Source: Flavobacteriales bacterium (GTDB lineage Bacteria; Bacteroidota; Bacteroidia; Flavobacteriales; TMED113). From it: a stretch of DNA of 64,000 bases. The DNA is taken from positions 46,195-110,194 of the forward strand of contig NZUK01000002.1 in assembly GCA_002701365.1 (NCBI GenBank), read 5' to 3'. Below the pieces are notes generated by a model. The model had not been told where the DNA came from and made no database searches. It worked only from the letters and a program-made list of their open reading frames with translations. Below are positions 1 to 64,000 of this stretch, one piece after another. Every line of letters begins with the position of its first letter. Position 1 is the stretch's first letter. The translations under genes and the position numbers were made by a program.

Positions 1-1581
1 TTTGACTCTGGATCTATGCCATATGCGCAATGGCACTATCCTTTTGAGAACAAAGACTTAATTGACTCTGGGTTGTTTTTTCCGGCAGACTTTATTGCCG
101 AGGGTGTTGATCAAACAAGGGGTTGGTTTTTTACGCTCCATGCAATTGCCTCTATGTGTTTTAATAGTATTGCTTTTAAAAATGTTATTTCCAATGGGCT
201 GGTTTTAGATCGTTCTGGGCAAAAAATGTCCAAAAGACTTGGCAACACGATTGACCCTTTTGAGGCTATTGAGGCTCATGGTGCAGACTCGTTGAGGTGG
301 TATATGGTTAGTAATTCTCAGCCTTGGGATAACTTGAAGTTTGACATTGATGGCGTCGTTGAAGTAAAACAAAAAATGTTTAGCACTCTTTATAACACAT
401 ATTCATTTTTTAGTTTATATGCTAATATTGATGGTTTTACTAAAGCTGAAGAAGAAATTAAACTGTCTGATAGACATCTTTTAGATCAGTGGATTTTGTC
501 TGAACTACACACACTAATATTAAGTGTTCAGACTAAATATGAATCCTATGAGCCCACCCTAGCATGCAGGGAAATTCAGGCTTTTGTAACTGACAAATTA
601 AGTAATTGGTATATTCGGCTTTGTAGAAGGCGTTTTTGGAAGGGGGGGTATGATTTAGAAAAAATTTCCGCATACCAAACCTTGCTTGAGTGTTTAATGA
701 CCGTTGCCAAGCTTGGCTCGCCAATTGCACCCTTTTTTATGGATCAGCTGTTTTGTGATATTAGTATAGGACTGGGTTGTGATTCTGAAGATTCTGTTCA
801 TTTATCTCGCTTTCCTGTTGCTAATAAAGAGTTTATAAATCCCTTTTTGGAAGAAAAAATGAAACTTACTAAAAATATTTGTTCGCTTGCCCTGTCTCTG
901 AGGAAAAAAGAAGGCATCCGTGTTCGCCAACCTCTTGAATCTGTAACTATTTGTTTATCTGGAAACAAGGGCTCTAAAGATGTTCTTGTTGAATTAATTC
1001 GGTCTGAAATTAATGTGAAAAATGTTTTTTTTGAAAAAAACTCTAATAATATTGTTAAGCGAAAATTGGTTGTAAACTTTCCTGTTGTGGGCAAAAAGTA
1101 TGGTAAGTTGGTTAAGGAAATTGTGTCTGCCGTGGGTGATTTGCGCGAAGAAGACCTTTCTGATTTTGAGGCCTCTGGTGAGATTTCTTTAAATTTACTT
1201 AACTCAAGTGTTGTGTTAAAAAGTGCTGATGTTTTTATTAAGGCTGACGATGTTCCTGGGGTTTTAACGGCAAAGGCTGACGACGTTCTTGTTGTTTTAA
1301 ATTCTGAGCTATCTAGTGATCTTTTGGAGGACGGCTACGCAAGAGAGTTTATTAATTTTATTCAAAACACTCGGCGCGAATTAGGCTTAAAAGTAATGGA
1401 TAAAATAACTTTATTTGTTGGGGGCGACTCTGATGCTCAAAAAATTATACTCAAACACTGTGAATATATTAAAAAAGAGGTTCTAGCTTTTGAAATACAT
1501 GTTGGTGAGGGGTTTTCAAAAAAATCTCATGTGTTTGAATTTAATGATTATAAACTGTATATTGTGGTTCAATTTTCTTGA
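1..1581 (+). CDS. ileS: Isoleucyl-tRNA synthetase, C-terminal part (5' end lies upstream of the window)
   Basis: The frame is open from nt 1, with no stop before listed ORF 16..1581. The class I KMSKS loop is present as KMSKRLGN. It is followed by the conserved dksA-like and lspA neighbours. Confidence 0.9.
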   Translation, partial: FDSGSMPYAQWHYPFENKDLIDSGLFFPADFIAEGVDQTRGWFFTLHAIASMCFNSIAFKNVISNGLVLDRSGQKMSKRLGNTIDPFEAIEAHGADSLRWYMVSNSQPWDNLKFDIDGVVEVKQKMFSTLYNTYSFFSLYANIDGFTKAEEEIKLSDRHLLDQWILSELHTLILSVQTKYESYEPTLACREIQAFVTDKLSNWYIRLCRRRFWKGGYDLEKISAYQTLLECLMTVAKLGSPIAPFFMDQLFCDISIGLGCDSEDSVHLSRFPVANKEFINPFLEEKMKLTKNICSLALSLRKKEGIRVRQPLESVTICLSGNKGSKDVLVELIRSEINVKNVFFEKNSNNIVKRKLVVNFPVVGKKYGKLVKEIVSAVGDLREEDLSDFEASGEISLNLLNSSVVLKSADVFIKADDVPGVLTAKADDVLVVLNSELSSDLLEDGYAREFINFIQNTRRELGLKVMDKITLFVGGDSDAQKIILKHCEYIKKEVLAFEIHVGEGFSKKSHVFEFNDYKLYIVVQFS

Positions 1582-1585
1582 TGTT

Positions 1586-1969
1586 ATGAAAAAAAGTGTT
1601 TCTAAAAGATATTCTGATTCAGAGCTATTAAATTTTAAAAAAATCATCTTAAAAAAGATTGATATTGCCAAACATGACCTCCAACTTTTAAGGGACTCTT
1701 ATAGCAATGCTTCTTCTAATGGAACGGATGACACCTATTCTTCTTTTAAATCTTTTGAGGAAGGGTCGGAAACCTTGTCAAAAGAGTCTAACACGTTGTT
1801 GGCGGCTAGACAAGAAAAATTTATCCGAGACCTTGAAAATGCGTTGGTTCGTGTTGAAAATAAAACATATGGTATTTGTAGAGAGTCTGGTAAGCTTATT
1901 GCTAAAAAAAGATTGGTTTTGGTGCCACATGCTACATTAAGTATTGATGCGAAAAATAAATCGAAATAG
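1586..1969 (+). CDS. DksA/TraR-family protein (degenerate zinc finger)
   Basis: Listed ORF 1490..1969 overlaps ileS. The first ATG after the ileS stop (TGA 1579-1581) is at 1586 (MKKSVSKRY). The C-terminal YGICRESGKLIAKKRLVLVPHATLSIDAK resembles the DksA/TraR finger region. The gene sits between ileS and lspA. Confidence 0.6.
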   Translation: MKKSVSKRYSDSELLNFKKIILKKIDIAKHDLQLLRDSYSNASSNGTDDTYSSFKSFEEGSETLSKESNTLLAARQEKFIRDLENALVRVENKTYGICRESGKLIAKKRLVLVPHATLSIDAKNKSK

Positions 1970-2531
1970 ATTTGTGAAAATTTTTGGATTAAGTCCCTGG
2001 TTTTTTGTTTTTATTCTTGTGTGCCTTGATCAAGGCTTGAAGTTTTTTGTTAAATCTAGTTTTTATATTGGTGAACAACGGGAGATTTTTAACTGGTTTT
2101 CTCTTTATTTTGTTGAAAACAATGGTTTTGCTTTTGGTTATGAATTCTTTGGCGCGTGGGGAAAACTGCTTTTAACTACTGTTAGAATAGTTTTTGTTTT
2201 TGTTCTTTTTAAATGGGTGGTGAAATTATTAAAAGCTGGACTAAATAAATTTGTTTTTCTGGCTTTTTTGTTAGTTTTTTCTGGGGCAATTGGTAATATT
2301 GTTGACAGTGTTTTTTATGGCGTTTTTTATGGTTATGCTCCTTTGTTTTTTGGTAAAGTTGTAGACATGTTTTACTTCCCTTTGTTTTCTGGAACATACC
2401 CTGGTTGGGTGCCTTTTTTCGGTGGCAAAGATTTTCTTTTTTTTAAGTATATTTTTAATCTTGCAGACTCTTATATTACGTGCGGGGCCGTTCTTTTGCT
2501 TATTTTTTACAATCGTGTTCCTGTTAAATAA
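1944..2531 (+). CDS. lspA: Lipoprotein signal peptidase (signal peptidase II)
   Basis: Multi-TM protein with motifs NNGFAFG, GAIGNIVDSVFYG and FNLADS. It shows classical linkage to ileS and overlaps the preceding gene by 26 nt. Confidence 0.85.
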   Translation: MMRKINRNRFVKIFGLSPWFFVFILVCLDQGLKFFVKSSFYIGEQREIFNWFSLYFVENNGFAFGYEFFGAWGKLLLTTVRIVFVFVLFKWVVKLLKAGLNKFVFLAFLLVFSGAIGNIVDSVFYGVFYGYAPLFFGKVVDMFYFPLFSGTYPGWVPFFGGKDFLFFKYIFNLADSYITCGAVLLLIFYNRVPVK

Positions 2532-2567
2532 TAGAGTTGTTTTCTCTCTTTTATCTCTTTGTTTTTT

Positions 2568-2575
2568 TATATTTG
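2568..2575 (+). promoter_or_regulatory. Candidate Bacteroidota -7 box (TAnnTTTG) upstream of hppA
   Basis: TATATTTG lies 32 nt upstream of the hppA ATG (2608), in the only spacer between lspA and hppA. I saw no convincing -33 TTTG at canonical spacing. Confidence 0.3.
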
Positions 2576-2607
2576 CCCAACTTGAATAAATTAATCTTAT
2601 TTGTATT

Positions 2608-4785
2608 ATGGAATTTTTAACTAGTAATCTTATTTATATTGCTCCTCTTCTTGGTTTAGTGGGTTTAATTGTTATGTTTTTTCAATCTTCTTGGGTTTCT
2701 AAACAGGACCCTGGAGATAAAAAAATGGTTGAACTTTCGGATCATATTGCCAAGGGGGCTATGGCTTTTTTAGTCGCTGAGTGGAAGGTTTTGTCTGTGT
2801 TTGCTGTATTTGCTGCCACCGTCTTGGCCTGGTCAGGAACCTTAATAGAAACCTCTTCTCCTGTTATTGCTATTGCTTTTTTGATTGGTGCTTTTTTTTC
2901 AGCACTAGCAGGTTATTTTGGCATGAAAATTGCGACCAAGGCAAACGTTAGAACAACTCAGGCTGCTAGAACAAGTCTATCGAAGGCTTTAAAGGTTTCT
3001 TTTACCGGTGGTTCTGTAATGGGTTTAGGTGTTGCGGGTTTAGCTGTAATGGGCTTAGGTGGATTGTTTATTTTATTTTATAATATTTATGTTGTAAGTG
3101 TTGGAGGAAGTGTAACGGGCCTTGAGATGGTTAAGGCTTTAGAGGTTCTTGCTGGGTTTTCTTTGGGCGCAGAGTCAATCGCTTTGTTTGCTCGTGTAGG
3201 AGGAGGCATTTACACAAAGGCTGCGGATGTTGGCGCCGACCTAGTTGGTAAAGTGGAGGCTGGTATTCCTGAAGATGATCCAAGAAACCCTGCCACTATT
3301 GCTGATAATGTTGGTGACAATGTTGGCGATGTTGCGGGAATGGGAGCAGATCTTTTTGGCTCATATGTTGCAACAATTTTAGCAACAATGGTTTTGGGTC
3401 AAGAAATATCTTCAGTTGATAACTTTGGGGGTATTGCTCCTATTTTATTGCCTTTGGTTATTGCTGGTTTAGGTTTAATATTTTCTATAATTGGAACTTT
3501 TTTTGTTAGAATTCGATCTGAAGAAGGATCTGTGCAAAGTGCGCTTAATCTTGGTAATTGGCTGTCTATTTTGTTTACTTTTATTGCCTCTTATTTTCTA
3601 ACACAGTGGATGCTTCCTGAGACGATGGAAATTAGGGGGGTTGTTTTTTCTTCCATAAGTGTTTTTTGGGCAATTGCTACGGGTCTTATTGTTGGTGCTT
3701 TAATGTCTATAATAACAGAATACTACACTTCTATGGGGCGTAGGCCCGTAGACTCTATTATTCATCAGTCTTCAACAGGTCATGCAACTAATATTATAGG
3801 TGGCCTGGCTGTTGGTATGGAATCAACCGTTTTACCCACCTTGGTGTTGGCGGCCGGAATATATGTTTCTTTTTTGTTTGCAGGACTTTATGGTGTGGCT
3901 ATTGCTGCTGCTGGCATGATGGCAACAACAGCTATGCAGTTGGCTATTGATGCTTTTGGGCCAATAGCAGATAATGCTGGCGGTATTGCAGAGATGAGTG
4001 GTTTGCCCAAGGAGGTTCGTGAAAGAACAGATAATTTAGATGCTGTCGGAAACACTACCGCTGCCGCCGGAAAGGGCTTTGCGATTGCTTCTGCCGCCCT
4101 AACGGCCTTGGCTCTATTTGCGGCGTTTGTTGGTTTGGCCGGAATTGATTCAATAGATATATATAAAGCGGATGTTCTTGCGGGACTGTTTGTTGGGGGC
4201 ATGATCCCGTTCATTTTTTCTTCGTTGGCAATTGCCGCTGTGGGGCGCGCTGCCATGGACATGGTGAAAGAGGTGCGAAGACAATTTAAAGAAATTCCTG
4301 GTATTATGGAAGGAAAGGCTACTCCTGAATATGAAAAATGTGTTGAAATTTCAACAAAAGCTTCTATTAGAGAAATGATTCTTCCTGGAGCTATTCCTTT
4401 GGTTGTTCCTGTTGTTGTTGGTTTTTGTTTTGGCCCTGAGGTTTTAGGTGGTCTTTTGGCTGGTGTTACTGTTTCTGGTGTGTTAATGGGTATTTTTCAA
4501 AATAATGCCGGGGGAGCCTGGGACAATGCTAAAAAATCTATAGAGGCTAGTGGTGAAAAAGGATCGGAATCTCACAAGGCGTCTGTTACTGGAGACACTG
4601 TTGGTGACCCTTTTAAAGACACCTCTGGTCCATCTATGAATATTCTTATTAAATTAATGAGCATTGTTTCTTTGGTTATTGCTCCTCATATTTGTGAAAA
4701 AGACAATGGTCACGGCTCTGTTGAAGATAGTCCCGGTGTTGAGTTGTCCTATGAAGATGTTGAAGAAGATGTTATTAATTATTAA
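2608..4785 (+). CDS. hppA: Membrane-bound ion-translocating pyrophosphatase (K+-dependent type)
   Basis: 725 aa with many TM segments. Signature motifs include [24 protein letters not shown] and [25 protein letters not shown] carries Ala at the K+-dependence determinant. Confidence 0.95.
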
Positions 4786-5749
4786 TTAAATAGTCTAGTA
4801 TTTGAATGGCATTTGTTGCCGCTCCTTTTCTTAATGGGTCGGCAACAACCCACATGTTGAATGTGTTTTTTTGAGAGAAATCCTCTCTTATTCTGGAAAC
4901 AAAAACCTCGTTTTTTCCTCTTACCTCTGTGGGTGTTTTATAGTTTTTTCCTTGCTCAACAATAACTCCGTTTTGTTTTTTTAAAAGTTGTATTAATTGC
5001 TTTTTTGTTGTCTTTTTTTTAAGCTCAATATTAACACTTTCTCCGTGTCCACCAAGAGTTGGAACCCTAACTGCGGTTGCTGTTATTTTTATATTAGAAT
5101 TAAGAATTTTATTTGTTTCTTTTATTATTTTTTCCTCTTCTTTTGTGTAGTCGTTTTCACAAAAATCATCACACTTTGGAATAACATTTCTGTGTATTTT
5201 ATTTTTATATACTTTTTCTTTAGGTTCTTCTTTTTTTTCTTCTTTCTTTAATTGTTCTACTGCCTTTAGTCCTGTTCCAAGCACAGACTGGTATGTTGAC
5301 ACTACCATTCGCTTTATTCCTACTTTTTTTTGTATAATAGCAATTGCCATTATTAACTGTATTGTTGAACAGTTTGGGTTTGATATTATTTTATCTTTTT
5401 TTGATATTATTTTTCCGTTTATTTCTGGAACTATTAATTTTATGTTTTTATCCATTCTAAAGGCCGAAGAATTATCTATGACTATTGCCCCTATTTTATT
5501 GAATTTTTTTGCATATTTTTTTGAAGCCTGTGCCCCTGCCGAAAATAACGCGTGTGTAGGATTTTGTTTTAATGCTTGGTCTACTGAAACGACCTTGTAT
5601 GTTTTATTTTTATAGGTTATTTTTTTTCCCTTGCTTTTTTCTGTAGCAACAAAAATTACTTTTTTAATGGTTTTGTTTTTTTTTTCTTCTAAAATTTTTA
5701 TAATTTCTTTTCCAACTAAACCTGTGGCGCCTAAAATTGTTAATATCAT
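4775..5749 (-). CDS. asd: Aspartate-semialdehyde dehydrogenase
   Basis: N-terminal Rossmann motif ILGATGLVG, active-site NPNCSTIQL, plus FSAGAQAS and GGHGESVNIE. The protein is very Lys-rich and the gene AT-rich. Its 3' end overlaps the hppA 3' end convergently by 11 nt. Confidence 0.85.
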   Translation of the reverse strand: MILTILGATGLVGKEIIKILEEKKNKTIKKVIFVATEKSKGKKITYKNKTYKVVSVDQALKQNPTHALFSAGAQASKKYAKKFNKIGAIVIDNSSAFRMDKNIKLIVPEINGKIISKKDKIISNPNCSTIQLIMAIAIIQKKVGIKRMVVSTYQSVLGTGLKAVEQLKKEEKKEEPKEKVYKNKIHRNVIPKCDDFCENDYTKEEEKIIKETNKILNSNIKITATAVRVPTLGGHGESVNIELKKKTTKKQLIQLLKKQNGVIVEQGKNYKTPTEVRGKNEVFVSRIREDFSQKNTFNMWVVADPLRKGAATNAIQILDYLINN

Positions 5750-5795
5750 AAACCGTTTGTTATAAATAATCCAAGAAATTTAAATATTTATTTTA

Positions 5796-7538
5796 ATGTT
5801 TTCTAAAGCTTTATTATTAAAATCTAAAAAACTTCCTAACAAAACTGGTGTTTATATGTTTTTAAATAATAAAAAAGTATTATATGTCGGTAAATCTAAA
5901 AAAATTAAAACCCGCGTTAGTTCTTATTTTCAATCAGATTTAAAAAAAGACCAATTAATTATTTCTTCATCTAATAATATTAAATATCTTCTTGTTGATT
6001 CAGAGGAGGATTCTCTTTTTTTAGAAAATAACTTAATAAAAAAACACAAACCTAAATACAATCTTTTATTAAAAGATGATAAAAACTTTCCTTGGATATG
6101 TATAAAAAATGAAAGGTTTCCTCGTGTTTTTATTTCTAGAAAAAAAGAAAACAATAATGATTTTTATTTTGGGCCCTATATAAATAACCGTATTTTAAAA
6201 AAACTACTTGAAATTGTTTTTGATTTTTACCCGGTTAGATCTTGTAATTTTAATCTTTCTAAAAAGAATATTTTATCTAAAAAATACACGGTTTGTTTAG
6301 ATTATCATTTAAAAAAATGTTTTGGTCCTTGTGAAGGTTATCAAAGTGAAAAAGATTATTATAAAAATATTTCTTCCATCAAACTACTTTTAGAGGGAAG
6401 GTATTCTTCTTTCTTAAAAATAATTAAAAAAGAGCTTGAGTTTTGTTCAAAAATGCTTCTTTTCGAAAGATGTGAAAGTTTATATAATTTAATAAATAAA
6501 ATCAACTATTTAAAAAGTAAAAGTATTATTGTTTCTGTTAAAAGCATTGATTTAGATTGTTTTTATATTTTAAAAATTAATAATTTTTACTATATAAATT
6601 TTATAAGAATAATAGAGGGTTCTGTTCTTTTTATAAATAACTATAAATTTAAAAATGAATTTTATTTTTCAGAAGAAGATGTTTTAAGAAGTTTTATTAA
6701 AAAAGTATTTATAAATTATAATAGCGTTTCTAAAAACTTAATTTCTAATATTAATATTGATTCTTTTTTTAATAGTCGTGTTTTTGTACCTAAAAGAGGT
6801 TATAAAAAAAATATCCTTGATTTATCTAAAAAAAATATCCTTGAATATATTGGTTCCAAAAATCCTAAATTTGATATTTCTATTTTAATTAATTTAAAAA
6901 AATACTTGAATCTTAAAAATACTCCCTTTATTATTCACTGTTTTGATATTTCTAATTTAAATGGAACAAACACCACTGCTTCTTGTATTGTTTTTAAGAA
7001 TGGAAAACCTTTAAAATCTGAATATAGGTCTTATAAATTAAACTCTGTATTTGGTCCTGATGATTATTTATCTCTCTCAGAAGCTGTAGAAAAAAAATAT
7101 AAAAAATTTAAAAATATTCCTGATTTAATAGTAATAGATGGAGGGAAAGGTCAATTAAATACAGTATTAGAAAAATTTAAAAAATTAAATATTATTAAAA
7201 AAGATATAATAAGTATAGCTAAAAAAGAAGAAATAATTTTTTTAAGTGATAATAAAAAGGTTGTTTTAAATAAAAAAAGCGAAGAGTTAAAGTTAATTCA
7301 GTATATAAGAAATGAAGCTCATCGATTTTGTTTAAAACATCATAGGGTTTTAAGAAATAAAAACTTTATTAATACAGAGTTAAATAATATAAAAGGAATA
7401 GGTAATAAAACAATATTTGAATTATTAAATAATTATAAAACATTAAAAAATATAAAAAATTGTTCTAAAAAAGATTTAATAGGTTTTGTTGGTTTAAAAA
7501 AAGGAAATATTATATATAAACATTTTAATAAAAAATAA
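5796..7538 (+). CDS. uvrC: Excinuclease ABC subunit C
   Basis: GIY-YIG N-terminus (GVYMF..VLYVGKSKKIKTRVSSYF), a UVR-like segment, an endonuclease region (HCFDISNLNG, VIDGGKGQLN) and a C-terminal HhH (LNNIKGIGNKT). The gene is extremely AT-rich. Confidence 0.85.
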   Translation: MFSKALLLKSKKLPNKTGVYMFLNNKKVLYVGKSKKIKTRVSSYFQSDLKKDQLIISSSNNIKYLLVDSEEDSLFLENNLIKKHKPKYNLLLKDDKNFPWICIKNERFPRVFISRKKENNNDFYFGPYINNRILKKLLEIVFDFYPVRSCNFNLSKKNILSKKYTVCLDYHLKKCFGPCEGYQSEKDYYKNISSIKLLLEGRYSSFLKIIKKELEFCSKMLLFERCESLYNLINKINYLKSKSIIVSVKSIDLDCFYILKINNFYYINFIRIIEGSVLFINNYKFKNEFYFSEEDVLRSFIKKVFINYNSVSKNLISNINIDSFFNSRVFVPKRGYKKNILDLSKKNILEYIGSKNPKFDISILINLKKYLNLKNTPFIIHCFDISNLNGTNTTASCIVFKNGKPLKSEYRSYKLNSVFGPDDYLSLSEAVEKKYKKFKNIPDLIVIDGGKGQLNTVLEKFKKLNIIKKDIISIAKKEEIIFLSDNKKVVLNKKSEELKLIQYIRNEAHRFCLKHHRVLRNKNFINTELNNIKGIGNKTIFELLNNYKTLKNIKNCSKKDLIGFVGLKKGNIIYKHFNKK

Positions 7539-7839
7539 TGTTAATAAAATTTAATTATACCAGTTAATTTATTAACAATAATTTGACTCTTTTTTTTAAA
7601 AAAAAATAATAATTAATTTTATTAAAATTTAATAAAAAATATTAGTGCCTTATTAACATTGTTATTAATAATATTTAAATAACATATTTTATATTTTATT
7701 ATTATTTTAATTATAAAATTTGTTTATATAAATCATATTTAGATTTTTTTTTATTGTTAATATTATTTAATAATTAAAAAAACCAAATATTATTAAATTA
7801 AAAATTACACTTATTAACATTATATATATATATATAATA
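7539..7839. other. Near-pure A/T convergent intergenic spacer
   Basis: By my hand count there are 24 G/C in 301 nt. It lies between the 3' ends of uvrC (+) and the beta-helix gene (-). It contains T8A9 (about 7590-7606) and (TA)8 tracts. It is the largest gene-free spacer seen in the window. Confidence 0.8.
7821..7836. repeat. (TA)8 dinucleotide microsatellite
   Basis: The sequence tatatatatatatata is read directly. It lies just 3' of the stop codon of the 7840..8994 gene. Confidence 0.9.
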
Positions 7840-8994
7840 TTAATATTTTAAATATTTTATATTATATATAGTGTTTATATTTACTCCTAAATTAGTGTTG
7901 TTATTACCAGATCTTAGTGCTGGTGAATTATTATTTAAATTATAATTAAAATTTATTGAGTTAATGTATTCAGGATTTCCTAAAATATTATAATAACCTT
8001 TTAATATATTATTATTAGATAAACAATAAGAGTTTATAATATTATAATTATTAATATCAAAATCTTCGTTATTATAAGAATATATGTTATTTTTTGATAT
8101 TATATTATTATTAGTTTTTAAACTATTATTAGTTTTTATAGCAATATTATTTATATCAAAATTATTATTAACAATATAAAATATAGAATTATTATTTATT
8201 TCTAATGCTGTATTATTTTTTATAAATAAATTATTATAAATTTTATTAAAACCAGTTTTATTATTAATTGTTAAAGAATTATTATTATTAAAAAAAACGT
8301 TATTAATTATATTAGTATTATTACAATTATTAATTAATAAACCAGAATTATTAAAAATCAAATTATTATTTAAATTTAAATTTTTTAAAGAGTTAAATTT
8401 TAAATTTTTAGAATTATTAAAAACACAACCATTTAAATTTAATGTAGAATTATTAATACTTATAAGTGTATTATAGAAATAAGAATTATTAAAAATTAAA
8501 GAAGAGTTATTTAATTCTAAAACAGAATTATTAATAATAGAATTATTAATTTTAAAGTCGGATTTTTCAATATTAAAATCTACATTTTTTATAAAACAAT
8601 TATTTAAAAAAAAACTACTATTATTTTTTAAATAAAAAACACTTTCTTTTTTAGAATAAATAAAAACATTATAATATTTTTCATAATTTTTTAATTCTGA
8701 AACGTTAAAAAAAAACAAAGAATCTATATTACTTTCACCTATAATTAAAGTTCCATTATTTATAATTTGAGCAGAATTTTTTAAAAATAATTCTACCCCA
8801 TTTTTTAAAACAAGAGTTTTGTTTTTAGGAATAATTAAATCTTTTTTAATAATATATTTTTTTTTAGATTTTTCTAAATAACTAATATTATTAATAGTTT
8901 TTAAATTAGAACTTTTTATCCAACCATCTTTATTTATAGAAATACTATTATTACACGAATAAATTAAAAACAAAATAAAAAAAAATCTATACAT
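7840..8994 (-). CDS. Asn-rich parallel beta-helix (PbH1-like) repeat lipoprotein
   Basis: Lipobox-like N-terminus (FILFLIYSC). There is a periodicity of about 20-22 aa in NNx[IF]xNN motifs (LIFNNSGLLINNCNNTNIINNVFFNNNNSLTINN), typical of right-handed beta-helix repeats. My hand count gives about 103 Asn in 384 aa. It overlaps the upstream ABC gene by 8 nt. Confidence 0.6.
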   Translation of the reverse strand: MYRFFFILFLIYSCNNSISINKDGWIKSSNLKTINNISYLEKSKKKYIIKKDLIIPKNKTLVLKNGVELFLKNSAQIINNGTLIIGESNIDSLFFFNVSELKNYEKYYNVFIYSKKESVFYLKNNSSFFLNNCFIKNVDFNIEKSDFKINNSIINNSVLELNNSSLIFNNSYFYNTLISINNSTLNLNGCVFNNSKNLKFNSLKNLNLNNNLIFNNSGLLINNCNNTNIINNVFFNNNNSLTINNKTGFNKIYNNLFIKNNTALEINNNSIFYIVNNNFDINNIAIKTNNSLKTNNNIISKNNIYSYNNEDFDINNYNIINSYCLSNNNILKGYYNILGNPEYINSINFNYNLNNNSPALRSGNNNTNLGVNINTIYNIKYLKY

Positions 8995-10552
8995 TTTTTT
9001 TAAAATTAGAATCTGAAATTAATAATTTTGTATAGTATTTTCTATTATTAGAAAATAAATTTTTTGTTTTAAAACTATCAATAATAAGACCCTTTTTTAA
9101 AACAATAATTTTATCACACAAATAATAAATAGAATTAATATCATGAGAAATAAAAATAACAGTAATATTTAGTTTTTTATTTATAAAATATATCAAATTT
9201 AATATTGAAAATTGTGTTTCTATGTCTAATGCAGAAATAGACTCGTCAAAAACAATAATTTTAGGACTAGAAGCAAGAACACGAGCAATCGAAACCCTTT
9301 GTTTTTGACCCCCTGAAAGCTCATGAGGAAATCTATTTATTAAGGAAGTGTCTAAAGAAACAAACTTAAAAAGTTCTTTATCAGAGGTGTTAGTTTTATA
9401 TAGTTTTATAATCTCATTAACACTATCTCCAACAGTATATTTAGGGTTGAAAGTAAGAAAAGGATCTTGATATACCATTTGAACAGAAGATAAAAGAGAA
9501 AAAACAGAATCATTGTAATAAAAATCACCAGAATAATTTTTTTCGATACCACACAAAATTCTTCCAAGTGTTGTTTTTCCAGAACCAGAACCTCCAACAA
9601 CACCCAAACAATCACCACCAGAGATTTTTAGATTAATATTTTTTAAGGCAGTAAATTTTTTATTATTCTTTACATAAGAAAGGCTCACATTTTTTAAATC
9701 AAAGAGTTTTAATTTTTTTAAAAGAAGCGAGTTGTTTAAATTAAAATTAGATAAAGAAAAAGAGGTATCTATTTTTTTTTCTCGGATTTTATTTAAAATT
9801 TTATTTAAAGAAACAAGGTGCTCCACGGGCTTATTAGGTTTATTTTCAACAAAAAAACGGTCCTTAAAAACAATAACACGATCAGAGTAAAAATTTATTA
9901 AATCAAGATTGTGACTAATTAAAACAACAGAGAGATTTCTGGTTTTTTTTAAACTTAAAATAAGATCTAAAACCTCTTTTTGAACAGAGGGGTCTAAAGA
10001 CGTTGTTGGCTCATCAGCAATAAGTAGAACTGGCTCAGAAGCAAGAGCAATAGCTATTACAACTCTTTGTTTTTGTCCCCCCGAAAGTTCATGAGGAAAT
10101 GAATTAAAAACTTTTTCAGGGTTAGTAATACCAACCTCTTTTAAAACAACTAAACAATTTTTTTTTAAGTTACCTTTCTTTAATAAATAAAAAACTTCAC
10201 TCAACTGTTGACCGCAGGTTAAAACGGGATTTAAACTTGTAGCCGGGTCTTGAAAAACAAGAGAAATAAAGCGTAGGCGAAAATCATTCCAGTCAGATTT
10301 TTTTTTATTCAAAAGATTAAAAAAGGGTTTTTTTTGTTTTTTAAAAACAAAGGCCCGGTCTGCAGAACACTTAAAAACAGATCTGTTTAACAGGCCTAGA
10401 AGAAATAAAGAAAAAACCGACTTTCCTGATCCAGAATCACCAAAAAGCCCAACAATCTCACCAAAACGAACATTAAAATCAGAGCTACAAACGAGACTAT
10501 TACTACCCGCCGAAATAGATAAATTCTTTATATCAACAACAAAATCGGACAT
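8987..10552 (-). CDS. ABC transporter ATP-binding protein with two fused ATPase domains (Dpp/Opp/YejF-like)
   Basis: Two Walker A motifs (GDSGSGKS, GGSGSGKT), two LSGGQKQR signatures and two Walker B motifs (LLIADEPT, IIVFDES). There are no TM segments and no permease gene nearby. Confidence 0.85.
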   Translation of the reverse strand: MSDFVVDIKNLSISAGSNSLVCSSDFNVRFGEIVGLFGDSGSGKSVFSLFLLGLLNRSVFKCSADRAFVFKKQKKPFFNLLNKKKSDWNDFRLRFISLVFQDPATSLNPVLTCGQQLSEVFYLLKKGNLKKNCLVVLKEVGITNPEKVFNSFPHELSGGQKQRVVIAIALASEPVLLIADEPTTSLDPSVQKEVLDLILSLKKTRNLSVVLISHNLDLINFYSDRVIVFKDRFFVENKPNKPVEHLVSLNKILNKIREKKIDTSFSLSNFNLNNSLLLKKLKLFDLKNVSLSYVKNNKKFTALKNINLKISGGDCLGVVGGSGSGKTTLGRILCGIEKNYSGDFYYNDSVFSLLSSVQMVYQDPFLTFNPKYTVGDSVNEIIKLYKTNTSDKELFKFVSLDTSLINRFPHELSGGQKQRVSIARVLASSPKIIVFDESISALDIETQFSILNLIYFINKKLNITVIFISHDINSIYYLCDKIIVLKKGLIIDSFKTKNLFSNNRKYYTKLLISDSNFKKNV

Positions 10553-11707
10553 TTATGAAAAATCTTTAATAACCATTCGAATAATAAAGTCGAGGCTGTT
10601 TGTTAACATATAGTTTTCGATATTTTCAAAACCATCCTCAGACCTTCCTAAACGAACAAAAACAACATTTAATTCAGGAATAAAAACAACATATTGACCT
10701 AAAAAACCTCTAGCATAGTAAATAGTGTGATTTAAAACGCTAGCCGCCCACCACCCGTTTGAATAAAAATCAACTTGTTTGCTTGGATTTTCTCCATTAA
10801 TCAACAAAGGAGCAGACAACAACCAATTAAAATAACCTTCAGAAATAACACCCCTCCCAGAAGACAACATAAGTAAACCAATTTTTGAAAAATCACGAGC
10901 ACTACTATTAAAGCAGCAAAAGGTTTTTTCAAACCCATTTTTTGAATCAAGAGACCAGGCGGCATTGTTTGATGCTCCAATTTTTGACCACAAAACCTCA
11001 CTAGCAAAATCAGAAACACTTTTGCCAGTAGACCTGCTTAAAATAAAACCAAGTAGTTGAGTGTTTCCGCTGTTATAACGATAGGTAACACCAGGCGCCT
11101 CAGTAAAACCCCGCCTTAACAAAACACTAAAAAGATCATCACCATAATAAGCCTTTGCTGTTACACTTATCGGTTTTTTATAATTTTCTAACCAGTCGAA
11201 ACCCGAAGACATGTTTAATAAATGACGAATTTTCACATCGTGATTTTTATAAGGAGAAAGCTCTGGAAGAAAATCAAAAATACTTTGATTAACACTTTTA
11301 ATATATCCACTATCTATAGCACAACCAACCAACAAGGACACAATGCTTTTTGCAATAGAAAAAGAGTTGCTCAAAGAGTCTAACCCACCATCATCCCAGT
11401 ACTTTTCTAAACGAACACTATCGTCTTTAATAACTAAAAACGCAGAAGTTTCAATAGAGTTTAACATATTGAGTAAAGAGTCGTTTTCTAAAGAGTCAAG
11501 GTAGTTTGAGGCCAAGGGCAAAGGCTTAGGACTAGGGGCTAAAACAGACCGAGTATTAAAAAAGTTAAAATCATCGATTTGAGCAGAGGTTTCGCCCCTC
11601 AGATAAGTTTGTTTAATTCCTGGAAATAAATAAAAAAGATCAAAAACAACAACACAGAAGCATGCACAAAAAATAAAGAATAAAAAAAAACGGTTTTTCA
11701 AAATCAA
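10553..11707 (-). CDS. Serine hydrolase, beta-lactamase class C / PBP-related family
   Basis: N-terminal TM or signal segment and an S-x-x-K motif (FSIAKS). Length and layout are typical of beta-lactamase-related serine hydrolases. It has a TTG start overlapping the lipB stop and abuts the ABC gene start. Confidence 0.7.
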   Translation of the reverse strand: MILKNRFFLFFIFCACFCVVVFDLFYLFPGIKQTYLRGETSAQIDDFNFFNTRSVLAPSPKPLPLASNYLDSLENDSLLNMLNSIETSAFLVIKDDSVRLEKYWDDGGLDSLSNSFSIAKSIVSLLVGCAIDSGYIKSVNQSIFDFLPELSPYKNHDVKIRHLLNMSSGFDWLENYKKPISVTAKAYYGDDLFSVLLRRGFTEAPGVTYRYNSGNTQLLGFILSRSTGKSVSDFASEVLWSKIGASNNAAWSLDSKNGFEKTFCCFNSSARDFSKIGLLMLSSGRGVISEGYFNWLLSAPLLINGENPSKQVDFYSNGWWAASVLNHTIYYARGFLGQYVVFIPELNVVFVRLGRSEDGFENIENYMLTNSLDFIIRMVIKDFS

Positions 11708-12381
11708 TCTACAATTTTACAATTAAAAACTTCTTGAAAACAGGACCTAAAGCTTTCTTCAACAGCTAAAAAATTAACGCTTTTTCCAAGCTCATTGTTT
11801 AAAGAGGTTACCCCCTTGTCTGTTATTCCACAAGGAATAATACTATTAAAATAAGACAAATCAACATCAACATTAAAAGCTAGACCATGCATAGTAACCC
11901 ACCGACTTGTTCTAACCCCCATGGCGCAAATTTTTTTGTAACCAACTTTTTGGTCCCCAAGCCAAACGCCCGTTGAATCATTAATTCGAAAGCCACTAAG
12001 GTTGTGTTTTTTTAAGACCAATATAACAACCTCCTCTAAAAAACGTAAATACTTATGAATGTCTGTAAAAAAATTATCTAAATCTAGTATTGGATAAATA
12101 ACAAGTTGCCCAGGGCCATGATAAGTTATATCCCCCCCCCGATTTATTTTATAAAAACTAGCATCACGACTTTTTAACCCCTCGCTGTTTAACAGCAAAT
12201 GTTCCGCTTTACCGCTTTTTCCTAGCGTGTATACATGGGGGTGTTGACAAAAAATAATATAATTTTCAGTTTTTAACCCCTCACGTTTTTTTTTAATAAT
12301 AGAGTTTAAAAGGTCTTCTTGAACACCCCAAGCCTCTTTAAAGTCTATAATTCCTAAATTTTTAAAAAAAACACTATTCAT
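11704..12381 (-). CDS. lipB: Lipoyl(octanoyl) transferase
   Basis: Motifs RGGDITYHGPGQLVIYP and KICAMGV, with the typical length of about 225 aa. Confidence 0.9.
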   Translation of the reverse strand: MNSVFFKNLGIIDFKEAWGVQEDLLNSIIKKKREGLKTENYIIFCQHPHVYTLGKSGKAEHLLLNSEGLKSRDASFYKINRGGDITYHGPGQLVIYPILDLDNFFTDIHKYLRFLEEVVILVLKKHNLSGFRINDSTGVWLGDQKVGYKKICAMGVRTSRWVTMHGLAFNVDVDLSYFNSIIPCGITDKGVTSLNNELGKSVNFLAVEESFRSCFQEVFNCKIVD

Positions 12382-12399
12382 TTCTAATATGAATATAAC

Positions 12400-12407
12400 T
12401 ATATTTG
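12400..12407 (+). promoter_or_regulatory. Candidate -7 box (TAnnTTTG) for lysS
   Basis: TATATTTG ends 20 nt before the GTG start of lysS, in the divergent lipB/lysS spacer. Confidence 0.4.
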
Positions 12408-12427
12408 GTTAATATTAATTTTAAGAC

Positions 12428-13939
12428 GTGGAAAAACATACAGAACAAGAAATAATAAGAAGAAATTCTTTAGAAAAAATAAAAGAAAAAGGCATAAATC
12501 CGTATCCGGCAGAAGAATATATAATAAGCACTAATAGCGCGGAAATAAAGTCAAATTTCTCACCCAAAGAAACCCCGCCCTTAAATATTAGTATTGCGGG
12601 TAGAATAATGGGACGTAGAATAATGGGTAAGGCTTCGTTTGTTGAAATAAAAGATGAAAAAGGAAGAATACAGGTATATGTAAATAGAGATGAAATTTGT
12701 CCTCAAGAAGATAAAACAATGTATAATGAAGTGTTTAAAAAATACTTAGACATAGGTGATATTATTGGAGTCACAGGAGATGTTTTTATAACAAAAGTCG
12801 GAGAGATAAGTGTAAAAGCTAAAACAATTAAAATTTTATCAAAATCATTAAAACCACTACCTATTGTAAAAATAGACTCAACAGGAGAAAAACACGATGA
12901 TTTTAAAAACACAGAACTTCGATACCGACAAAGATCACTAGACTTAATGGTTAACGATGACTCATGGAAAACTTTTGAAAAAAGAACACAACTAATAAAT
13001 AGCATTAGAAACATTTTAAACAAACAAGGATATATGGAAGTTGAAACACCCATCTTGCAACCAATTGCAGGTGGTGCTGCGGCAAGACCATTTATCACAC
13101 ACCACAACACCTTAGACATGCCTCTTTATTTAAGAATAGCTAATGAGCTATATTTAAAGAGGCTTATTGTTGGCGGAAAACATGGTGTTTATGAGTTTGC
13201 AAAAGATTTTAGAAACGAAGGAATGGATAGAACGCATAATCCAGAGTTCACAATGTTAGAATTTTATGTTGCCTACAAGGACTACAAGTGGATGATGGGT
13301 TTTATAGAAAAAATGTTTGAAAAAGTAGCAAAAGAAGTTTGTGGAGAAACAAAAATAAAATACGATAACCAAGAAATAGAATTAAAGGGGCCATATAAGA
13401 AAATTGCATTTTTTGATGCAATTCAAGAAAAAACAGGCCAAAATATTTCTAATATGACAAACGAAGAGCTAACAAGGTATTGTAAGTCTAAGAAAATAGA
13501 AACCAACAGCTCAATGGGTAGAGGGAAGCTTTTTGACTCGATTTTTGGAGAGTTTTGCGAAAAAGACTTAATACAACCAACATACATAACAGACTATCCA
13601 GTAGAAATGTCACCATTAACAAAAAAACATAGAGAAAAAAAGGGCCTTACAGAGAGATTTGAACTGTTTATAAATGGAAAGGAAATAGCAAATGCATATT
13701 CAGAACAAAACAACCCAATTGAACAAAGAAAAAGCTTTGAAGAGCAAGTAAAACTTTCCGAAAAAGGGGACGACGAAGCAATGTTAATAGACAATCACTT
13801 TTTAACGGCACTAGAATATGGAATGCCGCCAACATCCGGAATAGGCATAGGAATAGACAGGTTAACAATGCTATTAACAAACAAAAAAACAATTCAAGAT
13901 GTTTTGTTTTTTCCACAAATGAAACCAGAAAAAAAATGA
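12428..13939 (+). CDS. lysS: Lysyl-tRNA synthetase, class II
   Basis: GTG start. OB-fold N-domain, class II motif 2 region DFRNEGMDRTHNPEFTMLE and motif 3 GIGIGIDRLTMLL. Confidence 0.95.
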   Translation: MEKHTEQEIIRRNSLEKIKEKGINPYPAEEYIISTNSAEIKSNFSPKETPPLNISIAGRIMGRRIMGKASFVEIKDEKGRIQVYVNRDEICPQEDKTMYNEVFKKYLDIGDIIGVTGDVFITKVGEISVKAKTIKILSKSLKPLPIVKIDSTGEKHDDFKNTELRYRQRSLDLMVNDDSWKTFEKRTQLINSIRNILNKQGYMEVETPILQPIAGGAAARPFITHHNTLDMPLYLRIANELYLKRLIVGGKHGVYEFAKDFRNEGMDRTHNPEFTMLEFYVAYKDYKWMMGFIEKMFEKVAKEVCGETKIKYDNQEIELKGPYKKIAFFDAIQEKTGQNISNMTNEELTRYCKSKKIETNSSMGRGKLFDSIFGEFCEKDLIQPTYITDYPVEMSPLTKKHREKKGLTERFELFINGKEIANAYSEQNNPIEQRKSFEEQVKLSEKGDDEAMLIDNHFLTALEYGMPPTSGIGIGIDRLTMLLTNKKTIQDVLFFPQMKPEKK

Positions 13940-14355
13940 AAATAACAATAGGCTCAGATCATGCTGGCGTAGACTATAAATTAAAAATAAAAATACACCT
14001 AGAGAAACAAAACCACAAAGTAAAAGACGTGGGAACCTTTGGGAAAGATAGTGTTGATTATCCCGACTATGCTCACTTGGTGTCCAAAGATGTTTCAGAG
14101 CAAAAAAGTCTAGGTATATTGATATGTGGTAGTGGAAATGGCGTTAGTATGGCAGCAAACAAGCATAAAAACATAAGGGCCGCCCTTTGTTGGAATAAAG
14201 AAATATCAAAACTTGCAAGACAACATAATGACGCAAATATAATTTCACTTCCATCCAGGTTCCTCTCTGTAAAAGACTGTATAGAACTTGTGGAGGTGTT
14301 TATTAATGAGCCTTTTGAAGGAGGGCGTCATGAAAAAAGAGTAAAAAAAATTTAA
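13936..14355 (+). CDS. rpiB: Ribose-5-phosphate isomerase B
   Basis: KITIGSDHAGVDYK and ICGSGNGVSMAANK motifs in a 139-aa protein. It overlaps lysS by 4 nt. Confidence 0.9.
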   Translation: MKITIGSDHAGVDYKLKIKIHLEKQNHKVKDVGTFGKDSVDYPDYAHLVSKDVSEQKSLGILICGSGNGVSMAANKHKNIRAALCWNKEISKLARQHNDANIISLPSRFLSVKDCIELVEVFINEPFEGGRHEKRVKKI

Positions 14356-14358
14356 AAA

Positions 14359-15945
14359 ATGAAAAAAACAATAACAACAACAATAACAGCCTTATTATTA
14401 ATAACAAATATTGTTGGACAAACCCAATCAACAGTAATCAAGCGGGGCCTTTCCCCACAAAAAATAGGTGAGCAAATAACAAAAAAGGAACTAAAGAAAC
14501 ATATTTTAATTTTAGCCTCGGACTCTTTGGAAGGAAGAGAAGTGGGCAAGCCAGGAGAGTTAATGGCGGCAAACTATATCGCTAATCACTTTAAAAAAAT
14601 AGGAATACCACCATATAAAAACTCGACATACTACCAAGAAATACCCCTTCACCAAACAACAATAAAGGATGTTTATTTAAAAATAAACAACACAGAATTA
14701 AAATTCAAAAAAGAATTTTATACATATCCAAACTTTAATGAAACAGAAATAATAGAACAAGAAATTGTTTTTTTGGGCTACGGAATAGAATCAAAAAACT
14801 ACAACGATTACAATATAAATGTAGAAGGAAGAGTGATTGCGATTCTTAACGGGGAGCCCAAAAATGAACAAGGAAAATATATTGTTTCAGGGGGGGGGCA
14901 AAAAAGCCCAGAGTCTAATTGGAAGTTTAAGTTAAAAACAGCAAAATCTAAAGGAGTGAAGGCTGTTATCTTTATTTCAGAAAACTATGATGGCGACTAT
15001 GAAAAAGTAGAACACAAAATAGAACACCCAGGAGTTTCTTTAATGGACAAAGAAGACCCAGTACCATTTGTTTATGTGGGCGTAAAAACAGCAAATCTAA
15101 TTCTAGGAAAAAATAAATTAGAAAAAATAAAGAATAAAATAAAAACGAAACAAAGACCAATACATAAAAAAACACAAAACAGTATTGTTTTAAGAACACA
15201 AAATAATTCATCAAAGTTTACAGGAAAAAATGTACTAGGATTTATAGAGGGCTCGGATCCGGAATTAAAAAATGAAATTATTGTAATAACTGCTCACTAT
15301 GACCACATAGGCATTATTGATGGCCTGATCCATAACGGTGCAGACGACAATGCAACAGGAACGGCTGCTGTTTTAGAGATTGCTAAAGCCTTTCAAATGG
15401 CCAAAAAACTAGGTGTTAACTTTAAAAGAAGCATTTTGTGTATGCCAAATTCTGCAGAAGAAAAAGGATTATTAGGCTCCTATTACTACGTGGAAAACCC
15501 AGAGTTTCCAATAAACAACACAATAGCCTGTTTAAATGTAGACATGATAGGAAGAATGGACGAACTCCACCCAAAAGACAGTAATTATGTTTACCTAATT
15601 GGCGCAGACAAACTAAGCACAGATCTCCACAATATTTCAGAGTCAGCAAATAAAAAGCACGTAAAAATGGATATAGATTATACATTTAATGACCCAAAAG
15701 ATCCAAATAGATTTTATTATAGATCAGATCATTATAATTTTGCCAAAAAAAATATTCCATCAATATTTTATTTTAGCGGTGTCCATGAAGATTATCATAA
15801 ACACACTGATACGACAGAAAAAATAATATATGAAAAAGTTGAAAAAATAACGAAACTAATTTTCTACACAGCATGGGAGCTTGCTAATGCAACAGAACGC
15901 CCAAAGGTTGACAAAACCAACACATTTAATCTTAACAGGTATTAA
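14359..15945 (+). CDS. Secreted M28-family aminopeptidase with PA domain
   Basis: Signal peptide. Zinc-ligand regions HYDHIG, GADDNATGTAAVLE, EEKGLLGS and a later DH motif. Confidence 0.8.
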   Translation: MKKTITTTITALLLITNIVGQTQSTVIKRGLSPQKIGEQITKKELKKHILILASDSLEGREVGKPGELMAANYIANHFKKIGIPPYKNSTYYQEIPLHQTTIKDVYLKINNTELKFKKEFYTYPNFNETEIIEQEIVFLGYGIESKNYNDYNINVEGRVIAILNGEPKNEQGKYIVSGGGQKSPESNWKFKLKTAKSKGVKAVIFISENYDGDYEKVEHKIEHPGVSLMDKEDPVPFVYVGVKTANLILGKNKLEKIKNKIKTKQRPIHKKTQNSIVLRTQNNSSKFTGKNVLGFIEGSDPELKNEIIVITAHYDHIGIIDGLIHNGADDNATGTAAVLEIAKAFQMAKKLGVNFKRSILCMPNSAEEKGLLGSYYYVENPEFPINNTIACLNVDMIGRMDELHPKDSNYVYLIGADKLSTDLHNISESANKKHVKMDIDYTFNDPKDPNRFYYRSDHYNFAKKNIPSIFYFSGVHEDYHKHTDTTEKIIYEKVEKITKLIFYTAWELANATERPKVDKTNTFNLNRY

Positions 15946-17465
15946 AAATCAAATTTTATTCCTTGTGCTAGAGGTAGGTCAGAAGAATAATTAATTGTAT
16001 TAGTTTGCCTTCTCATATAGGCTTTCCAAGCGTCTGAGCCAGACTCTCTTCCTCCACCAGTTTCCTTTTCCCCACCAAAAGCACCACCAATTTCTGCCCC
16101 AGAAGTTCCAATATTTACATTTGCAATTCCACAATCAGAACCAGCGTGAGATAAAAACTTTTCAGACTCACGAACACTATTTGTTATAATAGCAGAAGAC
16201 AATCCTTGAGGAACATTGTTTTGCATATCTATCGCCTCTTCCAAGGAGCTATACTTCATTAAGTATAGTATTGGAGCAAAAGTTTCTGTTTGTACAATTT
16301 TTTTATGGTTTTCTACTTCAGCAATAACAGGCTTAACATAACAACCAGAAACATAATGATCGCCAGACAAAACCCCGCCATCAACAACAATATTTCCACA
16401 CTTTTTAATTTCATCTATTGCTCCCAAATAAAGACGCACAGCATCTTTGTCAATTAAAGGGCCCATGTGGTTTTTTTCATCTAAAGGGTCACCAACGCTT
16501 AGTTGCTTATACGCGCTGATCAACTTATTTTTTACAGAATCATAAATTGATTCGTGGACAATCAGCCTTCTTGTGCTGGTGCAGCGTTGACCCGCAGTTC
16601 CAACAGCGCCAAAAACAACACCAATAATTGCAATATTTAAATCAGCCTCAGGACTTACTATAACAGCATTGTTGCCACCTAGCTCCAAAATAGACTTTCC
16701 AAACCTTTCTGCAACAGTTGCCCCAACAATGCGTCCCATTCTAGTAGATCCAGTTGCCGAAACCAAAGGAATTCTTGGGTCTTTTGTCAACCACTCTCCT
16801 ACTAAGTGATCACCATTAATTAAACAACACACACCTTCAGGGAGATTATTGTTTTTTAAAACGGTAGCCATAATTTTTTGACAAGCAATTGCACAAAACG
16901 GTGTTTTTTCGGAAGGCTTCCAAATACACACGTCACCACAAACCCAAGCTAAGGCCGAGTTCCACGCCCACACAGCCACAGGGAAGTTAAAAGCAGAAAT
17001 AATACCGACAACACCAAGCGGATGATATTGCTCATACATTCTATGCTGGCTTCTTTCAGAGTGTAAGGTAATTCCACATAATTGACGAGATAAACCAACG
17101 GCAAAATCACAAATATCTATCATTTCTTGAACCTCGCCCAAACCCTCCTGATAAGACTTTCCCATTTCATAAGAAACAAGTTTTCCTAGCGCAAGTTTAT
17201 TTTTTCTTAACTCTTCTCCAAATTGCCGAACAATCTCACCCCTTTTCGGGGCAGGCATCAACCTCCAAAATTTAAAAGCAGACTGAGCAGAAGACAATAC
17301 GTTTTCAAATTCTTCTTGAGAAGTTTGCTTTACGTGGCCAATTAATTTACCATCAACAGGAGAGTGTGAGTTAATTTTCCTATCTCCCAAATCACTCCAA
17401 ACCAAACCAGTAGAAGTTCCAGCCTCATTCACCTTTAATCCTAAACTATTTAATATATTTTCCAT
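15942..17465 (-). CDS. Aldehyde dehydrogenase, ALDH7/piperideine-6-carboxylate dehydrogenase-like
   Basis: Catalytic ELGGNNA and GQRCTSTRR motifs. PAPKRGEIVRQ is an antiquitin-like N-terminal motif. Confidence 0.8.
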   Translation of the reverse strand: MENILNSLGLKVNEAGTSTGLVWSDLGDRKINSHSPVDGKLIGHVKQTSQEEFENVLSSAQSAFKFWRLMPAPKRGEIVRQFGEELRKNKLALGKLVSYEMGKSYQEGLGEVQEMIDICDFAVGLSRQLCGITLHSERSQHRMYEQYHPLGVVGIISAFNFPVAVWAWNSALAWVCGDVCIWKPSEKTPFCAIACQKIMATVLKNNNLPEGVCCLINGDHLVGEWLTKDPRIPLVSATGSTRMGRIVGATVAERFGKSILELGGNNAVIVSPEADLNIAIIGVVFGAVGTAGQRCTSTRRLIVHESIYDSVKNKLISAYKQLSVGDPLDEKNHMGPLIDKDAVRLYLGAIDEIKKCGNIVVDGGVLSGDHYVSGCYVKPVIAEVENHKKIVQTETFAPILYLMKYSSLEEAIDMQNNVPQGLSSAIITNSVRESEKFLSHAGSDCGIANVNIGTSGAEIGGAFGGEKETGGGRESGSDAWKAYMRRQTNTINYSSDLPLAQGIKFDF

Positions 17466-17476
17466 AATCTATTTAA

Positions 17477-18799
17477 TTAATTAAACAATCGTATAACATC
17501 CATTCCGTTTGCATATATTAATAAAGCAAATAACATAACCATGCCAGCAACCTGAAGGGGCATTAATATTTTTACGGGCAACTTTTTACCTGTTAGCATT
17601 TCTCCTATAGCAATGAGTGCGTGCCCACCGTCTAATGCCGGAATAGGCAAAAGGTTCATAATAGCCAGAATAATAGACAGCAATGCTGTCATAGACCAAA
17701 AAACAAACCAATTCCATTCACCAGGAAACATTTTACCAATACTAATAACACCACCAACATGCTTGTAGCCCCCTGTTTTAGGATTAAAAATAGTTTTAAC
17801 CTGCCCCCAATACATGGTTGTCATATTTTTTGTTTTGACAAAACCAGCTGGAAATGATTGTAAAAACGAGAATGATCGAGTTTTTTCATATTTTTTAGTA
17901 GAGGGAATTACTCCAAGAAAACCATCTTCAGACAAAGGAACAGATAATTCTTTAATGTCGCCATCTCGAAGAATGGTTAATAAAATACTTTGATTAGCTT
18001 GAGATTGTAAATACTCCCGAATTTCGTTATTGTAGAAAGAGGTTTTCATTTTATTAATCAAGGTTATTTGGTCGCCTACTTTAAGACCATGTTTTTCCCC
18101 CAAAGAACCTGGCACAAAACCACCAACAATCCACTGAATATTGGGCTCAATTAAATTTCCAGAAAAACTACTAATATCATTAATAACCCTATTTACAGAA
18201 TTGGGGTCTATCTCCAGGGTCATACTTTTTTTAGACCTAATTAATTGGATCTCTTTGGCTCCTTCAAAAAGGATAGAGCTAGCAAGACTCATCGGGTCAT
18301 ATTCGATTAATTCAGCGCCATCAACAGCTGTTAAAATATCGCCGTCAACAAATCCGAGCATTTCTCCCCCTTCATTAAAAGAAAAACCATCATCCAATGC
18401 TTTTATCGGCATATAAGTTTCGCCCCAGGAAAACAAAATCATACTGTAAATAAACCAGGCTAATAAAATATTTACCACTACACCACCCAGCATAACTATA
18501 AGTCTTTGCCAAGCCGGCTTAGCCCTCAGCTCCCATGGTTCAGGAGGGGTGTCAAGATTAGAGTCATCCATAGACTCATCTACAAAACCTGAAATTTTAA
18601 CATATCCACCCAAAGGCAACCAGCCCAAACCAAATTCCGTTTCACCAATTTTTCTTTTAAAAATAGCAAACTTCCAGTCCATAAACAGATAAAATTTTTC
18701 TACTCGACAACCAAACATTTTTGCTGTAATGTAGTGTCCAAACTCGTGTAAAACAACAAGTATTGATAAACTTAAAAGAAGTTGAATGGCTTGAATCAT
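17477..18799 (-). CDS. rseP: RIP (site-2) zinc metalloprotease RseP
   Basis: HEFGHY zinc motif, a central PDZ-like region and the C-terminal NLLPIPALDGGH motif. Multi-TM protein. Confidence 0.85.
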   Translation of the reverse strand: MIQAIQLLLSLSILVVLHEFGHYITAKMFGCRVEKFYLFMDWKFAIFKRKIGETEFGLGWLPLGGYVKISGFVDESMDDSNLDTPPEPWELRAKPAWQRLIVMLGGVVVNILLAWFIYSMILFSWGETYMPIKALDDGFSFNEGGEMLGFVDGDILTAVDGAELIEYDPMSLASSILFEGAKEIQLIRSKKSMTLEIDPNSVNRVINDISSFSGNLIEPNIQWIVGGFVPGSLGEKHGLKVGDQITLINKMKTSFYNNEIREYLQSQANQSILLTILRDGDIKELSVPLSEDGFLGVIPSTKKYEKTRSFSFLQSFPAGFVKTKNMTTMYWGQVKTIFNPKTGGYKHVGGVISIGKMFPGEWNWFVFWSMTALLSIILAIMNLLPIPALDGGHALIAIGEMLTGKKLPVKILMPLQVAGMVMLFALLIYANGMDVIRLFN

Positions 18800-19962
18800 T
18801 TTTTATATATTAATTGGGTTGCTATTTTTCGTGTCTCAAAATCTACACAAAGATAATCTTCTATTTTAGGATTTTGAACAAAAATAGACTTTTCTAATGA
18901 TTTTTCAACTACCCTAATCATTCCTAAAAAAGAGATCTGTTTATTTAAAAAGGCGTCGACAGCAATTTCATTGGCAGCATTTAATGAACAAGCATACGTT
19001 CCCCCTTTCGCAAGACATTCATAAGCTAATCGTAAATGAGGAAATCGTGTCTTGTCAGGATTTAAAAAGGTTAATGATTGAATTTTTGCTAAATCAAAAT
19101 CCTCAATAGGATAATTTATTCTATCAGGATAACTCAGTGCATATAAAATAGGTATGGTCATACTTGGAAGTCCCAATTGAGCCTTAATAGAGCCATCAAT
19201 AAATTCAACAAGACTATGTATTATTGACTGAGGATGAATAACTATGTCAATCTTTTTTTCATGTACACCAAACAACCAATATGCCTCAATTAACTCAAAC
19301 CCCTTGTTCATCAAGGTTGCAGAATCGATAGTAATCTTATTTCCCATACTCCAATTAGGGTGCTTTAAAGCGTCTTCTACGCGAATATTTTTGAAATCAG
19401 ATTTCGAACAATTTAAAAATGGACCACCAGAAGCCGTGAGGATTAATTTGCTTATGTTTTTGTTTTTTTCTCCCACCAAACATTGTAAAATAGCAGAGTG
19501 TTCAGAGTCTACAGGTATAATTGGGGCGTTGTATTCTTTTGCCAAAGACATAATAAGTTCACCCGCAATCACTAAGGTTTCTTTATTTGCTAAAGCGATT
19601 TTTTTCCCACTCTTAATTGCAGCAATTGTTGGAAGTAGACCAGCACGGCCAACAACGGCCGTTAAAACTAAATCACAATCCAATTCCTCAATCAATTTAC
19701 ATAAAGAGTCTTCTCCCAACAAAACAATAGTTTTTTCTTTATTAAGATTTTTTGACAAAAAACGATATCCCTCTTCACAATTAATTACAATATATTTTGG
19801 ATTAAAATCAAGAGCCTGCCTATATAGTAGCATATAGTTTTTATTACAGGTTAAAAGATGAGCGCTAAAAAGAGAGGGTTTTTGTTTTATTATTTCTAAA
19901 GACTGAACACCAATAGAGCCCGTAGAACCCAAAATAGCAATTTTTTGTTTTTTATTATACAT
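18796..19962 (-). CDS. dxr: 1-deoxy-D-xylulose-5-phosphate reductoisomerase
   Basis: ILGSTGSIG NADPH motif, LANKE, DSEHSAI and NKG motifs. The dxr-rseP linkage is typical. Confidence 0.95.
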   Translation of the reverse strand: MYNKKQKIAILGSTGSIGVQSLEIIKQKPSLFSAHLLTCNKNYMLLYRQALDFNPKYIVINCEEGYRFLSKNLNKEKTIVLLGEDSLCKLIEELDCDLVLTAVVGRAGLLPTIAAIKSGKKIALANKETLVIAGELIMSLAKEYNAPIIPVDSEHSAILQCLVGEKNKNISKLILTASGGPFLNCSKSDFKNIRVEDALKHPNWSMGNKITIDSATLMNKGFELIEAYWLFGVHEKKIDIVIHPQSIIHSLVEFIDGSIKAQLGLPSMTIPILYALSYPDRINYPIEDFDLAKIQSLTFLNPDKTRFPHLRLAYECLAKGGTYACSLNAANEIAVDAFLNKQISFLGMIRVVEKSLEKSIFVQNPKIEDYLCVDFETRKIATQLIYKK

Positions 19963-21445
19963 AGTTTTTTAATAAAAATTCCGCAATCTTCCGCCCGTTA
20001 GACAAATGAGGACATTTATTTTGACCCCCAAATTTACCAATAGATTTCATATAACCATTAAAACCACCATTTTTAACAAGTTGTATTTTTAAATTAGAAA
20101 TAACACCCGAGATAATCAAGTCTTTGTAATATATGTTTTGATTTATCATCATTTGATTTAAATAACTACTGAAAGCAGGAAGATTATTTGGGACTTTATT
20201 AAACTCAATAAACCACTCGTGATGAGAATTTCCTGGATTGTTGCAAATTTTTGGACACACACTAAACTCAGAAACACGTCCACCAAACTTAATTAATGCC
20301 ATCGTTAAAGCCTCCTGAACTTCTTTTTCTATTACATGTTCGCCAAAAGCAGAGCAATATTGAGAAGCCCTTCCGCTAAATTTAATTTTATAAGGACTTA
20401 AAGAAATAAAAGAAACCGTATCCCCAACATTATAAGCCCATAGGCCAGCCACCGTCGTTACAATCATTACATAGTCGACATTTAATTGTACCCCTTCAAG
20501 AGGAACACGGTTCATTAATCCATTTTTGAAATCAACTAAAGAAATAAATTCATAAAAAACCCCATGACTAGTTAATAATAAAAGTCCACTCGAATCTAAT
20601 AGGTTTTGATATCCAAAAAAACCCTCAGACGCAGGATAAACCTCAAGGGTATCAATATTCCCACACAACTTAAAGAAAAGTTTTTTATACACCTCAAAAG
20701 AGGTTCCGCCATGTATATATAATTTTAAGTTTTTAAAAACATCTTTAGCAGTTTTTTTGTTTGTATAATTAAGTAGCGCCTCTAAGTAGGTTATAACCCA
20801 GGGTGGAATACCTCCTAAAATTTGCATGTCTTGATTCCAGGTCTCCTGAACGATATTCTCAATTTTATTTTCCCAAGGCGTGATAGAATTGGTTTTCATG
20901 GACGGAAACCGATTTTTTTTAAGATAAAAAGGAATGTGTCTTGCGGAAATTCCGGACAACTTACCAAACGGAATCTTATTATAGTATTTTACTTCGGGAG
21001 TTCCTTGAATAAACATCATTCCTGCATTTGAAAAATTATAATTATTGGTTTGGAAAGCATATAATAACAGCAGCTCTTTGATTGCTTGAGACTGAAAATC
21101 CCACATGGTTTTTGTTAAAGGAATGTATTTGGTTCCAGATGTAGTTCCAGATGTAATAGCAAAATACATAGGAGACTCAGATGTTAAAACATTTTTTTCA
21201 CCATTAGAAATACGAACAATAAGATCCTTATAGTTTTCATAGCCTGATATTGGTATATTTTTCACAAAATCACTATAACCAACAATAGAATTTCTAGTAA
21301 CCCGCCTTACATATAAGCTCTTTCGACCTTTTTTAATTATATTTTTTAGTGTTTTGTCTTGGTTTTCAATTGCCCGTTTTTGGTTTAGGACACTTGATTT
21401 ATGTGTTTTTTTTGCTAATAATTTTAAAATAAAAGACGACACCAT
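19955..21445 (-). CDS. GH3-family (acyl-adenylate-forming, auxin-responsive-promoter family) protein
   Basis: About 500 aa with the adenylation P-loop-like TSGTTSGTKYIP and overall GH3-like layout. This family is common in Bacteroidota with unknown substrate. Confidence 0.65.
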   Translation of the reverse strand: MVSSFILKLLAKKTHKSSVLNQKRAIENQDKTLKNIIKKGRKSLYVRRVTRNSIVGYSDFVKNIPISGYENYKDLIVRISNGEKNVLTSESPMYFAITSGTTSGTKYIPLTKTMWDFQSQAIKELLLLYAFQTNNYNFSNAGMMFIQGTPEVKYYNKIPFGKLSGISARHIPFYLKKNRFPSMKTNSITPWENKIENIVQETWNQDMQILGGIPPWVITYLEALLNYTNKKTAKDVFKNLKLYIHGGTSFEVYKKLFFKLCGNIDTLEVYPASEGFFGYQNLLDSSGLLLLTSHGVFYEFISLVDFKNGLMNRVPLEGVQLNVDYVMIVTTVAGLWAYNVGDTVSFISLSPYKIKFSGRASQYCSAFGEHVIEKEVQEALTMALIKFGGRVSEFSVCPKICNNPGNSHHEWFIEFNKVPNNLPAFSSYLNQMMINQNIYYKDLIISGVISNLKIQLVKNGGFNGYMKSIGKFGGQNKCPHLSNGRKIAEFLLKNYV

Positions 21446-21450
21446 GGTAA

Positions 21451-22356
21451 TTAAAAATCAATATAGTCTTCTGGGTTAATAGGGTTCCCATTTTGCCACA
21501 ACTCAAAATGTAGGTGTGGTCCAGAGGAGGTTTCACCACTATTACCAATAATGCCCACAACCTCACCAGCCTTTACTAGGTCATTATTTTTTTTTGTTAT
21601 AGAAGAGTTGTGCATATAAACAGATATAATGTTTTCGGGGTGCTGAATAATAATTGTGTGCCCCCCCGAAACAGACCAATCTGAAAAGATAACAACCCCA
21701 TCCAACGTAGCTTTTACAGAAGCATTTGAAGCCGAGACAACATCTACGCCAAAATGGTTTTCAGAAAAATTAAACGCACTGGTTATCAACCCCTCTACAG
21801 GCTTAAAAAAAACCAAATCCTCTAATCGAGAATTAGAAACAACATATGATACAGGAATGTTATAAAGGTCTTCGTTTTCAACACTTTTTCTTAAAATAGA
21901 ATCGTCTTTAGATGGCGAAAGTTCAAGGTTTTCAAAAACAATAGAACTATCTTTTCTAAAAACAATAACACTATCAACCACCTCACCAGATATTATTTTA
22001 TTTACAACATTAATGTATTGTGACTTCAAACTCAAGTCTTTTTCCAGTGAATCAACGGTTATTATTAACTCAATAATCTCGCTCTTTTTTAAGTCCACAG
22101 ATTGGGGTAAAAATTCTTTTAGGGGTGTTTTAGAGATCAATAAATAAAAACAAAAGAATAATAATAAAATAAAATAAATACCATAAACAACAATCTGGTA
22201 AGCTTGAAAAGAGACAAGGGGCCGCTCTTTTAAAGAGGCTTTATTTATTGCTGAAACCCTGAAAGATTTAAAAAAAACACTAAAAAACGAATTTCGAAAA
22301 TAATTTTTAGACAAAATAATACAGGTGTTAATAGAATTTATACACAAATATCGCAA
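21451..22356 (-). CDS. M23-family peptidoglycan metalloendopeptidase, membrane-anchored
   Basis: HFGVDV (HxxxD) and GPHLHFELW (HxH) catalytic motifs plus an N-terminal TM helix. The start is uncertain: the listed start is a TTG and there is no early ATG. Confidence 0.8.
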   Translation of the reverse strand: MRYLCINSINTCIILSKNYFRNSFFSVFFKSFRVSAINKASLKERPLVSFQAYQIVVYGIYFILLLFFCFYLLISKTPLKEFLPQSVDLKKSEIIELIITVDSLEKDLSLKSQYINVVNKIISGEVVDSVIVFRKDSSIVFENLELSPSKDDSILRKSVENEDLYNIPVSYVVSNSRLEDLVFFKPVEGLITSAFNFSENHFGVDVVSASNASVKATLDGVVIFSDWSVSGGHTIIIQHPENIISVYMHNSSITKKNNDLVKAGEVVGIIGNSGETSSGPHLHFELWQNGNPINPEDYIDF

Positions 22357-22431
22357 ATAGTATTATCAAAACATATGGATAGTTCAAAAAATAAAATAAT
22401 TTTATATGCGTTTTCTTTTTAATATAAAAAA

Positions 22432-25029
22432 ATGAAAAATAGAATTAATTGTTTAAAAAAAATCAACAAACCACTCCTGGGTGTGCTTTTTTTATTTTTA
22501 AGCTGTTCGACCCAAAAGGATGCATTGCCAAATCGTTTATACCATCAACTAAACACACAGTACAATGGCCTTTTTTATGCAGACCAATACCTTTCAGAGG
22601 GTATTGATAAAATAGAGTCTCTCCATGAAGACAATTACAAAAACACTTTAACAATAAACCAATATGGAAGCATAAAGAACGCGCAAAACGCTCAGTCTTC
22701 TCTTGACCAAGCTATTGAAAAATCAAAAATTGCAATACAACAACATTCTATGGAAATAAAGGGTGATGAGAAAAATAGGCTAATTAATAAAAATTATATG
22801 ATTATAGGAAAATCACAATTCTATAAACAAGACTATGCGGGAGCAATAAATACTTTTAACTATTTAGCTAGAAAATCCAAGGACGCCAATGCTCAGTCTG
22901 AGGCTTTACTTTGGGCAACACGGTGTCACCAACAGGCAAACAACATTGAATCATTAAGAAAAAATTTAATTTTACTAGAAGAGGAGTATTTTTTAAACAA
23001 AGATCAAGACGCTTTTTTAGACGAAATACAGGCAGAAATGTCGATAAAAGAAGGTTACTATGCGGAAGCCATACACCACCTAGAAAAAGTATTAAAAAAA
23101 TCAAAAAACAAAAACAAGCAAACACGAATACATTATATAATTGGTCAGCTCAACTTGCAGCTTGGCGAGCCGAATCTAACAGAATCGCTATACCACTTTA
23201 ATCAAGTCATAAAAAAAAACCCGGACTACGAGTTTGTGTTTAATGCTAAGCTTATGCGCGCAAAAACCTATGACCCGAATCTTGCCCCCAGTAATAAGGA
23301 TAAAGCAAACTTTAATGATTTTAAAAAAAGCTTGGAAAAAATGTTAAAAGATGTTAAAAATACAGAATATAAAGATCAGATTTATTTTGCACTAGGCAGC
23401 CTTGAGCTTAATAATCTAGACACAACCTCGGCAATTAGGTCACTAACACTTTCAACCAGTTATAGCTTATTTAACAATATTCAAAAACTTGAATCTCATT
23501 ATTTGTTGGCCAATATTTTTTGGGACAAAAAACAATATATAAAATCATATCACCATTGTGATTCGGCATACCAGCTTTCAGACCAGAAAACCCTAAAATA
23601 CTCTGAAATTAAAAACATGCGCAGGAACGCCCAAAAAGTGGCAAAACAATATACAATTATTAATTACAACGACAGTATAATAGAATTGGCTGGTCTGCCG
23701 GAAAAAGAGCGCAATACAATAATAGACAACCACATAAAAGAACTCAAAGAGCAAGATCAACAATCCAAAAAAGACGAAGCCAACAACATGTCAAACACAA
23801 ATTTTAATTCATATGAATTTAATCGCCAAAGTCAAAACAGCATGAACATCTCTTCAGGGGGTGGCTGGTATTTTTATAATCCATCAGCCATTAGTCTAGG
23901 GTATTCGGAGTTTTTATCTAGGTGGGGCAATAGAAAGCTAGAAGACAACTGGAGAAGAAAAAATAAAAACAGAACCAACATAGAGGAAGAACTAGATGAA
24001 GAAAGTCTTGTTTCTGGCCCAACAGAACAAGAAAAATACAGCAGAGATTATTACATAAGTCTTCTTCCGCTTACCGACGAAGAGCAACTGGTTTTATTGT
24101 CAAAAGTGGAACTTGCGTATTATGAATTAGCAAATATTTTTAAGGAAGACTTAGAAGATTATCCTCAGTCAATTATTACCTATCAGGAGTTAAAAACAAG
24201 ATTTCCTTCAACAGACTACAAACAGTTAATATATTTTGACCTTTTTAGCATTTACCAAATACAAAATGACACAATACGCGCATCAAACATCTTTTCAAAA
24301 ATAGAAGAAGAGTTTCCTGACAGCAAATACCTGAAAGTTTTAAGGGGGGACACAATACAAAATATGGATATAAATTTAGATAAAAAATTGTACCACCAGG
24401 CGTATGATCTATATACTGATTTCACAGACCAGTCTTGCCAACAGCTTAGAGAGCTCTTAGATACCAGTGTTCAAAGCGAGTTCCTTCCTCAAATAGAACT
24501 GCTTAATGCATTTTGTCAAGCCCGTCATTCCGACAAACAATCCTTTATCAATGCTTTAAAAAAAATAAGCGCCGAACATCCCTCTACGAGCGTTTCAAAC
24601 AGAGCGGACAGTATGGTTTTGATTTTAAAAGGAGAATTAGATTTTAATCCAGAAAACAAATATAAAAACGAATTTAAAATCGACCATTTCTTCTTTTTTA
24701 CAATTGAAGACGTTTCTTTGAATTTACCAGAAACACAAATGGCAATATCCAAATTTAATAATACAAACTATAAACTGGATAGCCTAATAACCACCAACAC
24801 ACTTTTAAACAAGCAGGTGCAATTATTAAAAGTGGGGGCATTTAAAGACAAAGAATCCGCATACGCATATTATGAATTAATACAAGAAAATAATTTAACA
24901 AAACAAATATTTTTAAACCCGAAGGTCACACCATTTATTATTAGTAACAAAAATTATGTAACCTTAATCAATGAAAAAGACATTAATGAATATCAACGTT
25001 ATTTTAATCAAATATATTTATTAAATTGA
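22432..25029 (+). CDS. TPR-repeat lipoprotein, SprE/PorW-like (T9SS/gliding-associated)
   Basis: Lipobox LFLSCSTQ, TPR-like repeats and 865 aa, close to the length I recall for Flavobacterium SprE. It sits upstream of bactofilin and the atp operon, as I recall for Flavobacterium. The assignment is by recollection, not search. Confidence 0.5.
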   Translation: MKNRINCLKKINKPLLGVLFLFLSCSTQKDALPNRLYHQLNTQYNGLFYADQYLSEGIDKIESLHEDNYKNTLTINQYGSIKNAQNAQSSLDQAIEKSKIAIQQHSMEIKGDEKNRLINKNYMIIGKSQFYKQDYAGAINTFNYLARKSKDANAQSEALLWATRCHQQANNIESLRKNLILLEEEYFLNKDQDAFLDEIQAEMSIKEGYYAEAIHHLEKVLKKSKNKNKQTRIHYIIGQLNLQLGEPNLTESLYHFNQVIKKNPDYEFVFNAKLMRAKTYDPNLAPSNKDKANFNDFKKSLEKMLKDVKNTEYKDQIYFALGSLELNNLDTTSAIRSLTLSTSYSLFNNIQKLESHYLLANIFWDKKQYIKSYHHCDSAYQLSDQKTLKYSEIKNMRRNAQKVAKQYTIINYNDSIIELAGLPEKERNTIIDNHIKELKEQDQQSKKDEANNMSNTNFNSYEFNRQSQNSMNISSGGGWYFYNPSAISLGYSEFLSRWGNRKLEDNWRRKNKNRTNIEEELDEESLVSGPTEQEKYSRDYYISLLPLTDEEQLVLLSKVELAYYELANIFKEDLEDYPQSIITYQELKTRFPSTDYKQLIYFDLFSIYQIQNDTIRASNIFSKIEEEFPDSKYLKVLRGDTIQNMDINLDKKLYHQAYDLYTDFTDQSCQQLRELLDTSVQSEFLPQIELLNAFCQARHSDKQSFINALKKISAEHPSTSVSNRADSMVLILKGELDFNPENKYKNEFKIDHFFFFTIEDVSLNLPETQMAISKFNNTNYKLDSLITTNTLLNKQVQLLKVGAFKDKESAYAYYELIQENNLTKQIFLNPKVTPFIISNKNYVTLINEKDINEYQRYFNQIYLLN

Positions 25030-25048
25030 CCCATTAAATTATATTGAA

Positions 25049-25450
25049 ATGTTGAAATCATCAGACAAAAGTCACGAAATAAATTTTATAGCTAATGGCT
25101 CAAAGCTTGAAGGGGATTTAACTTCAGAAGGAGACATTAGGATAGATGGACACTTAATAGGATCAATCAAAACACAGGGAAGAATTGTGCTAGGAGAAGG
25201 AGGGTTAATTGAAGGAGAGGTGCTGTGTAAAACAGGGATAATAGGTGGAGAAATTAAAGCAAATATTGTTTCAGAAGAATTACTAACTCTTAAGTCAACC
25301 GCCAAACTTAATGGAGAGATTACTGCCGGGAAACTGGCGATTGAGCCTGGAGCGAACTTTACAGGAAAGTGTAGTATGGGCCCACTAGTGAAAGACATAA
25401 ATAAAAGAACACACAACTCAAACTCCCACGAAAAAGAACAAACAGCATAA
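25049..25450 (+). CDS. Bactofilin (polymer-forming cytoskeletal protein)
   Basis: Repetitive beta-helical motif (G.L.SEGDIRIDGHLIGSIKTQGRIVLGEGGLIEGEV..) typical of the bactofilin/DUF583 core, with a polar tail. Confidence 0.8.
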   Translation: MLKSSDKSHEINFIANGSKLEGDLTSEGDIRIDGHLIGSIKTQGRIVLGEGGLIEGEVLCKTGIIGGEIKANIVSEELLTLKSTAKLNGEITAGKLAIEPGANFTGKCSMGPLVKDINKRTHNSNSHEKEQTA

Positions 25451-25464
25451 TAGTAAAAGAAAGC

Positions 25465-25851
25465 ATGAAAAAACACTTAACAACAAACATGCTTTTATCT
25501 TTAAGCTTGCTGGGTTGCTTGTGTTTTTTTTCACACCTATTTAATTGGGGTCTTGAAATTTACCATTATAGCGTGATTCTTTTTTTCTTGACAATATATG
25601 TTTTTCAGTCTGTTATATTATTTAAAGTTGCTAAAACATCACTACAGTTTGTGTCAATATATAACTTTACAACAATGTTAAAAATGGCTCTTTCTGCATT
25701 ATTTTTAGTCGCGTATTATGTGCTTTTTTCACACTTATTTGAAACACAACAAAATATCTGGTTCACACTATTTTTTCTCGGCACATATTTTATGTATTTA
25801 ATTATTAATACGATTATTTTATTTTCAAAAGGGGGTGAAAAAAAAATTTAA
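25465..25851 (+). CDS. Small integral membrane protein (about 4 TM), unknown function
   Basis: Hydrophobic 128-aa ORF co-directional with, and immediately upstream of, the atp genes. No motif recognised. Confidence 0.4.
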   Translation: MKKHLTTNMLLSLSLLGCLCFFSHLFNWGLEIYHYSVILFFLTIYVFQSVILFKVAKTSLQFVSIYNFTTMLKMALSALFLVAYYVLFSHLFETQQNIWFTLFFLGTYFMYLIINTIILFSKGGEKKI

Positions 25852-26041
25852 TGGCAAAATTTTTAAATATTTTTTTGTAGGAACACAGATTGCAACTACA
25901 GTTTTTGTTTCAACACTTATTGGCTACCAAATAGATGTTTTTTGCAAACACAACACATATATAATTACAGTTGCCTTTTCTTCACTATCTATTTTCTACG
26001 CATTATATGCTTTAATTCAAGACGTCAACAAACAAAAATAA
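25835..26041 (+). CDS. AtpZ/AtpI-like small membrane protein
   Basis: GTG start overlapping the previous ORF by 17 nt. Two TM segments. FKYFFVGTQIATTVFVSTLIGYQID resembles the AtpZ pattern. It sits directly before atpB. Confidence 0.5.
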   Translation: MKKKFNGKIFKYFFVGTQIATTVFVSTLIGYQIDVFCKHNTYIITVAFSSLSIFYALYALIQDVNKQK

Positions 26042-26088
26042 TAGAAAAAAACATATTAATAATAGGAGGTTTTTAATTATAAATTAAT

Positions 26089-26096
26089 TACTTTTG
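26089..26096 (+). promoter_or_regulatory. Candidate -7 box (TAnnTTTG) for the atp operon
   Basis: TACTTTTG ends 37 nt upstream of the atpB ATG, in a 92-nt spacer. Confidence 0.4.
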
Positions 26097-26133
26097 TTTT
26101 CGATTAAAAAAACGCTTAAATAATCATCATACT

Positions 26134-27192
26134 ATGATGCTTCGATTAGTTTTTGGGTTGTTTCTCCTTAGCACGATTTTACATTCATCGCCAGAATTCG
26201 GCGACCCCTCTAATGAATCCCACAACAACAAAAAGTTCGAGCCGGGAAAAATGATTATGCACCATATTCTAGACTCACACGAGTGGCATGTTTTTGACTG
26301 GAAAGGCAAGGCTTTTTCAATTCCACTTCCGATTATTATTTATCATGAAACAAAGGGTTTAAGTACATTTATGTCCTCAAAGTTTAATCACGGCCATGAC
26401 ACACATAAAGGCTATATGATGGATCACGGAAACATAGTCTGTGTCAATGAAATGGGAGAAGTTGATCAAAATGAAACTAGTAAAATTTGGGATTTTTCAA
26501 TAACTAAAAATGTGTTTTCACTATTTTTTAGCATTATAATACTATTGTCAATTTTTTTAACAATTAGTAAAAAGTATAATGTGCGAGCCAATAGAGCCCC
26601 AAGCGGACTGCAATCATTTTTAGAGCCAATAATTATTTTTATTAGAGATGATATTGCAAAGTCTGCTATTGGCGAAAAAGATTACCAGCGATACCTTCCC
26701 TTTTTATTAACGGTGTTCTTTTTTATTTTTCTTAATAATTTACTGGGACTTGTTCCACTTTTTCCTGGCGGAGCAAACCTAACGGGCAATATTGCTGTAC
26801 CCATGGTTATGTCAGCAATGGTTTTTATAATAACAACTTTAAGTGGCAAGAAATACTACTGGAAACATATTTTTGCAATGCCTGGCGTTCCAAAGCCAGT
26901 TTTGCTAATACTAACACCAATAGAAATTTTTGGGGTTTTATTAAAACCTCTAGTATTAATGATAAGGTTATTTGCTAATATTACAGCAGGACATATAATT
27001 ATTTTATCTTTTTTAAGTATGATATTTATATTTGGAGAAATGCACCCTGCCGCAGGGTACGGCGTGTCTGTCTTCTCAGGAATGTTTGTGTTGTTTATGT
27101 TAACCTTAGAGTTATTAGTTGCTTTTTTGCAGGCTTATGTATTTACATTGTTAGCTGCGATGTATTTTGGTTCGGCTGTTGAGGAGCATTAA
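26134..27192 (+). CDS. atpB: F0F1 ATP synthase subunit a
   Basis: LRLFANITAGH motif with the essential Arg. Multi-TM protein and first gene of the atp cluster. Confidence 0.9.
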   Translation: MMLRLVFGLFLLSTILHSSPEFGDPSNESHNNKKFEPGKMIMHHILDSHEWHVFDWKGKAFSIPLPIIIYHETKGLSTFMSSKFNHGHDTHKGYMMDHGNIVCVNEMGEVDQNETSKIWDFSITKNVFSLFFSIIILLSIFLTISKKYNVRANRAPSGLQSFLEPIIIFIRDDIAKSAIGEKDYQRYLPFLLTVFFFIFLNNLLGLVPLFPGGANLTGNIAVPMVMSAMVFIITTLSGKKYYWKHIFAMPGVPKPVLLILTPIEIFGVLLKPLVLMIRLFANITAGHIIILSFLSMIFIFGEMHPAAGYGVSVFSGMFVLFMLTLELLVAFLQAYVFTLLAAMYFGSAVEEH

Positions 27193-27230
27193 AATATTTA
27201 AAATGAATATGAATTTAAAATCTTTATAAA

Positions 27231-27485
27231 ATGGAATTATTATCAGTTTTACTAGCAACAGATGTTACAGGTTACGGTGTTGCTGCATTAGCGGCAGGTG
27301 TTGCTGCATTAGGAGCCGGCATTGGCATCGGTCACATTGGGAACGGGGCGATGCAAGCAATGGCAAGACAGCCCGAATCTATAAATGACCTTAGAGCAAA
27401 CATGATTCTTATGGCCGCTCTAGTTGAGGGTGCTGCATTTTTTGCGATGGTTATAGGCTTGCTTGTAATTTTTACAATTACATAA
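27231..27485 (+). CDS. atpE: F0F1 ATP synthase subunit c
   Basis: Hairpin proteolipid with an MARQPE loop and a conserved carboxylate helix (LVEGAAFF). Confidence 0.9.
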   Translation: MELLSVLLATDVTGYGVAALAAGVAALGAGIGIGHIGNGAMQAMARQPESINDLRANMILMAALVEGAAFFAMVIGLLVIFTIT

Positions 27486-27516
27486 GACAAAAGAATAAAA
27501 ATATAAAATTACTAGT

Positions 27517-28011
27517 ATGGACTTAGTTAAACCAGACATAGGGTTATTGTTTTGGATGACCACTTGTTTTATTCTTCTTCTTATTTTGATGAGAAAGTTT
27601 GCTTGGGGCCCAATATTAAAAGCCCTTGACGAGAGAGAGCAGGGCATACAATTGGCCCTTGATCAAGCAGAAGCGGCAAAAAAACAGATCGCTGAGGCAA
27701 CAGAAAAAGTTACTGAAATTCTGCAAAAGGGTAGAGCAGAAAAAGAAGAACTTATAAAAGCAACACAAGCAGATTTAGCGGAATATAAACAAGAACAACA
27801 AACCAAAATAAATGCACAAATAGAATCAAAATTAGACGCCGCTAAACAAGAAATCTTGCAACAAAAAAGGGCCGCTTTAGGCGAGTTAACACAAAAAGTT
27901 GGAGAGTTATCCGTGGAGATTGCAGAAAAAATTTTAGAAAAAGAATTAGAAAACCATACACAAAGCAACTCTATAATTGAAAATAGTTTAAAGGGTTTAG
28001 AAATTAAATAA
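27517..28011 (+). CDS. atpF: F0F1 ATP synthase subunit b
   Basis: One N-terminal TM helix followed by a long charged helix. Operon position is between c and delta. Confidence 0.85.
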   Translation: MDLVKPDIGLLFWMTTCFILLLILMRKFAWGPILKALDEREQGIQLALDQAEAAKKQIAEATEKVTEILQKGRAEKEELIKATQADLAEYKQEQQTKINAQIESKLDAAKQEILQQKRAALGELTQKVGELSVEIAEKILEKELENHTQSNSIIENSLKGLEIK

Positions 28012-28012
28012 C

Positions 28013-28543
28013 ATGAAGGGAACAAGGGCATCTTTAAGGTATGCTAAGGCATTATTTGAAACAGCCAAAGAGAGGCAGGTTGCACAAGAAGTTATTTTAA
28101 ACCTTGAGACTTTGGAGAGAATTATAAATAAGAAAACAGAGTTTTTCAACTTAATAAATAATCCTACAATTTCATATAGAAAAAAAGCGAGCTTATTTAA
28201 AGCTATTTTTGACGAAAAATTAAACAATACGACAATGCAGTTTCTTTTTTTAGTTTTAAAAAAGGGTAGAGAATCGTTGCTGGCGGATATTATTAAAAAA
28301 TATAAGTACCTGCATCTCGATGCTCTTAAAATTGTTTCAGCAGAAGTTATAACAGCCAATCAAATAACAAATAGTTTAAGAGACTCAATAAAGAACAAAC
28401 TTAATGCTAATGGGGAGGTTCATTTGACAGAAAAAATAGATAAAAGTATTTTGGGAGGGTTTATAATAAATAGCGGGGACCTACAATATGACGCAAGCGT
28501 TAGAAATAAAATAAACAATGTAAAAAGAGCATTTAAAATATAA
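28013..28543 (+). CDS. atpH: F0F1 ATP synthase subunit delta (OSCP)
   Basis: 176 aa with an OSCP-like C-terminus ([22 protein letters not shown]). Operon position fits. Confidence 0.8.
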
Positions 28544-28554
28544 ATTTTATAAAA

Positions 28555-30138
28555 ATGACAGAAATTAAACCATCAGAAGTATCACAAATACTAAAATCAG
28601 AATTAAGTAATTTACAAACCGAATCTAAGCTAGAAGAGACAGGTAGTGTTTTGGCTGTTGGTGACGGGATTGCCAGACTTTATGGATTGAAAAATGTTGA
28701 GTCAGGGGAGTTAATAGAGTTTAATAACGATAAAGAACAGCAAGGAATAGTCTTAAATTTAGAAGAAGATAATGTTGGGGCGGTTTTATTAGGATCGTCT
28801 GTTAGCATAAAGGAGGGGGATATTGTCAAGAGAACAAAAAGAATTGCGTCTATACAAGTAGGCGAAGGCATGTTGGGCCGTGTTGTAAACGCTATGGGAG
28901 AGCCAATTGACGGGAAGGGCCCCATAAAAGGTGAAACACATGAAATGCCTTTAGAAAGAAAAGCCCCAGGAGTTATTTATAGGCAACCTGTTACAGAGCC
29001 CTTACAAACAGGGATCAAAGCAATTGACTCTATGATACCAATTGGAAGAGGCCAGCGGGAATTAATAATTGGAGATAGACAAACCGGGAAAACTTCGGTT
29101 GCCATAGATACAATTATTAATCAAAAAGAATTTTACGAAAAAGGAGAGCCTGTTTATTGTGTTTATGTTGCAACGTCTCAAAAGGGCTCAACAGTGGCCA
29201 ATATTACAAAGATGTTAAGTGATAATGGAGCACTTGACTATACCGTTATCGTTACAGCCTCAGCTGCTGATCCGGCACCAATGCAATTTTACTCACCATT
29301 TACCGGAGCAGCTATAGGAGAATTTTTTAGAGACACTGGGCGCCACGCTCTAATTGTATATGACGACCTATCTAAACAGGCAGTGTCATATAGAGAGGTT
29401 TCGTTGCTATTACGTAGACCTCCTGGCAGGGAAGCTTACCCAGGGGATGTGTTTTATTTACACTCAAGACTATTAGAGCGAGCTGCAAAAATTAATAATT
29501 CTGATACAATTGCTGCTGAGATGAATGATTTGCCAGACTCTTTAAAAGGGCTAGTTAAAGGAGGAGGCTCATTAACAGCCTTGCCCATTATTGAGACACA
29601 GGCAGGAGATGTTTCAGCCTATATTCCAACAAACGTAATATCAATTACCGATGGTCAAATATTTTTAGAATCAGATTTATTTAACTCGGGCGTTCGACCA
29701 GCAATTAACGTAGGAATATCTGTTTCAAGGGTTGGGGGTAGCGCGCAAGTTAAATCTATGAAAAAGGTTGCCGGTACATTAAAATTAGATCAAGCGCAAT
29801 ATAGAGAGCTTGAAGCATTTGCTAAATTTGGATCCGACTTAGATGCGGCAACAACAGCAGTTTTAGAAAAGGGGAAAAGAAATGTTGAAATATTAAAACA
29901 AGGCCTAAATCAACCAATGAAAGTAGAGGATCAAATTGCAATTATTTATTGTGGCTCACAAGGCCTGCTTAATAATGTAGGTGTTGAAAAAATAAAAGAA
30001 TGTGAAGCCGACTTTATAAGGTTAATGAATAAAGATTTTAAAGATACGCTATCTTCACTGAAACAAGGGCAACTTACAGATGAGGTTAAAAAATCGATAG
30101 AGACCGCTCTTGACCAGGTGCTAAAAAATTATAACTAA
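28555..30138 (+). CDS. atpA: F0F1 ATP synthase subunit alpha
   Basis: Walker A GDRQTGKT, plus [12 protein letters not shown] and other highly conserved alpha-subunit blocks. Confidence 0.97.
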
Positions 30139-30146
30139 GCAAAAAA

Positions 30147-31010
30147 ATGTCAAATCTAAAGGAAATAAGGTCCAGAATTTCATCGGTTTCATCGACTATG
30201 AAGATTACTAGCGCAATGAAAATGGTGTCTGCTGCAAAATTAAAAAAATCTCAAGATCAAATGCAGAATATTAAGCCCTATTCAGGGGCGCTAAAAAACT
30301 CAATAAACAATCTTTTACCCAATATTAGCGCCTCAGAGGTAACGCTTTTAAAATGTCATTCGAAAGAAAATAGAAAATTAATAATAACTATAAGTTCTAA
30401 CAGGGGGCTTTGCGGGGGATTTAATGCAAATATTTTTAAGAAAGCAAAACAAGAAAAAATACAAAAAACAGATGACATATATTGTATCGGAAAAAAAATA
30501 ATAGAGCAGTTTTCTAGAATGCAGAATAATATAGTCTCTAAAGAAATTAAGGTATTAGATAATCCCACGGCAGTTAACTCTAGATCAATTTCAGAATCAA
30601 TAATTACAGGATTTATAGAGGGCAGGTGGTCAGAGGTGATACTTATTTATAATAAATTTAAAAATGCAGCAACACAAACTGTGTGTTCAGAAAAAATTTT
30701 ACCAATATCTATTGATGAAAATAATTCAGAAGAGGGGCCAATAAAACATGATTATATTTTTGAGCCAACTAAAAAACAAATTATCAATAGTTTAATACCA
30801 GAGAAAGTACACACTCAAATTTTTGAAGCATTATTAAATTCAATAGCTTCCGAGCATGGTGCAAGAATGACAGCCATGCATAAGGCAACAGATAATGCAC
30901 AAGACTTAAAAGACGGCCTAACATTACAATACAACAGACAAAGGCAAGCGGCAATTACCAATGAAATATTAGAAATCGTCGCTGGAGCAGAGGCGCTAAA
31001 AGAAGCTTAA
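30147..31010 (+). CDS. atpG: F0F1 ATP synthase subunit gamma
   Basis: N-terminal IRSRISSVSSTMKITSAMKMVSAAKL and C-terminal ITNEILEIVAGAEAL helices. Confidence 0.9.
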   Translation: MSNLKEIRSRISSVSSTMKITSAMKMVSAAKLKKSQDQMQNIKPYSGALKNSINNLLPNISASEVTLLKCHSKENRKLIITISSNRGLCGGFNANIFKKAKQEKIQKTDDIYCIGKKIIEQFSRMQNNIVSKEIKVLDNPTAVNSRSISESIITGFIEGRWSEVILIYNKFKNAATQTVCSEKILPISIDENNSEEGPIKHDYIFEPTKKQIINSLIPEKVHTQIFEALLNSIASEHGARMTAMHKATDNAQDLKDGLTLQYNRQRQAAITNEILEIVAGAEALKEA

Positions 31011-31048
31011 ATAGTGCGCCCAGACCTATTAAAATAATTCAATTTTAA

Positions 31049-31056
31049 TATATTTG
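31049..31056 (+). promoter_or_regulatory. Candidate -7 box (TAnnTTTG) for the sensor kinase gene
   Basis: TATATTTG ends only 7 nt before the ATG at 31064. This implies a leaderless or near-leaderless transcript if the box is used. Confidence 0.35.
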
Positions 31057-31063
31057 ATACTTT

Positions 31064-32569
31064 ATGATTCTTAAAAAAGTACCATTAAGTCAGCAGATTT
31101 TTTTTTCCATGATAGGACTTATGAGCTTAGCCCTACTAGTTGTTGCTATCATAAACATAAGACAAATCAAAAAAGAAACAACCAACTATAACGTAGAGCG
31201 TTTAGCTAGAAAAGACAGGGCTGTCGCTAAATCAATTGAAGCAATAATTAATCTTAGCCCAAAGTATAATGTTAATTTAAAGAAAGCATTTAAGCCTATT
31301 TTAAAAGACGTGGGATATATTCATAAATTAAAAATAAACATATATGGTCTTGATGGAAGTTTTATTTGGTCTTCTGATTCAACATTGCTTAAAAATAAAA
31401 TTATTACGCAGCCTATACCCAAAAACTTAATAGACTCTTGCTTTTCTTCAAATGTGAAGAAAATAAAATATGAAAAAGGCGGATATTTTGGCACATATAG
31501 AGTTTTGTATAAATCTGAAAGTAGCGCAGGTCTAACATCTTCAGAACCTATAATTACTGAAAACCCCTTTTGCATACTTGATGTAATTTATGATAAAAGC
31601 ATGAAGGAAGAGATTTTATCAAAAACAAACCAGCAAATTAGAAGATTAATAAAGCTATATATTGCGTTGTTTATGTTTGCGGGATTTTTAGCTTATTTTG
31701 TTTTACAGCAAATAACATCACCGCTACGCTCTATTTCTCTACACCTATCCTTGGCTAAGGGGGAAAACATGTATAAGCCATTAAAGTGGCCGGTTAATGA
31801 TGAAATAGGTCAATTAATTAATGAGTATAATAAGTTAATGACGGAACTAGACGTTAGAACTCAACAATTAATTAAAAGTGAAAAAGAGGGAGCTTGGAAG
31901 GAAATGGCCAGACAAATAGCACATGAAATTAAAAACCCACTAACTCCGATGCGACTTAATGTTCAGTACCTATTAAAGTCTTTTAAGGATGGAGCAGGGA
32001 TAGGTCTATATTCAGATGACTGGAAGGAAAAATTAGAAAATTTTTCTAAAACCATGATTCAGCAAATAGATACATTAACACATATTGCAAATTCGTTTTC
32101 AGATTTCGCAAATATAAACAGCAGATCAGAAGAAGAGATTATTATTAAGGAAGAACTTGAAAGAATAGTACAGTTGTTTAAAAATAATAATGTAAAATTT
32201 AGAACAGCCCTAAAAGATCGCAAAAAAATTAAGGTTTACATGGATAAAACACACTTAACGAGAATTATTAATAATCTTGTTAAAAACTCATTACAGGCAG
32301 AAAAGCCAAACACCCCCATCGAGGTGATCGTAGAGTTGGGCCTAGAGTCTAATAATTGTACAGTTTTAGTTAGCGACAATGGTCTTGGTATTGCAAACGA
32401 AATAAAAGATAAGATTTTTGAACCCAATTTTACCACCAAGAGCAGTGGAATGGGACTAGGATTATCTATGATTAAAAAAATAATAACAGATTTTAATGGT
32501 CAAATAAATTACGTAACTTCTGATGAAGGGACGGCGTTTAAAGTTACAATACCAATCATAAAAAAATAA
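31064..32569 (+). CDS. Membrane sensor histidine kinase (HAMP-HisKA-HATPase)
   Basis: Two TM segments flank an extracytoplasmic domain. H-box AHEIKNPLTPM, N-box LVKNSLQA and G-boxes DNGLGI and GMGLGLS. No response regulator gene is adjacent. Confidence 0.8.
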   Translation: MILKKVPLSQQIFFSMIGLMSLALLVVAIINIRQIKKETTNYNVERLARKDRAVAKSIEAIINLSPKYNVNLKKAFKPILKDVGYIHKLKINIYGLDGSFIWSSDSTLLKNKIITQPIPKNLIDSCFSSNVKKIKYEKGGYFGTYRVLYKSESSAGLTSSEPIITENPFCILDVIYDKSMKEEILSKTNQQIRRLIKLYIALFMFAGFLAYFVLQQITSPLRSISLHLSLAKGENMYKPLKWPVNDEIGQLINEYNKLMTELDVRTQQLIKSEKEGAWKEMARQIAHEIKNPLTPMRLNVQYLLKSFKDGAGIGLYSDDWKEKLENFSKTMIQQIDTLTHIANSFSDFANINSRSEEEIIIKEELERIVQLFKNNNVKFRTALKDRKKIKVYMDKTHLTRIINNLVKNSLQAEKPNTPIEVIVELGLESNNCTVLVSDNGLGIANEIKDKIFEPNFTTKSSGMGLGLSMIKKIITDFNGQINYVTSDEGTAFKVTIPIIKK

Positions 32570-32578
32570 AATAGCATT

Positions 32579-33430
32579 ATGGAACAAGCATGGGAATCAT
32601 TAAATAATTTTAAAAATCAGCAAACAATTTGTTATAAATACGATTTAGATCTTAAGGTTGGAATTATTAAAATTCAGAGACCAAAACATTTAAATGCATT
32701 AAATAAATATGTAATATTAGATTTAGAATATATTTTAGATCACATGGAAAAAGATACAAGTATTAGGTCTATTATTATAACCGGAGAAGGAGAAAAAGCA
32801 TTTGTTGCAGGGGCCGACATAAAAGAGTTTCAAAAATTTGATGACAATGAAGCATATACTTTAAGCAAATTGGGCAAAGAAAAAGTATTTAATAAAATAG
32901 AGCAACTTAATAAGCCTGTTATAGCCGCGATTAATGGATATGCCTTGGGTGGGGGCTTGGAATTAGCTTTATCATGTCATATAAGAGTTGCTAGTGAAAA
33001 CGCTCAACTGGGCTTGCCAGAGTGTACAATAGGTTTATTGCCCGGATATGGCGGTACACAGCGATTACCAAAAATCATTGGAATGGGTCATGCGATGGAA
33101 ATGATTTTGACAGGAAAGATGATTGATAGTTTCGAGGCGCACAGAATAGGGCTTGTAAATTATAATGTTCCTTCGGAAAAATTACTTACTAAGTGTCTGG
33201 AAATCGCAAAATCTTTTATAAAAACATCACCAGATTCACTGTTATTAGCAATTAATTCTATAAATAATAGTTTCTTTAATAAAGGTGATAAAATTGAAAG
33301 TCAAAATTTCGCCAAATTGTTTAAAACACAAAATTTTAAAGAAGGAGTGGCAGCGTTTCTGGAAAAAAGAAAAGCGAATTATAAAGCTTCAAGCATTAAT
33401 AACAGCCAAAGACGTGAACAAAATAAATGA
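32579..33430 (+). CDS. Enoyl-CoA hydratase/isomerase (crotonase) family
   Basis: FVAGADIKEF and GYALGGGLELALSCHIRVA oxyanion-hole motifs. Confidence 0.85.
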   Translation: MEQAWESLNNFKNQQTICYKYDLDLKVGIIKIQRPKHLNALNKYVILDLEYILDHMEKDTSIRSIIITGEGEKAFVAGADIKEFQKFDDNEAYTLSKLGKEKVFNKIEQLNKPVIAAINGYALGGGLELALSCHIRVASENAQLGLPECTIGLLPGYGGTQRLPKIIGMGHAMEMILTGKMIDSFEAHRIGLVNYNVPSEKLLTKCLEIAKSFIKTSPDSLLLAINSINNSFFNKGDKIESQNFAKLFKTQNFKEGVAAFLEKRKANYKASSINNSQRREQNK

Positions 33431-34956
33431 GTGTAATAAAACAGCTTTTTGGACAAACCTTGGTTTATGGTTTTAGTAGTGTTTTAGCTAGAGTATTAAA
33501 CTTTTTATTAGTTCCGTTATATACAGTATTATTTATTCCCTCAGAATACGCAGTTTTATCAGAAATGTATGCTTACGCCGCCTTTTTTATGGCCTTGGGT
33601 TCATGTGGAATGGAGACAGCTTTTTTTAGATTTTTTGATTCAAAAAAAGGAAGTCAAAAAAATGTATTTTCTACGGCATTTATATTTTTACTGTGCAATG
33701 CTCTTTTTATCAGCCTATTGGCATTTATATTTTGTAATAAAATTGCTACTATTATTCAACACTCGAATAATCCAGAGTATATTATTTACTTTGCTTTAAT
33801 TATTTCACTTGATCTATTATCGATAATTCCATTTGCTCTGTTAAGACAAAAAAACAAGGCTATTAAGTTTGCTGTTATTAAAACGATTAATATATTTTTC
33901 AATATATTTTTCAATATATTTTTTCTCATTATTTGCCCGGCATTATTAGAAAATAATATTTTGGTCAATGTTATAAGCTATATTTACAACCCTAAACTTA
34001 TGGTTGGATATGTCTTTATCTCTAATCTTATAGCAAGTACTATTACTATAATTTTATTATTTCCAGAAATTAAAAAACATATTCAAAGTTTTGAGCAAAG
34101 AATTTTTAGAGAAATGTTAAAATATTCTTGGCCCATTCTTATAGCAAGTTTGGCCTTTATAGTAAATGAGACGGCAGATAAAGTATTATTAAAGTATTTG
34201 TTGCAACCCAAATATGGTGAGGCAGTTGCTATGCATCAAATGGGTGTATATTCAGCCTGTTATAAGTTATCAATTTTTATGATGCTTTTTGTTCAGGCTT
34301 ATAGATTCGCGGCGGAACCATTTTTTTTTAATCAATTTAATAAACCAGATTCAAAAAAAATATACTCACTCATGTTACAATGTTTTGTGTTGTTTGCGTT
34401 GGCTATATTTTTATTTGTTGTTTTCTATATAGATATTATTAAATTAATTATTCCGAATTCACTATATCACGAAGGAGTTGTTATTGTTCCTATTGTATTA
34501 ATGGCTAATATTTTTTTGGGAATATATTACAACCTGTCTGTTTGGTACAAGGTGACAAACAAAACAAAATATGCAGCGATAATATCTTTATTCGGCGCGG
34601 CTATCACCATACTATTTAATATTGCGTTTATTCCCAAATACGGCTATATTGCAGCAGCCTGTGCAACATGCCTTTGTTATTTTATAATGGCAATAACTTC
34701 CTATTCTTTAGGAAAAAAAGTTTTTTATATAAAATATAACATAAAAGAAATTCTTAGTTACTTTACTATAGCCATGTCCCTTTATTTAATAAGTGTTCCA
34801 TTTAGTACCACCTTAATTTCAGCCTGGTTTAATTGGGGCACACCGTCATATGTAGATAATATAATTTTTAATACAATTTTATTCCTGATATACCTTATAT
34901 TTATATACTCGCGAATTCAGAAAATATTTAAACCAATTAAAGTTGTGAAATTTTAA
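33427..34956 (+). CDS. Oligosaccharide/polysaccharide flippase (MOP/Wzx-like) family membrane protein
   Basis: 509 aa with about 12-14 TM helices. The N-terminus ([22 protein letters not shown]) is typical of polysaccharide biosynthesis flippases. It overlaps the preceding gene by 4 nt. Confidence 0.65.
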
Positions 34957-34960
34957 AACT

Positions 34961-35395
34961 ATGATTGTAGAAATAATTAACAAATCTAAACACCCCAATC
35001 CCTCCTATAAGACTCACGGTTCTTCTGGTCTAGACATTAGAGCAAATATTGAAAATTCAATTAACTTGCGCTCCATGGAAAGAGCCGTTATTCCTACCGG
35101 AATTTATCTAGACATTCCTGAAAATACAGAAGCACAAATTAGACCTAGAAGTGGACTGGCCTTAAAATCAGGAATAACAGTTTTGAATACCCCCGGCACT
35201 ATTGATTCAGATTATAGAGGAGAAGTCGCAGTGATTTTAATTAATCTTTCAAAAGAAGTATTTATAATAAATGATGGTGATCGTATTGCGCAAATGGTTT
35301 TTAGCAAAGTAGAAAAAATAAATTGGAGAGAAAAAAAAATATTAACAAAAACGGAGAGAGGATCAGGGGGCTTTGGTAGCACTGGAACAAAATAA
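34961..35395 (+). CDS. dut: dUTP diphosphatase
   Basis: Motifs [25 protein letters not shown] and [10 protein letters not shown]. Confidence 0.95.
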
Positions 35396-35398
35396 TAT

Positions 35399-36382
35399 AT
35401 GAACTTAATAATTCCAATGGGGGGCAGGGGAACCAGGCTGAGGCCACACACACTCACAACACCTAAACCATTAATTGAAATAGCCGGAAAAAGTATTGTT
35501 CAACGAATTGTAGACCTGATAAACAAGTCAAAAGTTCAAATTACTAATGTGGGATTTATAATTGAAAAACCTGACTTAGTGATTGAAGAAATGTTGATAA
35601 AAATGGGGTCAGAAAATAATATAAGTACTAGTGTTTTTTTTCAAACAAAGCCTGAAGGAACTGCACACGCTATTTATTGTGCAAAAAAAATGCTTAAGGG
35701 GCCAACAATGGTAGTGTTTGCAGACACCTTATTCGAAACGGAATTAAAATTCCCCAATGATGTAGATGGCTGTATCTTTGTTAAAGAAGTTGACGACCCA
35801 AGCGCTTATGGCGTTGTTAAATTAAACCCGAATGGGGTTATTACTGACTTTATTGAAAAGCCTAAAGAGCCGGTTTCTAATTTAGCAATAGTTGGCATGT
35901 ATTATTTTAAAGACGGAGCACTATTAAAGAAAGAAATAAAGAAAATTTTAGACAAAAATACTAAGGTTCGTGGCGAGTATCAAATAACAACAGCATTAGA
36001 GCAATTAAAAGAACAAAAGAAAACTTTTTTACCGATCGTAATTAAAAGCTGGTATGATTGCGGCTCACCAACAAACATTCTAAATTCTCACGCTAAAATA
36101 TTAGAGAAGGAATCTCCAAAATCTTTAACATTTAAAAACACCCAAATAATACCACCGTGTTTTATTGCAAAGGGTGTGAAAATTTCTGACTCTAAAATAG
36201 GCCCGCACGTTAGCATTGGAAAAGGAACCATTATAAAATCATCTGTTTTAAAAAATACAATTATACAAAACAAATGCATTATTAATGGAGCTGTGTTTAG
36301 CGATTCAATTATTGGAAACGAAGTAGAGTACAATAAAGAATACAAATCGGTAAGTATAGGAGACTATAGCACATTTAAATAA
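35399..36382 (+). CDS. Sugar-phosphate nucleotidyltransferase with C-terminal left-handed beta-helix
   Basis: N-terminal IIPMGGRGTRLRPHTLTTPKPL signature. The C-terminus has hexapeptide-like repeats. Confidence 0.75.
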   Translation: MNLIIPMGGRGTRLRPHTLTTPKPLIEIAGKSIVQRIVDLINKSKVQITNVGFIIEKPDLVIEEMLIKMGSENNISTSVFFQTKPEGTAHAIYCAKKMLKGPTMVVFADTLFETELKFPNDVDGCIFVKEVDDPSAYGVVKLNPNGVITDFIEKPKEPVSNLAIVGMYYFKDGALLKKEIKKILDKNTKVRGEYQITTALEQLKEQKKTFLPIVIKSWYDCGSPTNILNSHAKILEKESPKSLTFKNTQIIPPCFIAKGVKISDSKIGPHVSIGKGTIIKSSVLKNTIIQNKCIINGAVFSDSIIGNEVEYNKEYKSVSIGDYSTFK

Positions 36383-36389
36383 AATTTTT

Positions 36390-38105
36390 ATGATACTGCA
36401 CAAGCAAATAATATGGCTTTTTTGTTTTTTAAATTTTTTAAATCTTCACGCTCAAGACATAAATAAATCAAATGCTTCTAGTGTTTCGAAGACAGATAAA
36501 AAATTTCTTAAATTTTATTTTGAGGCCGAAAGGTATAAGGTTTTAGAGGATTATAATCAAGCAGTTGAATTTTATCAAAAATGCATTGAAACAAACCCTG
36601 AAGAGCCGTCGCCATATTATCAAATTGGCAAAATTCAACTCTATGTTTTTAATGAGCTAGACGATGCGGAATATAATATAAATCAAGCCATTTTTCTGAG
36701 CCCAGAAAAAGAGTGGTTATATTATGATTTGTTGACAATTTATAACTTTCAAAACAATCTGGAGTTACAAAGAGAGATTTATGAAAAGTTAATAGACATA
36801 AATCAGGATAAAGAACTTTATTATTTTGAGAGTATTAGAATTTTAATTGATCTCAAAAAATATCAAGAGGCTCACAGATTTATTAAAAAAACGGAAAAGC
36901 AATTTTCTGCAAGTCCGGACCTGTTTTTATTAAAAAAAGAAATTTATATAAAGCAGGAAAATTTGAAAGAGGCAGAAAAAATAGGGAAAAAACTTATAGA
37001 GATTTCAACTATTTTTTATCCAGAACTAGCAGAGACTTACATGTATTTTAGCGAGTATAATAAAGCAGAAGAAACTTATAAAAAGTTATTAGAAATTGAG
37101 CCCCAAAATGCCCAGGCGCTAGTGGCTCTTTATAAAATATATGTTATTAAAAACAAGATAAATAGTCAAGAATTTTATTTATCTAAAATTGCACCTAATC
37201 CTGAAGTACCAGTTGAAACTAAAAAAACCATCTTTTCTGAGCTATTGATGAAGAATGATTTTATGAAGTACAAATCATTTAAGAAAATTGTAAAAAGTTC
37301 TCTTTCAATCCATCCAGAAGAGCCAATATTTCATCTTATTTTAGGAGATATTTATGGTAAAGAAAAGTTATACGAAACAGCAATAAAACACTATCACTCG
37401 TCTCTTTATTCTGGGCTTATTAAAGACGACTATATATATAATAAACTGGTTCAAATGTATTGGCAGCAAGAAAAATATAACGATGTTTTAAAAACGGTAG
37501 ATGAGGCGATAAGTAGATTCCCATTTAATACAGAATTTTATTATTATAAGGGACTTTCATTATTAAATCAAGAGAAGTATTTGGAAACAATAGAGACCTT
37601 GCTAAAGGGTAAAGATTTCATTTTTGAGAATGAACGGTTAATTTCAGATTTTTATTCAATCATTGGCGACGCTTATCATAAAATGGAGAACCATTCCGAA
37701 TCAGATCAAGCTTATATTAAGGCCCTCAAGCACAACCCTAAAAACACTCTGGTTTTGAATAACTACAGCTATTATTTGTCTATCAGAGGAGATGATTTAG
37801 TTAAAGCAGAGGAGATGATCATAAGATGCATACAGTTAACAGAAGAAAAGCCAAATGCATCTTATATTGATACTTATGCGTGGGTTTTATATCAGCTTGA
37901 AAGATATGATCTAGCACTATATCAAATAGAGCTAGCCCTAACTCTAAGCCCGAGCAGCTCAGTTCTTTTAGATCATTATGGTGACATATTGTATAAACTA
38001 GGAAGGAAGGAACAAGCTCGGAGGGAATGGGAAAAAGCGTTTCAATTAGACAATAAAAATAGTAGTTTAGAAAAAAAAATCAATCAAAGTATTTTAAATG
38101 AGTAG
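36390..38105 (+). CDS. Secreted TPR-repeat protein
   Basis: Signal peptide and multiple 34-aa TPR-like units (for example AVEFYQKCIETNPEE, AEETYKKLLEIEPQNAQA, AYIKALKHNPKN). Confidence 0.7.
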   Translation: MILHKQIIWLFCFLNFLNLHAQDINKSNASSVSKTDKKFLKFYFEAERYKVLEDYNQAVEFYQKCIETNPEEPSPYYQIGKIQLYVFNELDDAEYNINQAIFLSPEKEWLYYDLLTIYNFQNNLELQREIYEKLIDINQDKELYYFESIRILIDLKKYQEAHRFIKKTEKQFSASPDLFLLKKEIYIKQENLKEAEKIGKKLIEISTIFYPELAETYMYFSEYNKAEETYKKLLEIEPQNAQALVALYKIYVIKNKINSQEFYLSKIAPNPEVPVETKKTIFSELLMKNDFMKYKSFKKIVKSSLSIHPEEPIFHLILGDIYGKEKLYETAIKHYHSSLYSGLIKDDYIYNKLVQMYWQQEKYNDVLKTVDEAISRFPFNTEFYYYKGLSLLNQEKYLETIETLLKGKDFIFENERLISDFYSIIGDAYHKMENHSESDQAYIKALKHNPKNTLVLNNYSYYLSIRGDDLVKAEEMIIRCIQLTEEKPNASYIDTYAWVLYQLERYDLALYQIELALTLSPSSSVLLDHYGDILYKLGRKEQARREWEKAFQLDNKNSSLEKKINQSILNE

Positions 38106-38631
38106 GCTTTTTATAATAATTTTTACCATCCTTTTTTCAGGTTGTCAAATATTTAAAATGGGCTCAAGTCTATCAAAACGTAGTTTAAAAACACTTAGTG
38201 TATATGCTAACATTTCACTAGAATCAAATTTGATAGTAGGGCCTAAATTTAAATCAAGAATTAATTTTTTTAAAGACTCAATAATTTTATCCGCCTCCCC
38301 TGGACTAGGAATAGAATTGGCTCGCGTAAAAATCACAGATGAAAGAGTATATATAGACCAAAAAATACAAAACAAACTTGACACAATTAATATTGTAGAA
38401 TTAGACCCATATTTTAAATTAAAAAATTTAAAAAAACTCTTTATTAGTAAGCGTGAACCAAAAGACACGATGGCTTATTATAATTCATACATGATCGTTA
38501 CGTTCACAAACTATATTAAAAAAGACAATATTTTTTTGCCTCAAAAAGTTATTATTGACAGCAACGAAAAAAATACAGGTTTCCCGTTTCAAAACACCCT
38601 TGAAATACAATATAAAAAAATTAATATCTAA
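38098..38631 (+). CDS. Small lipoprotein (DUF4292/LolB-like by context)
   Basis: Lipobox LFSGCQ. It is 177 aa and sandwiched between the TPR protein and an EnvC-like M23 protein. I recall this as a conserved Bacteroidota triad. The family name was not verified. Confidence 0.4.
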   Translation: MSRLFIIIFTILFSGCQIFKMGSSLSKRSLKTLSVYANISLESNLIVGPKFKSRINFFKDSIILSASPGLGIELARVKITDERVYIDQKIQNKLDTINIVELDPYFKLKNLKKLFISKREPKDTMAYYNSYMIVTFTNYIKKDNIFLPQKVIIDSNEKNTGFPFQNTLEIQYKKINI

Positions 38632-38637
38632 TAGATT

Positions 38638-39810
38638 ATGAGGGTATTGGCACTATGTTTTTTTAGCCTATTCATCTTTAGTGCTTCAATTTCACAAGTA
38701 GAGAAGTATGACAATCTTGTTTTAGAAAAAAACAAACTTTTAAATGAGTCGGCGGTTTTAAACGATTTATTAAAAGAAACACAATTTTCTCAAAATCATA
38801 CAATAGAAGAGTTAACGCTAATTAATAGTAAAATACATGTTCAGGAAAATTTATTAATTATTTATAATCAAGAAATACAAGCCCTTAATAACGAAGAGGT
38901 TAAAATTGAAAGAGAAGTGATTAAGATCAAGCAACAACTTAGTGTCCTTAAACAAAACTATGCCAAACTCATTAAGATTAGCCACCGATCTACAATGGCC
39001 TACAACAGGTTATTGTTTTTTTTGTCATCGAATAATTTTAATCAATTAATCAGGAGGTTGTATCATTTTAAAAAAATAGAAATTAATAGACGAAAGAAAT
39101 ATCATGAAATTCAAAAATTAAAATCAAAACTAGACGTTAAAAAGGAATTAATTATAACTCAAAAAGTAAAGCAATCAGATCTGGCAATAAGTAAAAAGAA
39201 AGAATTGGTCTCCTTAAATAAAACAAAAAAATTACAAGAAAAAACCATAGCTTTTTTAAAAAACAAGGAGGATTCATTAAAAATTAAAATAGAGATCAAG
39301 AATAAGGAGGCTAAAAAAATAACGTCAACAATATTGGATTTATTAGATAAGCAAAAAAATAGTGAGAATCAATTAACGCCAGAGCTAAAGTTGCTTTCGT
39401 CTAATTTTCAATCTAATAAAGGAAGACTGCCATGGCCGGTTAAAAAGGGAAGTATAGTTGGCAAATTTGGAAAATCCCAACACCCCGTATTGTCAGGCAT
39501 TACTATAATAAATAATGGAATTGATATTAAGACTAATGAAAAGATGGTTCGAGCAATTTTTGACGGAGAGATAAGTAAAATTATAGTTCTTCCAACAGGG
39601 CTTAAAGTTGTGATTATTAAACATGGAAGTTACTTAACAGTATATTCTAATTTACATAATGTTTCTTTGCAGAAGGGTCAAAAGGTAAAAACAAAAGATT
39701 ATATAGGAGATTTATATGATAATAAAACTAAAAAAAACAATATTTTGGGTTTTCAAATTTGGCAAGGTCGCGAAAAACTTAACCCAACACTGTGGATCTC
39801 TACTCAATAA
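38638..39810 (+). CDS. EnvC-like coiled-coil protein with degenerate LytM/M23 domain (murein hydrolase activator type)
   Basis: Signal peptide, a coiled coil of about 230 aa and a C-terminal M23 fold. It lacks the catalytic HxxxD and HxH motifs (NNGIDI and LGFQIWQG in their place). Confidence 0.7.
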   Translation: MRVLALCFFSLFIFSASISQVEKYDNLVLEKNKLLNESAVLNDLLKETQFSQNHTIEELTLINSKIHVQENLLIIYNQEIQALNNEEVKIEREVIKIKQQLSVLKQNYAKLIKISHRSTMAYNRLLFFLSSNNFNQLIRRLYHFKKIEINRRKKYHEIQKLKSKLDVKKELIITQKVKQSDLAISKKKELVSLNKTKKLQEKTIAFLKNKEDSLKIKIEIKNKEAKKITSTILDLLDKQKNSENQLTPELKLLSSNFQSNKGRLPWPVKKGSIVGKFGKSQHPVLSGITIINNGIDIKTNEKMVRAIFDGEISKIIVLPTGLKVVIIKHGSYLTVYSNLHNVSLQKGQKVKTKDYIGDLYDNKTKKNNILGFQIWQGREKLNPTLWISTQ

Positions 39811-39847
39811 AACAAAAAATCTTTGTAATTTTAGTTAAATTTAAATT

Positions 39848-40042
39848 ATGAGTTTACAAATACTACTTTTTATAGGATCACAAGAAATTATTATTATTGC
39901 GATAATTATTCTCTTATTGTTTGGTGGCAGAAAAATTCCAGAATTAATGCGAGGCTTAGGCTCAGGAATTAAGGAATTTAAACAAGCCTCAAAAGAAGAA
40001 GATGAAGAGGCTAAAAAAATTAATTCAGAAACAAAAGAATAA
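39848..40042 (+). CDS. tatA: Twin-arginine translocase subunit TatA/E
   Basis: 64 aa with one TM helix followed by [21 protein letters not shown]. Confidence 0.85.
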
Positions 40043-40048
40043 ATAATT

Positions 40049-41458
40049 TTGAAAAATTATAGTTCTTTAAAGCAAATCCAACAGGACTTGCATGGTCAGA
40101 AGATATCTTGTGAAGAGCTGGTTTTAGGCTACTTGGGTCGTATTAAAAACAATAAGCAAATCAACGCCTTTGTTGAAACATATTCTTCCGAAGCAATTGC
40201 ATCAGCGAGAAAAATAGATTCCAAAATAAAATTAAAAACATCTGGTTCTTTAGCGGGACTGGTAATAGGAATAAAAGATAATATTTGCTACAAAGACCAT
40301 CATGTTTCTGCATCGTCAAAAATACTTCAAGGTTTTGTTTCGCCTTATTCAGCCACTGTTGTTGACCGATTAATAGAAGAAGATGCAATTATTATAGGAA
40401 GATTAAATTGCGATGAGTTTGCCATGGGATCAAGCAACGAAACCTCTATTTATGGACCCGTTAAAAATCCAATTGACACAGATTATACTGCGGGTGGATC
40501 TTCTGGAGGATCAGCGGCGGCAGTTAGGGCTAACTTGTGTCACGCCTCATTGGGCTCAGATACAGGAGGATCTGTTAGACAGCCGGCCGCGTTTTGTGGA
40601 GTTGTCGGATTTAAACCTACATATGGCCATGTTTCTAGGCATGGACTAATTGCTTTTGCATCGTCATTTGATCAAATAGGTCCGATAACAAAGTGCGTCT
40701 CAGATTCTAGGCTTATTATGGATGTTATTTCAGGAAAAGATAATTTTGATAGTACATGTATTGGAGAAAAAACGTATTCTCAAAAGTTAGAAAAACGATC
40801 AAAGTATAGTTTTGCCGTTATTAAAGATGCAGTTGAATTGCCTGGAATAGACCCCCAGGTTAAGGCACAATTTTTAGATTTAATTAAAAAAATAAAACAA
40901 GAAGGTCACAAAGTAGAGTATGTGGATTTGCCATTATTAGACTATTTGACATCTGCATATTATGTTATGACTACGGCTGAAGCTTCGTCTAATTTAGCCC
41001 GATATGATGGCATTAAATATGGTAATGCGGCCACCTCAAAAGACCTTGTTCAATTAATAAATACTACTAGAACTGAAAATTTTGGCAAAGAGGTAAAAAG
41101 AAGAATAATGCTTGGAACATTTGTTTTAAGCTCAGGATACTATGATGCGTACTATACAAAAGCTCAGAAAATTAGAAGTTTAATTAAAAAAGACACAGAA
41201 AAAATTTTGTTAAAATATAATTATATACTTTTGCCAACCACCCCTAATTTGCCATTTATGCTAGGAGAAAAAAAGCCTAATTTAATTCAAAGGTACTACG
41301 AAGATGTATTTACGGTTCAAGCAAATTTGTCAGGACATCCGGCAATATCATTTCCTTTAAAAGCGAACTATAAGTTTTTGGCATCAGCACAATTAATAGG
41401 GAAGTATTTTACAGACAAAGACATGTTAAACACAGCAACTCAATTATCACAATACTAA
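40049..41458 (+). CDS. gatA: Glutamyl/aspartyl-tRNA amidotransferase subunit A
   Basis: Amidase signature GGSSGGSAAAV and GSDTGGSVRQPA. TTG start (no in-frame ATG near the N-terminus). Confidence 0.9.
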   Translation: MKNYSSLKQIQQDLHGQKISCEELVLGYLGRIKNNKQINAFVETYSSEAIASARKIDSKIKLKTSGSLAGLVIGIKDNICYKDHHVSASSKILQGFVSPYSATVVDRLIEEDAIIIGRLNCDEFAMGSSNETSIYGPVKNPIDTDYTAGGSSGGSAAAVRANLCHASLGSDTGGSVRQPAAFCGVVGFKPTYGHVSRHGLIAFASSFDQIGPITKCVSDSRLIMDVISGKDNFDSTCIGEKTYSQKLEKRSKYSFAVIKDAVELPGIDPQVKAQFLDLIKKIKQEGHKVEYVDLPLLDYLTSAYYVMTTAEASSNLARYDGIKYGNAATSKDLVQLINTTRTENFGKEVKRRIMLGTFVLSSGYYDAYYTKAQKIRSLIKKDTEKILLKYNYILLPTTPNLPFMLGEKKPNLIQRYYEDVFTVQANLSGHPAISFPLKANYKFLASAQLIGKYFTDKDMLNTATQLSQY

Positions 41459-41469
41459 ATTCATCTCAT

Positions 41470-42618
41470 ATGTTAAAGTTTTTAGCGATTTTTTTTTTAG
41501 TATTTCATAGTTCATTTTCTAACACCCTTTTTATTGCAAAAATAGACTCAACATTAAATAAAAAAGATTTTTTTTTTGATCCTCAAACTATAGAGCACCA
41601 AATAGACTCCTTAAATACATTAACCCCACTAAACCTTGTTTATAATAAAACAATTGAACAACACATTAAGTTTTATTTATTCCAAAGGCCAGAGCAAGTA
41701 AGTAAATTATTAGCGCTATCAGAGTATTATTTTCCTATTTTTGAAGAGACACTGGACAGGAATGGTTTGCCACTAGAATTAAAATATTTGCCAGTAATTG
41801 AATCTGCGCTTGATCCTCATGCAAGATCATATGCGGGAGCAGTGGGTTTGTGGCAATTTATGTATTTAACAGCAAAGGAATATGGGTTACGAATAAATTC
41901 TTATTTGGACGAGAGAAAAGACGCATATAGGTCTACACAGGCGGCATGCGAATACTTAAAGAAATCTTATAAAAAATTTCAAAATTGGGAGCTCGCCATT
42001 TCCTCATATAATGCCGGCTCAAGAAATATCACTAAAGGGATTAGACGTTCAGGAGGCAAGCAAAATTATTGGGAGCTAAGACCGTTTTTGCCTAAAGAAA
42101 CTAGAAACTATATTCCCGCCCTTATAGCCGCATATTATGTTATGATTTTCGCAGATCAATATGGAATAAAACCAGACCCCAATTATATTATACATCATGG
42201 AGAAACAGACTCCATATATTTAAGAGAACCTGTTAAAATGGCCCACTTAGCCAAACTACTTGATTTAGATTTGAGTAATATAGAAGAGCTTAACCCAAAG
42301 TATAGACATAAAATTATTCCGTCTCTTAATTCTGAAAAATTCCCACTAATATTACCTAAAAAAGAAGTTGACAAGTTTTTAGAAATAGAGGACAGTATTT
42401 ATATTAATATTAAGAGAATGGAATTAGCAGAAAATTTAAAGTTCCCCGAATTTACAGACCTAGAAAGAGTACGCTATAAGGTTAAAAGTGGAGATTATTT
42501 AGGAAAAATTGCATCAAAATATAATTGTACCATTAAAGAAATTATGATGTGGAATGATTTAAAAACAGATAAAATAAAAGAAGGAAAGTATTTAAATATT
42601 TATATAATAGTTAAATAG
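41470..42618 (+). CDS. Lytic transglycosylase (SLT domain) with C-terminal LysM, MltD-like
   Basis: The SLT catalytic block IESALDPHARSYAGAVGLWQFM and AYNAG. LysM-like YKVKSGDYLGKIASKYNCTIKEIMMWNDL. Confidence 0.8.
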   Translation: MLKFLAIFFLVFHSSFSNTLFIAKIDSTLNKKDFFFDPQTIEHQIDSLNTLTPLNLVYNKTIEQHIKFYLFQRPEQVSKLLALSEYYFPIFEETLDRNGLPLELKYLPVIESALDPHARSYAGAVGLWQFMYLTAKEYGLRINSYLDERKDAYRSTQAACEYLKKSYKKFQNWELAISSYNAGSRNITKGIRRSGGKQNYWELRPFLPKETRNYIPALIAAYYVMIFADQYGIKPDPNYIIHHGETDSIYLREPVKMAHLAKLLDLDLSNIEELNPKYRHKIIPSLNSEKFPLILPKKEVDKFLEIEDSIYINIKRMELAENLKFPEFTDLERVRYKVKSGDYLGKIASKYNCTIKEIMMWNDLKTDKIKEGKYLNIYIIVK

Positions 42619-42625
42619 AATTATT

Positions 42626-43594
42626 TTGAAGATAAGATATATATATATAATTATTTTATTGTTAGCGGGTGTTCTTTTTATAAGACAATCTGGTATAAAA
42701 GAATTGCCAATGGCAATCGGTGAGCCACTAGAAATAATCATTATAAAAAACACAGACCAACATGACGATAATTTTTATCAACTTCTTCGCAATTTTTTAT
42801 CAGTTGAAATAGGTCCATCTCCTCAGCCAGAAAGAGTTTTAAATATCATTGAATTAGATCAAACTAGTTTTAAGGGGATTTTTAAAAGACACCAAAACCT
42901 CTTGTTTGTTACCAAATCAGACACATTTAGTATTAAGCATACAGATAATATTTTTGCCAAAAATCAAAATGCAGTCTTTTTAAACAGCCATTCTTCCAAA
43001 GATTTACTAAGCAACAAACAAAAGATAGTAGACTTAGTTTTTCAAATCAAAGAAATGGAGATAAAACGACAAATATTAAAGTATAAAAACCAAAACAATA
43101 TAGAATTACAAAGAATAATAAATAACAAACACAATCTCTCAATTCTATTACCAAAAAAATTTTTTTTAGCACTGGATTCTCAAAAAACAACATGGTTTCG
43201 TAATGAGACACCAAAAATAGGCCAAGGCATATTATTGTCAAATCTAGATCACAAAGACACTTCTTTAAGTCCCTATAAAATTTGCAGAGTGGTAGACAGT
43301 ATAGTAAAAGCAAATATTTTAGGACCGCTGGAAAACTCTTACATGACTTTTGAAAGTAGAGCACAAAAATCCATAGATACGATAATGCTTGGAGGTTTTT
43401 CAGCAATAAAAATACAATCATTATGGCGCATGGAAAATGATTTTATGGGAGGAGTGTATCAACTTTATTATATTCCTGGCAATCAGAGTGTGCGCGACAG
43501 AATAATTTATACATATGTTTATGCTCCAGGGGAAAACAAAAAAATACCACTTATGCACCTTGAGTCTATTGTACAAACTGCCGATTTTTTTTAA
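42626..43594 (+). CDS. Conserved hypothetical secreted/anchored protein (possibly DUF4837)
   Basis: TTG start and an N-terminal hydrophobic anchor. No catalytic motif recognised. The family name comes from memory of Flavobacteriia annotations only. Confidence 0.35.
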   Translation: MKIRYIYIIILLLAGVLFIRQSGIKELPMAIGEPLEIIIIKNTDQHDDNFYQLLRNFLSVEIGPSPQPERVLNIIELDQTSFKGIFKRHQNLLFVTKSDTFSIKHTDNIFAKNQNAVFLNSHSSKDLLSNKQKIVDLVFQIKEMEIKRQILKYKNQNNIELQRIINNKHNLSILLPKKFFLALDSQKTTWFRNETPKIGQGILLSNLDHKDTSLSPYKICRVVDSIVKANILGPLENSYMTFESRAQKSIDTIMLGGFSAIKIQSLWRMENDFMGGVYQLYYIPGNQSVRDRIIYTYVYAPGENKKIPLMHLESIVQTADFF

Positions 43595-43598
43595 AGAT

Positions 43599-46133
43599 TT
43601 AAAACTTATGGTGAAGAGAAAAAATTATACTCCGACCAGGAGCACTTAAGCCTGATCCGAATGTTTTATAGTGCGCGTCTAAAATATTATCAATGCCTAA
43701 CAGAATACTTGATTTGTCTAAAAAGTTATATTTAATGCTAAAATTTAATGTATACCATGCAGGCAGTCCTGCATATAGTGTATTGCCAATTTCGTCTTCA
43801 CCAATTACTGGCGTTTCGTCTAAGTTGTCGGTACCGCCATTATCAAAAGTGTTGGCATTTTTTGCCCCTGAATACAAGCAAAGAAATCTTGCACTCCAAA
43901 GATTGTAATGTTTTGCGACCTCTAATTTGCCAAACAAAGGAGGGATGTGTGCAAATGGCCCGGCATTCAAATTCGAGTTTTTATAATTTATAATATTGAT
44001 GTCTTTATTAATATTAAATCCAAAAATAGTTGATTGAAAACCTAATGTAAAACCATAAATATTGATTGCTTCATCTGCGTTTTGGTTTGCAAAAGTGGTA
44101 AGTATTTCGCCATCATAAACCATAGTACTTACTAAATACTCCTCGTTTGGTTCGGGGTTTAAGTCCATAAATAAAGTGTCTTTAATAATTGCGCTGCTTA
44201 GTCTAGTAAAATATCCAAGGCCATAAAGTGTAAGGTTATCAGATACTTCCTTTGTTACAGAAATCTCTTGTGTTAATGAGTACTCTGGACGGAGTTCTTT
44301 ATACGGGACTGTGACAATATCTCCCTTTCGAAAAACCTTGAACATATCATCTACGTTAGGCGCATGAAAGCCCCTAGAAGTAACTGAGCTAATCTTCCAG
44401 GAGTCATTTGGAAAATAAACAAGCTTTAAGTTCCCCGACAAAACGCTATTTGAAACAGATGTGCTTTCGCTTAATAAGTTAAATAGGTCTTCTCCTCCAG
44501 CATCAGTAATATCAGGGTAGTTCCCGTTAATTTTTGAAATAGTAAACCTAAGCCCTGTCTCCACTTGGAACTTGTGAGAAAATCTTTTTAGCACATTTGC
44601 ATAAAAAGCTGTACTAAACAACCCAGAGCCCTCGGAAGGATATCGCGTGTCTTCAATTGCAGCACTATTCCTGTTACTTGAAGATTCCGAAACAACATTA
44701 TTGTAAGAGGTTTCTGAGCCAATAAAAAAATTTCCACGTCTGAGGTTAATATTTAAGCCATACACATCAACACTTTCAAATTGATTAATCATATCGAGTT
44801 CACTCCCTTTATCTTCTTCAGGATTAAAATTTAAATAATCCTCTAGTTTCCATTTGTGGCGAGATTCTTTAACCTTTTGGTAACTTGCTATTATGTCAGC
44901 TTTATCAAAGTATTGTCCAAATAGGCTAAATGTTAGACTTCCTAAAAATCTTTTTTGAGGACCATAGTAGTATGAGTGAAATTTTAAATCATCACCGCCG
45001 AGACAAATTCCATTTTCAAACACACATTCACCGTCCCCATCATTTAGTTGATCGAATCTAGAAATATTAGATGAAGTTGAGTATTGAATATTTGCAGTTA
45101 GCCTAGAGTTGTCACTAGTTTTAAGAATCCCCTTATGAAAAAAATCATATTGTTTATACCCTGTGCCTATCTGCGTTTCAGGATTGGGGTTACAAACAAT
45201 GCTTCCGTCGGGATCTATATAATGATTAACCAGCCCCCAGTTTTTATAACCATGCGGCCTAAATGATCCCATTTGTAAGTCTCCAAAATTTTTAAACGAA
45301 AAGCTAGTTATGTAGGAGTAATTTGATGACTCAAAAGAAATATTAATATTTTTTTTAAGCCCCCGGCTTGAAGAGTTATAGCTAGAAAAACTCTCGCCAC
45401 TCCAAACAGAGTGGTTCGTAAAATACAATTCTTTTGTTTTCATGTGAATAGTTCCTCCGATGGCATCGCTTCCATATATGACAGAACTGGGGCCAAAGAC
45501 AACTTCAATGTCATTTAACATAAATTCGTCAATTGTAATAATATTCTGTAAGTGCCCAGACCTGTAAATCGCATTGTTTAGTCTGACTCCGTCAATCATT
45601 AATAAAACCCGGTTGGCCTCGAATCCTCTTATATTAGGGCTCCCCCCCCCCATTTGACTCCGTTGCACACTTACACCGCCCTTTTTTTCTAATAAGTCAG
45701 CGGTTGTTGTTCCAGTTATTTCTTTTATTTCATCGCTAGAGATGTATATTTTTTTTTCAGCAGAATTCTTAATATTATTATTGTTTTTGGTTTCAGCAAT
45801 GATAATATTATCCAATAATTGATAATCTAGCTCCATCAGTAGATATTCATTGATATTTTTTTTTACAATTTTTTTAGTTTTATAACCGGGGTGTTGAAAT
45901 ATAATTGTGTCGTTATAAAGAAAACGACTAAGATTAATAATTCCATCATTATTTGACAAGGCGCTCTTTGTTTTTAGTGAATTAAACGCAGACACATTAC
46001 TAATAGGGTTTCTTTCGCCGTCTACAACTATTTTTTCTTGAGATGAAACAATTAACGGGAATAAAAGAATTAGGAGGAAGTATTTCACGGCCATATATTT
46101 AGTATATAATTTTTTAATCAAAAATCGTACCAT
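43599..46133 (-). CDS. TonB-dependent outer-membrane receptor with N-terminal carboxypeptidase-regulatory-like domain
   Basis: Plug motifs (NIRGFEANRVLLMIDGVRLNN), a long beta-barrel and a C-terminal aromatic residue (..SLHHKF). The more likely start is the second Met at 46094 (MAVKYFLLILLFPLIVSSQ signal). Confidence 0.8.
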   Translation of the reverse strand: MVRFLIKKLYTKYMAVKYFLLILLFPLIVSSQEKIVVDGERNPISNVSAFNSLKTKSALSNNDGIINLSRFLYNDTIIFQHPGYKTKKIVKKNINEYLLMELDYQLLDNIIIAETKNNNNIKNSAEKKIYISSDEIKEITGTTTADLLEKKGGVSVQRSQMGGGSPNIRGFEANRVLLMIDGVRLNNAIYRSGHLQNIITIDEFMLNDIEVVFGPSSVIYGSDAIGGTIHMKTKELYFTNHSVWSGESFSSYNSSSRGLKKNINISFESSNYSYITSFSFKNFGDLQMGSFRPHGYKNWGLVNHYIDPDGSIVCNPNPETQIGTGYKQYDFFHKGILKTSDNSRLTANIQYSTSSNISRFDQLNDGDGECVFENGICLGGDDLKFHSYYYGPQKRFLGSLTFSLFGQYFDKADIIASYQKVKESRHKWKLEDYLNFNPEEDKGSELDMINQFESVDVYGLNINLRRGNFFIGSETSYNNVVSESSSNRNSAAIEDTRYPSEGSGLFSTAFYANVLKRFSHKFQVETGLRFTISKINGNYPDITDAGGEDLFNLLSESTSVSNSVLSGNLKLVYFPNDSWKISSVTSRGFHAPNVDDMFKVFRKGDIVTVPYKELRPEYSLTQEISVTKEVSDNLTLYGLGYFTRLSSAIIKDTLFMDLNPEPNEEYLVSTMVYDGEILTTFANQNADEAINIYGFTLGFQSTIFGFNINKDINIINYKNSNLNAGPFAHIPPLFGKLEVAKHYNLWSARFLCLYSGAKNANTFDNGGTDNLDETPVIGEDEIGNTLYAGLPAWYTLNFSIKYNFLDKSSILLGIDNILDAHYKTFGSGLSAPGRSIIFSLHHKF

Positions 46134-46135
46134 AA

Positions 46136-46852
46136 TTAATTCACAAGTTCTTTAAAAATCTTAACAGATTTTAAATTAGTTAAATCCGCAACATGTAAGG
46201 AGACGTAAGATATTAAATAATTAAAAACGCGAAATTCTAGGTGGCGGTCCATAGTGTAATTGCTTAAATTAGAAAAATTTAATAACGATAGCTTATATAT
46301 TTCGCTGCTTTCTTTTCTTGGGACCAAGAATTTGTTCTTTTCACTAGGGTTGTTTTTTGTAAAACAACCCTCAGTCATGTTTAAGACCATGTTTTCCACA
46401 TTGTCTACATTGTCTTTTAGAGGTTTAATGCCTATAATATCACAAAACCTTAACAAAAAAAAATTATTAAAACCATTTGGCACGGCTTTTACACGGTCCA
46501 AGAAGATAAAACTTTTAATTATAAAATCGTATAATTTTTTATTTGTCTCATTAACACATTTATTAAGTATTTCACACAACACAATTGCTGATTGAATTTT
46601 GTCCCCATTTGTTGTCAAACTTTTATAAACGTATTCCACCCGAGCTTCCTTTATGTATGTTAATGACTGAGACGCAGAGTTCTTATATGTTATTTCTGCA
46701 ATAGTTAATAACTCCGAAAGTATTGATTGAGATTTATTTTTTTGAATGATAAAAGACATTAATCCACATTGCTCAGTGTACACCTTGGCAATAATTTTAT
46801 TATCCCTAAATGGATAGGTTTTTAGTACAATTCCGCTGGTTGTGGTAAACAT
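46136..46852 (-). CDS. recO: DNA repair protein RecO
   Basis: 238 aa. An OB-fold-like N-terminus (GIVLKTYPFRDNKIIAKVYTEQCGLMSF) is typical of RecO. Size and layout match. Confidence 0.65.
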   Translation of the reverse strand: MFTTTSGIVLKTYPFRDNKIIAKVYTEQCGLMSFIIQKNKSQSILSELLTIAEITYKNSASQSLTYIKEARVEYVYKSLTTNGDKIQSAIVLCEILNKCVNETNKKLYDFIIKSFIFLDRVKAVPNGFNNFFLLRFCDIIGIKPLKDNVDNVENMVLNMTEGCFTKNNPSEKNKFLVPRKESSEIYKLSLLNFSNLSNYTMDRHLEFRVFNYLISYVSLHVADLTNLKSVKIFKELVN

Positions 46853-46855
46853 AAT

Positions 46856-49330
46856 TTAATTATATATTAGAACTTTCTTAACAACACTTTTTTCAAAATC
46901 GGAAGAGGTGCATAAAAACAAATACACTCCAGTACTAACCTTAGCGCCATCAAATCGTTTTCCGTCCCACGTAGCTGTCCCTCCATTTGAGATGGTTTCG
47001 TAAACTAAATTTCCAGAAACATCCGTTATCTTAACCACGGTGTTATATTCTAATCCAGAAATAGCGATGAGCCCCTCATAGTCTCTTTTTACTGGATTAG
47101 GAAAAACAATTACATCATTAAAATTACTGAAAGATGTTGTTGCGTCTGATCGGAATGAGCATAGGCCTTTGTTGGTTGCAAAAAACACTTCCCCAGAAGA
47201 TTCAACAATATTTATGTCATAGACCATGTTATCTAAAAGAAAACTGTTTTCTTTTGTGAAGTGATGGATTTGCTCACTACCATCCTCAGACACTAAAAAA
47301 ACACCACTTGATTTTGTTGCCACCCACTTTCTATTAGCATCATCTGTTTCAATGTCTAGAATTTCAGTATTCTCAAATAAGCGCTCTACATATCCATCAT
47401 CTGTTTCAATTAATATATATTCTACTTCAATAGACTGTGAATTAAAAAGAGTATTTGGAAAAAAAACAACGGATAGTCCTTGTGATGTGCCAATCCAGAC
47501 TGCGCCATCTTTGTCTTCAGAAAAACAATTCACCGTATTACTGGCCAGGCCATTGGATTCGTTAATTTTTTTAGCTTGTCCCCCCTCCTCCTCAACAACA
47601 ATAACCCCATTTTTTCGTAATTGAATCCATTTTTGGCCATTGCTGGCACAAAGAATTTTCCCTGACATGTCATTTTCTGATGAAATTCCAGCGACTGGAT
47701 AATTACTCCACGAATTATTTTCTGGAGAGTATTTTACTAGCGGCTTGTCGGACTGAGAATTAGTTATCCATAAATTATTATTTGAATCAGTATCAATCCC
47801 TCCTATCCTAATATAATTGCTTGTACCGAAAGCAGGCATTAATGCCTCGGTATTTTGCTCGTTATATAATTGCGTTAAAGTTGTGCCCTGAAACTCCAGT
47901 AAACCCTTGTTCCAGCTTCCTAAAAAAAACTTATTCCCACTAGAACACCCGGAAACAATGTCATAAACTCCTAGTTCTAAAATAGTATCGGAGGCGCTCC
48001 AGTAATTGTTGGAATAAACAGAAAACTCTTGATAATTATACGCATTGTTCCAATCGCTTGTCCTTCCTCCATGCGTAAATACCACGCTATTGTTATGATT
48101 AAAAACGACCCCCGTATTTATGTCTGCGGGGCCGTTTGGAGCAATATATTCGCTGAAAAAAAGCTCTTTGTTTTTGTTGACTAAAACTAACCCGCCGTAC
48201 TTTTCGTCTCCTAAAAACAATCTTCCAGAATTATTATAATCATCCAGAACTATTCCACAACTTGGAGATAAATTAAAATCAACACTACTAAGATTTTCTA
48301 TTGTGAGATAGCTAGATGTTTTTAAAAAAGGGTCTAGTATAATTAAATTATTGTTGTCCTCAAAAATGGTGATAACAACTGTTTTTTGAGCATGAGCGTT
48401 ATATTGAGCCCTAATAACTTTTCCAGGGACAGTTTCCTTATAATTAAAAATTAATAGACTAGATGATGTATTATTATTATCGTTAGAAATAGTATTAAGT
48501 TCAAAAAAGTTGTATTCATTATTTAGCCCCATAGGATAACCCATCTCAGCAAAATTTAAATTTGTTACTATTGCAAGCTTTTTCCCCCCATTTTCCTTTA
48601 GATCAAATCCTAAAACCTGCTTAACTTCTTGTTCTTCTAAAGAAAAATTAAACGAGCCAGTTATTTTTTCAAAAGAAATTGTAGAATTTTTCTCCCACGA
48701 ACTAAAGTCTAGTAAATTGTCAGATTTATTAGCAAAAAATAGCCCTGAATTTGTTGCAACAAATATTTTATTGGCTAAAAACGAATCACTTACACTATTG
48801 ATTTCATCATCAAATACATATACTTGATACACTTCAGCGTTAACTCCCTCATTTTCAAAATAACAGGTCTCTTTTATTTCTCTTTTTTCAAGGTTGACAA
48901 TTACTAACCCAAATGAGCAAGAGAGATATGCGAATTTTCCATCAATAAATATGGAATTAATAGACTTGTCTCCAATAATATTTGATAAATAAATATCGGG
49001 CAAGTTGGTGATTAAGCCATCTTTCAAAATATCGATATTTCCATCTTTATATCCAATTAAAATTGTTTCACGAATAGGATCATGAGCTAATGACTGAACA
49101 TTGTGTCCATTAAGTCCATCTAGTTTAGAAAATGTTGTTAAGCTATTTTCGTTGCTATCATACAAAAACAAGCCCGACTGAGTTCCAATATAAACTAGAC
49201 CATTTATACTGGTAGCAGTATTAATATTGGTATAGTTTAGGTGAATGCTCCAGTCACCAATTTTTAAGCTTTGTCCGATTCCAGTCAAAGCCAGCCCATA
49301 GATAAATACAAAAACAAGAATTCTATACAT
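46856..49330 (-). CDS. Two-propeller (Reg_prop-type) secreted protein with T9SS C-terminal sorting domain, PorZ-like
   Basis: Repeated propeller blades (NNLWITNS, GAVWIGTSQGLSVV, RKWVATKSSGVFLV, GEVFFATNKGLCSF). The C-terminal CTD runs VFPNPVKRD...TGVYLFLC...KKVLIYN. I start it at ATG 49330 (MYRILVF signal) because the listed TTG 49348 lies inside a promoter box. Confidence 0.6.
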   Translation of the reverse strand: MYRILVFVFIYGLALTGIGQSLKIGDWSIHLNYTNINTATSINGLVYIGTQSGLFLYDSNENSLTTFSKLDGLNGHNVQSLAHDPIRETILIGYKDGNIDILKDGLITNLPDIYLSNIIGDKSINSIFIDGKFAYLSCSFGLVIVNLEKREIKETCYFENEGVNAEVYQVYVFDDEINSVSDSFLANKIFVATNSGLFFANKSDNLLDFSSWEKNSTISFEKITGSFNFSLEEQEVKQVLGFDLKENGGKKLAIVTNLNFAEMGYPMGLNNEYNFFELNTISNDNNNTSSSLLIFNYKETVPGKVIRAQYNAHAQKTVVITIFEDNNNLIILDPFLKTSSYLTIENLSSVDFNLSPSCGIVLDDYNNSGRLFLGDEKYGGLVLVNKNKELFFSEYIAPNGPADINTGVVFNHNNSVVFTHGGRTSDWNNAYNYQEFSVYSNNYWSASDTILELGVYDIVSGCSSGNKFFLGSWNKGLLEFQGTTLTQLYNEQNTEALMPAFGTSNYIRIGGIDTDSNNNLWITNSQSDKPLVKYSPENNSWSNYPVAGISSENDMSGKILCASNGQKWIQLRKNGVIVVEEEGGQAKKINESNGLASNTVNCFSEDKDGAVWIGTSQGLSVVFFPNTLFNSQSIEVEYILIETDDGYVERLFENTEILDIETDDANRKWVATKSSGVFLVSEDGSEQIHHFTKENSFLLDNMVYDINIVESSGEVFFATNKGLCSFRSDATTSFSNFNDVIVFPNPVKRDYEGLIAISGLEYNTVVKITDVSGNLVYETISNGGTATWDGKRFDGAKVSTGVYLFLCTSSDFEKSVVKKVLIYN

Positions 49331-49345
49331 ATGTAAACAGTTAGA

Positions 49346-49353
49346 CAAATATA
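49346..49353 (-). promoter_or_regulatory. Candidate -7 box (TAnnTTTG) for the PorZ-like/recO/TonB-receptor string
   Basis: The minus strand reads TATATTTG, ending 15 nt upstream of the ATG at 49330. Confidence 0.45.
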
Positions 49354-49394
49354 ACGAATATCAATAGTATTTTGGTATTTTTACAACGCATCTA

Positions 49395-49468
49395 GGCCCT
49401 GTAGTTCAACTGGATAGAATGGCAGATTTCGGCTCTGCTGGTTGCAGGTTCGAATCCTGCCAGGGTCA
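49395..49468 (+). tRNA. tRNA-Arg (anticodon TCG)
   Basis: Folded by hand. Acceptor GGCCCTG/CAGGGTC (one G-U), D arm GTTC/GAAT, anticodon arm GCAGA-TTTCGGC-TCTGC, variable loop TGGTT, T arm GCAGG-TTCGAAT-CCTGC and discriminator A. 74 nt, with no encoded CCA. Confidence 0.9.
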
Positions 49469-49515
49469 CATAGTTTTAATAAAATATAATTTATGAGAAA
49501 AAAATTATTTGTAAA

Positions 49516-50841
49516 TTGACAAAAGTATACTTTATAGATTTGAGACTATTTATTCCCATATTATTTTTACCTCTAATAATTTTTGGTCAGTGTGTTACTG
49601 GCGATTGTATTTCCGGGACGGGTGAATACAAACTAAAGAATGCTGTGTATTCTGGTGAATTTATAGATTCAGAAATTAATGGTGATGGAGTGTTTTCAAC
49701 AAAAAGAGGATATACTTATAATGGCAGTTGGCGAAATGGGTTGAAAGATGGATATGGCAGCGAAAGTTTCAAAAAATCATATTCATATACTGGCAGTTTT
49801 TCAAAAAACCGACGACATGGTCATGGAACCGCATCTATGGAGTCGACTAAGTACATGCAAAATATAAATTATTCTGGGAACTGGTTTTATGGAACAATGT
49901 GTGGTAAAGGAGAACTTACATATGTCAGGCAGGTAAAATATGGTCGCGATAAAATTGAAGAAAAAAACACGCTTCAAGGAGAGTTTTTTAATGGTATTTT
50001 TCAAGGAAGACAAACTAGCCCATATTCGGATGAGTTAAAGTGGAAAGCATTTGATTTAAAAACGAATAATTTTCAGAAGTATTATAATCCAAGTGAGAAG
50101 GAACGCAAAAAACTTAAAAATCCCGCTACATTGGAGGGCGATATCATGGTGGATTGCCAATGCATGGACAATACAATAGTTTTTAATGCTACCGCCCTAT
50201 TTAGACAAGACCTTTCATGGTGGTCTACCAAGGATATACCAACAAAAACAAAAACAATTGTTTTAAACAGTAGGCAGCGGGAGTTTGATATTATTGAGTG
50301 GCATGCTCGAGCACTACAGGCACACTTGAATAAGAAAAAATTAATTTGTAGCAGTGAGTCACTTGAGGTTTTTTGGCAAGAGCTTCAATCATTTAAAAGA
50401 GAGTCGGATCAAATTAGGAAACAGTATAATGTGGAGACGGCCTGGAACCCCAAGAAGGGAATTCCAAAAAACACAAGTGTTCAAGAGAGGTGGAATAATA
50501 AAATTTCAAAAAAGCTGAAAAAATATGAAAAAATAAATGAAAAATTTAGCAACAAAAAAACCAAAAAATCTAAGTCAAAAGATGATAAAAAGGCTGTTTG
50601 TCAGGAAATGAATATAGATTTAAGTATTTGCCCCGTTATCCCAAAAACAGAAGTCATAAAGATAGAAGAGCCAAAAAAAATCAAGAAAACTAGAAAAAAT
50701 CATGTAGGCCAGATGTTGGCTGCGTGGAATGAGGGCTGGCAAGCTCAAGCCCAAAGAAGAGAAAACAAAAAAGAAGAAAACAAACTAAAAGCTCCTAGGT
50801 CATTCCAGCCACAATTCCCAAGATCTCAGCAATTAGAATAG
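49516..50841 (+). CDS. Secreted MORN-repeat protein with Lys-rich C-terminal region of unknown function
   Basis: Hydrophobic N-terminus. About 5 MORN units (YSGEFIDSEINGDG, YNGSWRNGLKDGYG, YTGSFSKNRRHGHG, YSGNWFYGTMCGKG). The C-terminal half has no motif I recognise. The start is an uncertain TTG (see finding). Confidence 0.6.
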   Translation: MTKVYFIDLRLFIPILFLPLIIFGQCVTGDCISGTGEYKLKNAVYSGEFIDSEINGDGVFSTKRGYTYNGSWRNGLKDGYGSESFKKSYSYTGSFSKNRRHGHGTASMESTKYMQNINYSGNWFYGTMCGKGELTYVRQVKYGRDKIEEKNTLQGEFFNGIFQGRQTSPYSDELKWKAFDLKTNNFQKYYNPSEKERKKLKNPATLEGDIMVDCQCMDNTIVFNATALFRQDLSWWSTKDIPTKTKTIVLNSRQREFDIIEWHARALQAHLNKKKLICSSESLEVFWQELQSFKRESDQIRKQYNVETAWNPKKGIPKNTSVQERWNNKISKKLKKYEKINEKFSNKKTKKSKSKDDKKAVCQEMNIDLSICPVIPKTEVIKIEEPKKIKKTRKNHVGQMLAAWNEGWQAQAQRRENKKEENKLKAPRSFQPQFPRSQQLE

Positions 50842-50915
50842 TCTAAAGTGTTGTCAGCAATATTTAATAGCTAAATAATAGTATTTTTTTTTATCTTTAG
50901 TGAAATTCTATACTT

Positions 50916-53900
50916 ATGAAAAACCTTATATTCTATATTTTTTTTATTGGATTTTTTTTGTGCGCACCAGCACAAATCCAAGTAAATGAATTTTTTGCTG
51001 ACAACGGAGATTGTTGTTTGGATGATTTTAATGAAACAGAAGATTTTTTAGAGCTAATAAATCTTGGGCCTTCTCCAATTGACCTAGCAGGCTATTTTTT
51101 TGGAGATCAAGATGGAGGAACAACGATACAGAGTGGATATCCTGAGATTACCACCATCAGTAGCGGAGGAGTTTTGGTTTTATGGTATGATAATGATCCA
51201 GATCAAGGCCCACTTCACATAGAGGCCAAGTTAAATAATGATGGCGAAAACATTATTGGAATAGACCCCGAAGGGAATGCTATTATTGACATTGTGTATG
51301 GGGCTCAATCTGAAGATGTTTCTTTTATCGCCCTCCCAGATGGCGCCACGTATGATGAGGGGTGGAGCTTTAGCATGTGCCCTACCCCAGGAGAATTTAA
51401 CCAGGACTGCCCATTATTAGAGGGCTGCACAAGTCCAAATGCGACTAATTATAATGCTAATGCTACAATCGAAGATGCGTCCTGTTTGTTTGGAGTCTTT
51501 AATGGAATCATGATTAATGAGTATTCGGCGTCAAACTGTGATAATGATGGAGGCGATTGTGGAGATTATGAAGACTGGGTTGAATTGTTTAATAACTCTC
51601 AAGAGCCAGTTGATTTACAAGGTTATTTTTTAAGTGATAAAATAGACAATTTACTTAAATGGCAGTTTCCAAATTCTTTGATTTTACAGCCTCAAGAGCA
51701 TGTTGTAATATATGCTTCGGGGCTAAATCCAGATTTAGAAATTTCTACAAATGAAACAAGCTTTAAGCTTTCTCAGACAAAGAACAATGAATATATAATA
51801 TTAGTTTCTCCAGATTTAACAACTATTGATTATGTTCAATTATCGAGACATAAACTTAATCACTCTATAGGGCGAACTGCAGATGGAGCCTCCGACTGGT
51901 CGATTTTTACTAACTCAAGCCCAGGGGGGGCAAATACAGATTCATATATTAATTATAAAGCAACACCATACTTTAATTATAATGCAGGATTTTATGAAAA
52001 TTCGATAGAATTAATTATTAACTGTGATGATGTCAATGTTGATATATATTATACCCTAGATGGCTCGATTCCGAACACCGGTTCAGCCCTTTATGGATCT
52101 ATCGATCAAAGCGGTAATATTCAATTATCGGAGCCCGGTCTTATTGTAGACAACACTGTGGTTGTTCGCGCAATCGCTATAAGTCAAGATAATCAATATC
52201 TAAATAGCTTTGTTGAAACAAACACATATTTTCTGAATCAAGAACACACTATGCATGTTATTTCTATCGCAGGATCACAGGTAGATAATTTGCTGTATGG
52301 TAATCAAATACGACCGATTGGATCTTTTGAAATCTTCAATAGTGACGGAGCGTTAATTGATGAGGCCGTTGGGGAGTTTAACAAGCATGGCAACGATTCG
52401 TGGGCTTATGATCAGCGTGGTTTAGATTTTATTATTCGTGATCAGTATGGCTATAATCACGCAATTAATGATAAGCTTTTTACAACCAAAGATCGCGATT
52501 CTTTTCAAAGATTAATTTTAAAGTGTGCAGCTAATGATAATTATCCTGCTACTTTTGGCTCTCCAGCTCACATTAGAGATTCTTATTGTCACTCCTTGTC
52601 ACAGATTGGCGATTTGAGAATGGATGAGCGCTCACATGAGTCGTGCATTTTATATGTAAACGGAGAATATTGGGGCGTTTATGATTATAGGGAGAAGGTT
52701 GATGACTTAGATTTTTTAGAGTACTATTATGATCAGGGAGAAGGTTATGTTGATTTTTTAAAGACATGGGGAGGCACCTGGGTGGAATTTGGAGATAACA
52801 CTACTGAAAATGAATGGGACGATTTAGTTGACTTTATCACAGGTAATGACATGTCAGATATAGATAACTATACATATGTAAAAAGCGTTTATAACACGGG
52901 AAGTCTAATTGATTACTTTATTTTAAATTCTTATGTTGTTGCCATGGATTGGTTAAATTGGAATACCGGCTGGTGGAGAGGAAAAAATCCAAATGGAGAT
53001 AAAAGAAAATGGAGGTATATTTTGTGGGACATGGATGCTACTTTTGGTCACTATGTAAATTATACAGGGATACCAGACACTGGTGCTGGTGCAGATCCTT
53101 GTGATCCAGAAACACTGGGGGATCCAGGAGGCCAGGGCCATGTGCCAATTCTTAATGCCCTATTTGACAACGACGAGTTTAGTGCAGATTATATTAATCG
53201 TTATGCCGACCTCTCTAACACAATTTTTAGTTGTGATTTTATGATTGGACACTTAGATAGTTTGATAAATATTATTGAGCCAGAAATGCCGGCCCAAATA
53301 GAAAGATGGGGAGGAAGTTTTTCTCAATGGGAAGATAATGTTCAAGAGTTGCGAGATTTTATTTTAGAAAGATGCTCAGATGAGTTTGTTGAAGGTATGG
53401 AAGATTGCTATGATGTAGAGGCTATGAATGTTACCGTTATTATAGAGGGAGATGGTGAAGTGGAGCTGAACTCTATAGAGCTAGACACTGAAAACAGTCC
53501 CTGGACAGGAGTGTACTATTCTGGACTTCCAATCAGTATGTCGGCTAATGCGAGCAGTAATGCTTTTAATTTTTATTGGGAGGTGATTGAGGGAGATCTG
53601 GTTTTAGAGGACCCCACAAATCCAGATATTATTTTTGACCTAAGCTCAACAATAGTTATAGTGGCTCATTTTGAGGAATGTCTATCTGTAGCTACTGAGG
53701 AAATTGTTGGGCCGACGGTAGTTCAGGAGGGGTCAATTTGGCAATATACTTTTCCTTCTGAATTTACTAATACATCTGAGTGGTCTGTTAGTGGTGGAGA
53801 AATTTTATTTACATCATCATCGGAAAACACGATAGCTATTCAGTGGAATTATGGAACTGGGCAGGGTCAGATAGTTTTGAGCCAATACAATATAGGTGGT

Positions 53901-54320
53901 GATCTAGAGTGTCTTTTTACTGCAATTGAGATTACGGAGGCTCCAATTAAATACGAGTGTCTTGGTGACGGTATTTGCGAACAGTCTCTTACTGGTCAGT
54001 TTTTGTCCTATGAGGACTGTGTTGAATCGTGTGAACAGGCAACATCAGTCTTTGAAGATCTCTCAACCGCCACTGCCCAGGTTATTGTGTTTCCAAATCC
54101 GTCTGAGCAGGTGTTTAATGTAGTTGCGTATAATACAAACGCAACAGAAATGACAATGTACGACCTTAGTGGCAAGCTGGTTTATCATTGCTCGGGCTGT
54201 TTTGGAGAAAACGGTGAAGAGCCACACGCAATTAGTCTTCAGTCGATCTCTTCAGGCATCTATGTTTTAAAGGTTCAATCACCATTAGGCAGCATTATTA
54301 AAAAGGTCGCGGTAAAATAG
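50916..54320 (+). CDS. Secreted LTD-LTD-CotH (atypical kinase-like) multidomain protein with T9SS C-terminal sorting domain
   Basis: Signal peptide. Two lamin-tail-like domains (VNEFFADN..DFLELINLG..IDLAGYFFGD and INEYSASN..DWVELFNNS..VDLQGYFLSD). A CotH-like core (CILYVNGEYWGVYDYREKVD, RYILWDMDATFGH). The CTD runs VFPNPSEQVFNV...SGIYVLKV..KKVAVK. Confidence 0.7.
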   Translation: MKNLIFYIFFIGFFLCAPAQIQVNEFFADNGDCCLDDFNETEDFLELINLGPSPIDLAGYFFGDQDGGTTIQSGYPEITTISSGGVLVLWYDNDPDQGPLHIEAKLNNDGENIIGIDPEGNAIIDIVYGAQSEDVSFIALPDGATYDEGWSFSMCPTPGEFNQDCPLLEGCTSPNATNYNANATIEDASCLFGVFNGIMINEYSASNCDNDGGDCGDYEDWVELFNNSQEPVDLQGYFLSDKIDNLLKWQFPNSLILQPQEHVVIYASGLNPDLEISTNETSFKLSQTKNNEYIILVSPDLTTIDYVQLSRHKLNHSIGRTADGASDWSIFTNSSPGGANTDSYINYKATPYFNYNAGFYENSIELIINCDDVNVDIYYTLDGSIPNTGSALYGSIDQSGNIQLSEPGLIVDNTVVVRAIAISQDNQYLNSFVETNTYFLNQEHTMHVISIAGSQVDNLLYGNQIRPIGSFEIFNSDGALIDEAVGEFNKHGNDSWAYDQRGLDFIIRDQYGYNHAINDKLFTTKDRDSFQRLILKCAANDNYPATFGSPAHIRDSYCHSLSQIGDLRMDERSHESCILYVNGEYWGVYDYREKVDDLDFLEYYYDQGEGYVDFLKTWGGTWVEFGDNTTENEWDDLVDFITGNDMSDIDNYTYVKSVYNTGSLIDYFILNSYVVAMDWLNWNTGWWRGKNPNGDKRKWRYILWDMDATFGHYVNYTGIPDTGAGADPCDPETLGDPGGQGHVPILNALFDNDEFSADYINRYADLSNTIFSCDFMIGHLDSLINIIEPEMPAQIERWGGSFSQWEDNVQELRDFILERCSDEFVEGMEDCYDVEAMNVTVIIEGDGEVELNSIELDTENSPWTGVYYSGLPISMSANASSNAFNFYWEVIEGDLVLEDPTNPDIIFDLSSTIVIVAHFEECLSVATEEIVGPTVVQEGSIWQYTFPSEFTNTSEWSVSGGEILFTSSSENTIAIQWNYGTGQGQIVLSQYNIGGDLECLFTAIEITEAPIKYECLGDGICEQSLTGQFLSYEDCVESCEQATSVFEDLSTATAQVIVFPNPSEQVFNVVAYNTNATEMTMYDLSGKLVYHCSGCFGENGEEPHAISLQSISSGIYVLKVQSPLGSIIKKVAVK

Positions 54321-54377
54321 ACTTAATCTATTGATTATAAGTTAATTATAGAAATTGTTTCACGTGGAACATTTCGG

Positions 54378-56246
54378 TTATCGTCCCATGTGAACAAGCA
54401 GAACGCTTATGTCTGACGGTGAAACCCCCGAGATTCGTGAAGCCTGGCCTATCGTATTGGGTTGAATTCGTTTTAGTTTCTCTCGCCCTTCACTTGAGAT
54501 AGATTTAATCTTTGTATAATTAAAGTTTTTTGGAAGGGTGATATTCTCTAGCCTATTAAACTTTTCAACATTTTCTCTTTCTTTCTCTATGTATCCCGAG
54601 TATTTCAAAGATATCTCTACTTGGTCAATAGACTCTCTGTCTAATTTATTTACTTTAAAAAACTCTGATACTGAGCTGCAATTCATAACATGTTCAAAAG
54701 AAATGTTAGGTCTTGAAAGAATTTTTGAGATCCTGGTTTTGTTTTTAATTGTGCTTTCACCAAGATTAATTAATGTTGGGTTGATTTCTTCGGGGGATAT
54801 ATTTTTGGACTGAATAAGGTGTGATAATTTTTTAATATAATCTAATTTATAATTAAGACGTTCAACTCTTTCGCTAGAAGCTAGTCCGATGCTGGCTCCA
54901 ATTTGCGTTAGTCGGAGGTCTGCGTTATCTTGTCGCAGCAGTATTCTATATTCAGCTCTAGACGTGAACATTCTATATGGTTCGTCAGTTCCCTTTGTGA
55001 CCAGGTCATCAATAAGTACCCCAATGTACCCTTCATTTCTTTTAATAATAAAGGGAGGAAGTTTTTCTATTTTGTGCGAAGCATTTATTCCAGCAATTAA
55101 TCCCTGGCAGGCAGCTTCTTCGTACCCAGTCGTTCCGTTGATTTGCCCTGCAAAAAACAAGTTTTCAACAACTTTAGTTTCAAGACTATGATTTAGCTGG
55201 GTTGGTGGAAAGTAGTCATATTCTATTGCATAGCCAGGTCTAAAAAGTTTTACTTTCTCAAACCCAGGTATTTCTCTTAGGGCATCGTGTTGAATTTTTT
55301 CGGGGAGAGATGTTGAAAATCCATTTACATATATCTCGCATGTTTTTCTTCCTTCGGGCTCTATGAAAATTTGATGTCGTTCTTTGTCTTCAAAACGAGT
55401 TATTTTATCTTCTATTGACGGACAGTATCTTGGACCAGCGCCCTTAATGCTGCCATCAAATAGAGGTGAATTTTTAAAACCTGCCTTAAGTATTTCGTGA
55501 ACTTTTTTATTTGTGTAACACATGTGGCAAGAGACTTGGTTTTTTAAAATCGACCTGTTCAAAAAACTAAACGTTTGCGGTGTTTCGTCGCCAGAATCTT
55601 TTTCTAGAAGATCATAATTTAGTGTTCTTCCGTCAATTCTTGGGGGAGTCCCTGTTTTCATTCTTCCAGTTATAAAGCCAGCTTTTTTAAGGGATTCTGA
55701 AATTCCTTTAGAAGATTTTTCTCCTGATCTTCCTCCTTGAAAATTTTTTTTACCAACGTGAATAAGTCCGTTAAGAAAAGTCCCGTTTGTAAGTATAACG
55801 CATTTACTTTTAATAGACCTGCCTAAGGCAGTTACAACACCATGAATTTTATTATTTTCGATAATTAAATCTATAACCATATCTTGCCAGAAGTCAATGT
55901 TTGGGATGTTCTCTAGTTGAAATCGCCATTCTGCTGCAAATTCCATTCTGTCACTTTGAGCTCTTGGGCTCCACATTGCAGGCCCCTTAGATTTGTTAAG
56001 CATTTTGTACTGAATCATGGTATTGTCAGTAATAATACCTGAGTACCCTCCTAGTGCATCAATCTCTCTAATTATTTGCCCTTTTGCAATACCTCCCATG
56101 GCAGGGTTACAAGACATTTGCCCAATGGTTTGCATGTTCATTGTAATTAGGAGTACCTTTTTTCCAAGATTGGCTGCGGCTGCGGCCGCCTCACATCCTG
56201 CGTGCCCGCCACCAACAACGATAACATCATGATGATTGTTAAACAT
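54378..56246 (-). CDS. mnmG: tRNA uridine 5-carboxymethylaminomethyl modification enzyme MnmG (GidA)
   Basis: FAD motif [14 protein letters not shown] and highly conserved MnmG blocks ([39 protein letters not shown]). Confidence 0.95.
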
Positions 56247-56247
56247 G

Positions 56248-56694
56248 CTAGTTGGTTTTTAGTTTAATATAGGTATTTTCTTTTTCTCTCATAATTTTTT
56301 TTTCAGCCTTAGATTCATCTTTGAAGCCAATTAAATGAAGGCAGCCATGGACCATTATACGCTTCAATTCCTCGGCAAATATAGTGTTATATTTTTTTTT
56401 ATTTTCTTTGACTCGCTCAATGCTAACAAAAACGTCTCCAGAAATACTGCTGCAAGACCGAATCTCTAAAAAATCAGGCTCTGGGTGCGGAAAAGCAATA
56501 ACGTCTGTTAAATACGCTCTTTTCAAGTATTTAATGTTTAGCGACCTTAAATATTCGTCTGAGCAAAAAATAAAATTTAAAACACCAGCTTCTTTTTTTT
56601 CCTTAGAAAGACAAAGCTTTAACCATTTTTTTGTAGGCATGCCATATTTAAACTTTGGTATGTCTTCAAAAAAGTAATTAATCTCTAGTTCCAT
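56248..56694 (-). CDS. ybeY: rRNA maturation endoribonuclease YbeY
   Basis: 148 aa with the metal motif [11 protein letters not shown]. Confidence 0.85.
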
Positions 56695-56699
56695 TTTAA

Positions 56700-59600
56700 T
56701 TATTTTAAAATTAAATTAAAGTATCTGTCAATCTTTTGTTTGTAGTAATCATTTATTTGAAGAGGCTTTGTTTTGAAAAGCTCCGTTTGTCTTAATTTTT
56801 CTTGCTCATATTGTTCATACGCTTCGTTAAGAATTCGTTCATACTCAGATATGGCGGGTTTAGATTCACGCTCATCGTCTTCTCCTTGTTCTCTCATAGA
56901 CTGTTCAACTTCCAAAAGTTTAGTTATTATTTCTTTTTGTCTTAATAAAGACTCCATTGTTATTTGATTGTTTGCAATATCTTTTTCAGTTTTTTCCATT
57001 TCCTCAATAGCCTTATCTAAAGACTTTAAGCCATCTTTGTCTTTCATCTCATTTCGCAGCTCTTCTAGAGACTCTCTAATTAATTCTTGTTTTGCCATCA
57101 TTTCAACAAGTTTTTTAGACAGGTTTTCGCCTTGCATGTTGTTTTGTTCTCCTCGCCCCATCTGTTGTTTCATTTGTTGTAGGTGTTCGCTTAATTCTTT
57201 TTGCATTTTTTTTAAGTCTCCTGGTTTTGGGGACCCTTTTCCAGGTTTTTCACACTGCTGTGTACTTGGCAAATCATTTGCCATATCTTGCTGCATTTGT
57301 TCTAATATGCTTGAAAGCAATACGGCAAGATTGTTAGCAGAAGTCATAATAAATTGTTGTTCTTGCACAGCTTTTAATGTTAAGCGCTCTCTAAGGTAAT
57401 CAATCGCAGATCCAGTTTTTTGATCAATGTAATTAATCTCTCTATTAATTTTTGAAGAAACTTGAGGAACGCGCTTACTTAAAGCAAAAAGGGAATCTTC
57501 GATGATTTTAGCAGCATCACGTAAGTCTTGCTGCTTGTGCATTAATTCCACATATCTTGGGTTGTCTTTTTCCAGCTCTTGAAAATCTAGAAGAATATTT
57601 TCTTCCTCCAATGAAAAATAAACTAAATTTTCTAGTATTTGTCTTAAAACATCCATGTTTTCATAGTGTTGGCTTTCACTGTTATCTGATTTAGTTTTTT
57701 CAAAGAAGTTGGCCAATTCTTGTAATTTTTTTCCAGTCTCTTTTTGTGATTTGCTTGCTTTTTTATTTTGCTTTTTTTCTAAGTTTTGCTGTCCCTTTTC
57801 TAGCTCATTTTTTATAGTTTCTTCTAGTGTTTTAGTTGTTCCAATTTTTTTCTTATTCTCTAAACTTTTATTTAATTGTTGCATTTCTTTTATATCCTCT
57901 TGAATTTTTTTAAAATCTTCTATGTGTTTTTTTTGAGACTCTAGTTTTGATGGTGCGTCATTTTGATTCTGAGACAATTTATTCTGCTCCTTCTCAAGCA
58001 GGTTTATTTTAGCTATAATATTTTCAATTTTTTGATCTAATTCAACTTGTTTTAGAATTTCTAGATTTCTATCGAGTTCTTTTTCTAAATCTTCATTAGA
58101 AAGTTGTAATTTTTTTAATTTCTGTTGAAGGTCTTCTTTACTTAATTGATCTTTTAGTTTATTTAATTCTTGATATAATTCTTTTATTTCATCCGGCATT
58201 ATTTCGTTAAATAATTTTTCAAGAGCAGCCTGTTTTTTTAGAATTTCCTTGCTTGGTTGAGAATTGTTATTATGTTGCTCAAAGTTTAGTTTTGAGGTCT
58301 CTTTTAGTCCGTCTATTTTTTTTTCTAGGGCAGCCTGTTTTTTTAGAATTTCTTCTAACCTTTTACGGTCTCGCCAATCAAGCGAATCTTTTTCTATTAA
58401 GTCTTTTTCAAAATCAGACAATTCTTTTTCTAGATTTTTTATAATGGTCATTTCTGCCGTAATAGTATTTTTTATTTCCTGGTTTATTTGTTCATAATTT
58501 TCTTCAACTTCGTCAAATGTTGGAGCATTAAAGGTGATAATTTCGCTCTGTGTTTCTTTATAATTGTTTGGTGCATCATTGTCTTTGACAACAAAATAAA
58601 AATCAATTGATTCACCAGGCTTGAATTGTGTTGAAATATCTGTACTAGCGTAAACAAAGGATTGAGAGCGCAAATTATTATTAATTAATATTTTTTGTTT
58701 TAATGTTGTGTCTCTATTCGCGCCGTAAATTCTTGCAAATCCATCTAGTCTTGAAAAACCATAATCGTCTTGAATTAAACCAGTAATTACAGGTGGTGAA
58801 TTTTTATCTTTACTCTTAGATTGAATAGAAATTTTTGGATGATTATCCTTAATAGTTTTTATGTCATAAAATGTGGTGTCAACAAAGGAAACGTTGGAGT
58901 TTGCTAGTGAAATTTGATATTTTAAATCAGAAAGAATGAGTTGTTTTTTTTCAAAAACCCCGTTGTTATTTTTAGTTATAAAATTATTGTTAAATAGCAG
59001 CGTGTCAGTTTTATTTGTTTTTATTTTCCATGTTACTACTGAGCCTTGCGGAACTTGAATAGAACTTATATTTTTTTGAACTTCTTTATTTAGCCCAGTG
59101 TGCTTTGGGGGCATGATAACTATATCTATACCCTCTATGCTTGGTCTACCCAGAACAGTTATATAATAATCTTTTGAGAATTCATTGTTGGCAGAAAAAT
59201 AGAATTTGGTGTTATTTTCTAATGCGTAAAAAGTATATTCAAACTCTGACGCAGAAATTTGTTTCATTTTTTGAGACCGTAGATTATAATTAATGCTAAC
59301 AGTTTTAGGGATTTCATTACCCGTTATATTTACGAGAATTTTTAAATTATTTTTTTCAACAGCAACTAATGAATCGTATTCTAAATTAAAGTAAAATGGA
59401 GCAGGCTTTTCAAAGTAAGTATTGTAATTTATAATTCTTAAAGTGCTATTTGAGATTGCTTCTTTGTTGCCAGAAACAATAAAGATTAAAACAACTATAA
59501 TGGGAATTAGTAGGTACTTGGAGTACTTAAAAGTTGACTCCCAGTCAATAGCTTTATTAAATGGAGTAGGTTGAACTTCCTTTATTTTTTGTTCAATGCT

Positions 59601-59987
59601 TGCATAAATCAAGGCCTCGCTTCCTTCATTAAGGCTTTTAAGTTCAAGAATATTAGTTAATTTATCAGAGACTTCCTTAAAGTGTAATCCAATTATTTTC
59701 GCAGCTTCTTTATGTGATAAGTGATTAGCGGTTAGCTTTACCATTTTCACATAGGGAATCACAATAAATCTTATAATAATTAAGATTGTTGATAGGCAAT
59801 ATGTCCAAAAAAACATACTTCGGACAACTCCACTTAGAAAACTTAAATGTTCTATGATTGCAAAAAGAAATAAAAGGGCAAATAAACTGATAGAGGAATA
59901 TATGCAGCCTCGAAATATAAGATTTCTATAGTATGCTCTTACAAACTGGTTTAGTTTAGATATAAGTATTTCATAGCTCTTTTGCAT
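56700..59987 (-). CDS. Large membrane-anchored coiled-coil protein (possibly DUF4175 family)
   Basis: N-terminal TM helices, a beta-rich middle section and about 550 aa of K/E/Q-rich coiled coil. The likely start is ATG 59987 (MQKSYEIL); the listed start 60011 is a GTG. The family name was not verified. Confidence 0.5.
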   Translation of the reverse strand: MQKSYEILISKLNQFVRAYYRNLIFRGCIYSSISLFALLFLFAIIEHLSFLSGVVRSMFFWTYCLSTILIIIRFIVIPYVKMVKLTANHLSHKEAAKIIGLHFKEVSDKLTNILELKSLNEGSEALIYASIEQKIKEVQPTPFNKAIDWESTFKYSKYLLIPIIVVLIFIVSGNKEAISNSTLRIINYNTYFEKPAPFYFNLEYDSLVAVEKNNLKILVNITGNEIPKTVSINYNLRSQKMKQISASEFEYTFYALENNTKFYFSANNEFSKDYYITVLGRPSIEGIDIVIMPPKHTGLNKEVQKNISSIQVPQGSVVTWKIKTNKTDTLLFNNNFITKNNNGVFEKKQLILSDLKYQISLANSNVSFVDTTFYDIKTIKDNHPKISIQSKSKDKNSPPVITGLIQDDYGFSRLDGFARIYGANRDTTLKQKILINNNLRSQSFVYASTDISTQFKPGESIDFYFVVKDNDAPNNYKETQSEIITFNAPTFDEVEENYEQINQEIKNTITAEMTIIKNLEKELSDFEKDLIEKDSLDWRDRKRLEEILKKQAALEKKIDGLKETSKLNFEQHNNNSQPSKEILKKQAALEKLFNEIMPDEIKELYQELNKLKDQLSKEDLQQKLKKLQLSNEDLEKELDRNLEILKQVELDQKIENIIAKINLLEKEQNKLSQNQNDAPSKLESQKKHIEDFKKIQEDIKEMQQLNKSLENKKKIGTTKTLEETIKNELEKGQQNLEKKQNKKASKSQKETGKKLQELANFFEKTKSDNSESQHYENMDVLRQILENLVYFSLEEENILLDFQELEKDNPRYVELMHKQQDLRDAAKIIEDSLFALSKRVPQVSSKINREINYIDQKTGSAIDYLRERLTLKAVQEQQFIMTSANNLAVLLSSILEQMQQDMANDLPSTQQCEKPGKGSPKPGDLKKMQKELSEHLQQMKQQMGRGEQNNMQGENLSKKLVEMMAKQELIRESLEELRNEMKDKDGLKSLDKAIEEMEKTEKDIANNQITMESLLRQKEIITKLLEVEQSMREQGEDDERESKPAISEYERILNEAYEQYEQEKLRQTELFKTKPLQINDYYKQKIDRYFNLILK
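58225..58352. repeat. Intragenic direct repeat (identical 23-mers, 105 nt apart)
   Basis: The sequence gcagcctgtttttttagaatttc occurs at 58225..58247 and 58330..58352. It encodes the duplicated EILKKQAALEK peptide on the minus strand. Confidence 0.85.
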
Positions 59988-60035
59988 AAGACAAAAATAT
60001 ATAATAAACACAAATCAGAGATAATATGATTTAAT

Positions 60036-60043
60036 TATATTTG
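60036..60043 (+). promoter_or_regulatory. Candidate -7 box (TAnnTTTG) for gltX
   Basis: TATATTTG ends 16 nt upstream of the gltX ATG (60060), in the divergent spacer. Confidence 0.45.
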
Positions 60044-60059
60044 TTTAGCATTTAAATTT

Positions 60060-61592
60060 ATGGATACAAAAGAAAAACTAGTTAGAGTCCGGTTTGCCCC
60101 TAGCCCCACGGGCCCACTACATATAGGGGGTGTTCGCACAGCGCTGTATAACTTTTTGTTTGCACGCAAATTTAATGGCAAATTTATTTTGCGCATTGAA
60201 GACACGGATCAAAAACGATTTGTTTTAGGGGCAGAGAAATATATTATTGAGTCATTAAGGTGGTGTGGTTTAACTCCTGATGAGGGCCCTTCAATAGGTG
60301 GAGAATATGGACCGTATAGGCAGTCGGAACGAAAATCTATGTATGAGTCTTTTGTTCAGCAATTGTTAGAAAGCAAACATGCTTATTATGCTTTTGATAC
60401 TCCTGAGGAGTTAGAGCAAATGAGAAATAGCATGAAGGCTTCAGGTGTTCCCTCTCCCACCTACAATAGCATTACTCGATCAAGCATGAAAAATTCTCTC
60501 ACTCTTCCCGCAGACGAAACAAAGACACGTATTGCTTCGGGTGAAAAATATGTGGTTAGAATAAAAATGCCTCGAAATCAGGAAATTAAATTTGAAGATG
60601 AAATAAGAGGTTGGGTTAGTGTTAACTCTAGTAATGTTGACGACAAAGTAATCTTTAAATCAGATGGGATGCCGACGTATCATCTTGCGAATGTTGTTGA
60701 TGATTATTCCATGAAGATTAGTCACGTAATTAGGGGGGAGGAATGGTTGCCCTCAGCACCTCTTCATATTTATTTATATGAATGTTTTGGCTGGCAAGAT
60801 AAGGCACCAATTTTTGCACACTTGCCGTTAATACTAAAGCCAGAGGGTAATGGCAAGCTAAGCAAGCGGGACGGTGACCGACTAGGATTCCCCGTCTTCC
60901 CTATTGAATGGATAAACTCAGAAAACAAAGATATTTTTTCTGGATATAGAGAACAGGGGTTTTTAAAAGAGGCCTTCGTTAATATGTTAGCTTTTTTAGG
61001 TTGGAACCCAGGCACGGACCAAGAGGTTTTTGATCTACTGGGCTTAGTGAATGCTTTCTCGCTGGGACGTGTTGGTAAATCAGGAGCAAAGTATGATTTT
61101 TTAAAAACAAAATGGTTCAATCAACAACATTTGCGGCTAAAAACTAATCAAGAGATATTTGATAATATTATAAAGATTGATGACCAAATATTAAGTTCCT
61201 ATACAAAGGACTATATTTTAAGTGTAATTGATCTTGTAAAAGAACGGGCAATTTTTTATAAAGATATATTGATTGAAGGGCGGCCGTTTCTTCAGGATGA
61301 AGTTTTTTTTAATGAAAAGGCTGTTTCTAAGAAGTGGGACGTAGAACTTGTGCCAGTTCTTGCAGAATTATGTAAACAACTTTTGACGATTGATAACTTT
61401 AAAAAAGATCAAGTTGAAAAAAAATTTCATGCCTTTATTACAGCTCAGGGAGTTGGTTTAGGTAAAATTATGCCAATGTTGCGAATAGCTATAACAGGGA
61501 ACTTGTCTGGTCCATCCATGTTTGATTCTTTAGAGCTAATTGGAAGAGAGAAAATGGAACAAAGAATAAATTATGCTATCAACAATATGTGA
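60060..61592 (+). CDS. gltX: Glutamyl-tRNA synthetase
   Basis: HIGH motif (PLHIGGVRTA) and KMSKS motif (KLSKRDG), plus conserved GluRS blocks. Confidence 0.95.
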   Translation: MDTKEKLVRVRFAPSPTGPLHIGGVRTALYNFLFARKFNGKFILRIEDTDQKRFVLGAEKYIIESLRWCGLTPDEGPSIGGEYGPYRQSERKSMYESFVQQLLESKHAYYAFDTPEELEQMRNSMKASGVPSPTYNSITRSSMKNSLTLPADETKTRIASGEKYVVRIKMPRNQEIKFEDEIRGWVSVNSSNVDDKVIFKSDGMPTYHLANVVDDYSMKISHVIRGEEWLPSAPLHIYLYECFGWQDKAPIFAHLPLILKPEGNGKLSKRDGDRLGFPVFPIEWINSENKDIFSGYREQGFLKEAFVNMLAFLGWNPGTDQEVFDLLGLVNAFSLGRVGKSGAKYDFLKTKWFNQQHLRLKTNQEIFDNIIKIDDQILSSYTKDYILSVIDLVKERAIFYKDILIEGRPFLQDEVFFNEKAVSKKWDVELVPVLAELCKQLLTIDNFKKDQVEKKFHAFITAQGVGLGKIMPMLRIAITGNLSGPSMFDSLELIGREKMEQRINYAINNM

Positions 61593-61593
61593 C

Positions 61594-61950
61594 ATGGGAA
61601 AAATTTTAGTAAAAGACATAATTATATATGCTTATCACGGATGTTATAAAGAAGAGCGGCAAATAGGCTCCGATTATAGGGTAGATGTTTGGGTAGATGG
61701 AAATTTTTCTAATGCAGAAAAAAGCGATGACCTTCATGACACGGTCGATTATGTTAGAATTTCTGATATAGTATCGGAAGAAATGTTAATTCCCTCTAAA
61801 CTTATTGAACATGTTGCAGAGAGAATTCTGTCCAAAATATTGTCAGAGTTTTCAGAGGTTCAAGCGACGGGAATTATGGTTAAAAAAATGAACCCACCAA
61901 TGAATACTTACGCTGAATCTGTACAGTATCATTTGCAAAAAAATCGTTAA
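61594..61950 (+). CDS. folB: Dihydroneopterin aldolase
   Basis: IIIYAYHGCYKEERQIGSDYRVDV and DTVDY motifs. I prefer ATG 61594, which starts 1 nt after the gltX stop, over the overlapping listed start 61573. Confidence 0.8.
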   Translation: MGKILVKDIIIYAYHGCYKEERQIGSDYRVDVWVDGNFSNAEKSDDLHDTVDYVRISDIVSEEMLIPSKLIEHVAERILSKILSEFSEVQATGIMVKKMNPPMNTYAESVQYHLQKNR

Positions 61951-61988
61951 GAAAACCCCAGTAACATTTTCTTTTCAGAACTTTTTAT

Positions 61989-61996
61989 TATGTTTG
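61989..61996 (+). promoter_or_regulatory. Candidate -7 box (TAnnTTTG) for tRNA-Cys
   Basis: TATGTTTG ends 13 nt upstream of tRNA position 1. Confidence 0.45.
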
Positions 61997-62009
61997 CAGT
62001 CTTAAACTA

Positions 62010-62080
62010 GGTCGGATGGCCGAGTGGCTAGGCAGTGGTCTGCAAAACCATCTACACCGGTTCGAATCCGGTTCCGACCT
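62010..62080 (+). tRNA. tRNA-Cys (anticodon GCA)
   Basis: Folded by hand. Perfect 7-bp acceptor GGTCGGA/TCCGACC, anticodon arm GTGGT-CTGCAAA-ACCAT, 4-nt variable loop and T arm ACCGG-TTCGAAT-CCGGT. The discriminator is T, the Cys identity element. 71 nt. Confidence 0.9.
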
Positions 62081-62339
62081 CAATTTTGGCATTTAAAGGG
62101 CCCTAAACCAGAACAATCGTTCCAGAAAAGTTATTAACAAAAAATTAACAATTTACATTGTTTTTTAATTAAAAATTCCTAAATTGAAGGCGTAGGATTA
62201 CCCCCATTTGTGTTCGTTCTCCTGCCATTTTGTTAATTAATTAGTTGGTTTTCAGACAATTGTCTTTATTGACCAGGTTTTATTTTTTAAAAAAAATATG
62301 AGAAATAATATACCCCAAAATATTAAAAATTTAGTAGCT

Positions 62340-64000
62340 ATGAAAAAAAATTTACTTTTCAAGAGAAGATTTTTCTCTCTTTTGCTGAGTCTATGCTTTT
62401 CCTTTGGATTTGCTCAGGACTTTGATTATACGATTACTGACGCTAACATGACAGTTCAGGTTGGTGCGGACGTGTGTGGTTTAGTTATGGAAACAGGAGA
62501 TCTTCTTGGAGCCTTTTATATTAATAGTGATGGTGATCTTGCCAACGCTGGTTATCTTCCATTTGAAGGAGATCAACTTGCAATTGCAGTATGGGCATCA
62601 GAATCAGGTCTTGGCAATGGTTTTGCTGCAGGTGATGATATTCAGTGGGCGATGTATGATCAGTCTTCAGGAGAAACAATACTTTTAGATTCCGAGATGA
62701 ATTCGGATCCTCCATTTTCAGCAACGTTTGTTGGCAATGGTTTTGGGCAGGTTCTGTCTCTTTCGGTTTCTACTGGAGATGATTGTGCTGATGACGATGC
62801 GGCTGTTTCTGCCTTTGGTGGTTGTGCAGGCGCTGTTGCAGCTCTTGGTTGTGATTTTGTTTTTGGAGGTGTGCCAATTGGAGAGTCTTGTCCAGTATCT
62901 TGTGATAGCTGTCCTTCTGACTGTGCCGATGATGATGCGGCTGTTTCTGCCTTTGGTGGTTGTGCAGGCGCTGTTGTAGCTCTTGGTTGTGACTTTGTTT
63001 TTGGAGGCGTGCCAATCGGAGATTCTTGTCCAGTAACTTGCGACAGTTGTGGTGGCGATTCAGAGCCTATTCTTGGCTGTACAAATGAGGATGCTGCTAA
63101 CTACGACGCTTCTGCTACAGACGATGACGGTTCTTGTATAGTGTTAGGCTGTACAGATAACTCGGCAGTCAATTACAATGCTGATGCAACAATTGATGAT
63201 GGCTCATGTGTAGTATTCGGATGTGCAGATTCTGCTGCAACTAATTATAATTCTGCTGCAACAATTGATGATGGTTCTTGTGAATATGCGCCAGCGGAAC
63301 CAGGACCTATGGATTACACAATCACTGACGCTAATATGACAGTTCAAGTTAGTGCTAATGTTGTATTTATGAACGGAGACACTCCAGCACCAATGGGGTC
63401 GTTGTTAGGAGCATATTATACAAATGATTCAGGCGAACTTGTTAATGCTGGCTATGAAGTTTTAGATGGTGATGATCAATATGCAATTGCAGTATGGGCG
63501 TCAGAATCAGGACTTGATAATGGTTTTGCCGCTGGCGAAGAAATTACTTGGGTGCTTCAAATAGGAAATGATTTATTTGTTGCTGATGCAGTAACAATGA
63601 ATTCTAGTCCCCCGTTTTCAGCAACATTCGTTGCAAATGGATTTGGGCAAATTCTTGATGCACAGTTTTCAGGAGAATTTACTGCAGACACACCAGGTTG
63701 TACAGATGACACAGCATGTAACTACGACGCTTCAGCTACTAGCGACGACGGTTCTTGTACTTATGCTTTATCTGGTTTAGATTGTAACGGAGACTGTTTA
63801 ACAGATGCCGATGGGGATGGCATTTGCGATGACGATGAAATTTTAGGCTGTACAGATGATACAGCATGTAACTATGATTCTTCAGCTACTGATGATGATG
63901 GTTCTTGTGAGGGTGCAACAACTGGCTATGACTGTAACAATAACTGTTTAACAGATACTGATGGAGATGGTATTTGTGATGAATTTGAAACAGCGGGTTG
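62340..64000 (+). CDS. Large modular secreted protein, N-terminal part (continues past the window; not in the ORF track)
   Basis: I translated the frame codon by codon from ATG 62340 (MKKNLLFKRRFFSLLLSLCFSFGFAQD signal) to nt 64000 and found no stop. An in-frame ATG at 62298 is an alternative start. Cys/Asp/Gly-rich repeat architecture. Confidence 0.85.
   Translation, partial: MKKNLLFKRRFFSLLLSLCFSFGFAQDFDYTITDANMTVQVGADVCGLVMETGDLLGAFYINSDGDLANAGYLPFEGDQLAIAVWASESGLGNGFAAGDDIQWAMYDQSSGETILLDSEMNSDPPFSATFVGNGFGQVLSLSVSTGDDCADDDAAVSAFGGCAGAVAALGCDFVFGGVPIGESCPVSCDSCPSDCADDDAAVSAFGGCAGAVVALGCDFVFGGVPIGDSCPVTCDSCGGDSEPILGCTNEDAANYDASATDDDGSCIVLGCTDNSAVNYNADATIDDGSCVVFGCADSAATNYNSAATIDDGSCEYAPAEPGPMDYTITDANMTVQVSANVVFMNGDTPAPMGSLLGAYYTNDSGELVNAGYEVLDGDDQYAIAVWASESGLDNGFAAGEEITWVLQIGNDLFVADAVTMNSSPPFSATFVANGFGQILDAQFSGEFTADTPGCTDDTACNYDASATSDDGSCTYALSGLDCNGDCLTDADGDGICDDDEILGCTDDTACNYDSSATDDDGSCEGATTGYDCNNNCLTDTDGDGICDEFETAG
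62781..63056 (+). repeat. Tandem duplication of a 138-nt (46-aa) six-cysteine module
   Basis: Copies lie at 62781..62918 and 62919..63056. By hand alignment there are 12 differences in the first 132 nt (9 synonymous) and 5 in the last 6 nt. Confidence 0.9.
63696..63995 (+). repeat. Tandem 150-nt (50-aa) higher-order repeat (Cys cassette + TSP3-like Asp-rich loop)
   Basis: Unit 63696..63845 (GCTDDTACNYDASATSDDGSC..DCNGDCLTDADGDGICDDDE) and unit 63846..63995 (GCTDDTACNYDSSATDDDGSC..DCNNNCLTDTDGDGICDEFE). The array probably continues beyond the window. Confidence 0.85.

What the first reader, a model, noticed from the sequence alone, without database searches (positions are those of the whole stretch)
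4900..9900. AT-extreme compositional trough of about 5 kb that engulfs the core genes asd and uvrC
I hand-counted G+C in single 60-nt lines. Background lines gave 33/60 (3181, hppA), 26/60 (29041, atpA), 19/60 (37021) and 15/60 (20101). Trough lines gave 12/60 (5161, asd), 6/60 (6541, uvrC), 6/60 (8101) and 4/60 (8281). The edges are soft. The asd 3' end (4775-4900) and the 5' third of the ABC ATPase gene (10000-10552) look like background, and the ABC gene becomes progressively AT-richer toward its 3' end. Catalytic motifs are intact (asd NPNCSTIQL; UvrC GIY-YIG, endonuclease and HhH), so these genes are functional. Their products are nevertheless saturated with Lys, Asn and Ile, like proteins of AT-rich insect-endosymbiont Flavobacteriia. 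AT-rich islands normally carry accessory cargo, not single-copy repair and amino-acid-biosynthesis genes. Possible explanations are xenologous replacement from a very AT-rich donor, a local mutational or repair anomaly, or an assembly or binning chimera.
Basis: partly seen in the sequence, partly recalled or inferred. Interest (0 to 1): 0.7.

Follow-up and report, generated by a model that had tools for sequence, protein, structure and literature searches.

The report
Conserved AT trough at strand-switch site
A 5-kb stretch of extremely A+T-rich DNA covering the core genes asd and uvrC is real, native and conserved across a clade of marine Flavobacteriales, and it is centred on a conserved non-coding element where strand composition flips, so it looks like the mutational footprint of a fixed replication-related site (most likely the origin) and not foreign DNA or an assembly error.

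Summary
G+C falls smoothly from about 40% to 10.5% (1-kb windows; 6.5% over 200 bp at 7600-7799) against a 27.5-44% background. All eight hand counts are exact.

It is not a chimera. Four independent assemblies are 99.8-99.9% identical, without gaps, across both edges.

It is not recent transfer. Relatives with UvrC at 83, 61, 57, 54, 51 and 47% identity keep the same gene order and the same V-shaped trough.

The new result is that the trough centre, the 301-bp uvrC/ORF384 spacer, is the switch point of a strong local strand asymmetry:
- At four-fold sites T:A is about 3:1 on the + strand to the left and 1:3 to the right.
- This holds regardless of gene orientation.
- It decays over 15-40 kb.
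- Synonymous G+C is 2-4% within 1 kb of the centre.

The spacer holds 5-7 conserved copies of TTATTAACA/TGTTAATAA (7 of 9 positions match a DnaA box) and a T-run.

Best reading: a position-dependent, strand-asymmetric, AT-biased mutation field radiates from a replication-related site, most likely oriC. A recurrent-break site or a terminus are live rivals. The near-field skew polarity is opposite to that of a classical origin, so the mechanism is unresolved.

The parts
4900..10000 (.). G+C trough. It is V-shaped, with soft edges, and has its minimum at 7500-9100.
2608..4785 (+). hppA (H+-pyrophosphatase), the left shoulder. Total G+C is high but GC3 is background (0.28). It already carries the strong T>A bias at four-fold sites (AT4 -0.48).
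4775..5749 (-). asd (aspartate-semialdehyde dehydrogenase), GC3 0.21. It lies on the - strand yet shows the same + strand T excess as its + strand neighbours (AT4 -0.32).
5796..7538 (+). uvrC, GC3 0.108, FYMINK 0.51. Domains are intact. Identity in relatives is 83/61/57/54/51/47%.
7539..7839 (.). Convergent intergenic spacer (7.5% G+C measured with 10-bp flanks), the centre of the trough and of the strand-composition switch. It stays alignable across lineages whose synonymous sites are saturated.
7539..7547 (-). Repeat copy TGTTAATAA (= TTATTAACA on the - strand). Its G column is invariant in five lineages.
7569..7577 (+). Repeat copy TTATTAACA.
7590..7606 (.). T8A9 tract. T-runs of 8-21 nt sit at this position in all lineages. 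It is a candidate unwinding element.
7650..7658 (+). Repeat copy TTATTAACA. Its C column is invariant. It reads TTATCAACA in L090 and TTATTAACA in L108.
7721..7729 (-). Repeat copy TGTTTATAT.
7755..7763 (-). Repeat copy TGTTAATAT. Its G column is invariant.
7811..7819 (+). Repeat copy TTATTAACA (invariant C column), followed by (TA)8 at 7821-7836.
7840..8994 (-). ORF384, a lipoprotein-type signal peptide plus an eroded right-handed beta-helix. GC3 is 0.060 and FYMINK 0.625. It is a real, clade-restricted gene.
8987..10552 (-). Double ABC ATPase. G+C rises from 13% at its 3' end to 33% at its 5' end. AT4 is +0.59.
1..43600 (.). Extent within the window of the bipolar A/T asymmetry at synonymous sites. 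The + strand is T-rich left of about 7.7 kb and A-rich to the right, and the bias fades to zero by about 36-44 kb from the centre.

Best explanation
The trough is native DNA of an uncultured clade of small-genome marine Flavobacteriales. A conserved non-coding element in the uvrC/ORF384 spacer marks a fixed chromosomal site. From it radiates an AT-biased, strand-asymmetric mutation pressure.

Shown:
- Synonymous G+C falls from about 27% to 2-4% at the centre.
- On each side, the strand that runs 5'->3' towards the centre becomes T-rich (up to 69% T against 19% A at four-fold sites).
- The effect decays over tens of kilobases and ignores gene orientation.
- The pattern sits at compositional equilibrium in every lineage examined.
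- asd, uvrC, a beta-helix lipoprotein gene and an ABC ATPase gene simply lie in this field. They stay under purifying selection while their codons and amino-acid composition are dragged towards A+T.

Inferred: the site is most likely the chromosomal replication origin. The spacer carries 5-7 conserved DnaA-box-like 9-mers in both orientations next to a T/A tract. Far from the site the G-rich strand points away from it, at least on the right. In this reading the near-field bias records repeated exposure or low-fidelity copying of the leading-strand template around the initiation bubble, for example the helicase running ahead of leading-strand synthesis. That last mechanistic step is speculative.
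For: - Independent assemblies rule out an artefact.
- Synteny and trough are conserved in lineages with UvrC at 83, 61, 57, 54, 51 and 47% identity. All 45 clade UvrC proteins have FYMINK 0.47-0.54, against about 0.35 outside the clade.
- Synonymous sites are saturated between lineages (four-fold identity 0.46-0.72 for W versus L085), so the pattern is maintained and not inherited passively.
- The bipolar AT4 skew is independent of gene strand.
- Pooled profile over 6-7 lineages: -0.13 ... -0.47, -0.63 | +0.56, +0.54 ... +0.07, -0.01. G+C at four-fold sites (GC4) is 0.04 within 1 kb.
- The folded profile gives T/A = 3.6 at 1-2 kb. The zero crossing is smooth and spans about 1 kb centred on the spacer.
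- Motif: TAACA/TGTTA occurs 6-7 times against about 1.1 expected in local shuffles, p <= 0.001 in each of five lineages. Every invariant G/C column but one lies inside the motif. Spacer identity is 0.67 against 0.566 +/- 0.013 for shuffles. In 2.0 Mb of fetched DNA, four or more copies per 300 bp occur only at this spacer.
- Far right, GC3 skew is +0.10 to +0.15 in genes of both orientations (z = 3-4.5). Far left (21-31 kb, another lineage) it is -0.007 and -0.14.
- Two tRNA genes and the atp operon on the right point away from the site, and mnmG/gidA lies 47 kb away.
- In Bacteroidetes oriC is commonly far from dnaA (PMC4755523).
- The outgroup L027 has the same gene families with no trough and |AT4| <= 0.17.
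Against: - Near-field polarity is the reverse of a classical origin. Within about 17 kb the strands running towards the centre are T- and G-rich (GC3 skew +0.2 to +0.3 on the left, -0.14 to -0.34 on the right). That is what converging forks, or 5'->3' resection from a break, would give.
- The repeat has A where the DnaA-box consensus TTATNCACA requires C6, and no box with one mismatch or fewer lies in the spacer.
- About 85% of the 31 kb on the left is transcribed towards the site, including the sdh and suf operons, ileS and hppA. These genes would be head-on to forks leaving an origin.
- The far-left skew comes from a different lineage from the far-right skew and is only weakly negative.
- No dnaA or dnaN lies within reach.
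- SNP density among near-identical assemblies is no higher inside the trough. What differs is therefore the bias, not a much higher mutation rate.
Confidence: 0.45

Rival explanations
1. A recurrent two-ended break, or another site that generates single-stranded DNA, lying inside one replichore. Each event is resected 5'->3' outwards from the spacer. This leaves the 3'-ended strands single-stranded for kilobases, where they suffer deamination and depurination, followed by fill-in synthesis. The conserved repeats would bind whatever protein makes or processes the break.
For: - The polarity fits exactly: the T-rich strand is the one whose 3' end points to the centre on both sides.
- The effect is strongest at the site and decays outwards over 10-30 kb, as expected for a process of finite processivity that starts there.
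- On that strand both purines are depleted within 1 kb (G 1.3%, C 2-5%), while C is the more depleted base at 4-16 kb.
- Gene orientation on both sides and the far-right GC3 skew fit one fork passing from left to right.
- A strong short-range zone plus a weak long-range zone resembles the mutation zones reported around engineered breaks in E. coli (my recollection, not checked here).
Against: - There is no conserved long palindrome or unusual hairpin potential in the spacer (z = -1.2).
- No nuclease gene is adjacent.
- I know of no precedent for a programmed chromosomal break conserved across a bacterial family.
- Far-left GC3 skew is about 0 or negative, not the +0.1 expected if the same fork direction held on both sides.
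- SNP density is not raised.
Confidence: 0.2
2. A replication terminus. Forks converge on the spacer and slow as they approach. The lagging-strand templates therefore stay single-stranded longest near the meeting point. The repeats would be binding sites of a fork-trap protein.
For: - Near-field AT and GC skews have classical terminus polarity. Cumulative GC skew has a local maximum at about 8 kb.
- Genes converge on the spacer.
- Termini tend to be A+T-enriched in many bacteria (established knowledge, normally at the 100-kb scale).
Against: - No dif-like site scores >= 24/28, or >= 19/21 for the core, anywhere in the window or in four relatives' loci. Bacteroidetes dif sites have been predictable with the proteobacterial profile (PMC3025954).
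- Beyond about 17 kb to the right, GC3 skew is +0.10 to +0.15 in both gene orientations, the wrong sign for a terminus. The far left is about 0 or negative.
- Skew should be a step that persists along each replichore, not a peak that decays.
- The atp operon and both tRNA genes would be head-on.
Confidence: 0.15
3. Selection for A+T-richness itself: a structural or regulatory domain, such as binding of a nucleoid-associated or silencing protein or an easily melted zone, with no special mutational input.
For: - The conserved protein-binding-like repeats and the long persistence of the trough.
Against: - Selection on melting or protein binding does not predict a bipolar T-versus-A asymmetry at synonymous sites that reaches 15-40 kb and changes sign at the centre.
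- The G+C gradient extends kilobases into essential genes at a visible cost to protein composition.
Confidence: 0.05
4. Xenologous replacement: asd, uvrC and their neighbours were acquired from a very AT-rich donor.
For: - Extreme Lys/Asn/Ile composition.
- A distant relative, L027, lacks hppA-asd-uvrC-ORF384 between lspA and the ABC gene, so a rearrangement occurred at some ancient time.
Against: - The graded edges run through genes.
- Trough and synteny are present in every lineage down to 47% UvrC identity.
- The nearest non-clade UvrC sequences are ordinary Flavobacteriaceae at 40-44% identity.
- There are no mobility genes and no flanking tRNA.
- The asymmetry extends far beyond the four genes.
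Confidence: 0.02
5. Assembly or binning chimera.
For: - None beyond the odd composition. Several short-read contigs do end inside the trough.
Against: - Four assemblies from different pipelines and samples are collinear and 99.8-99.9% identical, without gaps, across both edges.
- A long-read 1.62-Mb contig of a relative spans the locus.
Confidence: 0.01

Closest known systems
Replication-associated strand compositional asymmetry (skew switch at ori/ter, Lobry-type)
   Same: The composition of the two strands changes sign at one point. The effect is independent of transcription direction and is visible at synonymous sites.
   Different: Ordinary skew is a step that persists along each whole replichore at about +/-0.05-0.15. 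Here the skew is +/-0.5-0.6 for A/T, peaks next to the site and decays within tens of kilobases. Its polarity is opposite to the weak far-field GC skew. It is coupled to a collapse of G+C.
Bacterial oriC (DnaA-box cluster plus AT-rich unwinding element)
   Same: A conserved non-coding region carries 5-7 copies, in both orientations, of a 9-mer that matches TTATCCACA at 7 of 9 positions, next to a T/A tract. In Bacteroidetes oriC is usually far from dnaA (PMC4755523).
   Different: The unwinding elements I know of are tens of base pairs long and do not drag 5 kb of flanking genes to 10-20% G+C. The repeat breaks the C6 rule of the consensus. The near-field skew has the wrong sign. The flanking genes converge on the site.
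A+T enrichment and dif at replication termini
   Same: Locally lower G+C, convergent genes and terminus-like near-field skew.
   Different: No dif was found. The scale is 5 kb, not about 100 kb. The far-field skew contradicts a terminus.
Animal mitochondrial control region with a skew gradient set by time spent single-stranded
   Same: A non-coding A+T-rich control region is flanked by a distance-dependent strand asymmetry at synonymous sites.
   Different: In mitochondrial DNA the damaged strand runs away from the origin and the gradient is one-directional. Here the pattern is bipolar and the T-rich strands run towards the site (comparison from my own knowledge).
Mutation hot zones around double-strand breaks, and the Pol I footprint next to ColE1 origins (E. 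coli experiments)
   Same: Mutational effects are strongest within about 2 kb of a defined site and have a long weak tail. The strand specificity reflects which strand is exposed or copied by a secondary polymerase.
   Different: Those are laboratory observations over generations. Here the effect is fixed in genome composition across a whole clade.

Membership tests
DnaA-dependent chromosomal origin (oriC) | Cluster of DnaA boxes (TTATNCACA, few mismatches) in a non-coding region | tested here: inconclusive
   There are 5-7 conserved copies of WWAT[T/C/A]AACA in both orientations. They match TTATCCACA at 7 of 9 positions and carry A at the consensus C6. No box with one mismatch or fewer lies in the spacer.
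DnaA-dependent chromosomal origin (oriC) | Adjacent A+T-rich unwinding element | tested here: met
   T8A9 in the window, and T-runs of 8-21 nt at the same position in all lineages. This discriminates poorly in DNA of 7% G+C.
DnaA-dependent chromosomal origin (oriC) | Skew switch with origin polarity (the G-rich strand leaves the site on both sides) | tested here: inconclusive
   Far right: +0.10 to +0.15 (met). Far left: -0.007 and -0.14, in another lineage (weakly met). The near field within about 17 kb has the opposite sign.
DnaA-dependent chromosomal origin (oriC) | Indicator genes nearby (dnaA, dnaN, gidA/mnmG) | tested here: inconclusive
   None lies within about 31 kb to the left or 46 kb to the right. 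mnmG is at 54378-56246. Bacteroidetes origins are usually far from dnaA.
DnaA-dependent chromosomal origin (oriC) | Marker-frequency maximum, or autonomous replication | not testable with these tools
   This needs read mapping to the complete contig, or experiments.
Replication terminus with a dif site | 28-bp XerC/D dif site | tested here: not met
   No match scores >= 24/28 to DBBBCSBATAATRTAYATTATGTHAANT, or >= 19/21 to its core, in the window or in L085, L088, L090 and L091.
Replication terminus with a dif site | Skew switch with terminus polarity that persists along both flanks | tested here: not met
   The polarity is terminus-like only within about 17 kb. Beyond that, GC3 skew on the right is positive in both gene orientations.
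Horizontally acquired genomic island | Sharp compositional borders, mobility genes or a tRNA at the edge | tested here: not met
   The gradients run through asd and the ABC gene. There is no integrase or transposase ORF and no tRNA within 40 kb.
Horizontally acquired genomic island | Patchy presence among relatives, or discordant phylogeny | tested here: not met
   The trough is present, with the same gene order, in every clade lineage examined. The UvrC outgroup hits are Flavobacteriaceae. No formal trees were built.
Assembly chimera | The junction is not reproduced in independent assemblies | tested here: not met
   L001-L004 are collinear and 99.8-99.9% identical across both edges. L109 and L110 also carry the same gene order across the locus.

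The most novel reading that the evidence does not exclude
A conserved chromosomal element in a clade of streamlined marine Flavobacteriales repeatedly creates kilobases of single-stranded or low-fidelity-copied DNA on the strands whose 3' ends point to it. It could be an origin with an unorthodox initiation mode, or a programmed break or recombination-dependent site. To my knowledge, it has left an exceptionally strong local mutational footprint for a bacterial chromosome: synonymous G+C of 2-4%, T:A of 3.6:1 and a reach of 15-40 kb. That footprint has rewritten the amino-acid composition of essential proteins while they remain functional.
Probability: 0.3. Interest if true: 0.9.

Novelty: new variant of a known kind. 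Interest (0 to 1): 0.75.

Why it matters
If this is right, genome composition here records a kilobase-resolution map of a strand-specific mutational process tied to one chromosomal site, replicated independently in at least six lineages whose synonymous sites are saturated. That would make a long-standing question directly testable in uncultured bacteria: how much replication initiation, termination or break repair contributes to local mutation bias.

It also gives a natural experiment on how far essential enzymes (UvrC, Asd) tolerate compositional drag. It warns annotators that extreme A+T islands are not necessarily foreign. And it gives a sequence signature (trough, bipolar A/T skew, TTATTAACA cluster) that could locate the same site in fragmentary metagenome bins. 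Binning and assembly tools that use composition or coverage are likely to break or mis-bin contigs at this locus.

Tried and rejected
- **Chimera:** rejected by four collinear assemblies.
- **Recent transfer:** rejected by conserved synteny and trough.
- **Transcription-coupled asymmetry:** rejected. asd on the left, and lysS, rpiB and M28 on the right, carry the skew of their position and not of their own strand.
- **Translational codon selection:** rejected for the same reason.
- **A second switch or origin at about 25 kb, where GC3 skew changes sign:** rejected. 25.0-26.1 kb is fully coding and has no box cluster. In relatives the change there is gradual.
- **A 17-kb inversion:** rejected. 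The arrangement is conserved in lineages whose synonymous sites are saturated.
- **Canonical dif:** none found.
- **parS:** considered by eye and not tested with a search; the repeat spacing did not look like the 16-bp palindrome.
- **Structured RNA:** no Rfam hit in 4500-10600.
- **Cruciform or hairpin fragile site:** the fold is no better than shuffles.
- **Directional substitution counts between lineages:** abandoned because four-fold sites are saturated even between the two closest lineages.
- **Elevated mutation rate:** SNP density is similar inside and outside the trough.
- **hppA scan of GTDB genomes:** it returned only distant Bacteroidota (74-82% identity) and one partly syntenic SAG. 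It served as a control and gave no relatives.
- **Replichore test on complete-genome loci (L010, L071, L072, L082):** uninformative, because origin positions are unknown.
- **Look-up of P0253:** it turned out to belong to the L097 lineage and not to the one I needed.
- **Six literature searches:** no description of such a trough was found.

Full report
**1.

In 1-kb windows G+C falls smoothly from 0.43 at 3.5-4.5 kb to 0.105 at 7.5-8.5 kb and is back at 0.34 by 10-11 kb. The other 54 kb of the window stay between 0.275 and 0.443. The 200-bp minimum is 0.065 at 7600-7799.

The genes are:
- hppA, 2608-4785 (+)
- asd, 4775-5749 (-)
- uvrC, 5796-7538 (+)
- a 384-aa ORF, 7840-8994 (-)
- a double ABC ATPase, 8987-10552 (-)
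- followed by a beta-lactamase-family gene, lipB and lysS.

GC3 is 0.21, 0.108, 0.060 and 0.17 for asd, uvrC, ORF384 and the ABC gene, against 0.23-0.32 for all other ORFs. In about 1.5 Mb of hppA-centred loci from 80 other Bacteroidota, no 1-kb window falls below 0.69 times its locus median. The trough reaches 0.30-0.45 times.

**2. Not an artefact and not recent transfer**

The exact UvrC protein is encoded on contigs from at least four independent assemblies: an ENA MEGAHIT contig of 111.5 kb that contains the window, two GenBank assemblies and one JGI assembly. These are collinear with the window, gapless and 99.8-99.9% identical across both edges.

A protein search found a graded series of UvrC homologues from marine metagenomes at 83% down to 47% identity, followed by a jump to ordinary Flavobacteriaceae at 40-44%. 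All 45 clade members have FYMINK 0.47-0.54, against about 0.35 outside the clade.

Contigs of lineages at 83, 61, 57, 54, 51 and 47% identity all carry hppA-asd-uvrC-ORF-ABC-blaC-lipB-lysS. All show the same V-shaped trough, with its minimum (10-14% G+C) at the uvrC 3' end, the spacer and the ORF. One of these contigs is 1.62 Mb long.

Four-fold sites are already near saturation between the two closest lineages (identity 0.46-0.72). The trough is therefore maintained independently in each lineage.

Trough proteins are not unusually fast-evolving: UvrC is at 83/61/57% where IleS is at 65/64%. SNP density among the near-identical assemblies is similar inside and outside the trough. What is peculiar is the direction of change, not a much higher rate.

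**3. What sits at the centre**

The trough centre is the 301-bp convergent spacer between uvrC and ORF384. It is 7.5% G+C, measured with 10-bp flanks.

It remains alignable across all lineages: mean identity is 0.67, against 0.566 +/- 0.013 for aligned shuffles.

All invariant G/C columns except one lie in copies of one 9-mer, TTATTAACA, or its complement TGTTAATAA.
- There are 5-7 copies per spacer, in both orientations and at conserved positions.
- The core TAACA/TGTTA occurs 6-7 times where local shuffles give about 1.1 (p <= 0.001 in each of five lineages).
- In 2.0 Mb of fetched DNA, four or more copies within 300 bp occur only at this spacer.
- The 9-mer matches the DnaA box TTATCCACA at seven positions. 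It carries A where the accepted consensus requires C6, and no box with one mismatch or fewer lies in the spacer.

A T-run of 8-21 nt (T8A9 at 7590-7606) and a short (TA)n tract are also conserved.

There is no Rfam match, no unusual hairpin potential and no dif-like site.

**4. The key new finding: a local bipolar strand asymmetry**

At four-fold degenerate sites, read on the + strand:
- Genes left of the spacer have T far above A (AT skew -0.5 to -0.64). This includes asd, which lies on the opposite strand (-0.32).
- Genes to the right have A far above T (+0.4 to +0.6). This includes the + strand genes lysS and M28.
- The same pattern holds in every relative.

Pooling 6-7 lineages by signed distance from the centre gives:

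| Side | Distance from centre | AT4 skew |
|---|---|---|
| Left | 32-26 kb | -0.13 |
| Left | 26-20 kb | -0.08 |
| Left | 20-16 kb | -0.07 |
| Left | 16-12 kb | -0.14 |
| Left | 12-10 kb | -0.28 |
| Left | 10-8 kb | -0.28 |
| Left | 8-6 kb | -0.44 |
| Left | 6-4 kb | -0.47 |
| Left | 4-2 kb | -0.40 |
| Left | 2-1 kb | -0.63 |
| Left | 1-0 kb | -0.38 |
| Right | 0-1 kb | +0.27 |
| Right | 1-2 kb | +0.56 |
| Right | 2-4 kb | +0.54 |
| Right | 4-6 kb | +0.35 |
| Right | 6-8 kb | +0.32 |
| Right | 8-10 kb | +0.32 |
| Right | 10-12 kb | +0.28 |
| Right | 12-16 kb | +0.30 |
| Right | 16-20 kb | +0.20 |
| Right | 20-26 kb | +0.15 |
| Right | 26-32 kb | +0.09 |
| Right | 32-44 kb | +0.07 |
| Right | 44-57 kb | -0.01 |

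Synonymous G+C is 0.26-0.28 far away, 0.20 at 2-6 kb, about 0.1 at 1-2 kb and 0.02-0.04 within 1 kb.

The sign change is smooth and spans about 1 kb centred on the spacer and the 3' end of the ORF.

Folding both sides together, the strand that runs 5'->3' towards the centre is 69% T and 19% A at 1-2 kb. Within 1 kb both purines are depleted on that strand. At 4-16 kb C is more depleted than G (G/C 1.2-1.4).

An outgroup genome that is even more A+T-rich (L027, 27% G+C) carries the same ABC, blaC, lipB, lysS and hppA families. It has no trough and |AT4| <= 0.17. The pattern therefore belongs to the place and not to the genes.

**5. Which kind of site?**

The near field has the composition classically found where forks converge. 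The strands pointing to the centre are T- and G-rich: GC3 skew is +0.2 to +0.3 on the left and -0.14 to -0.34 on the right, out to about 17 kb.

A terminus is nevertheless disfavoured:
- No dif site is present, although Bacteroidetes dif sites were predictable with proteobacterial profiles (PMC3025954).
- Beyond about 17 kb on the right, GC3 skew is +0.10 to +0.15 in genes of both orientations (z = 3-4.5).
- The far left (21-31 kb, one other lineage) is -0.007 and -0.14.
- A replication skew should persist along the replichore, not decay.

The apparent second switch at about 25 kb is not an origin. That stretch is fully coding, and in relatives the change there is gradual.

Several points together make a replication origin the single most likely identity:
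- The far-field polarity is origin-like.
- The effect decays outwards from the site.
- The spacer carries a DnaA-box-like cluster and a T/A tract.
- The atp operon and both tRNA genes point away from the site on the right, and mnmG lies 47 kb away.
- Bacteroidetes origins usually lie far from dnaA (PMC4755523).

Three things count against an origin:
- The near-field polarity is inverted.
- The repeat deviates from the DnaA-box consensus at C6.
- About 85% of the 31 kb on the left is transcribed towards the site.

A recurrent two-ended break resected outwards would explain the polarity, the shape and the gene orientation without special pleading. It has no supporting palindrome, no adjacent nuclease gene and no precedent that I know of.

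My weights are about 0.45 for the origin, 0.2 for a break or single-stranded-DNA site, 0.15 for a terminus and 0.05 for selection on A+T-richness. The remainder is unknown.

**6. Mechanism: what is shown and what is inferred**

Shown:
- A position-dependent pressure, independent of gene orientation, drives G/C to A/T and drives A to T on the strand running towards the centre.
- It is strongest within 2 kb and has a tail of 15-40 kb.
- It is conserved across the clade.
- The coding sequences inside it stay intact. A 384-codon ORF at 13% G+C cannot persist by chance, and it is conserved at 81/47/44% identity.

Inferred: the T-rich strand is the one that is repeatedly single-stranded, undergoing cytosine deamination and purine loss followed by insertion of A opposite the lesion, or the one whose complement is made by a low-fidelity polymerase.
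- For an origin, this requires exposure of the leading-strand template near the initiation bubble.
- For a break, it is the 3' tail left by resection.
- For a terminus, it is the lagging-strand template of slowing forks.

None of these steps can be tested here.

**7. Other content of the region**

ORF384 has a lipoprotein-type signal (MYRFFFILFLIYSC) and no Pfam or NCBIfam hit. An exhaustive search found only 23 representatives with E < 1e-10 among 1.84 billion proteins. Its distant hits, at 25-29% identity, are right-handed beta-helix proteins (PF13229, NosD), some with T9SS tails. It is a compositionally eroded beta-helix lipoprotein and not a DNA-handling factor.

**8. Comparison with known systems, and verdict**

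The locus shares features with oriC, with termini and with mitochondrial control regions. It meets the full definition of none of them with the tests available (see the membership table). Six full-text searches found no description of such a trough.

I classify it as a new variant of a known kind: replication-linked compositional asymmetry, here extreme, local and of unusual polarity. My interest score is 0.75.

The decisive tests are cumulative skew and read-coverage slope on the complete 1.62-Mb contig of a relative.

**Caveats**
- Genes were called as longest non-overlapping ORFs.
- The far-left and far-right fields come from different lineages.
- G/C counts within 1 kb of the centre are very small.
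- L090 is an error-prone long-read contig; L108 was used in its place in the folded profile.

Noticed in passing
window 7840-8994 (-): ORF384 has a lipoprotein signal and matches no Pfam or NCBIfam model. Its family is nearly restricted to this clade (23 representatives at E < 1e-10 among 1.84 billion proteins). Distant hits carry PF13229 Beta_helix/NosD domains and T9SS sorting tails. It appears to be a right-handed beta-helix protein whose sequence signature has been eroded by A+T pressure.
   Followed up: partly
L027:2275-12232 (Cryomorphaceae SAG AG-903-K14): In this distant relative lspA is followed directly by the ABC, blaC, lipB and lysS genes, and hppA lies downstream of lysS. asd, uvrC and ORF384 are absent from the locus. 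The block hppA-asd-uvrC-spacer-ORF384 was therefore brought together with the ABC gene in the ancestor of the clade. The locus has no trough and no A/T skew.
   Followed up: partly
window 14000-25100 versus 25100-64000: GC3 skew read on the + strand is -0.18 in genes of both orientations at 15.9-25.1 kb and +0.10 to +0.15 beyond. The sign change falls at the porW/bactofilin/atp boundary, where there is no non-coding space. It is conserved, and more gradual, in L096 and L097.
   Followed up: yes
window 50000-58000: Third-position A/T skew turns negative again (-0.11 to -0.30) in genes of both orientations. This is unexplained. It could be the genome-wide baseline or the approach to another feature beyond the window.
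   Followed up: no
window 25049-25476: The 134-aa ORF on the - strand (25072-25476) is an antisense shadow of a bactofilin gene on the + strand (25049-25450). The bactofilin gene is the one conserved in relatives.
   Followed up: yes
window 54378-56246 (-), 49395-49469 (+), 62010-62081 (+): mnmG/gidA, a frequent origin-indicator gene in other phyla, lies 47 kb from the trough. The only two tRNA genes in the window (Arg-TCG and Cys-GCA) are both on the + strand.
   Followed up: partly
L090:6131-6728, 8973-9955, 11848-12668: In the 1.62-Mb long-read contig, lspA, asd and the ORF384 homologue are each split into two ORFs. In the 90%-identical short-read contig L108 they are intact. These are probably homopolymer errors in very A+T-rich DNA. 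Several short-read contigs (L003, L004, L089) end inside the trough, which suggests a coverage loss there.
   Followed up: partly
L110:383-6202; L098:400-11100: Left of the window lie kynurenine-pathway genes (3-hydroxyanthranilate dioxygenase, ACMSD-like amidohydrolase, aminomuconate-semialdehyde dehydrogenase) and then the suf and sdh operons. Nearly all are transcribed towards the trough.
   Followed up: no
window 22432-25029 (+), 46856-49348 (-), 50916-54320 (+): Type IX secretion components PorW/SprE and PorZ, and an 1134-aa protein with a T9SS sorting tail. These are consistent with a Flavobacteriales host.
   Followed up: no

What the first reader, a model, noticed from the sequence alone, without database searches (positions are those of the whole stretch)
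7840..8994. Asn-saturated parallel beta-helix lipoprotein encoded at roughly 10% G+C
The 384-aa product starts with a lipobox (..LIYSC). It then consists almost entirely of turns of about 20-22 residues of the form NNx[IF]xNN, like PbH1 right-handed beta-helix repeats. My hand count is about 103 Asn, roughly one residue in four, almost all encoded by AAT. It is therefore both a plausible folded beta-solenoid with extreme Asn ladders and one of the most AT-biased coding regions one could expect in a free-living bacterium. It is the only clearly accessory gene in the trough. It is translationally coupled (8-nt overlap) to a permease-less ABC ATPase. Function is unknown; it could be surface adhesin-like, polysaccharide-binding or NosD-like.
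Basis: partly seen in the sequence, partly recalled or inferred. Interest (0 to 1): 0.65.

Follow-up and report, generated by a model that had tools for sequence, protein, structure and literature searches.

The report
Asn-rich beta-helix lipoprotein in AT sink
This is a real, conserved envelope lipoprotein with a beta-helix fold, and it is one-quarter asparagine because it lies at the bottom of a narrow, evolutionarily conserved AT-rich mutational sink in a small (one related contig is 1.2 Mb) marine flavobacterial genome.

Summary
ORF 7840-8994 (-) encodes 384 aa with 103 Asn (91 AAT) at 13.0% GC, begins with a lipobox, and overlaps the upstream ABC ATPase gene by 8 nt.

It is a genuine gene:
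- The five other frames carry 18-97 stops.
- 23 full-length homologues share an invariant lipobox Cys.
- dN/dS is about 0.26.

AlphaFold gives a three-stranded solenoid (residues 109-320, pLDDT 86-95). All top Foldseek hits are right-handed beta-helices. Profile comparison links the family (99.8%, E 8e-28) to proteins that pass Pfam Beta_helix/NosD.

It is not accessory. The order lipB, beta-lactamase-fold gene, ABC ATPase, this gene, then convergent uvrC and asd is kept in every related marine Flavobacteriales locus found. The NosD-like pairing is not supported, because outgroup orthologues of the ATPase have no such neighbour.

The main new result is the context. The V-shaped GC trough (0.35 to 0.10) is conserved in all relatives and cuts through housekeeping genes. 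It coincides with a sign switch of T/A skew at four-fold sites, which fades beyond about 36 kb. It centres on a 300-bp spacer packed with conserved TGTTAATAA boxes.

Biochemical function, and whether the site is an origin or a terminus, remain open.

The parts
7840..8994 (-). Gene for the 384-aa Asn-rich beta-helix lipoprotein (stop codon 7840-7842)
   Evidence: ORF; composition; 23 homologues; dN/dS 0.26-0.27; other frames closed
8953..8994 (-). Signal peptide with lipobox (residues 1-14, Cys14 codon 8953-8955)
   Evidence: The Cys is invariant in 24 sequences (listed there as C13 because the query lacked the start Met). PROSITE-type lipobox pattern in 18 of 24. Signal peptidase II gene lies in the window at 1944-2531.
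8035..8670 (-). Beta-helix core, residues 109-320, about 10 coils of three strands, each strand followed by NN
   Evidence: AlphaFold pLDDT 86-95; Foldseek hits all right-handed beta-helices; hhalign 99.8% to Beta_helix-bearing relatives; Asn is 32.5% here
7843..8034 (-). C-terminal region, residues 321-384, with conserved SYCLSN...GYYN...NSPALRSGNNNxNLG...IKYLK(Y); modelled at low confidence
   Evidence: Invariant columns; pLDDT below 50; collinear with the C-terminal '...SPxIxAG...' motif of relatives; last codons AAA TAT TTA AA invariant at DNA level in 10 of 11 loci
8987..10552 (-). Fused double-NBD ABC ATPase (Dpp/Opp/YejF-like) with no permease nearby; overlaps the target start by 8 nt; GC falls from 0.33 to 0.22 along the gene towards the spacer
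10553..12381 (-). Upstream same-strand genes, a beta-lactamase-fold protein (10553-11707) and lipB (11704-12381); likely one operon with the ATPase and the target
   Evidence: Abutting or overlapping ORFs; Pfam; same order in all relatives
7539..7839 (.). 300-bp spacer between the convergent target and uvrC genes. GC is 7%. It holds positionally conserved TGTTAATAA/TTATTAACA boxes (exact copies at 7539-7547 +, 7569-7577 -, 7650-7658 -, 7811-7819 -) and a (TA)n run at 7820-7838. It is the centre of the GC trough and of the T/A skew switch.
   Evidence: Sequence; 4 of the 6 copies in the 64-kb window lie here; alignment of 10 loci; 24 copies in 3.2 kb of spacers against 9 in 186 kb elsewhere, with shuffles giving a mean of 1.0 and a maximum of 5
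5796..7538 (+). uvrC, convergent with the target, at 20% GC and 51% FYMINK residues
4775..5749 (-). asd (aspartate-semialdehyde dehydrogenase) on the edge of the trough. Its coding strand is the A-rich strand here, and the protein is Lys-rich (17% K).
4750..10000 (.). V-shaped GC trough, from about 0.33 at the flanks to 0.08-0.10 at the centre
   Evidence: z = -5.6 against the rest of the window; present in all related loci
1..36000 (.). Zone of local T/A asymmetry at four-fold degenerate sites. The + strand is T-rich left of 7.7 kb and A-rich right of it, whatever the gene strand. The effect decays with distance.
   Evidence: One search gives r = -0.41 at 7.8-22 kb and -0.03 (CI -0.075 to +0.003) beyond 36 kb.

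Best explanation
The ORF encodes a real lipoprotein restricted to one lineage. Shown or strongly supported: a signal peptidase II signal ending in an invariant Cys, followed by a right-handed parallel beta-helix of about ten coils. The family belongs to the Beta_helix/PbH1 (NosD-like, pectin-lyase-fold) superfamily. It is kept under purifying selection in a clade of small-genome marine Flavobacteriales (one related contig is 1.2 Mb), always as the last gene of lipB, beta-lactamase-fold gene, ABC ATPase, X, facing uvrC.

Its extreme composition is not a property of the gene's origin. It comes from the gene's position at the floor of a conserved, graded, strand-asymmetric AT mutational sink centred on the 300-bp spacer just 3' of the gene. 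The same sink drags uvrC to 20% GC and produces a GC and amino-acid gradient inside the ABC ATPase.

Inferred: under this pressure polar positions collapse onto Asn. Asn and Lys are the only hydrophilic residues with pure A/T codons, and Asn is what beta-helix turns and envelope proteins tolerate. Hydrophobic core positions stay as I, L or F, so the fold survives.

Inferred with low confidence (about 0.3): the mature protein is a membrane-anchored, non-catalytic glycan- or envelope-binding scaffold. No Asp, Glu, His or Arg is invariant in the family, and three Asp that are invariant in normal-composition relatives are lost.

Inferred: the sink reflects recurrent single-strand exposure of the strands whose 3' ends point at the spacer. 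That fits converging forks or break-and-resection at a terminus-like site. An origin is not excluded.
For: Real gene:
- 384 open codons against a maximum of 115 in shuffles, and the other five frames are closed.
- 23 full-length homologues at 35-51% identity, with an invariant Cys and conserved motifs.
- dN/dS is 0.26-0.27 in two close pairs, against 0.09-0.35 for neighbouring genes.

Fold and family:
- AlphaFold pTM is 0.76, and the core has pLDDT 86-95 with three strands per coil.
- The top 50 Foldseek PDB hits are all right-handed beta-helices, including AlgG, NosD, PL6 lyases and tailspikes.
- The family profile finds 1820 proteins at E below 1e-3. Ten distant hits that were tested all pass the Pfam Beta_helix gathering score, and most also pass NosD.
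- hhalign gives 99.8%, E 7.7e-28, over 342 columns.

Lipoprotein: lipobox pattern, and lspA lies in the window.

Not accessory: identical synteny in L001, L004-L013 and L016.

Positional cause:
- The trough is present in every related locus, falling to 0.09-0.16 from about 0.35.
- Orthologue GC is 11.9-18.7% and Asn 20-27%.
- GC and FYMINK grade along the ABC ATPase, 0.33 to 0.22 and 0.33 to 0.45.
- T/A skew at four-fold sites switches sign at the spacer in 10 of 10 loci, independent of gene strand.
- Outgroup loci show no trough.

Asn as the default polar residue: opposite the target's Asn, six normal-composition relatives have N, D, S, G, E, R or K, and I, L, V and F are depleted 3-5 fold.
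Against: - The window protein itself hits no Pfam or NCBIfam model, and only 5 of 24 family members reach E below 0.1 for Beta_helix. Membership therefore rests on profile and structure evidence.
- Foldseek TM-scores are modest (0.2-0.5), and the last 63 residues are unmodelled.
- uvrC is under similar AT pressure but has only 11% Asn and 16% Lys. Mutation alone therefore does not dictate 27% Asn; fold or compartment-specific tolerance has to be invoked.
- AAT is A-rich, whereas the gene's coding strand is T-rich at four-fold sites.
- There is no expression or lipidation evidence.
- Function is unsupported by any conserved context outside the clade.
- The nature of the sink is unresolved. No dif-like site was found. 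The box array looks origin-like. There is no measurable replichore-wide T/A skew against which to calibrate the polarity.
- NG86 dN/dS is approximate at this composition.
Confidence: 0.75

Rival explanations
1. The ORF is a low-complexity artefact: an accidentally open frame in AT-rich DNA, or a decaying pseudogene.
For: No direct Pfam or NCBIfam hit. Extreme low-complexity composition. The C-terminal 63 residues are modelled poorly.
Against: At this composition stop codons are frequent: shuffles give at most 115 open codons and the other five frames have 18-97 stops. The length (359-396 aa), the lipobox Cys and many motifs are conserved in 23 homologues. dN/dS is about 0.26. The beta-helix model is confident.
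Confidence: 0.02
2. The low GC marks a horizontally acquired accessory island carrying this gene.
For: GC is far below the genome mean. The family is confined to one clade, with a large gap to the next relatives.
Against: The trough is V-shaped and runs through uvrC, asd and the 3' half of the ABC ATPase. Gene order is identical in all relatives, whose neighbouring proteins are only 47-72% identical to the window's. Four-fold-site asymmetry extends for tens of kb.
Confidence: 0.03
3. The protein is a NosD-like periplasmic partner that works with the adjacent ABC ATPase as an ABC-coupled envelope machine.
For: Overlapping or abutting genes throughout the clade. NosD of NosDFY is among the best structural matches (7osf and 7o0y, E about 3e-4). 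Distant relatives pass Pfam NosD.
Against: There is no NosY-type permease, and none of the Pfam-annotated genes within 10 kb in the related loci is a nos gene. The ATPase is a fused double NBD of the Dpp/Opp family, not NosF-like. Its orthologues in Weeksellaceae and Vicingaceae have no beta-helix neighbour. A normal-composition lipoprotein relative has an unrelated context. NosD scores no better than AlgG, PL6 lyases or tailspikes. Within the clade the whole region is syntenic, so adjacency carries little information.
Confidence: 0.1
4. Asn saturation is adaptive, selected for the fold or for function (Asn ladders, glycan binding), and is not a by-product of local mutation pressure.
For: Asn sits regularly after each strand. 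Many Asn columns are invariant. uvrC has far less Asn at comparable GC. Relatives already have Asn at 21% of the matching positions.
Against: Normal-composition relatives with the same fold carry only 7-10% Asn. Third-position GC is 4-13% in all orthologues, and synonymous sites cannot be explained by selection on protein. Neighbouring unrelated genes show the same graded shift.
Confidence: 0.12
5. Context rival: the spacer is the chromosomal replication origin, not a terminus-like convergence point.
For: A 300-bp intergenic region at 7% GC has 5-7 positionally conserved 9-mers in both orientations. They match the DnaA-box consensus TTATNCACA at 8 of 9 positions. A (TA)n or (TAA)n run plus a short G-containing cluster lies beside one box. 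A strand-asymmetry switch lies exactly there. No dif was found. The atp operon and most genes at 22-44 kb point away from the site.
Against: The T-rich strands are those running 5'-to-3' towards the site, which by the classical rule (from my own knowledge) is the polarity of converging leading strands. Of 19 genes within about 22 kb, 15 point towards the site. There is no perfect DnaA box in the window, and no box in the spacers has the canonical CACA. No dnaA appeared among the window ORFs that were scanned or among the annotated genes of the related loci.
Confidence: 0.3

Closest known systems
Pfam Beta_helix (PF13229) / PbH1 repeat proteins of the pectin-lyase-fold clan, including NosD (PF05048)
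   Same: Three-stranded right-handed solenoid with coils of about 22 residues, the 'I.NN.F..N' repeat signature, and the C-terminal '...F.L...SPA...G' motif. Homology to members that pass the gathering score is 99.8% by hhalign.
   Different: The protein itself falls below every curated HMM threshold. It has 27% Asn against 7-10% in relatives. Three Asp invariant in the nearest normal-composition relatives are lost. It has a lipoprotein anchor rather than the T9SS C-terminal domain carried by several of the tested relatives.
NosD of the NosDFY(L) ABC complex (PDB 7osf, 7o0y)
   Same: A periplasmic beta-helix encoded next to an ABC ATPase, and a structural match at E about 3e-4.
   Different: No NosY permease, no nos genes among the annotated neighbours, an ATPase of a different family with two fused NBDs, and a pairing that is absent outside this clade.
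AT-pressure proteomes (FYMINK enrichment in AT-rich endosymbionts; Asn-rich proteins of Plasmodium falciparum). This comparison is from my own knowledge.
   Same: Mutational AT bias pushes proteins towards Phe, Tyr, Met, Ile, Asn and Lys. The target has 62.5% FYMINK and uvrC 51%, against 26-46% elsewhere in the window.
   Different: Here the pressure is local (a few kb) within a 33%-GC genome of an organism that appears to be free-living. It grades within single genes. The Asn lies in an ordered repeat fold rather than in disordered tracts.
Replication-associated strand compositional asymmetry and AT enrichment near the terminus (Lobry-type skews; Hendrickson and Lawrence 2007, cited in PMC3091885); the gradient of skew with single-strand exposure time in vertebrate mitochondrial DNA. 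The last comparison is from my own knowledge.
   Same: A sharp sign switch of strand asymmetry at neutral sites at one chromosomal point, with AT enrichment around it.
   Different: The asymmetry is in T against A with essentially no G against C component. It is very strong near the site (about 0.4-0.5) and fades to about zero by 36 kb instead of holding along a replichore. The GC trough is only about 5 kb wide. No dif resembling the predicted Flavobacteria dif sites was found.

Membership tests
Beta_helix / PbH1 right-handed parallel beta-helix superfamily | The protein itself reaches the curated HMM threshold (PF13229, PF05048) | tested here: not met
   No hit at E up to 1 for the window protein. 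NCBIfam gives none. Only 5 of 24 family members hit PF13229 at E below 0.1, best 6.4e-5.
Beta_helix / PbH1 right-handed parallel beta-helix superfamily | Significant profile-level homology to proteins that pass the family threshold | tested here: met
   The family profile finds proteins at E 1e-14 to 1e-24. All ten that were tested pass the PF13229 gathering score, and most pass PF05048. hhalign of A1 against A3 gives 99.8%, E 7.7e-28, over 342 columns.
Beta_helix / PbH1 right-handed parallel beta-helix superfamily | Three-stranded solenoid fold with coils of about 22 residues | tested here: met
   AlphaFold core pLDDT is 86-95, with strand triplets every 19-22 residues. All top PDB matches are right-handed beta-helices with probability about 1.0, although TM-scores are only 0.2-0.5. 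Handedness is inferred from the matches and was not measured.
Bacterial lipoprotein (signal peptidase II substrate) | N-terminal basic residue, hydrophobic stretch and lipobox ending in Cys | tested here: met
   PROSITE-type pattern in the window protein and in 18 of 24 homologues. The Cys is invariant. The non-matching sequences are truncated gene calls or have Asn at position -1.
Bacterial lipoprotein (signal peptidase II substrate) | Processing enzyme present; lipidation demonstrated | not testable with these tools
   lspA (Peptidase_A8) is present at 1944-2531. Lipidation and localisation need experiment.
NosDFY-type ABC-coupled beta-helix system | Adjacent NosF-type single-NBD ATPase and NosY permease, in a nos gene context | tested here: not met
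   The ATPase is a fused double NBD whose best matches are YejF, NikD/E and OppD/F. None of the Pfam-annotated genes within 10 kb in the related loci is a permease or a nos gene.
NosDFY-type ABC-coupled beta-helix system | Beta-helix and ATPase pairing conserved across lineages | tested here: not met
   The orthologous ATPase in Weeksellaceae and Vicingaceae contigs has no beta-helix neighbour.
Beta-helix polysaccharide lyase, hydrolase or epimerase (PL6, GH28, AlgG type) | Conserved catalytic acid/base or metal-binding residues | tested here: inconclusive
   No invariant Asp, Glu, His or Arg in the 24-sequence alignment. The invariant polar residues are Asn, K300, C323 and S356. Three Asp invariant in relatives are not kept. 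A Lys-based lyase mechanism cannot be excluded.
Type IX secretion cargo | C-terminal Por_Secre_tail domain | tested here: not met
   No PF18962 hit in the protein or its family, unlike several of the tested distant relatives.
Chromosome dimer resolution site dif (context) | 28-bp XerC/XerD site resembling predicted Flavobacteria dif (..TATAATTTATATTATGTAAAAT) | tested here: not met
   dif sequences were taken from the Kono et al. 2011 supplement. A position-weight scan of 10 loci found no conserved match in or beside the spacer.
Bacterial oriC (context) | Cluster of DnaA boxes (TTATNCACA) next to an AT-rich unwinding element at a skew switch | tested here: inconclusive
   No perfect box in the window. 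There is, however, a conserved cluster of TTATTAACA (8 of 9 match), enriched about 150-fold over the flanks, with a (TA)n run beside it. The skew switch is present but has terminus-like polarity.

The most novel reading that the evidence does not exclude
The spacer at 7539-7839 marks a fixed chromosomal site (terminus, origin or break site) that has generated a steep, strand-polar, AT-driving mutational gradient over about 20-30 kb on each side. This has persisted through the diversification of a whole family-level clade. It would be a localised form of replication- or repair-associated mutagenesis that, as far as I could find, has not been described in bacteria. The beta-helix lipoprotein at its floor is then a natural experiment showing that a folded, selected protein can persist at 12-19% GC and 20-27% Asn.
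Probability: 0.3. Interest if true: 0.85.

Novelty: new variant of a known kind. Interest (0 to 1): 0.62.

Why it matters
For protein science, this is a naturally occurring, selection-maintained beta-solenoid built from about six amino acids. It comes with a ready series of orthologues (20-27% Asn) and normal-composition relatives (7-10% Asn) for testing how far composition can drift before a fold fails.

For genome evolution, the context is the larger point. A conserved 5-kb GC trough cuts through housekeeping genes. It is tied to a local sign switch of T/A skew at neutral sites and to an array of conserved 9-mers. That would give a mapped, comparable site at which a position-specific mutational process can be studied in uncultured marine bacteria.

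It also shows that a local GC anomaly need not mean horizontal transfer.

Tried and rejected
- Direct Pfam and NCBIfam scans of the protein found nothing.
- Rfam on 4500-12500 found nothing.
- The intrinsic-terminator scan of 7300-9200 found none, and promoter-like matches were not above shuffles.
- No direct repeats were found in the spacer, and inverted repeats were no more than expected for 7%-GC DNA.
- A dif search with a matrix built from six predicted Bacteroidetes dif sites found no conserved hit. One recurrent hit about 1450 nt to the ABC side of the spacer centre is the ABC ATPase H-loop coding sequence.
- Perfect DnaA boxes are absent, and one-mismatch boxes are fewer than expected in the window.
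- G/C skew could not be used to tell origin from terminus. At four-fold sites it is about zero everywhere, and the raw skew follows gene orientation.
- The window's own proteins are not in the contig index.
- The contexts of outgroup ATPases and of a normal-composition lipoprotein relative gave no functional clue.
- Cluster names were uninformative.
- Literature searches for a described local trough at a terminus or origin in Flavobacteria, for a Bacteroidetes oriC motif, and for the 9-mer itself returned nothing relevant.
Full report
**1. The observation**

The ORF at 7840-8994 on the - strand is 384 aa.
- It contains 103 Asn (26.8%), encoded by 91 AAT and 12 AAC.
- GC is 13.0% overall: 13.5%, 19.5% and 6.0% at codon positions 1, 2 and 3.
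- It starts MYRFFFILFLIYSC, which fits a PROSITE-type lipobox pattern.
- It overlaps the stop of the upstream ABC ATPase ORF (8987-10552) by 8 nt.
- No ORF of 40 aa or more lies on the other strand.
- The five alternative frames hold 18-97 stop codons. In 2000 shuffles of the same DNA the longest open stretch was 115 codons, against 384 observed.

**2. A real, conserved gene**

A search of 5.8 billion proteins returned 23 full-length homologues at 35-51% identity, all from marine metagenomes or MAGs.
- The alignment has an invariant lipobox Cys and a set of invariant Asn spaced 22-23 residues apart.
- It also has a conserved tail, SYCLSN...GYYN...NSPALRSGNNNxNLG...IKYLK.
- A profile search of 1.84 billion cluster representatives shows a compact family, with about ten full-length 50%-identity clusters at E 1e-80 to 1e-128. 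A wide gap follows, and then 1820 distant hits.
- For two closely related pairs of loci, dN/dS is 0.26 and 0.27. Neighbouring genes give 0.09-0.35. The Nei-Gojobori estimate is approximate at this composition.

**3. Fold and family**

*Structure.* AlphaFold2 with the 24-sequence alignment gives pTM 0.76. Residues 109-320 have pLDDT 86-95 and form strand triplets repeating every 19-22 residues. The last 63 residues are unmodelled.

*Structural matches.* The best 50 Foldseek matches in the PDB are all right-handed parallel beta-helices. They include AlgG, NosD, PL6 lyases, GH28, GH87 and GH110 enzymes, phage tailspikes and adhesins. Probabilities are near 1, but TM-scores are only 0.2-0.5.

*Sequence-family evidence.*
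- The protein itself hits nothing in Pfam or NCBIfam.
- Only 5 of 24 family members reach E below 0.1 for PF13229.
- Ten distant relatives found by the family profile all pass the PF13229 gathering score, and most pass PF05048 NosD.
- A profile-profile comparison with nine of them gives 99.8% probability, E 7.7e-28, collinear over 342 columns from signal peptide to C-terminal motif.

Membership of the Beta_helix/PbH1 superfamily is therefore established at the profile and structure level, although curated thresholds are not met by the sequence alone.

*Where the Asn sits.* Within the core each strand is followed by NN. This gives Asn autocorrelation peaks at lags 6 and 13 that exceed the 99th percentile of shuffles.

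**4. What the Asn replaces**

Six relatives of the same length and architecture (lipoprotein signal plus beta-helix) have 7-10% Asn.
- Opposite the target's Asn they carry N (21%), D (11%), S, G, E, R, K and T.
- I, L, V and F are depleted 3-5 fold at those positions.

The hydrophobic skeleton is therefore retained, and polar positions have collapsed onto Asn.

Three Asp that are invariant in nine relatives (in the PDAIE and DDAIDLN motifs) are not conserved in the target family. That family has no invariant Asp, Glu, His or Arg at all. This argues, weakly, for a binding or scaffold role rather than catalysis.

**5. Not accessory, and not a NosD partner**

*Synteny.* In every related locus the gene order is the same: lipB, beta-lactamase-fold gene, double ABC ATPase, this gene, then convergent uvrC, asd, H+-PPase, lspA, dksA and ileS.
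- This holds in L001, L004-L013 and L016. Six of these are species representatives labelled 'Flavobacteriales bacterium' MAGs, and one is a 1.2-Mb long-read contig.
- The neighbouring proteins in these loci are only 47-72% identical to those of the window.

*The ATPase.*
- It is a fused two-NBD protein of the Dpp/Opp/YejF type.
- Clade orthologues are 50-99% identical, and the next relatives only 34-39%.
- In a Weeksellaceae and a Vicingaceae contig that orthologue has neither a beta-helix neighbour nor an adjacent permease.
- A normal-composition lipoprotein relative (P0066) lies in an unrelated context.

Tight coupling to the ATPase is general in the clade, but the details vary: an 8-nt or 4-nt overlap, a 1-nt gap or a 23-nt gap. 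Because the whole region is syntenic, adjacency says little about function.

**6. The composition is positional**

*The trough.*
- The window averages 32.8% GC. A single V-shaped trough runs from about 4.75 to 10 kb, with 250-nt minima of 8-9%.
- The lowest 500-nt window lies 5.6 SD below the rest of the window.
- It covers the 5' edge of asd, all of uvrC (20% GC), the target, and the 3' half of the ATPase.
- Inside the ATPase, GC falls from 0.33 to 0.22 and FYMINK residues rise from 33% to 45%, quarter by quarter, towards the spacer.

*Conservation.*
- The same trough, from about 0.35 down to 0.09-0.16, is present in all related loci.
- The orthologues have 11.9-18.7% GC and 20-27% Asn.
- Outgroup loci show no trough.

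A horizontally acquired island cannot explain a graded trough through conserved housekeeping genes in a conserved gene order.

**7. A local strand-asymmetry switch**

*The switch.* At four-fold degenerate sites the T-versus-A skew changes sign exactly at the spacer between the target and uvrC.
- Left of it, the + strand is T-rich. Genes on the + strand show +0.48 to +0.64, and asd on the - strand shows -0.32 on its own strand.
- Right of it, the - strand is T-rich. Genes on the - strand show +0.25 to +0.59, and + strand genes show -0.15 to -0.46.

The skew therefore follows position, not transcription direction.

*Conservation.* The switch is present in 10 of 10 loci. The strand-referenced means are +0.26 to +0.40 on one side and -0.23 to -0.40 on the other. 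GC at four-fold sites falls from 0.24 to 0.08 at the centre.

*Local extent.* Separating the coding effect from the positional effect gives these values:

| Region of window | Positional T/A effect (r) | 95% bootstrap interval |
|---|---|---|
| 7.8-22 kb | -0.41 | -0.46 to -0.29 |
| beyond 36 kb | -0.03 | -0.075 to +0.003 |

G-versus-C skew at these sites is about zero throughout.

*Interpretation (inference).* The T-rich strands are those whose 3' ends point at the spacer. That is the polarity of converging leading strands, or of the 3' tails left by resection of a break at the spacer. A transversion-type bias is needed to give T/A skew without G/C skew. One candidate is depurination or oxidised guanine on exposed single strands, read as T, acting together with C-to-T deamination.

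**8. The spacer**

- The 300 bp between the two stop codons (7539-7839) are 7% GC.
- Aligned across ten loci, they contain 5-7 positionally conserved boxes with the core TGTTAATAA/TTATTAACA. A (TA)n or (TAA)n run follows the target's stop codon directly.
- Four of the six exact copies in the 64-kb window lie in the spacer.
- Over all loci there are 24 copies in 3.2 kb of spacer, against 9 in 186 kb elsewhere. Dinucleotide-preserving shuffles of the spacers give a mean of 1.0 and a maximum of 5.
- The box equals the DnaA-box consensus TTATNCACA at 8 of 9 positions but never has the canonical CACA. No perfect DnaA box occurs in the window.
- No match to the predicted Flavobacteria dif sites of Kono et al. 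2011 (PMC3025954 supplement) was found.
- Rfam, terminator and repeat scans were empty.

*Terminus or origin.*
- Polarity and local gene orientation favour a terminus-like convergence point: 15 of 19 genes within about 22 kb point at the spacer.
- The box array next to an easily melted run looks origin-like.
- The atp operon and most genes at 22-44 kb point away from the site.

I put terminus-like at about 0.45, origin at about 0.3 and another fixed break or barrier site at about 0.25. The question is decidable from the 1.2-Mb contig, which I could not read beyond 10 kb either side of the gene.

**9. Why Asn rather than Lys**

| Gene | GC | Asn | Lys |
|---|---|---|---|
| uvrC | 20% | 11% | 16% |
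| asd (A-rich strand) | 29% | 7% | 17% |
| target | 13% | 27% | 9% |

The target's N/(N+K) ratio of 0.76 resembles that of the window's other envelope or secreted proteins: a TonB-dependent receptor, PorZ and a CotH T9SS cargo give 0.58-0.78.

Mutation pressure therefore supplies the AT codons. The fold and the cell compartment decide which AT-codon residue is tolerated. This step is inference.

**10. Verdict**

The 'accessory' and 'NosD-like' readings are not.

As a protein it is a new, lineage-restricted, compositionally extreme member of a known superfamily, and its biochemical function is still unknown. My best guess, at about 0.3, is a membrane-anchored non-catalytic glycan or envelope-binding scaffold.

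The more unusual finding is the conserved, local, strand-polar AT sink and its box-filled centre. I did not find this described in the literature searches I ran. Those searches cover open-access papers only.

Noticed in passing
window 7539-7839: The 300-bp convergent spacer at 7% GC has 5-7 positionally conserved TGTTAATAA/TTATTAACA boxes. They are enriched about 150-fold over the flanks across 10 loci. A (TA)n run follows directly after the target's stop codon. The region is origin-like in architecture, yet no factor could be assigned.
   Followed up: partly
window 1-36000 and loci L001, L004, L006-L012: T-versus-A skew at four-fold sites switches sign at the spacer in all loci. In the window it decays from about 0.4-0.5 to about zero by 36 kb. 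G-versus-C skew at the same sites is about zero.
   Followed up: yes
window 62131-62150: One TTATTAACA box, followed by a shorter ATTAACAA match, lies just 3' of tRNA-Cys (62010-62081) and upstream of an ORF starting near 62299. This is the only copy of the 9-mer in the window away from the trough.
   Followed up: no
window 8987-10552 and P0168-P0204: The clade's double-NBD ABC ATPase (mostly 510-521 aa) lacks the oligo_HPY C-terminal domain that is present in the 553-607-aa orthologues of other Bacteroidota. The nearest outgroup orthologues are only 34-39% identical, which suggests a deeply separated lineage.
   Followed up: partly
window 50916-54320: A 1134-aa CotH + LTD + Por_Secre_tail (T9SS cargo) protein. 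At least one distant relative of the target's beta-helix (P0039, about 1100 aa) carries it as a domain between CotH and LTD, and several similar-length hits may be the same. The window's CotH protein has no Beta_helix hit.
   Followed up: no
L016 (ENA ERZ28548060 agincourt1_1__contig_14317_pilon, 263602-284681): A 1,202,166-bp long-read contig carries the locus at about 274.8 kb. This implies a genome of about 1.2 Mb for this clade. Its rseP, M28, asd and ileS gene calls are split or shortened, probably by homopolymer frameshift errors.
   Followed up: partly
window 7843-7860 and the 3' ends of the orthologues: The codons AAA TAT TTA AA(A/T), encoding K-Y-L-K/N, close to the 3' end of the gene are identical at the DNA level in 10 of 11 loci, although the proteins are only 37-54% identical to the window's. 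A DNA-level constraint overlapping the gene end is possible.
   Followed up: partly
window 4775-5749 versus 5796-7538: asd lies on the locally A-rich strand and is Lys-rich (17% K, 7% N). Genes on the T-rich strand are relatively richer in Asn and Phe. The local strand asymmetry is therefore visible at the amino-acid level.
   Followed up: partly
window 26134-31010, 43599-49348, 54378-56246: An atp operon on the + strand, a TonB-dependent receptor, PorZ (a T9SS component), and mnmG/gidA about 47 kb from the spacer. No dnaA, xerC/D or ftsK was found among the ORFs that were scanned.
   Followed up: partly

Follow-up and report, generated by a model that had tools for sequence, protein, structure and literature searches.

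Exported proteins with a CotH kinase fold are among the commonest unexplained cargoes of the type IX secretion system (T9SS) in Bacteroidota, and the 1.55-Mb Flavobacteriales genome analysed here carries six CotH genes, five of them with lamin-tail domains (LTDs). Within a 64,000-nucleotide stretch of this genome (hereafter, the window), one such gene, which we call B, directly follows a gene, A, that encodes a protein with MORN repeats and a predicted signal peptide. A is a clade-specific, conserved neighbour and as such a concrete candidate for the partner or substrate of an exported CotH protein; should A and B turn out to be unconnected, the locus would amount to ordinary core content. The locus also raises the question of what B does: an invariant arginine (R501) where an ATP-contacting lysine is presumed, combined with intact catalytic aspartates, could mark a kinase, another transferase or a pseudoenzyme.

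Genes A and B lie in fixed chromosomal content

ARAGORN placed a tRNA-Arg gene (anticodon TCG) at positions 49395–49469 of the forward strand, and, as the preliminary description had reported, two co-directional ORFs follow it immediately on the same strand. Gene A (49516–50841; 441 aa, TTG start) encodes a basic, predicted-exported protein with MORN repeats and an orphan domain, and gene B (50916–54320; 1134 aa), 74 bp downstream, encodes a predicted T9SS cargo built around a CotH core with a kinase fold. Upstream, on the reverse strand and divergent from the tRNA and A/B, lies a gene for a PorZ-like T9SS component (46856–49348; PF21544, E 1e-36) that is syntenic in relatives. Downstream, mnmG (54378–56246, reverse strand) is convergent with B and is followed by ybeY and then a DUF4175 gene.

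The surrounding gene order was strongly conserved, with a family-wide syntenic string of PorZ, tRNA-Arg, [A], B, MnmG, YbeY, DUF4175, GltX, FolB and tRNA-Cys. In relatives whose contigs extend this far, the same tRNA-Arg separates PorZ from the A/B region, and mnmG adjoins B in each of the 12 family loci examined. Only the small slot between tRNA-Arg and A/B varies, holding, among others, an esterase, an NADase_transloc/HINT protein, YbjQ or a 152-aa CTD-like protein in other genera. The proposal that A and B form an accessory pair flanking a tRNA gene did not survive this comparison: B stands in the same string in 12 of 12 family loci and has orthologues in other families, so that the content at this tRNA-Arg is, as far as B is concerned, largely core.

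The other marks of a mobile island were missing as well. We found no integrase or recombinase among the neighbouring genes, and the 3′-terminal 23-mer of the tRNA-Arg, searched with up to three mismatches, occurred only once within the window and thus formed no direct repeat, in agreement with the earlier reading on both points. Nor was there a compositional anomaly at A/B, where GC content (0.34–0.41) resembles that of the flanks. Because of the synteny, the lack of an integrase and of a tRNA-end repeat, and the normal composition, we rejected the tRNA-island interpretation: the tRNA-Arg is a syntenic landmark and not an integration site, B sits in core content, and the locus is fixed chromosomal content rather than a mobile island.

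Gene B encodes a member of a large family of predicted T9SS cargoes

Judged by its sequence, B is one ordinary representative of an annotated and very large Bacteroidota family predicted to be exported by the T9SS. Its LTD-CHB-CotH core is 45–56% identical to the best 120 of ~2,000 related Bacteroidota clusters, several of which go by the name 'CotH kinase family protein' or 'T9SS type B sorting domain-containing protein'. Full-length orthologues were present in 13 of the 15 family genomes searched, and orthologues with ~50% identity occur in other families.

All of the domains previously assigned to B held, the LTDs, CHB_HEX_C_1, CotH and the T9SS sorting domain in Pfam or NCBIfam searches and the additional beta domains in an AlphaFold2 model (pLDDT 79.7). 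They follow one another in the order LTD, LTD, CHB_HEX_C, CotH, two beta domains and a type A sorting domain, in a protein that is very acidic (pI 4.05). At the N terminus we recognized a Sec signal peptide by inspection (MKNLIFYIFFIGFFLCAPAQ/IQVNE), which coincides with a helix at residues 2–15 of the model. Pfam LTD matched B in two stretches (E 4e-27). The first LTD (aa ~21–153; 50976–51374, forward strand, as are all features of A and B) is absent from the orthologues of three other families (f2, f3 and f9), which align only from aa ~194 of B. It is joined to the second by a 21-aa, Cys-bracketed linker cassette, C171...C190 (CTSPNATNYNANATIEDASC; 51426–51485). Many further secreted proteins encoded by relatives show short matches to this region (aa ~160–195), and similar cassettes are also found in the ORF at 2745–3941 of locus L006. 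The second LTD (aa 197–331; 51504–51908), for which the best Pfam LTD stretch spans aa 197–308, contains many invariant columns. Next comes a CHB_HEX_C_1/Fn3_assoc beta domain (aa 356–428; 51981–52199; Pfam E 1.2e-10 and 1.3e-8) modelled with pLDDT >90.

Beyond the CotH core, the secondary structure of the model indicates two all-beta, Ig-like domains (aa 836–1030; 53421–54005), which had no Pfam match below E 0.1; residues 919–1010 match other secreted proteins. A Cys-rich insert at aa ~1011–1050 is genus-specific, with orthologues from genus g1 aligning through it and those from other genera stopping at aa ~1010. The protein ends in a T9SS type A sorting domain (aa 1055–1134; 54078–54317; PF18962, E 1e-11; TIGR04183, E 6e-11), whose HMM match at aa 1058–1134 scored 42–45 bits (cut-offs 23 and 27), and a single-sequence search of B against the PDB matched only the CTD chain 8GLK_D. 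The genome encodes the corresponding machinery, including the PorZ-like gene next door and SprA (a 2431-aa frame, 559 bits). With its sorting domain and signal peptide, B thus has the sequence features of a T9SS type A cargo, consistent with the delivery route suggested for it previously.

The CotH core retains its C-lobe residues but carries an arginine in the N lobe

The protein-kinase-like core of B (aa ~447–832; 52254–53411) matched Pfam CotH (PF08757) with 127.3 bits (cut-off 23.8; E 1e-36) over aa 525–819, corresponding to profile positions 34–318 of 322. A profile of this domain, but not a single-sequence search, reached B. cereus CotH (5JD9, E 6e-23), and the model of B matched 5JDA (E 2.9e-12) and 5JD9 (E 1.1e-11) with TM scores, normalised to the target, of 0.71–0.72. 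Alignment with Bacillus CotH confirmed that the catalytic residues of the C lobe are retained. The catalytic-loop motif D678-W-L-N-W-N683 (52947–52964) aligns with the D..N of Bacillus CotH, and D705 (53028–53030), in W-D-M-D, aligns with the first Asp of W-D-Y-D in B. cereus CotH, which lies 23 residues past the catalytic Asp and matches D251 of B. subtilis CotH. In the B. subtilis enzyme, D228 is the catalytic Asp, and a D251A mutant is inactive (PMC7821199). D678, N683 and D705 were invariant in all 45 B orthologues.

The N lobe differs. In an alignment of B with five paralogues and B. cereus CotH, R501 (52416–52418) takes the place of the second Lys in the N-lobe 'KKS' motif, and Q500-R501-G502 is invariant in 45 of 45 orthologues, which makes Arg in place of the KKS Lys a property of the whole group. 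Of the N-lobe RG..S/KKS motif, HGNDS is nevertheless retained, and the entire HGNDS...QRG segment is invariant, which argues that the N lobe is constrained and has not decayed. The KKS Lys of Bacillus CotH presumably contacts the nucleotide phosphates of ATP; in classical kinases, changing the N-lobe Lys to Arg usually abolishes phosphotransfer. ATP is also scarce in the periplasm and in seawater. Because the N-lobe Lys is Arg throughout the orthologue group, the label 'kinase' is not secure. Of the original suggestion that B is kinase-like, the CotH fold stood, together with D678, N683 and D705. With the metal-binding and catalytic site of its C lobe intact, B is most likely an enzyme of phosphoryl or related transfer.

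Gene A encodes a MORN array joined to an orphan domain

Gene A could start at the TTG at 49516 or at a second in-frame TTG at 49540, which is where several orthologues begin in the alignment; the signal peptide is intact with either. A frameshifted ATG start reached through the A7 tract at 49498–49504 was unneeded, as the closest homologue (88% identity) begins at approximately the TTG. The signal peptide (aa 1–25; 49516–49590) was identified by inspection and contains a hydrophobic helix at aa 9–22 in the model of A (AlphaFold2; pLDDT 82, pTM 0.70). Signal peptidase I would likely cleave after ..FGQ, leaving an N-terminal Cys. Among the 25 homologues compared, Q25 and C26 never vary, and with Gln at position −1 the sequence does not fit a lipobox.

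The mature protein would begin with a MORN beta-hairpin array (aa 26–160; 49591–49995) of about five repeats with YxGx[FW] cores and a C26/C31 pair at its start. It scored 43.1 bits against Pfam MORN (PF02493; cut-off 22.5), and five YxGx[FW] units could be counted, which bears out the description of A as an exported protein with about five MORN repeats. The invariant residues of the array are Y45, G47 and F49; Y68, G70 and W72; Y91, G93 and F95; Y119, G121 and W123; and G155 and F157. In the model the region forms eleven strands, and Foldseek, with E values between 1e-9 and 1e-6, matched it to MORN1, radial-spoke MORN proteins and junctophilin. The preliminary description had appealed to lipid binding by eukaryotic MORN repeats, but this generalisation is contested, and the structural matches of A are protein-scaffold MORN arrays; lipid binding by MORN repeats has reportedly been questioned by those who solved the MORN1 structures (6T4R and related entries).

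The Lys-rich orphan domain that follows (aa 171–355; 50026–50580) comprises a small beta unit (C214/C216) and then three long helices, modelled at residues 243–274, 280–307 and 320–353. Its invariant residues include W262, N272, C278, Y304, T308, W310, N311, P312, G315, K318, N319, Q323 and W326. The C-terminal 277 aa of A, which had been noted as Lys-rich, Cys-containing and without a recognisable motif, indeed had no Pfam match even at E ≤ 1. A Foldseek search for remote relatives of the C-terminal domain returned only MORN matches, and phmmer against 1.84 billion representatives returned members or fragments of its own family plus four marginal matches (E 2e-5 to 5e-4). A K/E-rich tail (aa 356–427; 50581–50796) is partly helical, modelled with low confidence (pLDDT 42–84), and varies in length from 0 to ~100 aa among homologues; its DNA is A-rich and of low complexity, with no true tandem repeats. 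The tail leads to a conserved extreme C-terminal peptide, ..RSFxPQFPRSxQLE-COOH (50797–50838), in which F434, R436 and L440 are invariant and P432, P435 and Q439 are present in at least 90% of homologues. As a candidate general sorting tag this peptide was rejected, because no other ORF of at least 80 aa in the genome ends with the motif.

Mature A has a pI of 9.6 and a net charge of +27, and its complementarity to B (net charge −138) was counted in favour of pairing. A has no T9SS sorting domain and may never meet mature B outside the periplasm, which was counted against pairing. All 48 clusters of A homologues come from marine metagenomes or Flavobacteriales metagenome-assembled genomes, and A is a clade-specific addition, confined to one clade.

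A is found directly upstream of B in every recovered context

We examined the co-occurrence of the two genes across genomes. A lies directly upstream of B and co-directional with it in six genomes, with gaps of ~10–120 bp, and the two are adjacent in two further metagenome contexts. Adjacency is also kept in a rearranged contig, L052, in which the upstream flank consists of a DEAD helicase and Endonuclease_1 and not of PorZ and tRNA-Arg. In all nine contexts in which the contig extends beyond A, the next gene is B; these adjacencies span at least four genera, and among the recovered contexts A homologues were never seen apart from B. A has diverged about as fast as its housekeeping neighbours, with identities of 46–54% versus 43–50% for RecO and PorZ. 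The constancy of the adjacency, including in L052 with its different flanks, supports a functional pairing, and A is probably a dedicated partner of B. It was counted against pairing that adjacency within one clade could reflect inherited gene order, which only the rearranged context L052 opposes.

The reverse association does not hold: genera g2 and g6, as well as other families, have B but no A, which indicates that A is dispensable for the basic role of the B family. In those other families B has neither A nor any conserved partner, its neighbours being housekeeping genes that differ between families. The 74-bp gap between A and B contains a −7-like box (TATCTTTA), from which B may have its own promoter, and the sole exact TAnnTTTG box lies inside the start region of A; a sigma-70 and terminator scan of the locus is uninformative for Bacteroidota. 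A small MORN-only paralogue is encoded elsewhere in the genome.

A possible role for the pair

Our reading of the locus, which we hold with moderate confidence, is that a core-locus LTD-CHB-CotH cargo of the T9SS, B, has acquired a clade-specific, dedicated partner, A, in streamlined marine Flavobacteriales (~1.5 Mb). B would cross the inner membrane through Sec, fold in the periplasm and leave through the T9SS by means of its type A sorting domain, coming to rest, probably, at the cell surface, where its Ig-like, LTD and CHB modules would hold a target on which the CotH core could act. A would be a Sec-exported MORN scaffold bearing the orphan three-helix domain, the K/E-rich spacer and the conserved C-terminal peptide, and toward the acidic B it might serve as a binding scaffold, as a periplasmic holder or regulator, or as a substrate. 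We infer the localisation of A and B, catalysis by B and physical contact between the two.

An unlikely but still credible alternative is that the adjacency has no functional meaning, and that A acts on its own in the periplasm or envelope, for example as a basic MORN scaffold for anionic envelope polymers, having been inserted into the tRNA-Arg slot in one ancestor and inherited thereafter. Such a history would sit well with the unrelated small secreted-protein genes that occupy the slot between tRNA-Arg and B in other genera, with the other-family orthologues of B that lack both A and a conserved neighbour, with a possible separate promoter for B and with the MORN-only paralogue. It is harder to reconcile with A being directly upstream of B in at least four genera and in a contig with different flanks, with the short intergenic gaps, or with the turnover of the other slot genes around the A–B pair. 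By contrast, a tRNA-Arg-flanked accessory cassette of two genes, possibly acquired horizontally, is so improbable that we give it hardly any weight: the pair does lie directly 3′ of a tRNA gene and A is limited to one clade, but the string from PorZ to tRNA-Cys is syntenic across the family, the signs of integration and compositional shift are lacking, and both A and B have identity levels in step with those of the housekeeping genes nearby.

The remaining alternative concerns B itself, which might have no catalytic role and instead act at the surface as an adhesin or ligand binder, its scaffold being a CotH pseudokinase, much as fungal CotH proteins are host-cell ligands. We consider this doubtful. 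The Arg that replaces the N-lobe Lys in every orthologue, a Pfam match that omits the first 33 profile positions, the lack of an obvious ATP supply at the surface and the many Ig-like, LTD and CHB binding modules would all suit a pseudokinase. However, the D-x4-N loop, the metal-binding Asp and dozens of nearby residues are invariant across families in proteins that are only ~45–50% identical overall, and a working active site shows just such invariance.

Comparison with known systems

B belongs directly to the exported LTD-CotH proteins of Bacteroidota, from other members of which it differs in its extra N-terminal LTD and in having a type A CTD where others have type B. That exported family is itself common and annotated; the new element is the pairing with a MORN protein, A being a clade-specific gene that is absent beside other LTD-CotH members. 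No description of a MORN protein paired with CotH was found in the literature searched, in keeping with the earlier statement that the pairing is undescribed. In VTC-DUF4956-DUF2490-CotH clusters, one of which (with an LTD-bearing CotH) lies on contig C13 of the same genome, VTC stands beside CotH, whereas B has no VTC neighbour.

The MORN part of A resembles eukaryotic MORN scaffolds (MORN1, 6T4R/6T69, and radial-spoke and central-pair proteins) in its repeat and beta-hairpin sheet, and junctophilin (7RXE) likewise has long helices after the MORN sheet. Unlike these scaffolds, A is bacterial, predicted to be Sec-exported, disulfide-capable and strongly basic, and its C-terminal half has no relatives outside its own family apart from the four marginal phmmer matches. 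CotH is distantly related to Fam20C and other secretory-pathway kinases (PMC7821199; PMC9758233). These are atypical kinase folds active outside the cytosol, a resemblance to B at the level of the idea only, and Fam20 kinases, unlike B, work in an ATP-supplied Golgi lumen.

A close parallel to the pair is Bacillus CotH, a Ser/Thr kinase of the spore coat, with its neighbouring substrates CotG and CotB. B shares with CotH its Pfam family, its fold, the catalytic Asp and Asn and the metal-binding Asp, and in both systems the kinase-fold protein has a gene neighbour whose product is basic and rich in Lys; the very basic neighbour in Bacillus is both substrate and cofactor of CotH (PMC7821199). 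The differences are considerable. Bacillus CotH consists of one domain, resides in the cytoplasm of the mother cell, uses ATP and has the N-lobe Lys, whereas B is a multi-domain protein of 1134 aa with predicted T9SS export and has Arg at this position. A contains little Ser (6%), lacks tandem SKR repeats and is largely folded in the model, its Lys-rich parts being mostly helical, which weakens the idea of A as a CotG-like substrate. Neither the tail nor the C-terminal peptide of A has a Ser that is conserved among homologues. Quite improbably, A and B might form a Gram-negative counterpart of CotG/CotB-CotH, in which B would dock the C-terminal peptide of A as substrate or pseudosubstrate, modify A or an A-bound surface polymer and so construct or pattern a layer at the cell surface, using a donor other than ATP, for instance envelope polyphosphate supplied by the VTC-DUF4956-DUF2490 module of the genome; with such a donor, the invariant exchange of Lys for Arg in the nucleotide pocket would be explained.

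Gene B encodes a predicted exported member of the CotH family

Gene A (49516–50841, + strand; 441 aa from a TTG start) and gene B (50916–54320; 1134 aa) lie co-directionally next to tRNA-Arg(TCG) (49395–49469) in the window (contig positions C7:46195–110194) of a 1.55-Mb genome that is 86.6% complete, with a GC fraction of about 0.35. A PorZ-like T9SS gene, recO and a TonB-dependent receptor gene lie upstream on the opposite strand, and mnmG, ybeY and a DUF4175 gene lie downstream, convergent with B, with gltX and folB beyond them on the + strand.

Searches of Pfam and NCBIfam recovered the modules that the preliminary description had read in B: two LTD stretches, CHB_HEX_C_1 with Fn3_assoc, CotH (E = 1e-36) and a type A sorting domain. 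The extra beta domains claimed there appeared in an AF2 model (pLDDT 79.7) as two all-beta domains at residues 836–1030. The modeled CotH core superposed on B. cereus CotH (5JDA/5JD9; E = 3e-12, TM 0.71–0.72), and the CotH-domain profile of B reached 5JD9 with E = 6e-23. We placed the active-site residues by profile alignment with 5JD9 and by MAFFT alignment with five paralogues. In both alignments, D678-W-L-N-W-N683 faced the Bacillus D-x4-N motif and W-D705-M-D faced W-D-Y-D of B. cereus, where a spacing of 23 residues makes D678 and D705 the counterparts of D228 and D251 in B. subtilis, whose kinase is inactive when either is mutated (PMC7821199). D678, N683 and D705 were invariant in 45 B orthologues, so that the catalytic residues, for which a comparison with Bacillus CotH had been proposed, are indeed kept. 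The N-lobe motif RG..S...KKS reads HGNDS...Q500-R501-G502 in B, with R501, an Arg in all 45 orthologues, replacing the Lys that B. cereus CotH and four or five of the five paralogues have. B is also extremely acidic (computed pI 4.05, net charge −138). The genome encodes SprA and a PorZ-like protein, indicating that a T9SS is available. By the features tested, the N-lobe Lys (Arg in B) apart, B is a CotH family member and a T9SS type A cargo.

The two LTDs of B are joined (51426–51485) by a Cys-bracketed 21-residue cassette, C-T-x-x-x-A-x-N-Y-x-x-x-A-x-x-[ED]-[DG]-x-C, which matched no Pfam family and of which many further copies occur in secreted proteins other than B, in this genome as well as in relatives (for example, at 62298–64000 of the window and at 2745–3941 of locus L006).

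B belongs to the conserved locus, and A to one clade

Of 15 genomes from the family, 13 carried a full-length B orthologue (57–77% identity), and three other families had orthologues of its core (residues ~194–930) that were about 50% identical. The string mnmG-ybeY-DUF4175-gltX adjoined B in each of the 12 family loci examined, and tRNA-Arg, PorZ, recO and the TonB receptor lay on its other side wherever the contig extended. About 2,000 protein clusters matched B; the best 120 listed shared the LTD-CHB-CotH core at 45–56% identity, many carrying a type B sorting domain and some named 'CotH kinase family protein'. B is an unremarkable member of a common, annotated group of exported CotH proteins whose function is predicted only.

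Full-length A homologues were found in 7 of the 15 family genomes, spanning four genera. The idea of an accessory pair did not hold: B is core to the family, and A is confined to one clade. Mobility, already considered unsupported, gained no support: no integrase was found among the A/B neighbors, nor a tRNA-end repeat in the window, nor a compositional shift at A/B, which together with the family-wide synteny makes a genomic island very unlikely.

Variation is confined to a short slot that separates tRNA-Arg from A/B. A ybjQ gene lies immediately upstream of B in two genera of the family (g2 and g6), and in every case among the A-less genera a divergent 104-residue YbjQ_1 protein (PF01906) is encoded just upstream of the B orthologue (L038:1836–2195, L039:3035–3349, L040:7112–7426, L041:6714–7028, L042:7872–8186 and L043:10965–11279). 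The g2 loci have added unrelated secreted-protein genes, an esterase and a NADase_transloc/HINT protein; in one relative's slot, the gene after tRNA-Arg (L042:6646–7710) encodes a secreted protein with a NADase_transloc F5/8-type-C domain and a pretoxin-HINT/intein-like module. One g2 locus (L043:11326–15757) has two additional CotH-like genes beyond ybjQ, forming a local CotH cluster next to the B orthologue. In some A-bearing contigs, extra genes separate A from PorZ or the tRNA.

The suggested test of co-occurrence placed A next to B wherever the contig allowed. In the six genomes with both genes on one contig, A directly preceded B in the same orientation, roughly 10–120 bp away; in the seventh, each gene lay at the end of its own contig. 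The same order recurred in two further metagenome contexts. Even the A homologue that diverges most (41% identity), which sits in a different neighborhood (DEAD helicase, Endonuclease_1), has a B-type gene directly after it. No A without B was found among the contexts recovered, and many B orthologues lacked A. This pattern, sampled from one clade with a single independent rearranged context, is more in keeping with A as a clade-specific accessory partner of B than with chance adjacency.

A joins MORN repeats to an orphan C-terminal half

MORN was the sole Pfam match of A (43 bits), and an alignment of 25 homologues marked five YxGx[FW] units by invariant residues, in agreement with the roughly five repeats first described. 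The same alignment traced a signal peptide ending at Q25/C26, an invariant C26/C31 pair, a second conserved block (C214, C216, W235-W236, E256-F-D-I, W262, N272, C278, Y304, T308-W310-N-P, K318-N319 and W326), a K/E-rich tail differing in length by up to about 100 residues, and a nearly invariant end, RSFxPQFPRSxQLE, which is not shared by any other ORF of at least 80 aa in this genome. The AF2 model (pLDDT 82, pTM 0.70) has a MORN hairpin sheet (residues 25–158), a small beta unit and three long helices (243–274, 280–307 and 320–353); Foldseek returned only MORN proteins. The C-terminal half, said earlier to hold no recognized motif, had no Pfam match at E ≤ 1, and among 1.84 billion representatives it matched only its own family plus four marginal entries. 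A is an orphan family, and a small one: its 48 clusters come without exception from marine metagenomes or from MAGs labelled 'Flavobacteriales bacterium'.

Position −1 was Q in 25 of 25 sequences, which favors SPase I cleavage and disfavors a lipobox. Because A has no T9SS sorting domain, its predicted default location is the periplasm. Mature A is strongly basic (computed pI 9.6, net charge +27). Identity among A orthologues (46–54%) resembled that of PorZ and RecO, suggesting ordinary purifying selection. Translation starts at TTG 49516 or at a second in-frame TTG, 49540, where several orthologues begin in the alignment. An out-of-frame ATG mini-ORF of eight codons with an A7 run (MRKKLFVN*, 49494–49519) lies just upstream; A does not require it. 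A small MORN-only paralogue of the N-terminal half (about 160-aa frame; C14:41250–41609) is present here and in several relatives, and A may have originated by fusion of such a gene with the orphan domain.

Other CotH genes and a VTC cluster

The genome has six CotH genes, five with LTD. The five besides B are at C36:13583–14485 and C36:16801–17745 (in tandem), C4:23498–24409, C13:9106–10116 and C2:44666–45604. Their architectures differ: CotH with a right-handed beta-helix and a C-terminal TM segment, LTD-CHB-CotH-CTD, and CotH-...-LTD with a short 'DGSVEKKYIVE'-type C-terminus. The C36a copy aligns a Ser at the catalytic Asp position. On C13 (6585–11064), VTC, a DUF4956 membrane protein, a DUF2490 barrel-like protein and CotH+LTD form one co-directional string (loci L048 and L005), a polyphosphate-polymerase-like module of the kind seen beside exported CotH genes; a Streptococcus preprint links a VTC-DUF4956-DUF2490-type module to CotH. 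Among control genomes, B. subtilis, B. thetaiotaomicron, C. glutamicum and M. acetivorans had CotH matches, and the last three had VTC matches.

Discussion

The best-supported reading is that B would be a surface-exposed enzyme with a CotH kinase fold, its non-catalytic modules binding the target and A acting as its dedicated partner. The opposite charges of A and B fit a protein–protein contact, as does the design of A, in which a charged spacer of variable length separates a folded scaffold from a conserved terminal peptide. A may serve as a scaffold, a periplasmic holder or inhibitor, or a substrate. Alternatively, B might not be catalytic: R501 speaks against catalysis, as does the fact that no ATP source is obvious outside the cytoplasm. 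The invariant active-site C-lobe speaks for catalysis. Polyphosphate, offered by the VTC cluster, is a speculative donor.

Our literature search found no paper describing a MORN–CotH pairing or the function of an exported Bacteroidota CotH. A is a candidate, testable partner for an unexplained CotH enzyme family. In Bacillus, too, a basic partner gene lies beside cotH. The match with A is attractive but only partial: unlike the Bacillus partner, A is mostly folded, is not rich in Ser and lacks SKR repeats.
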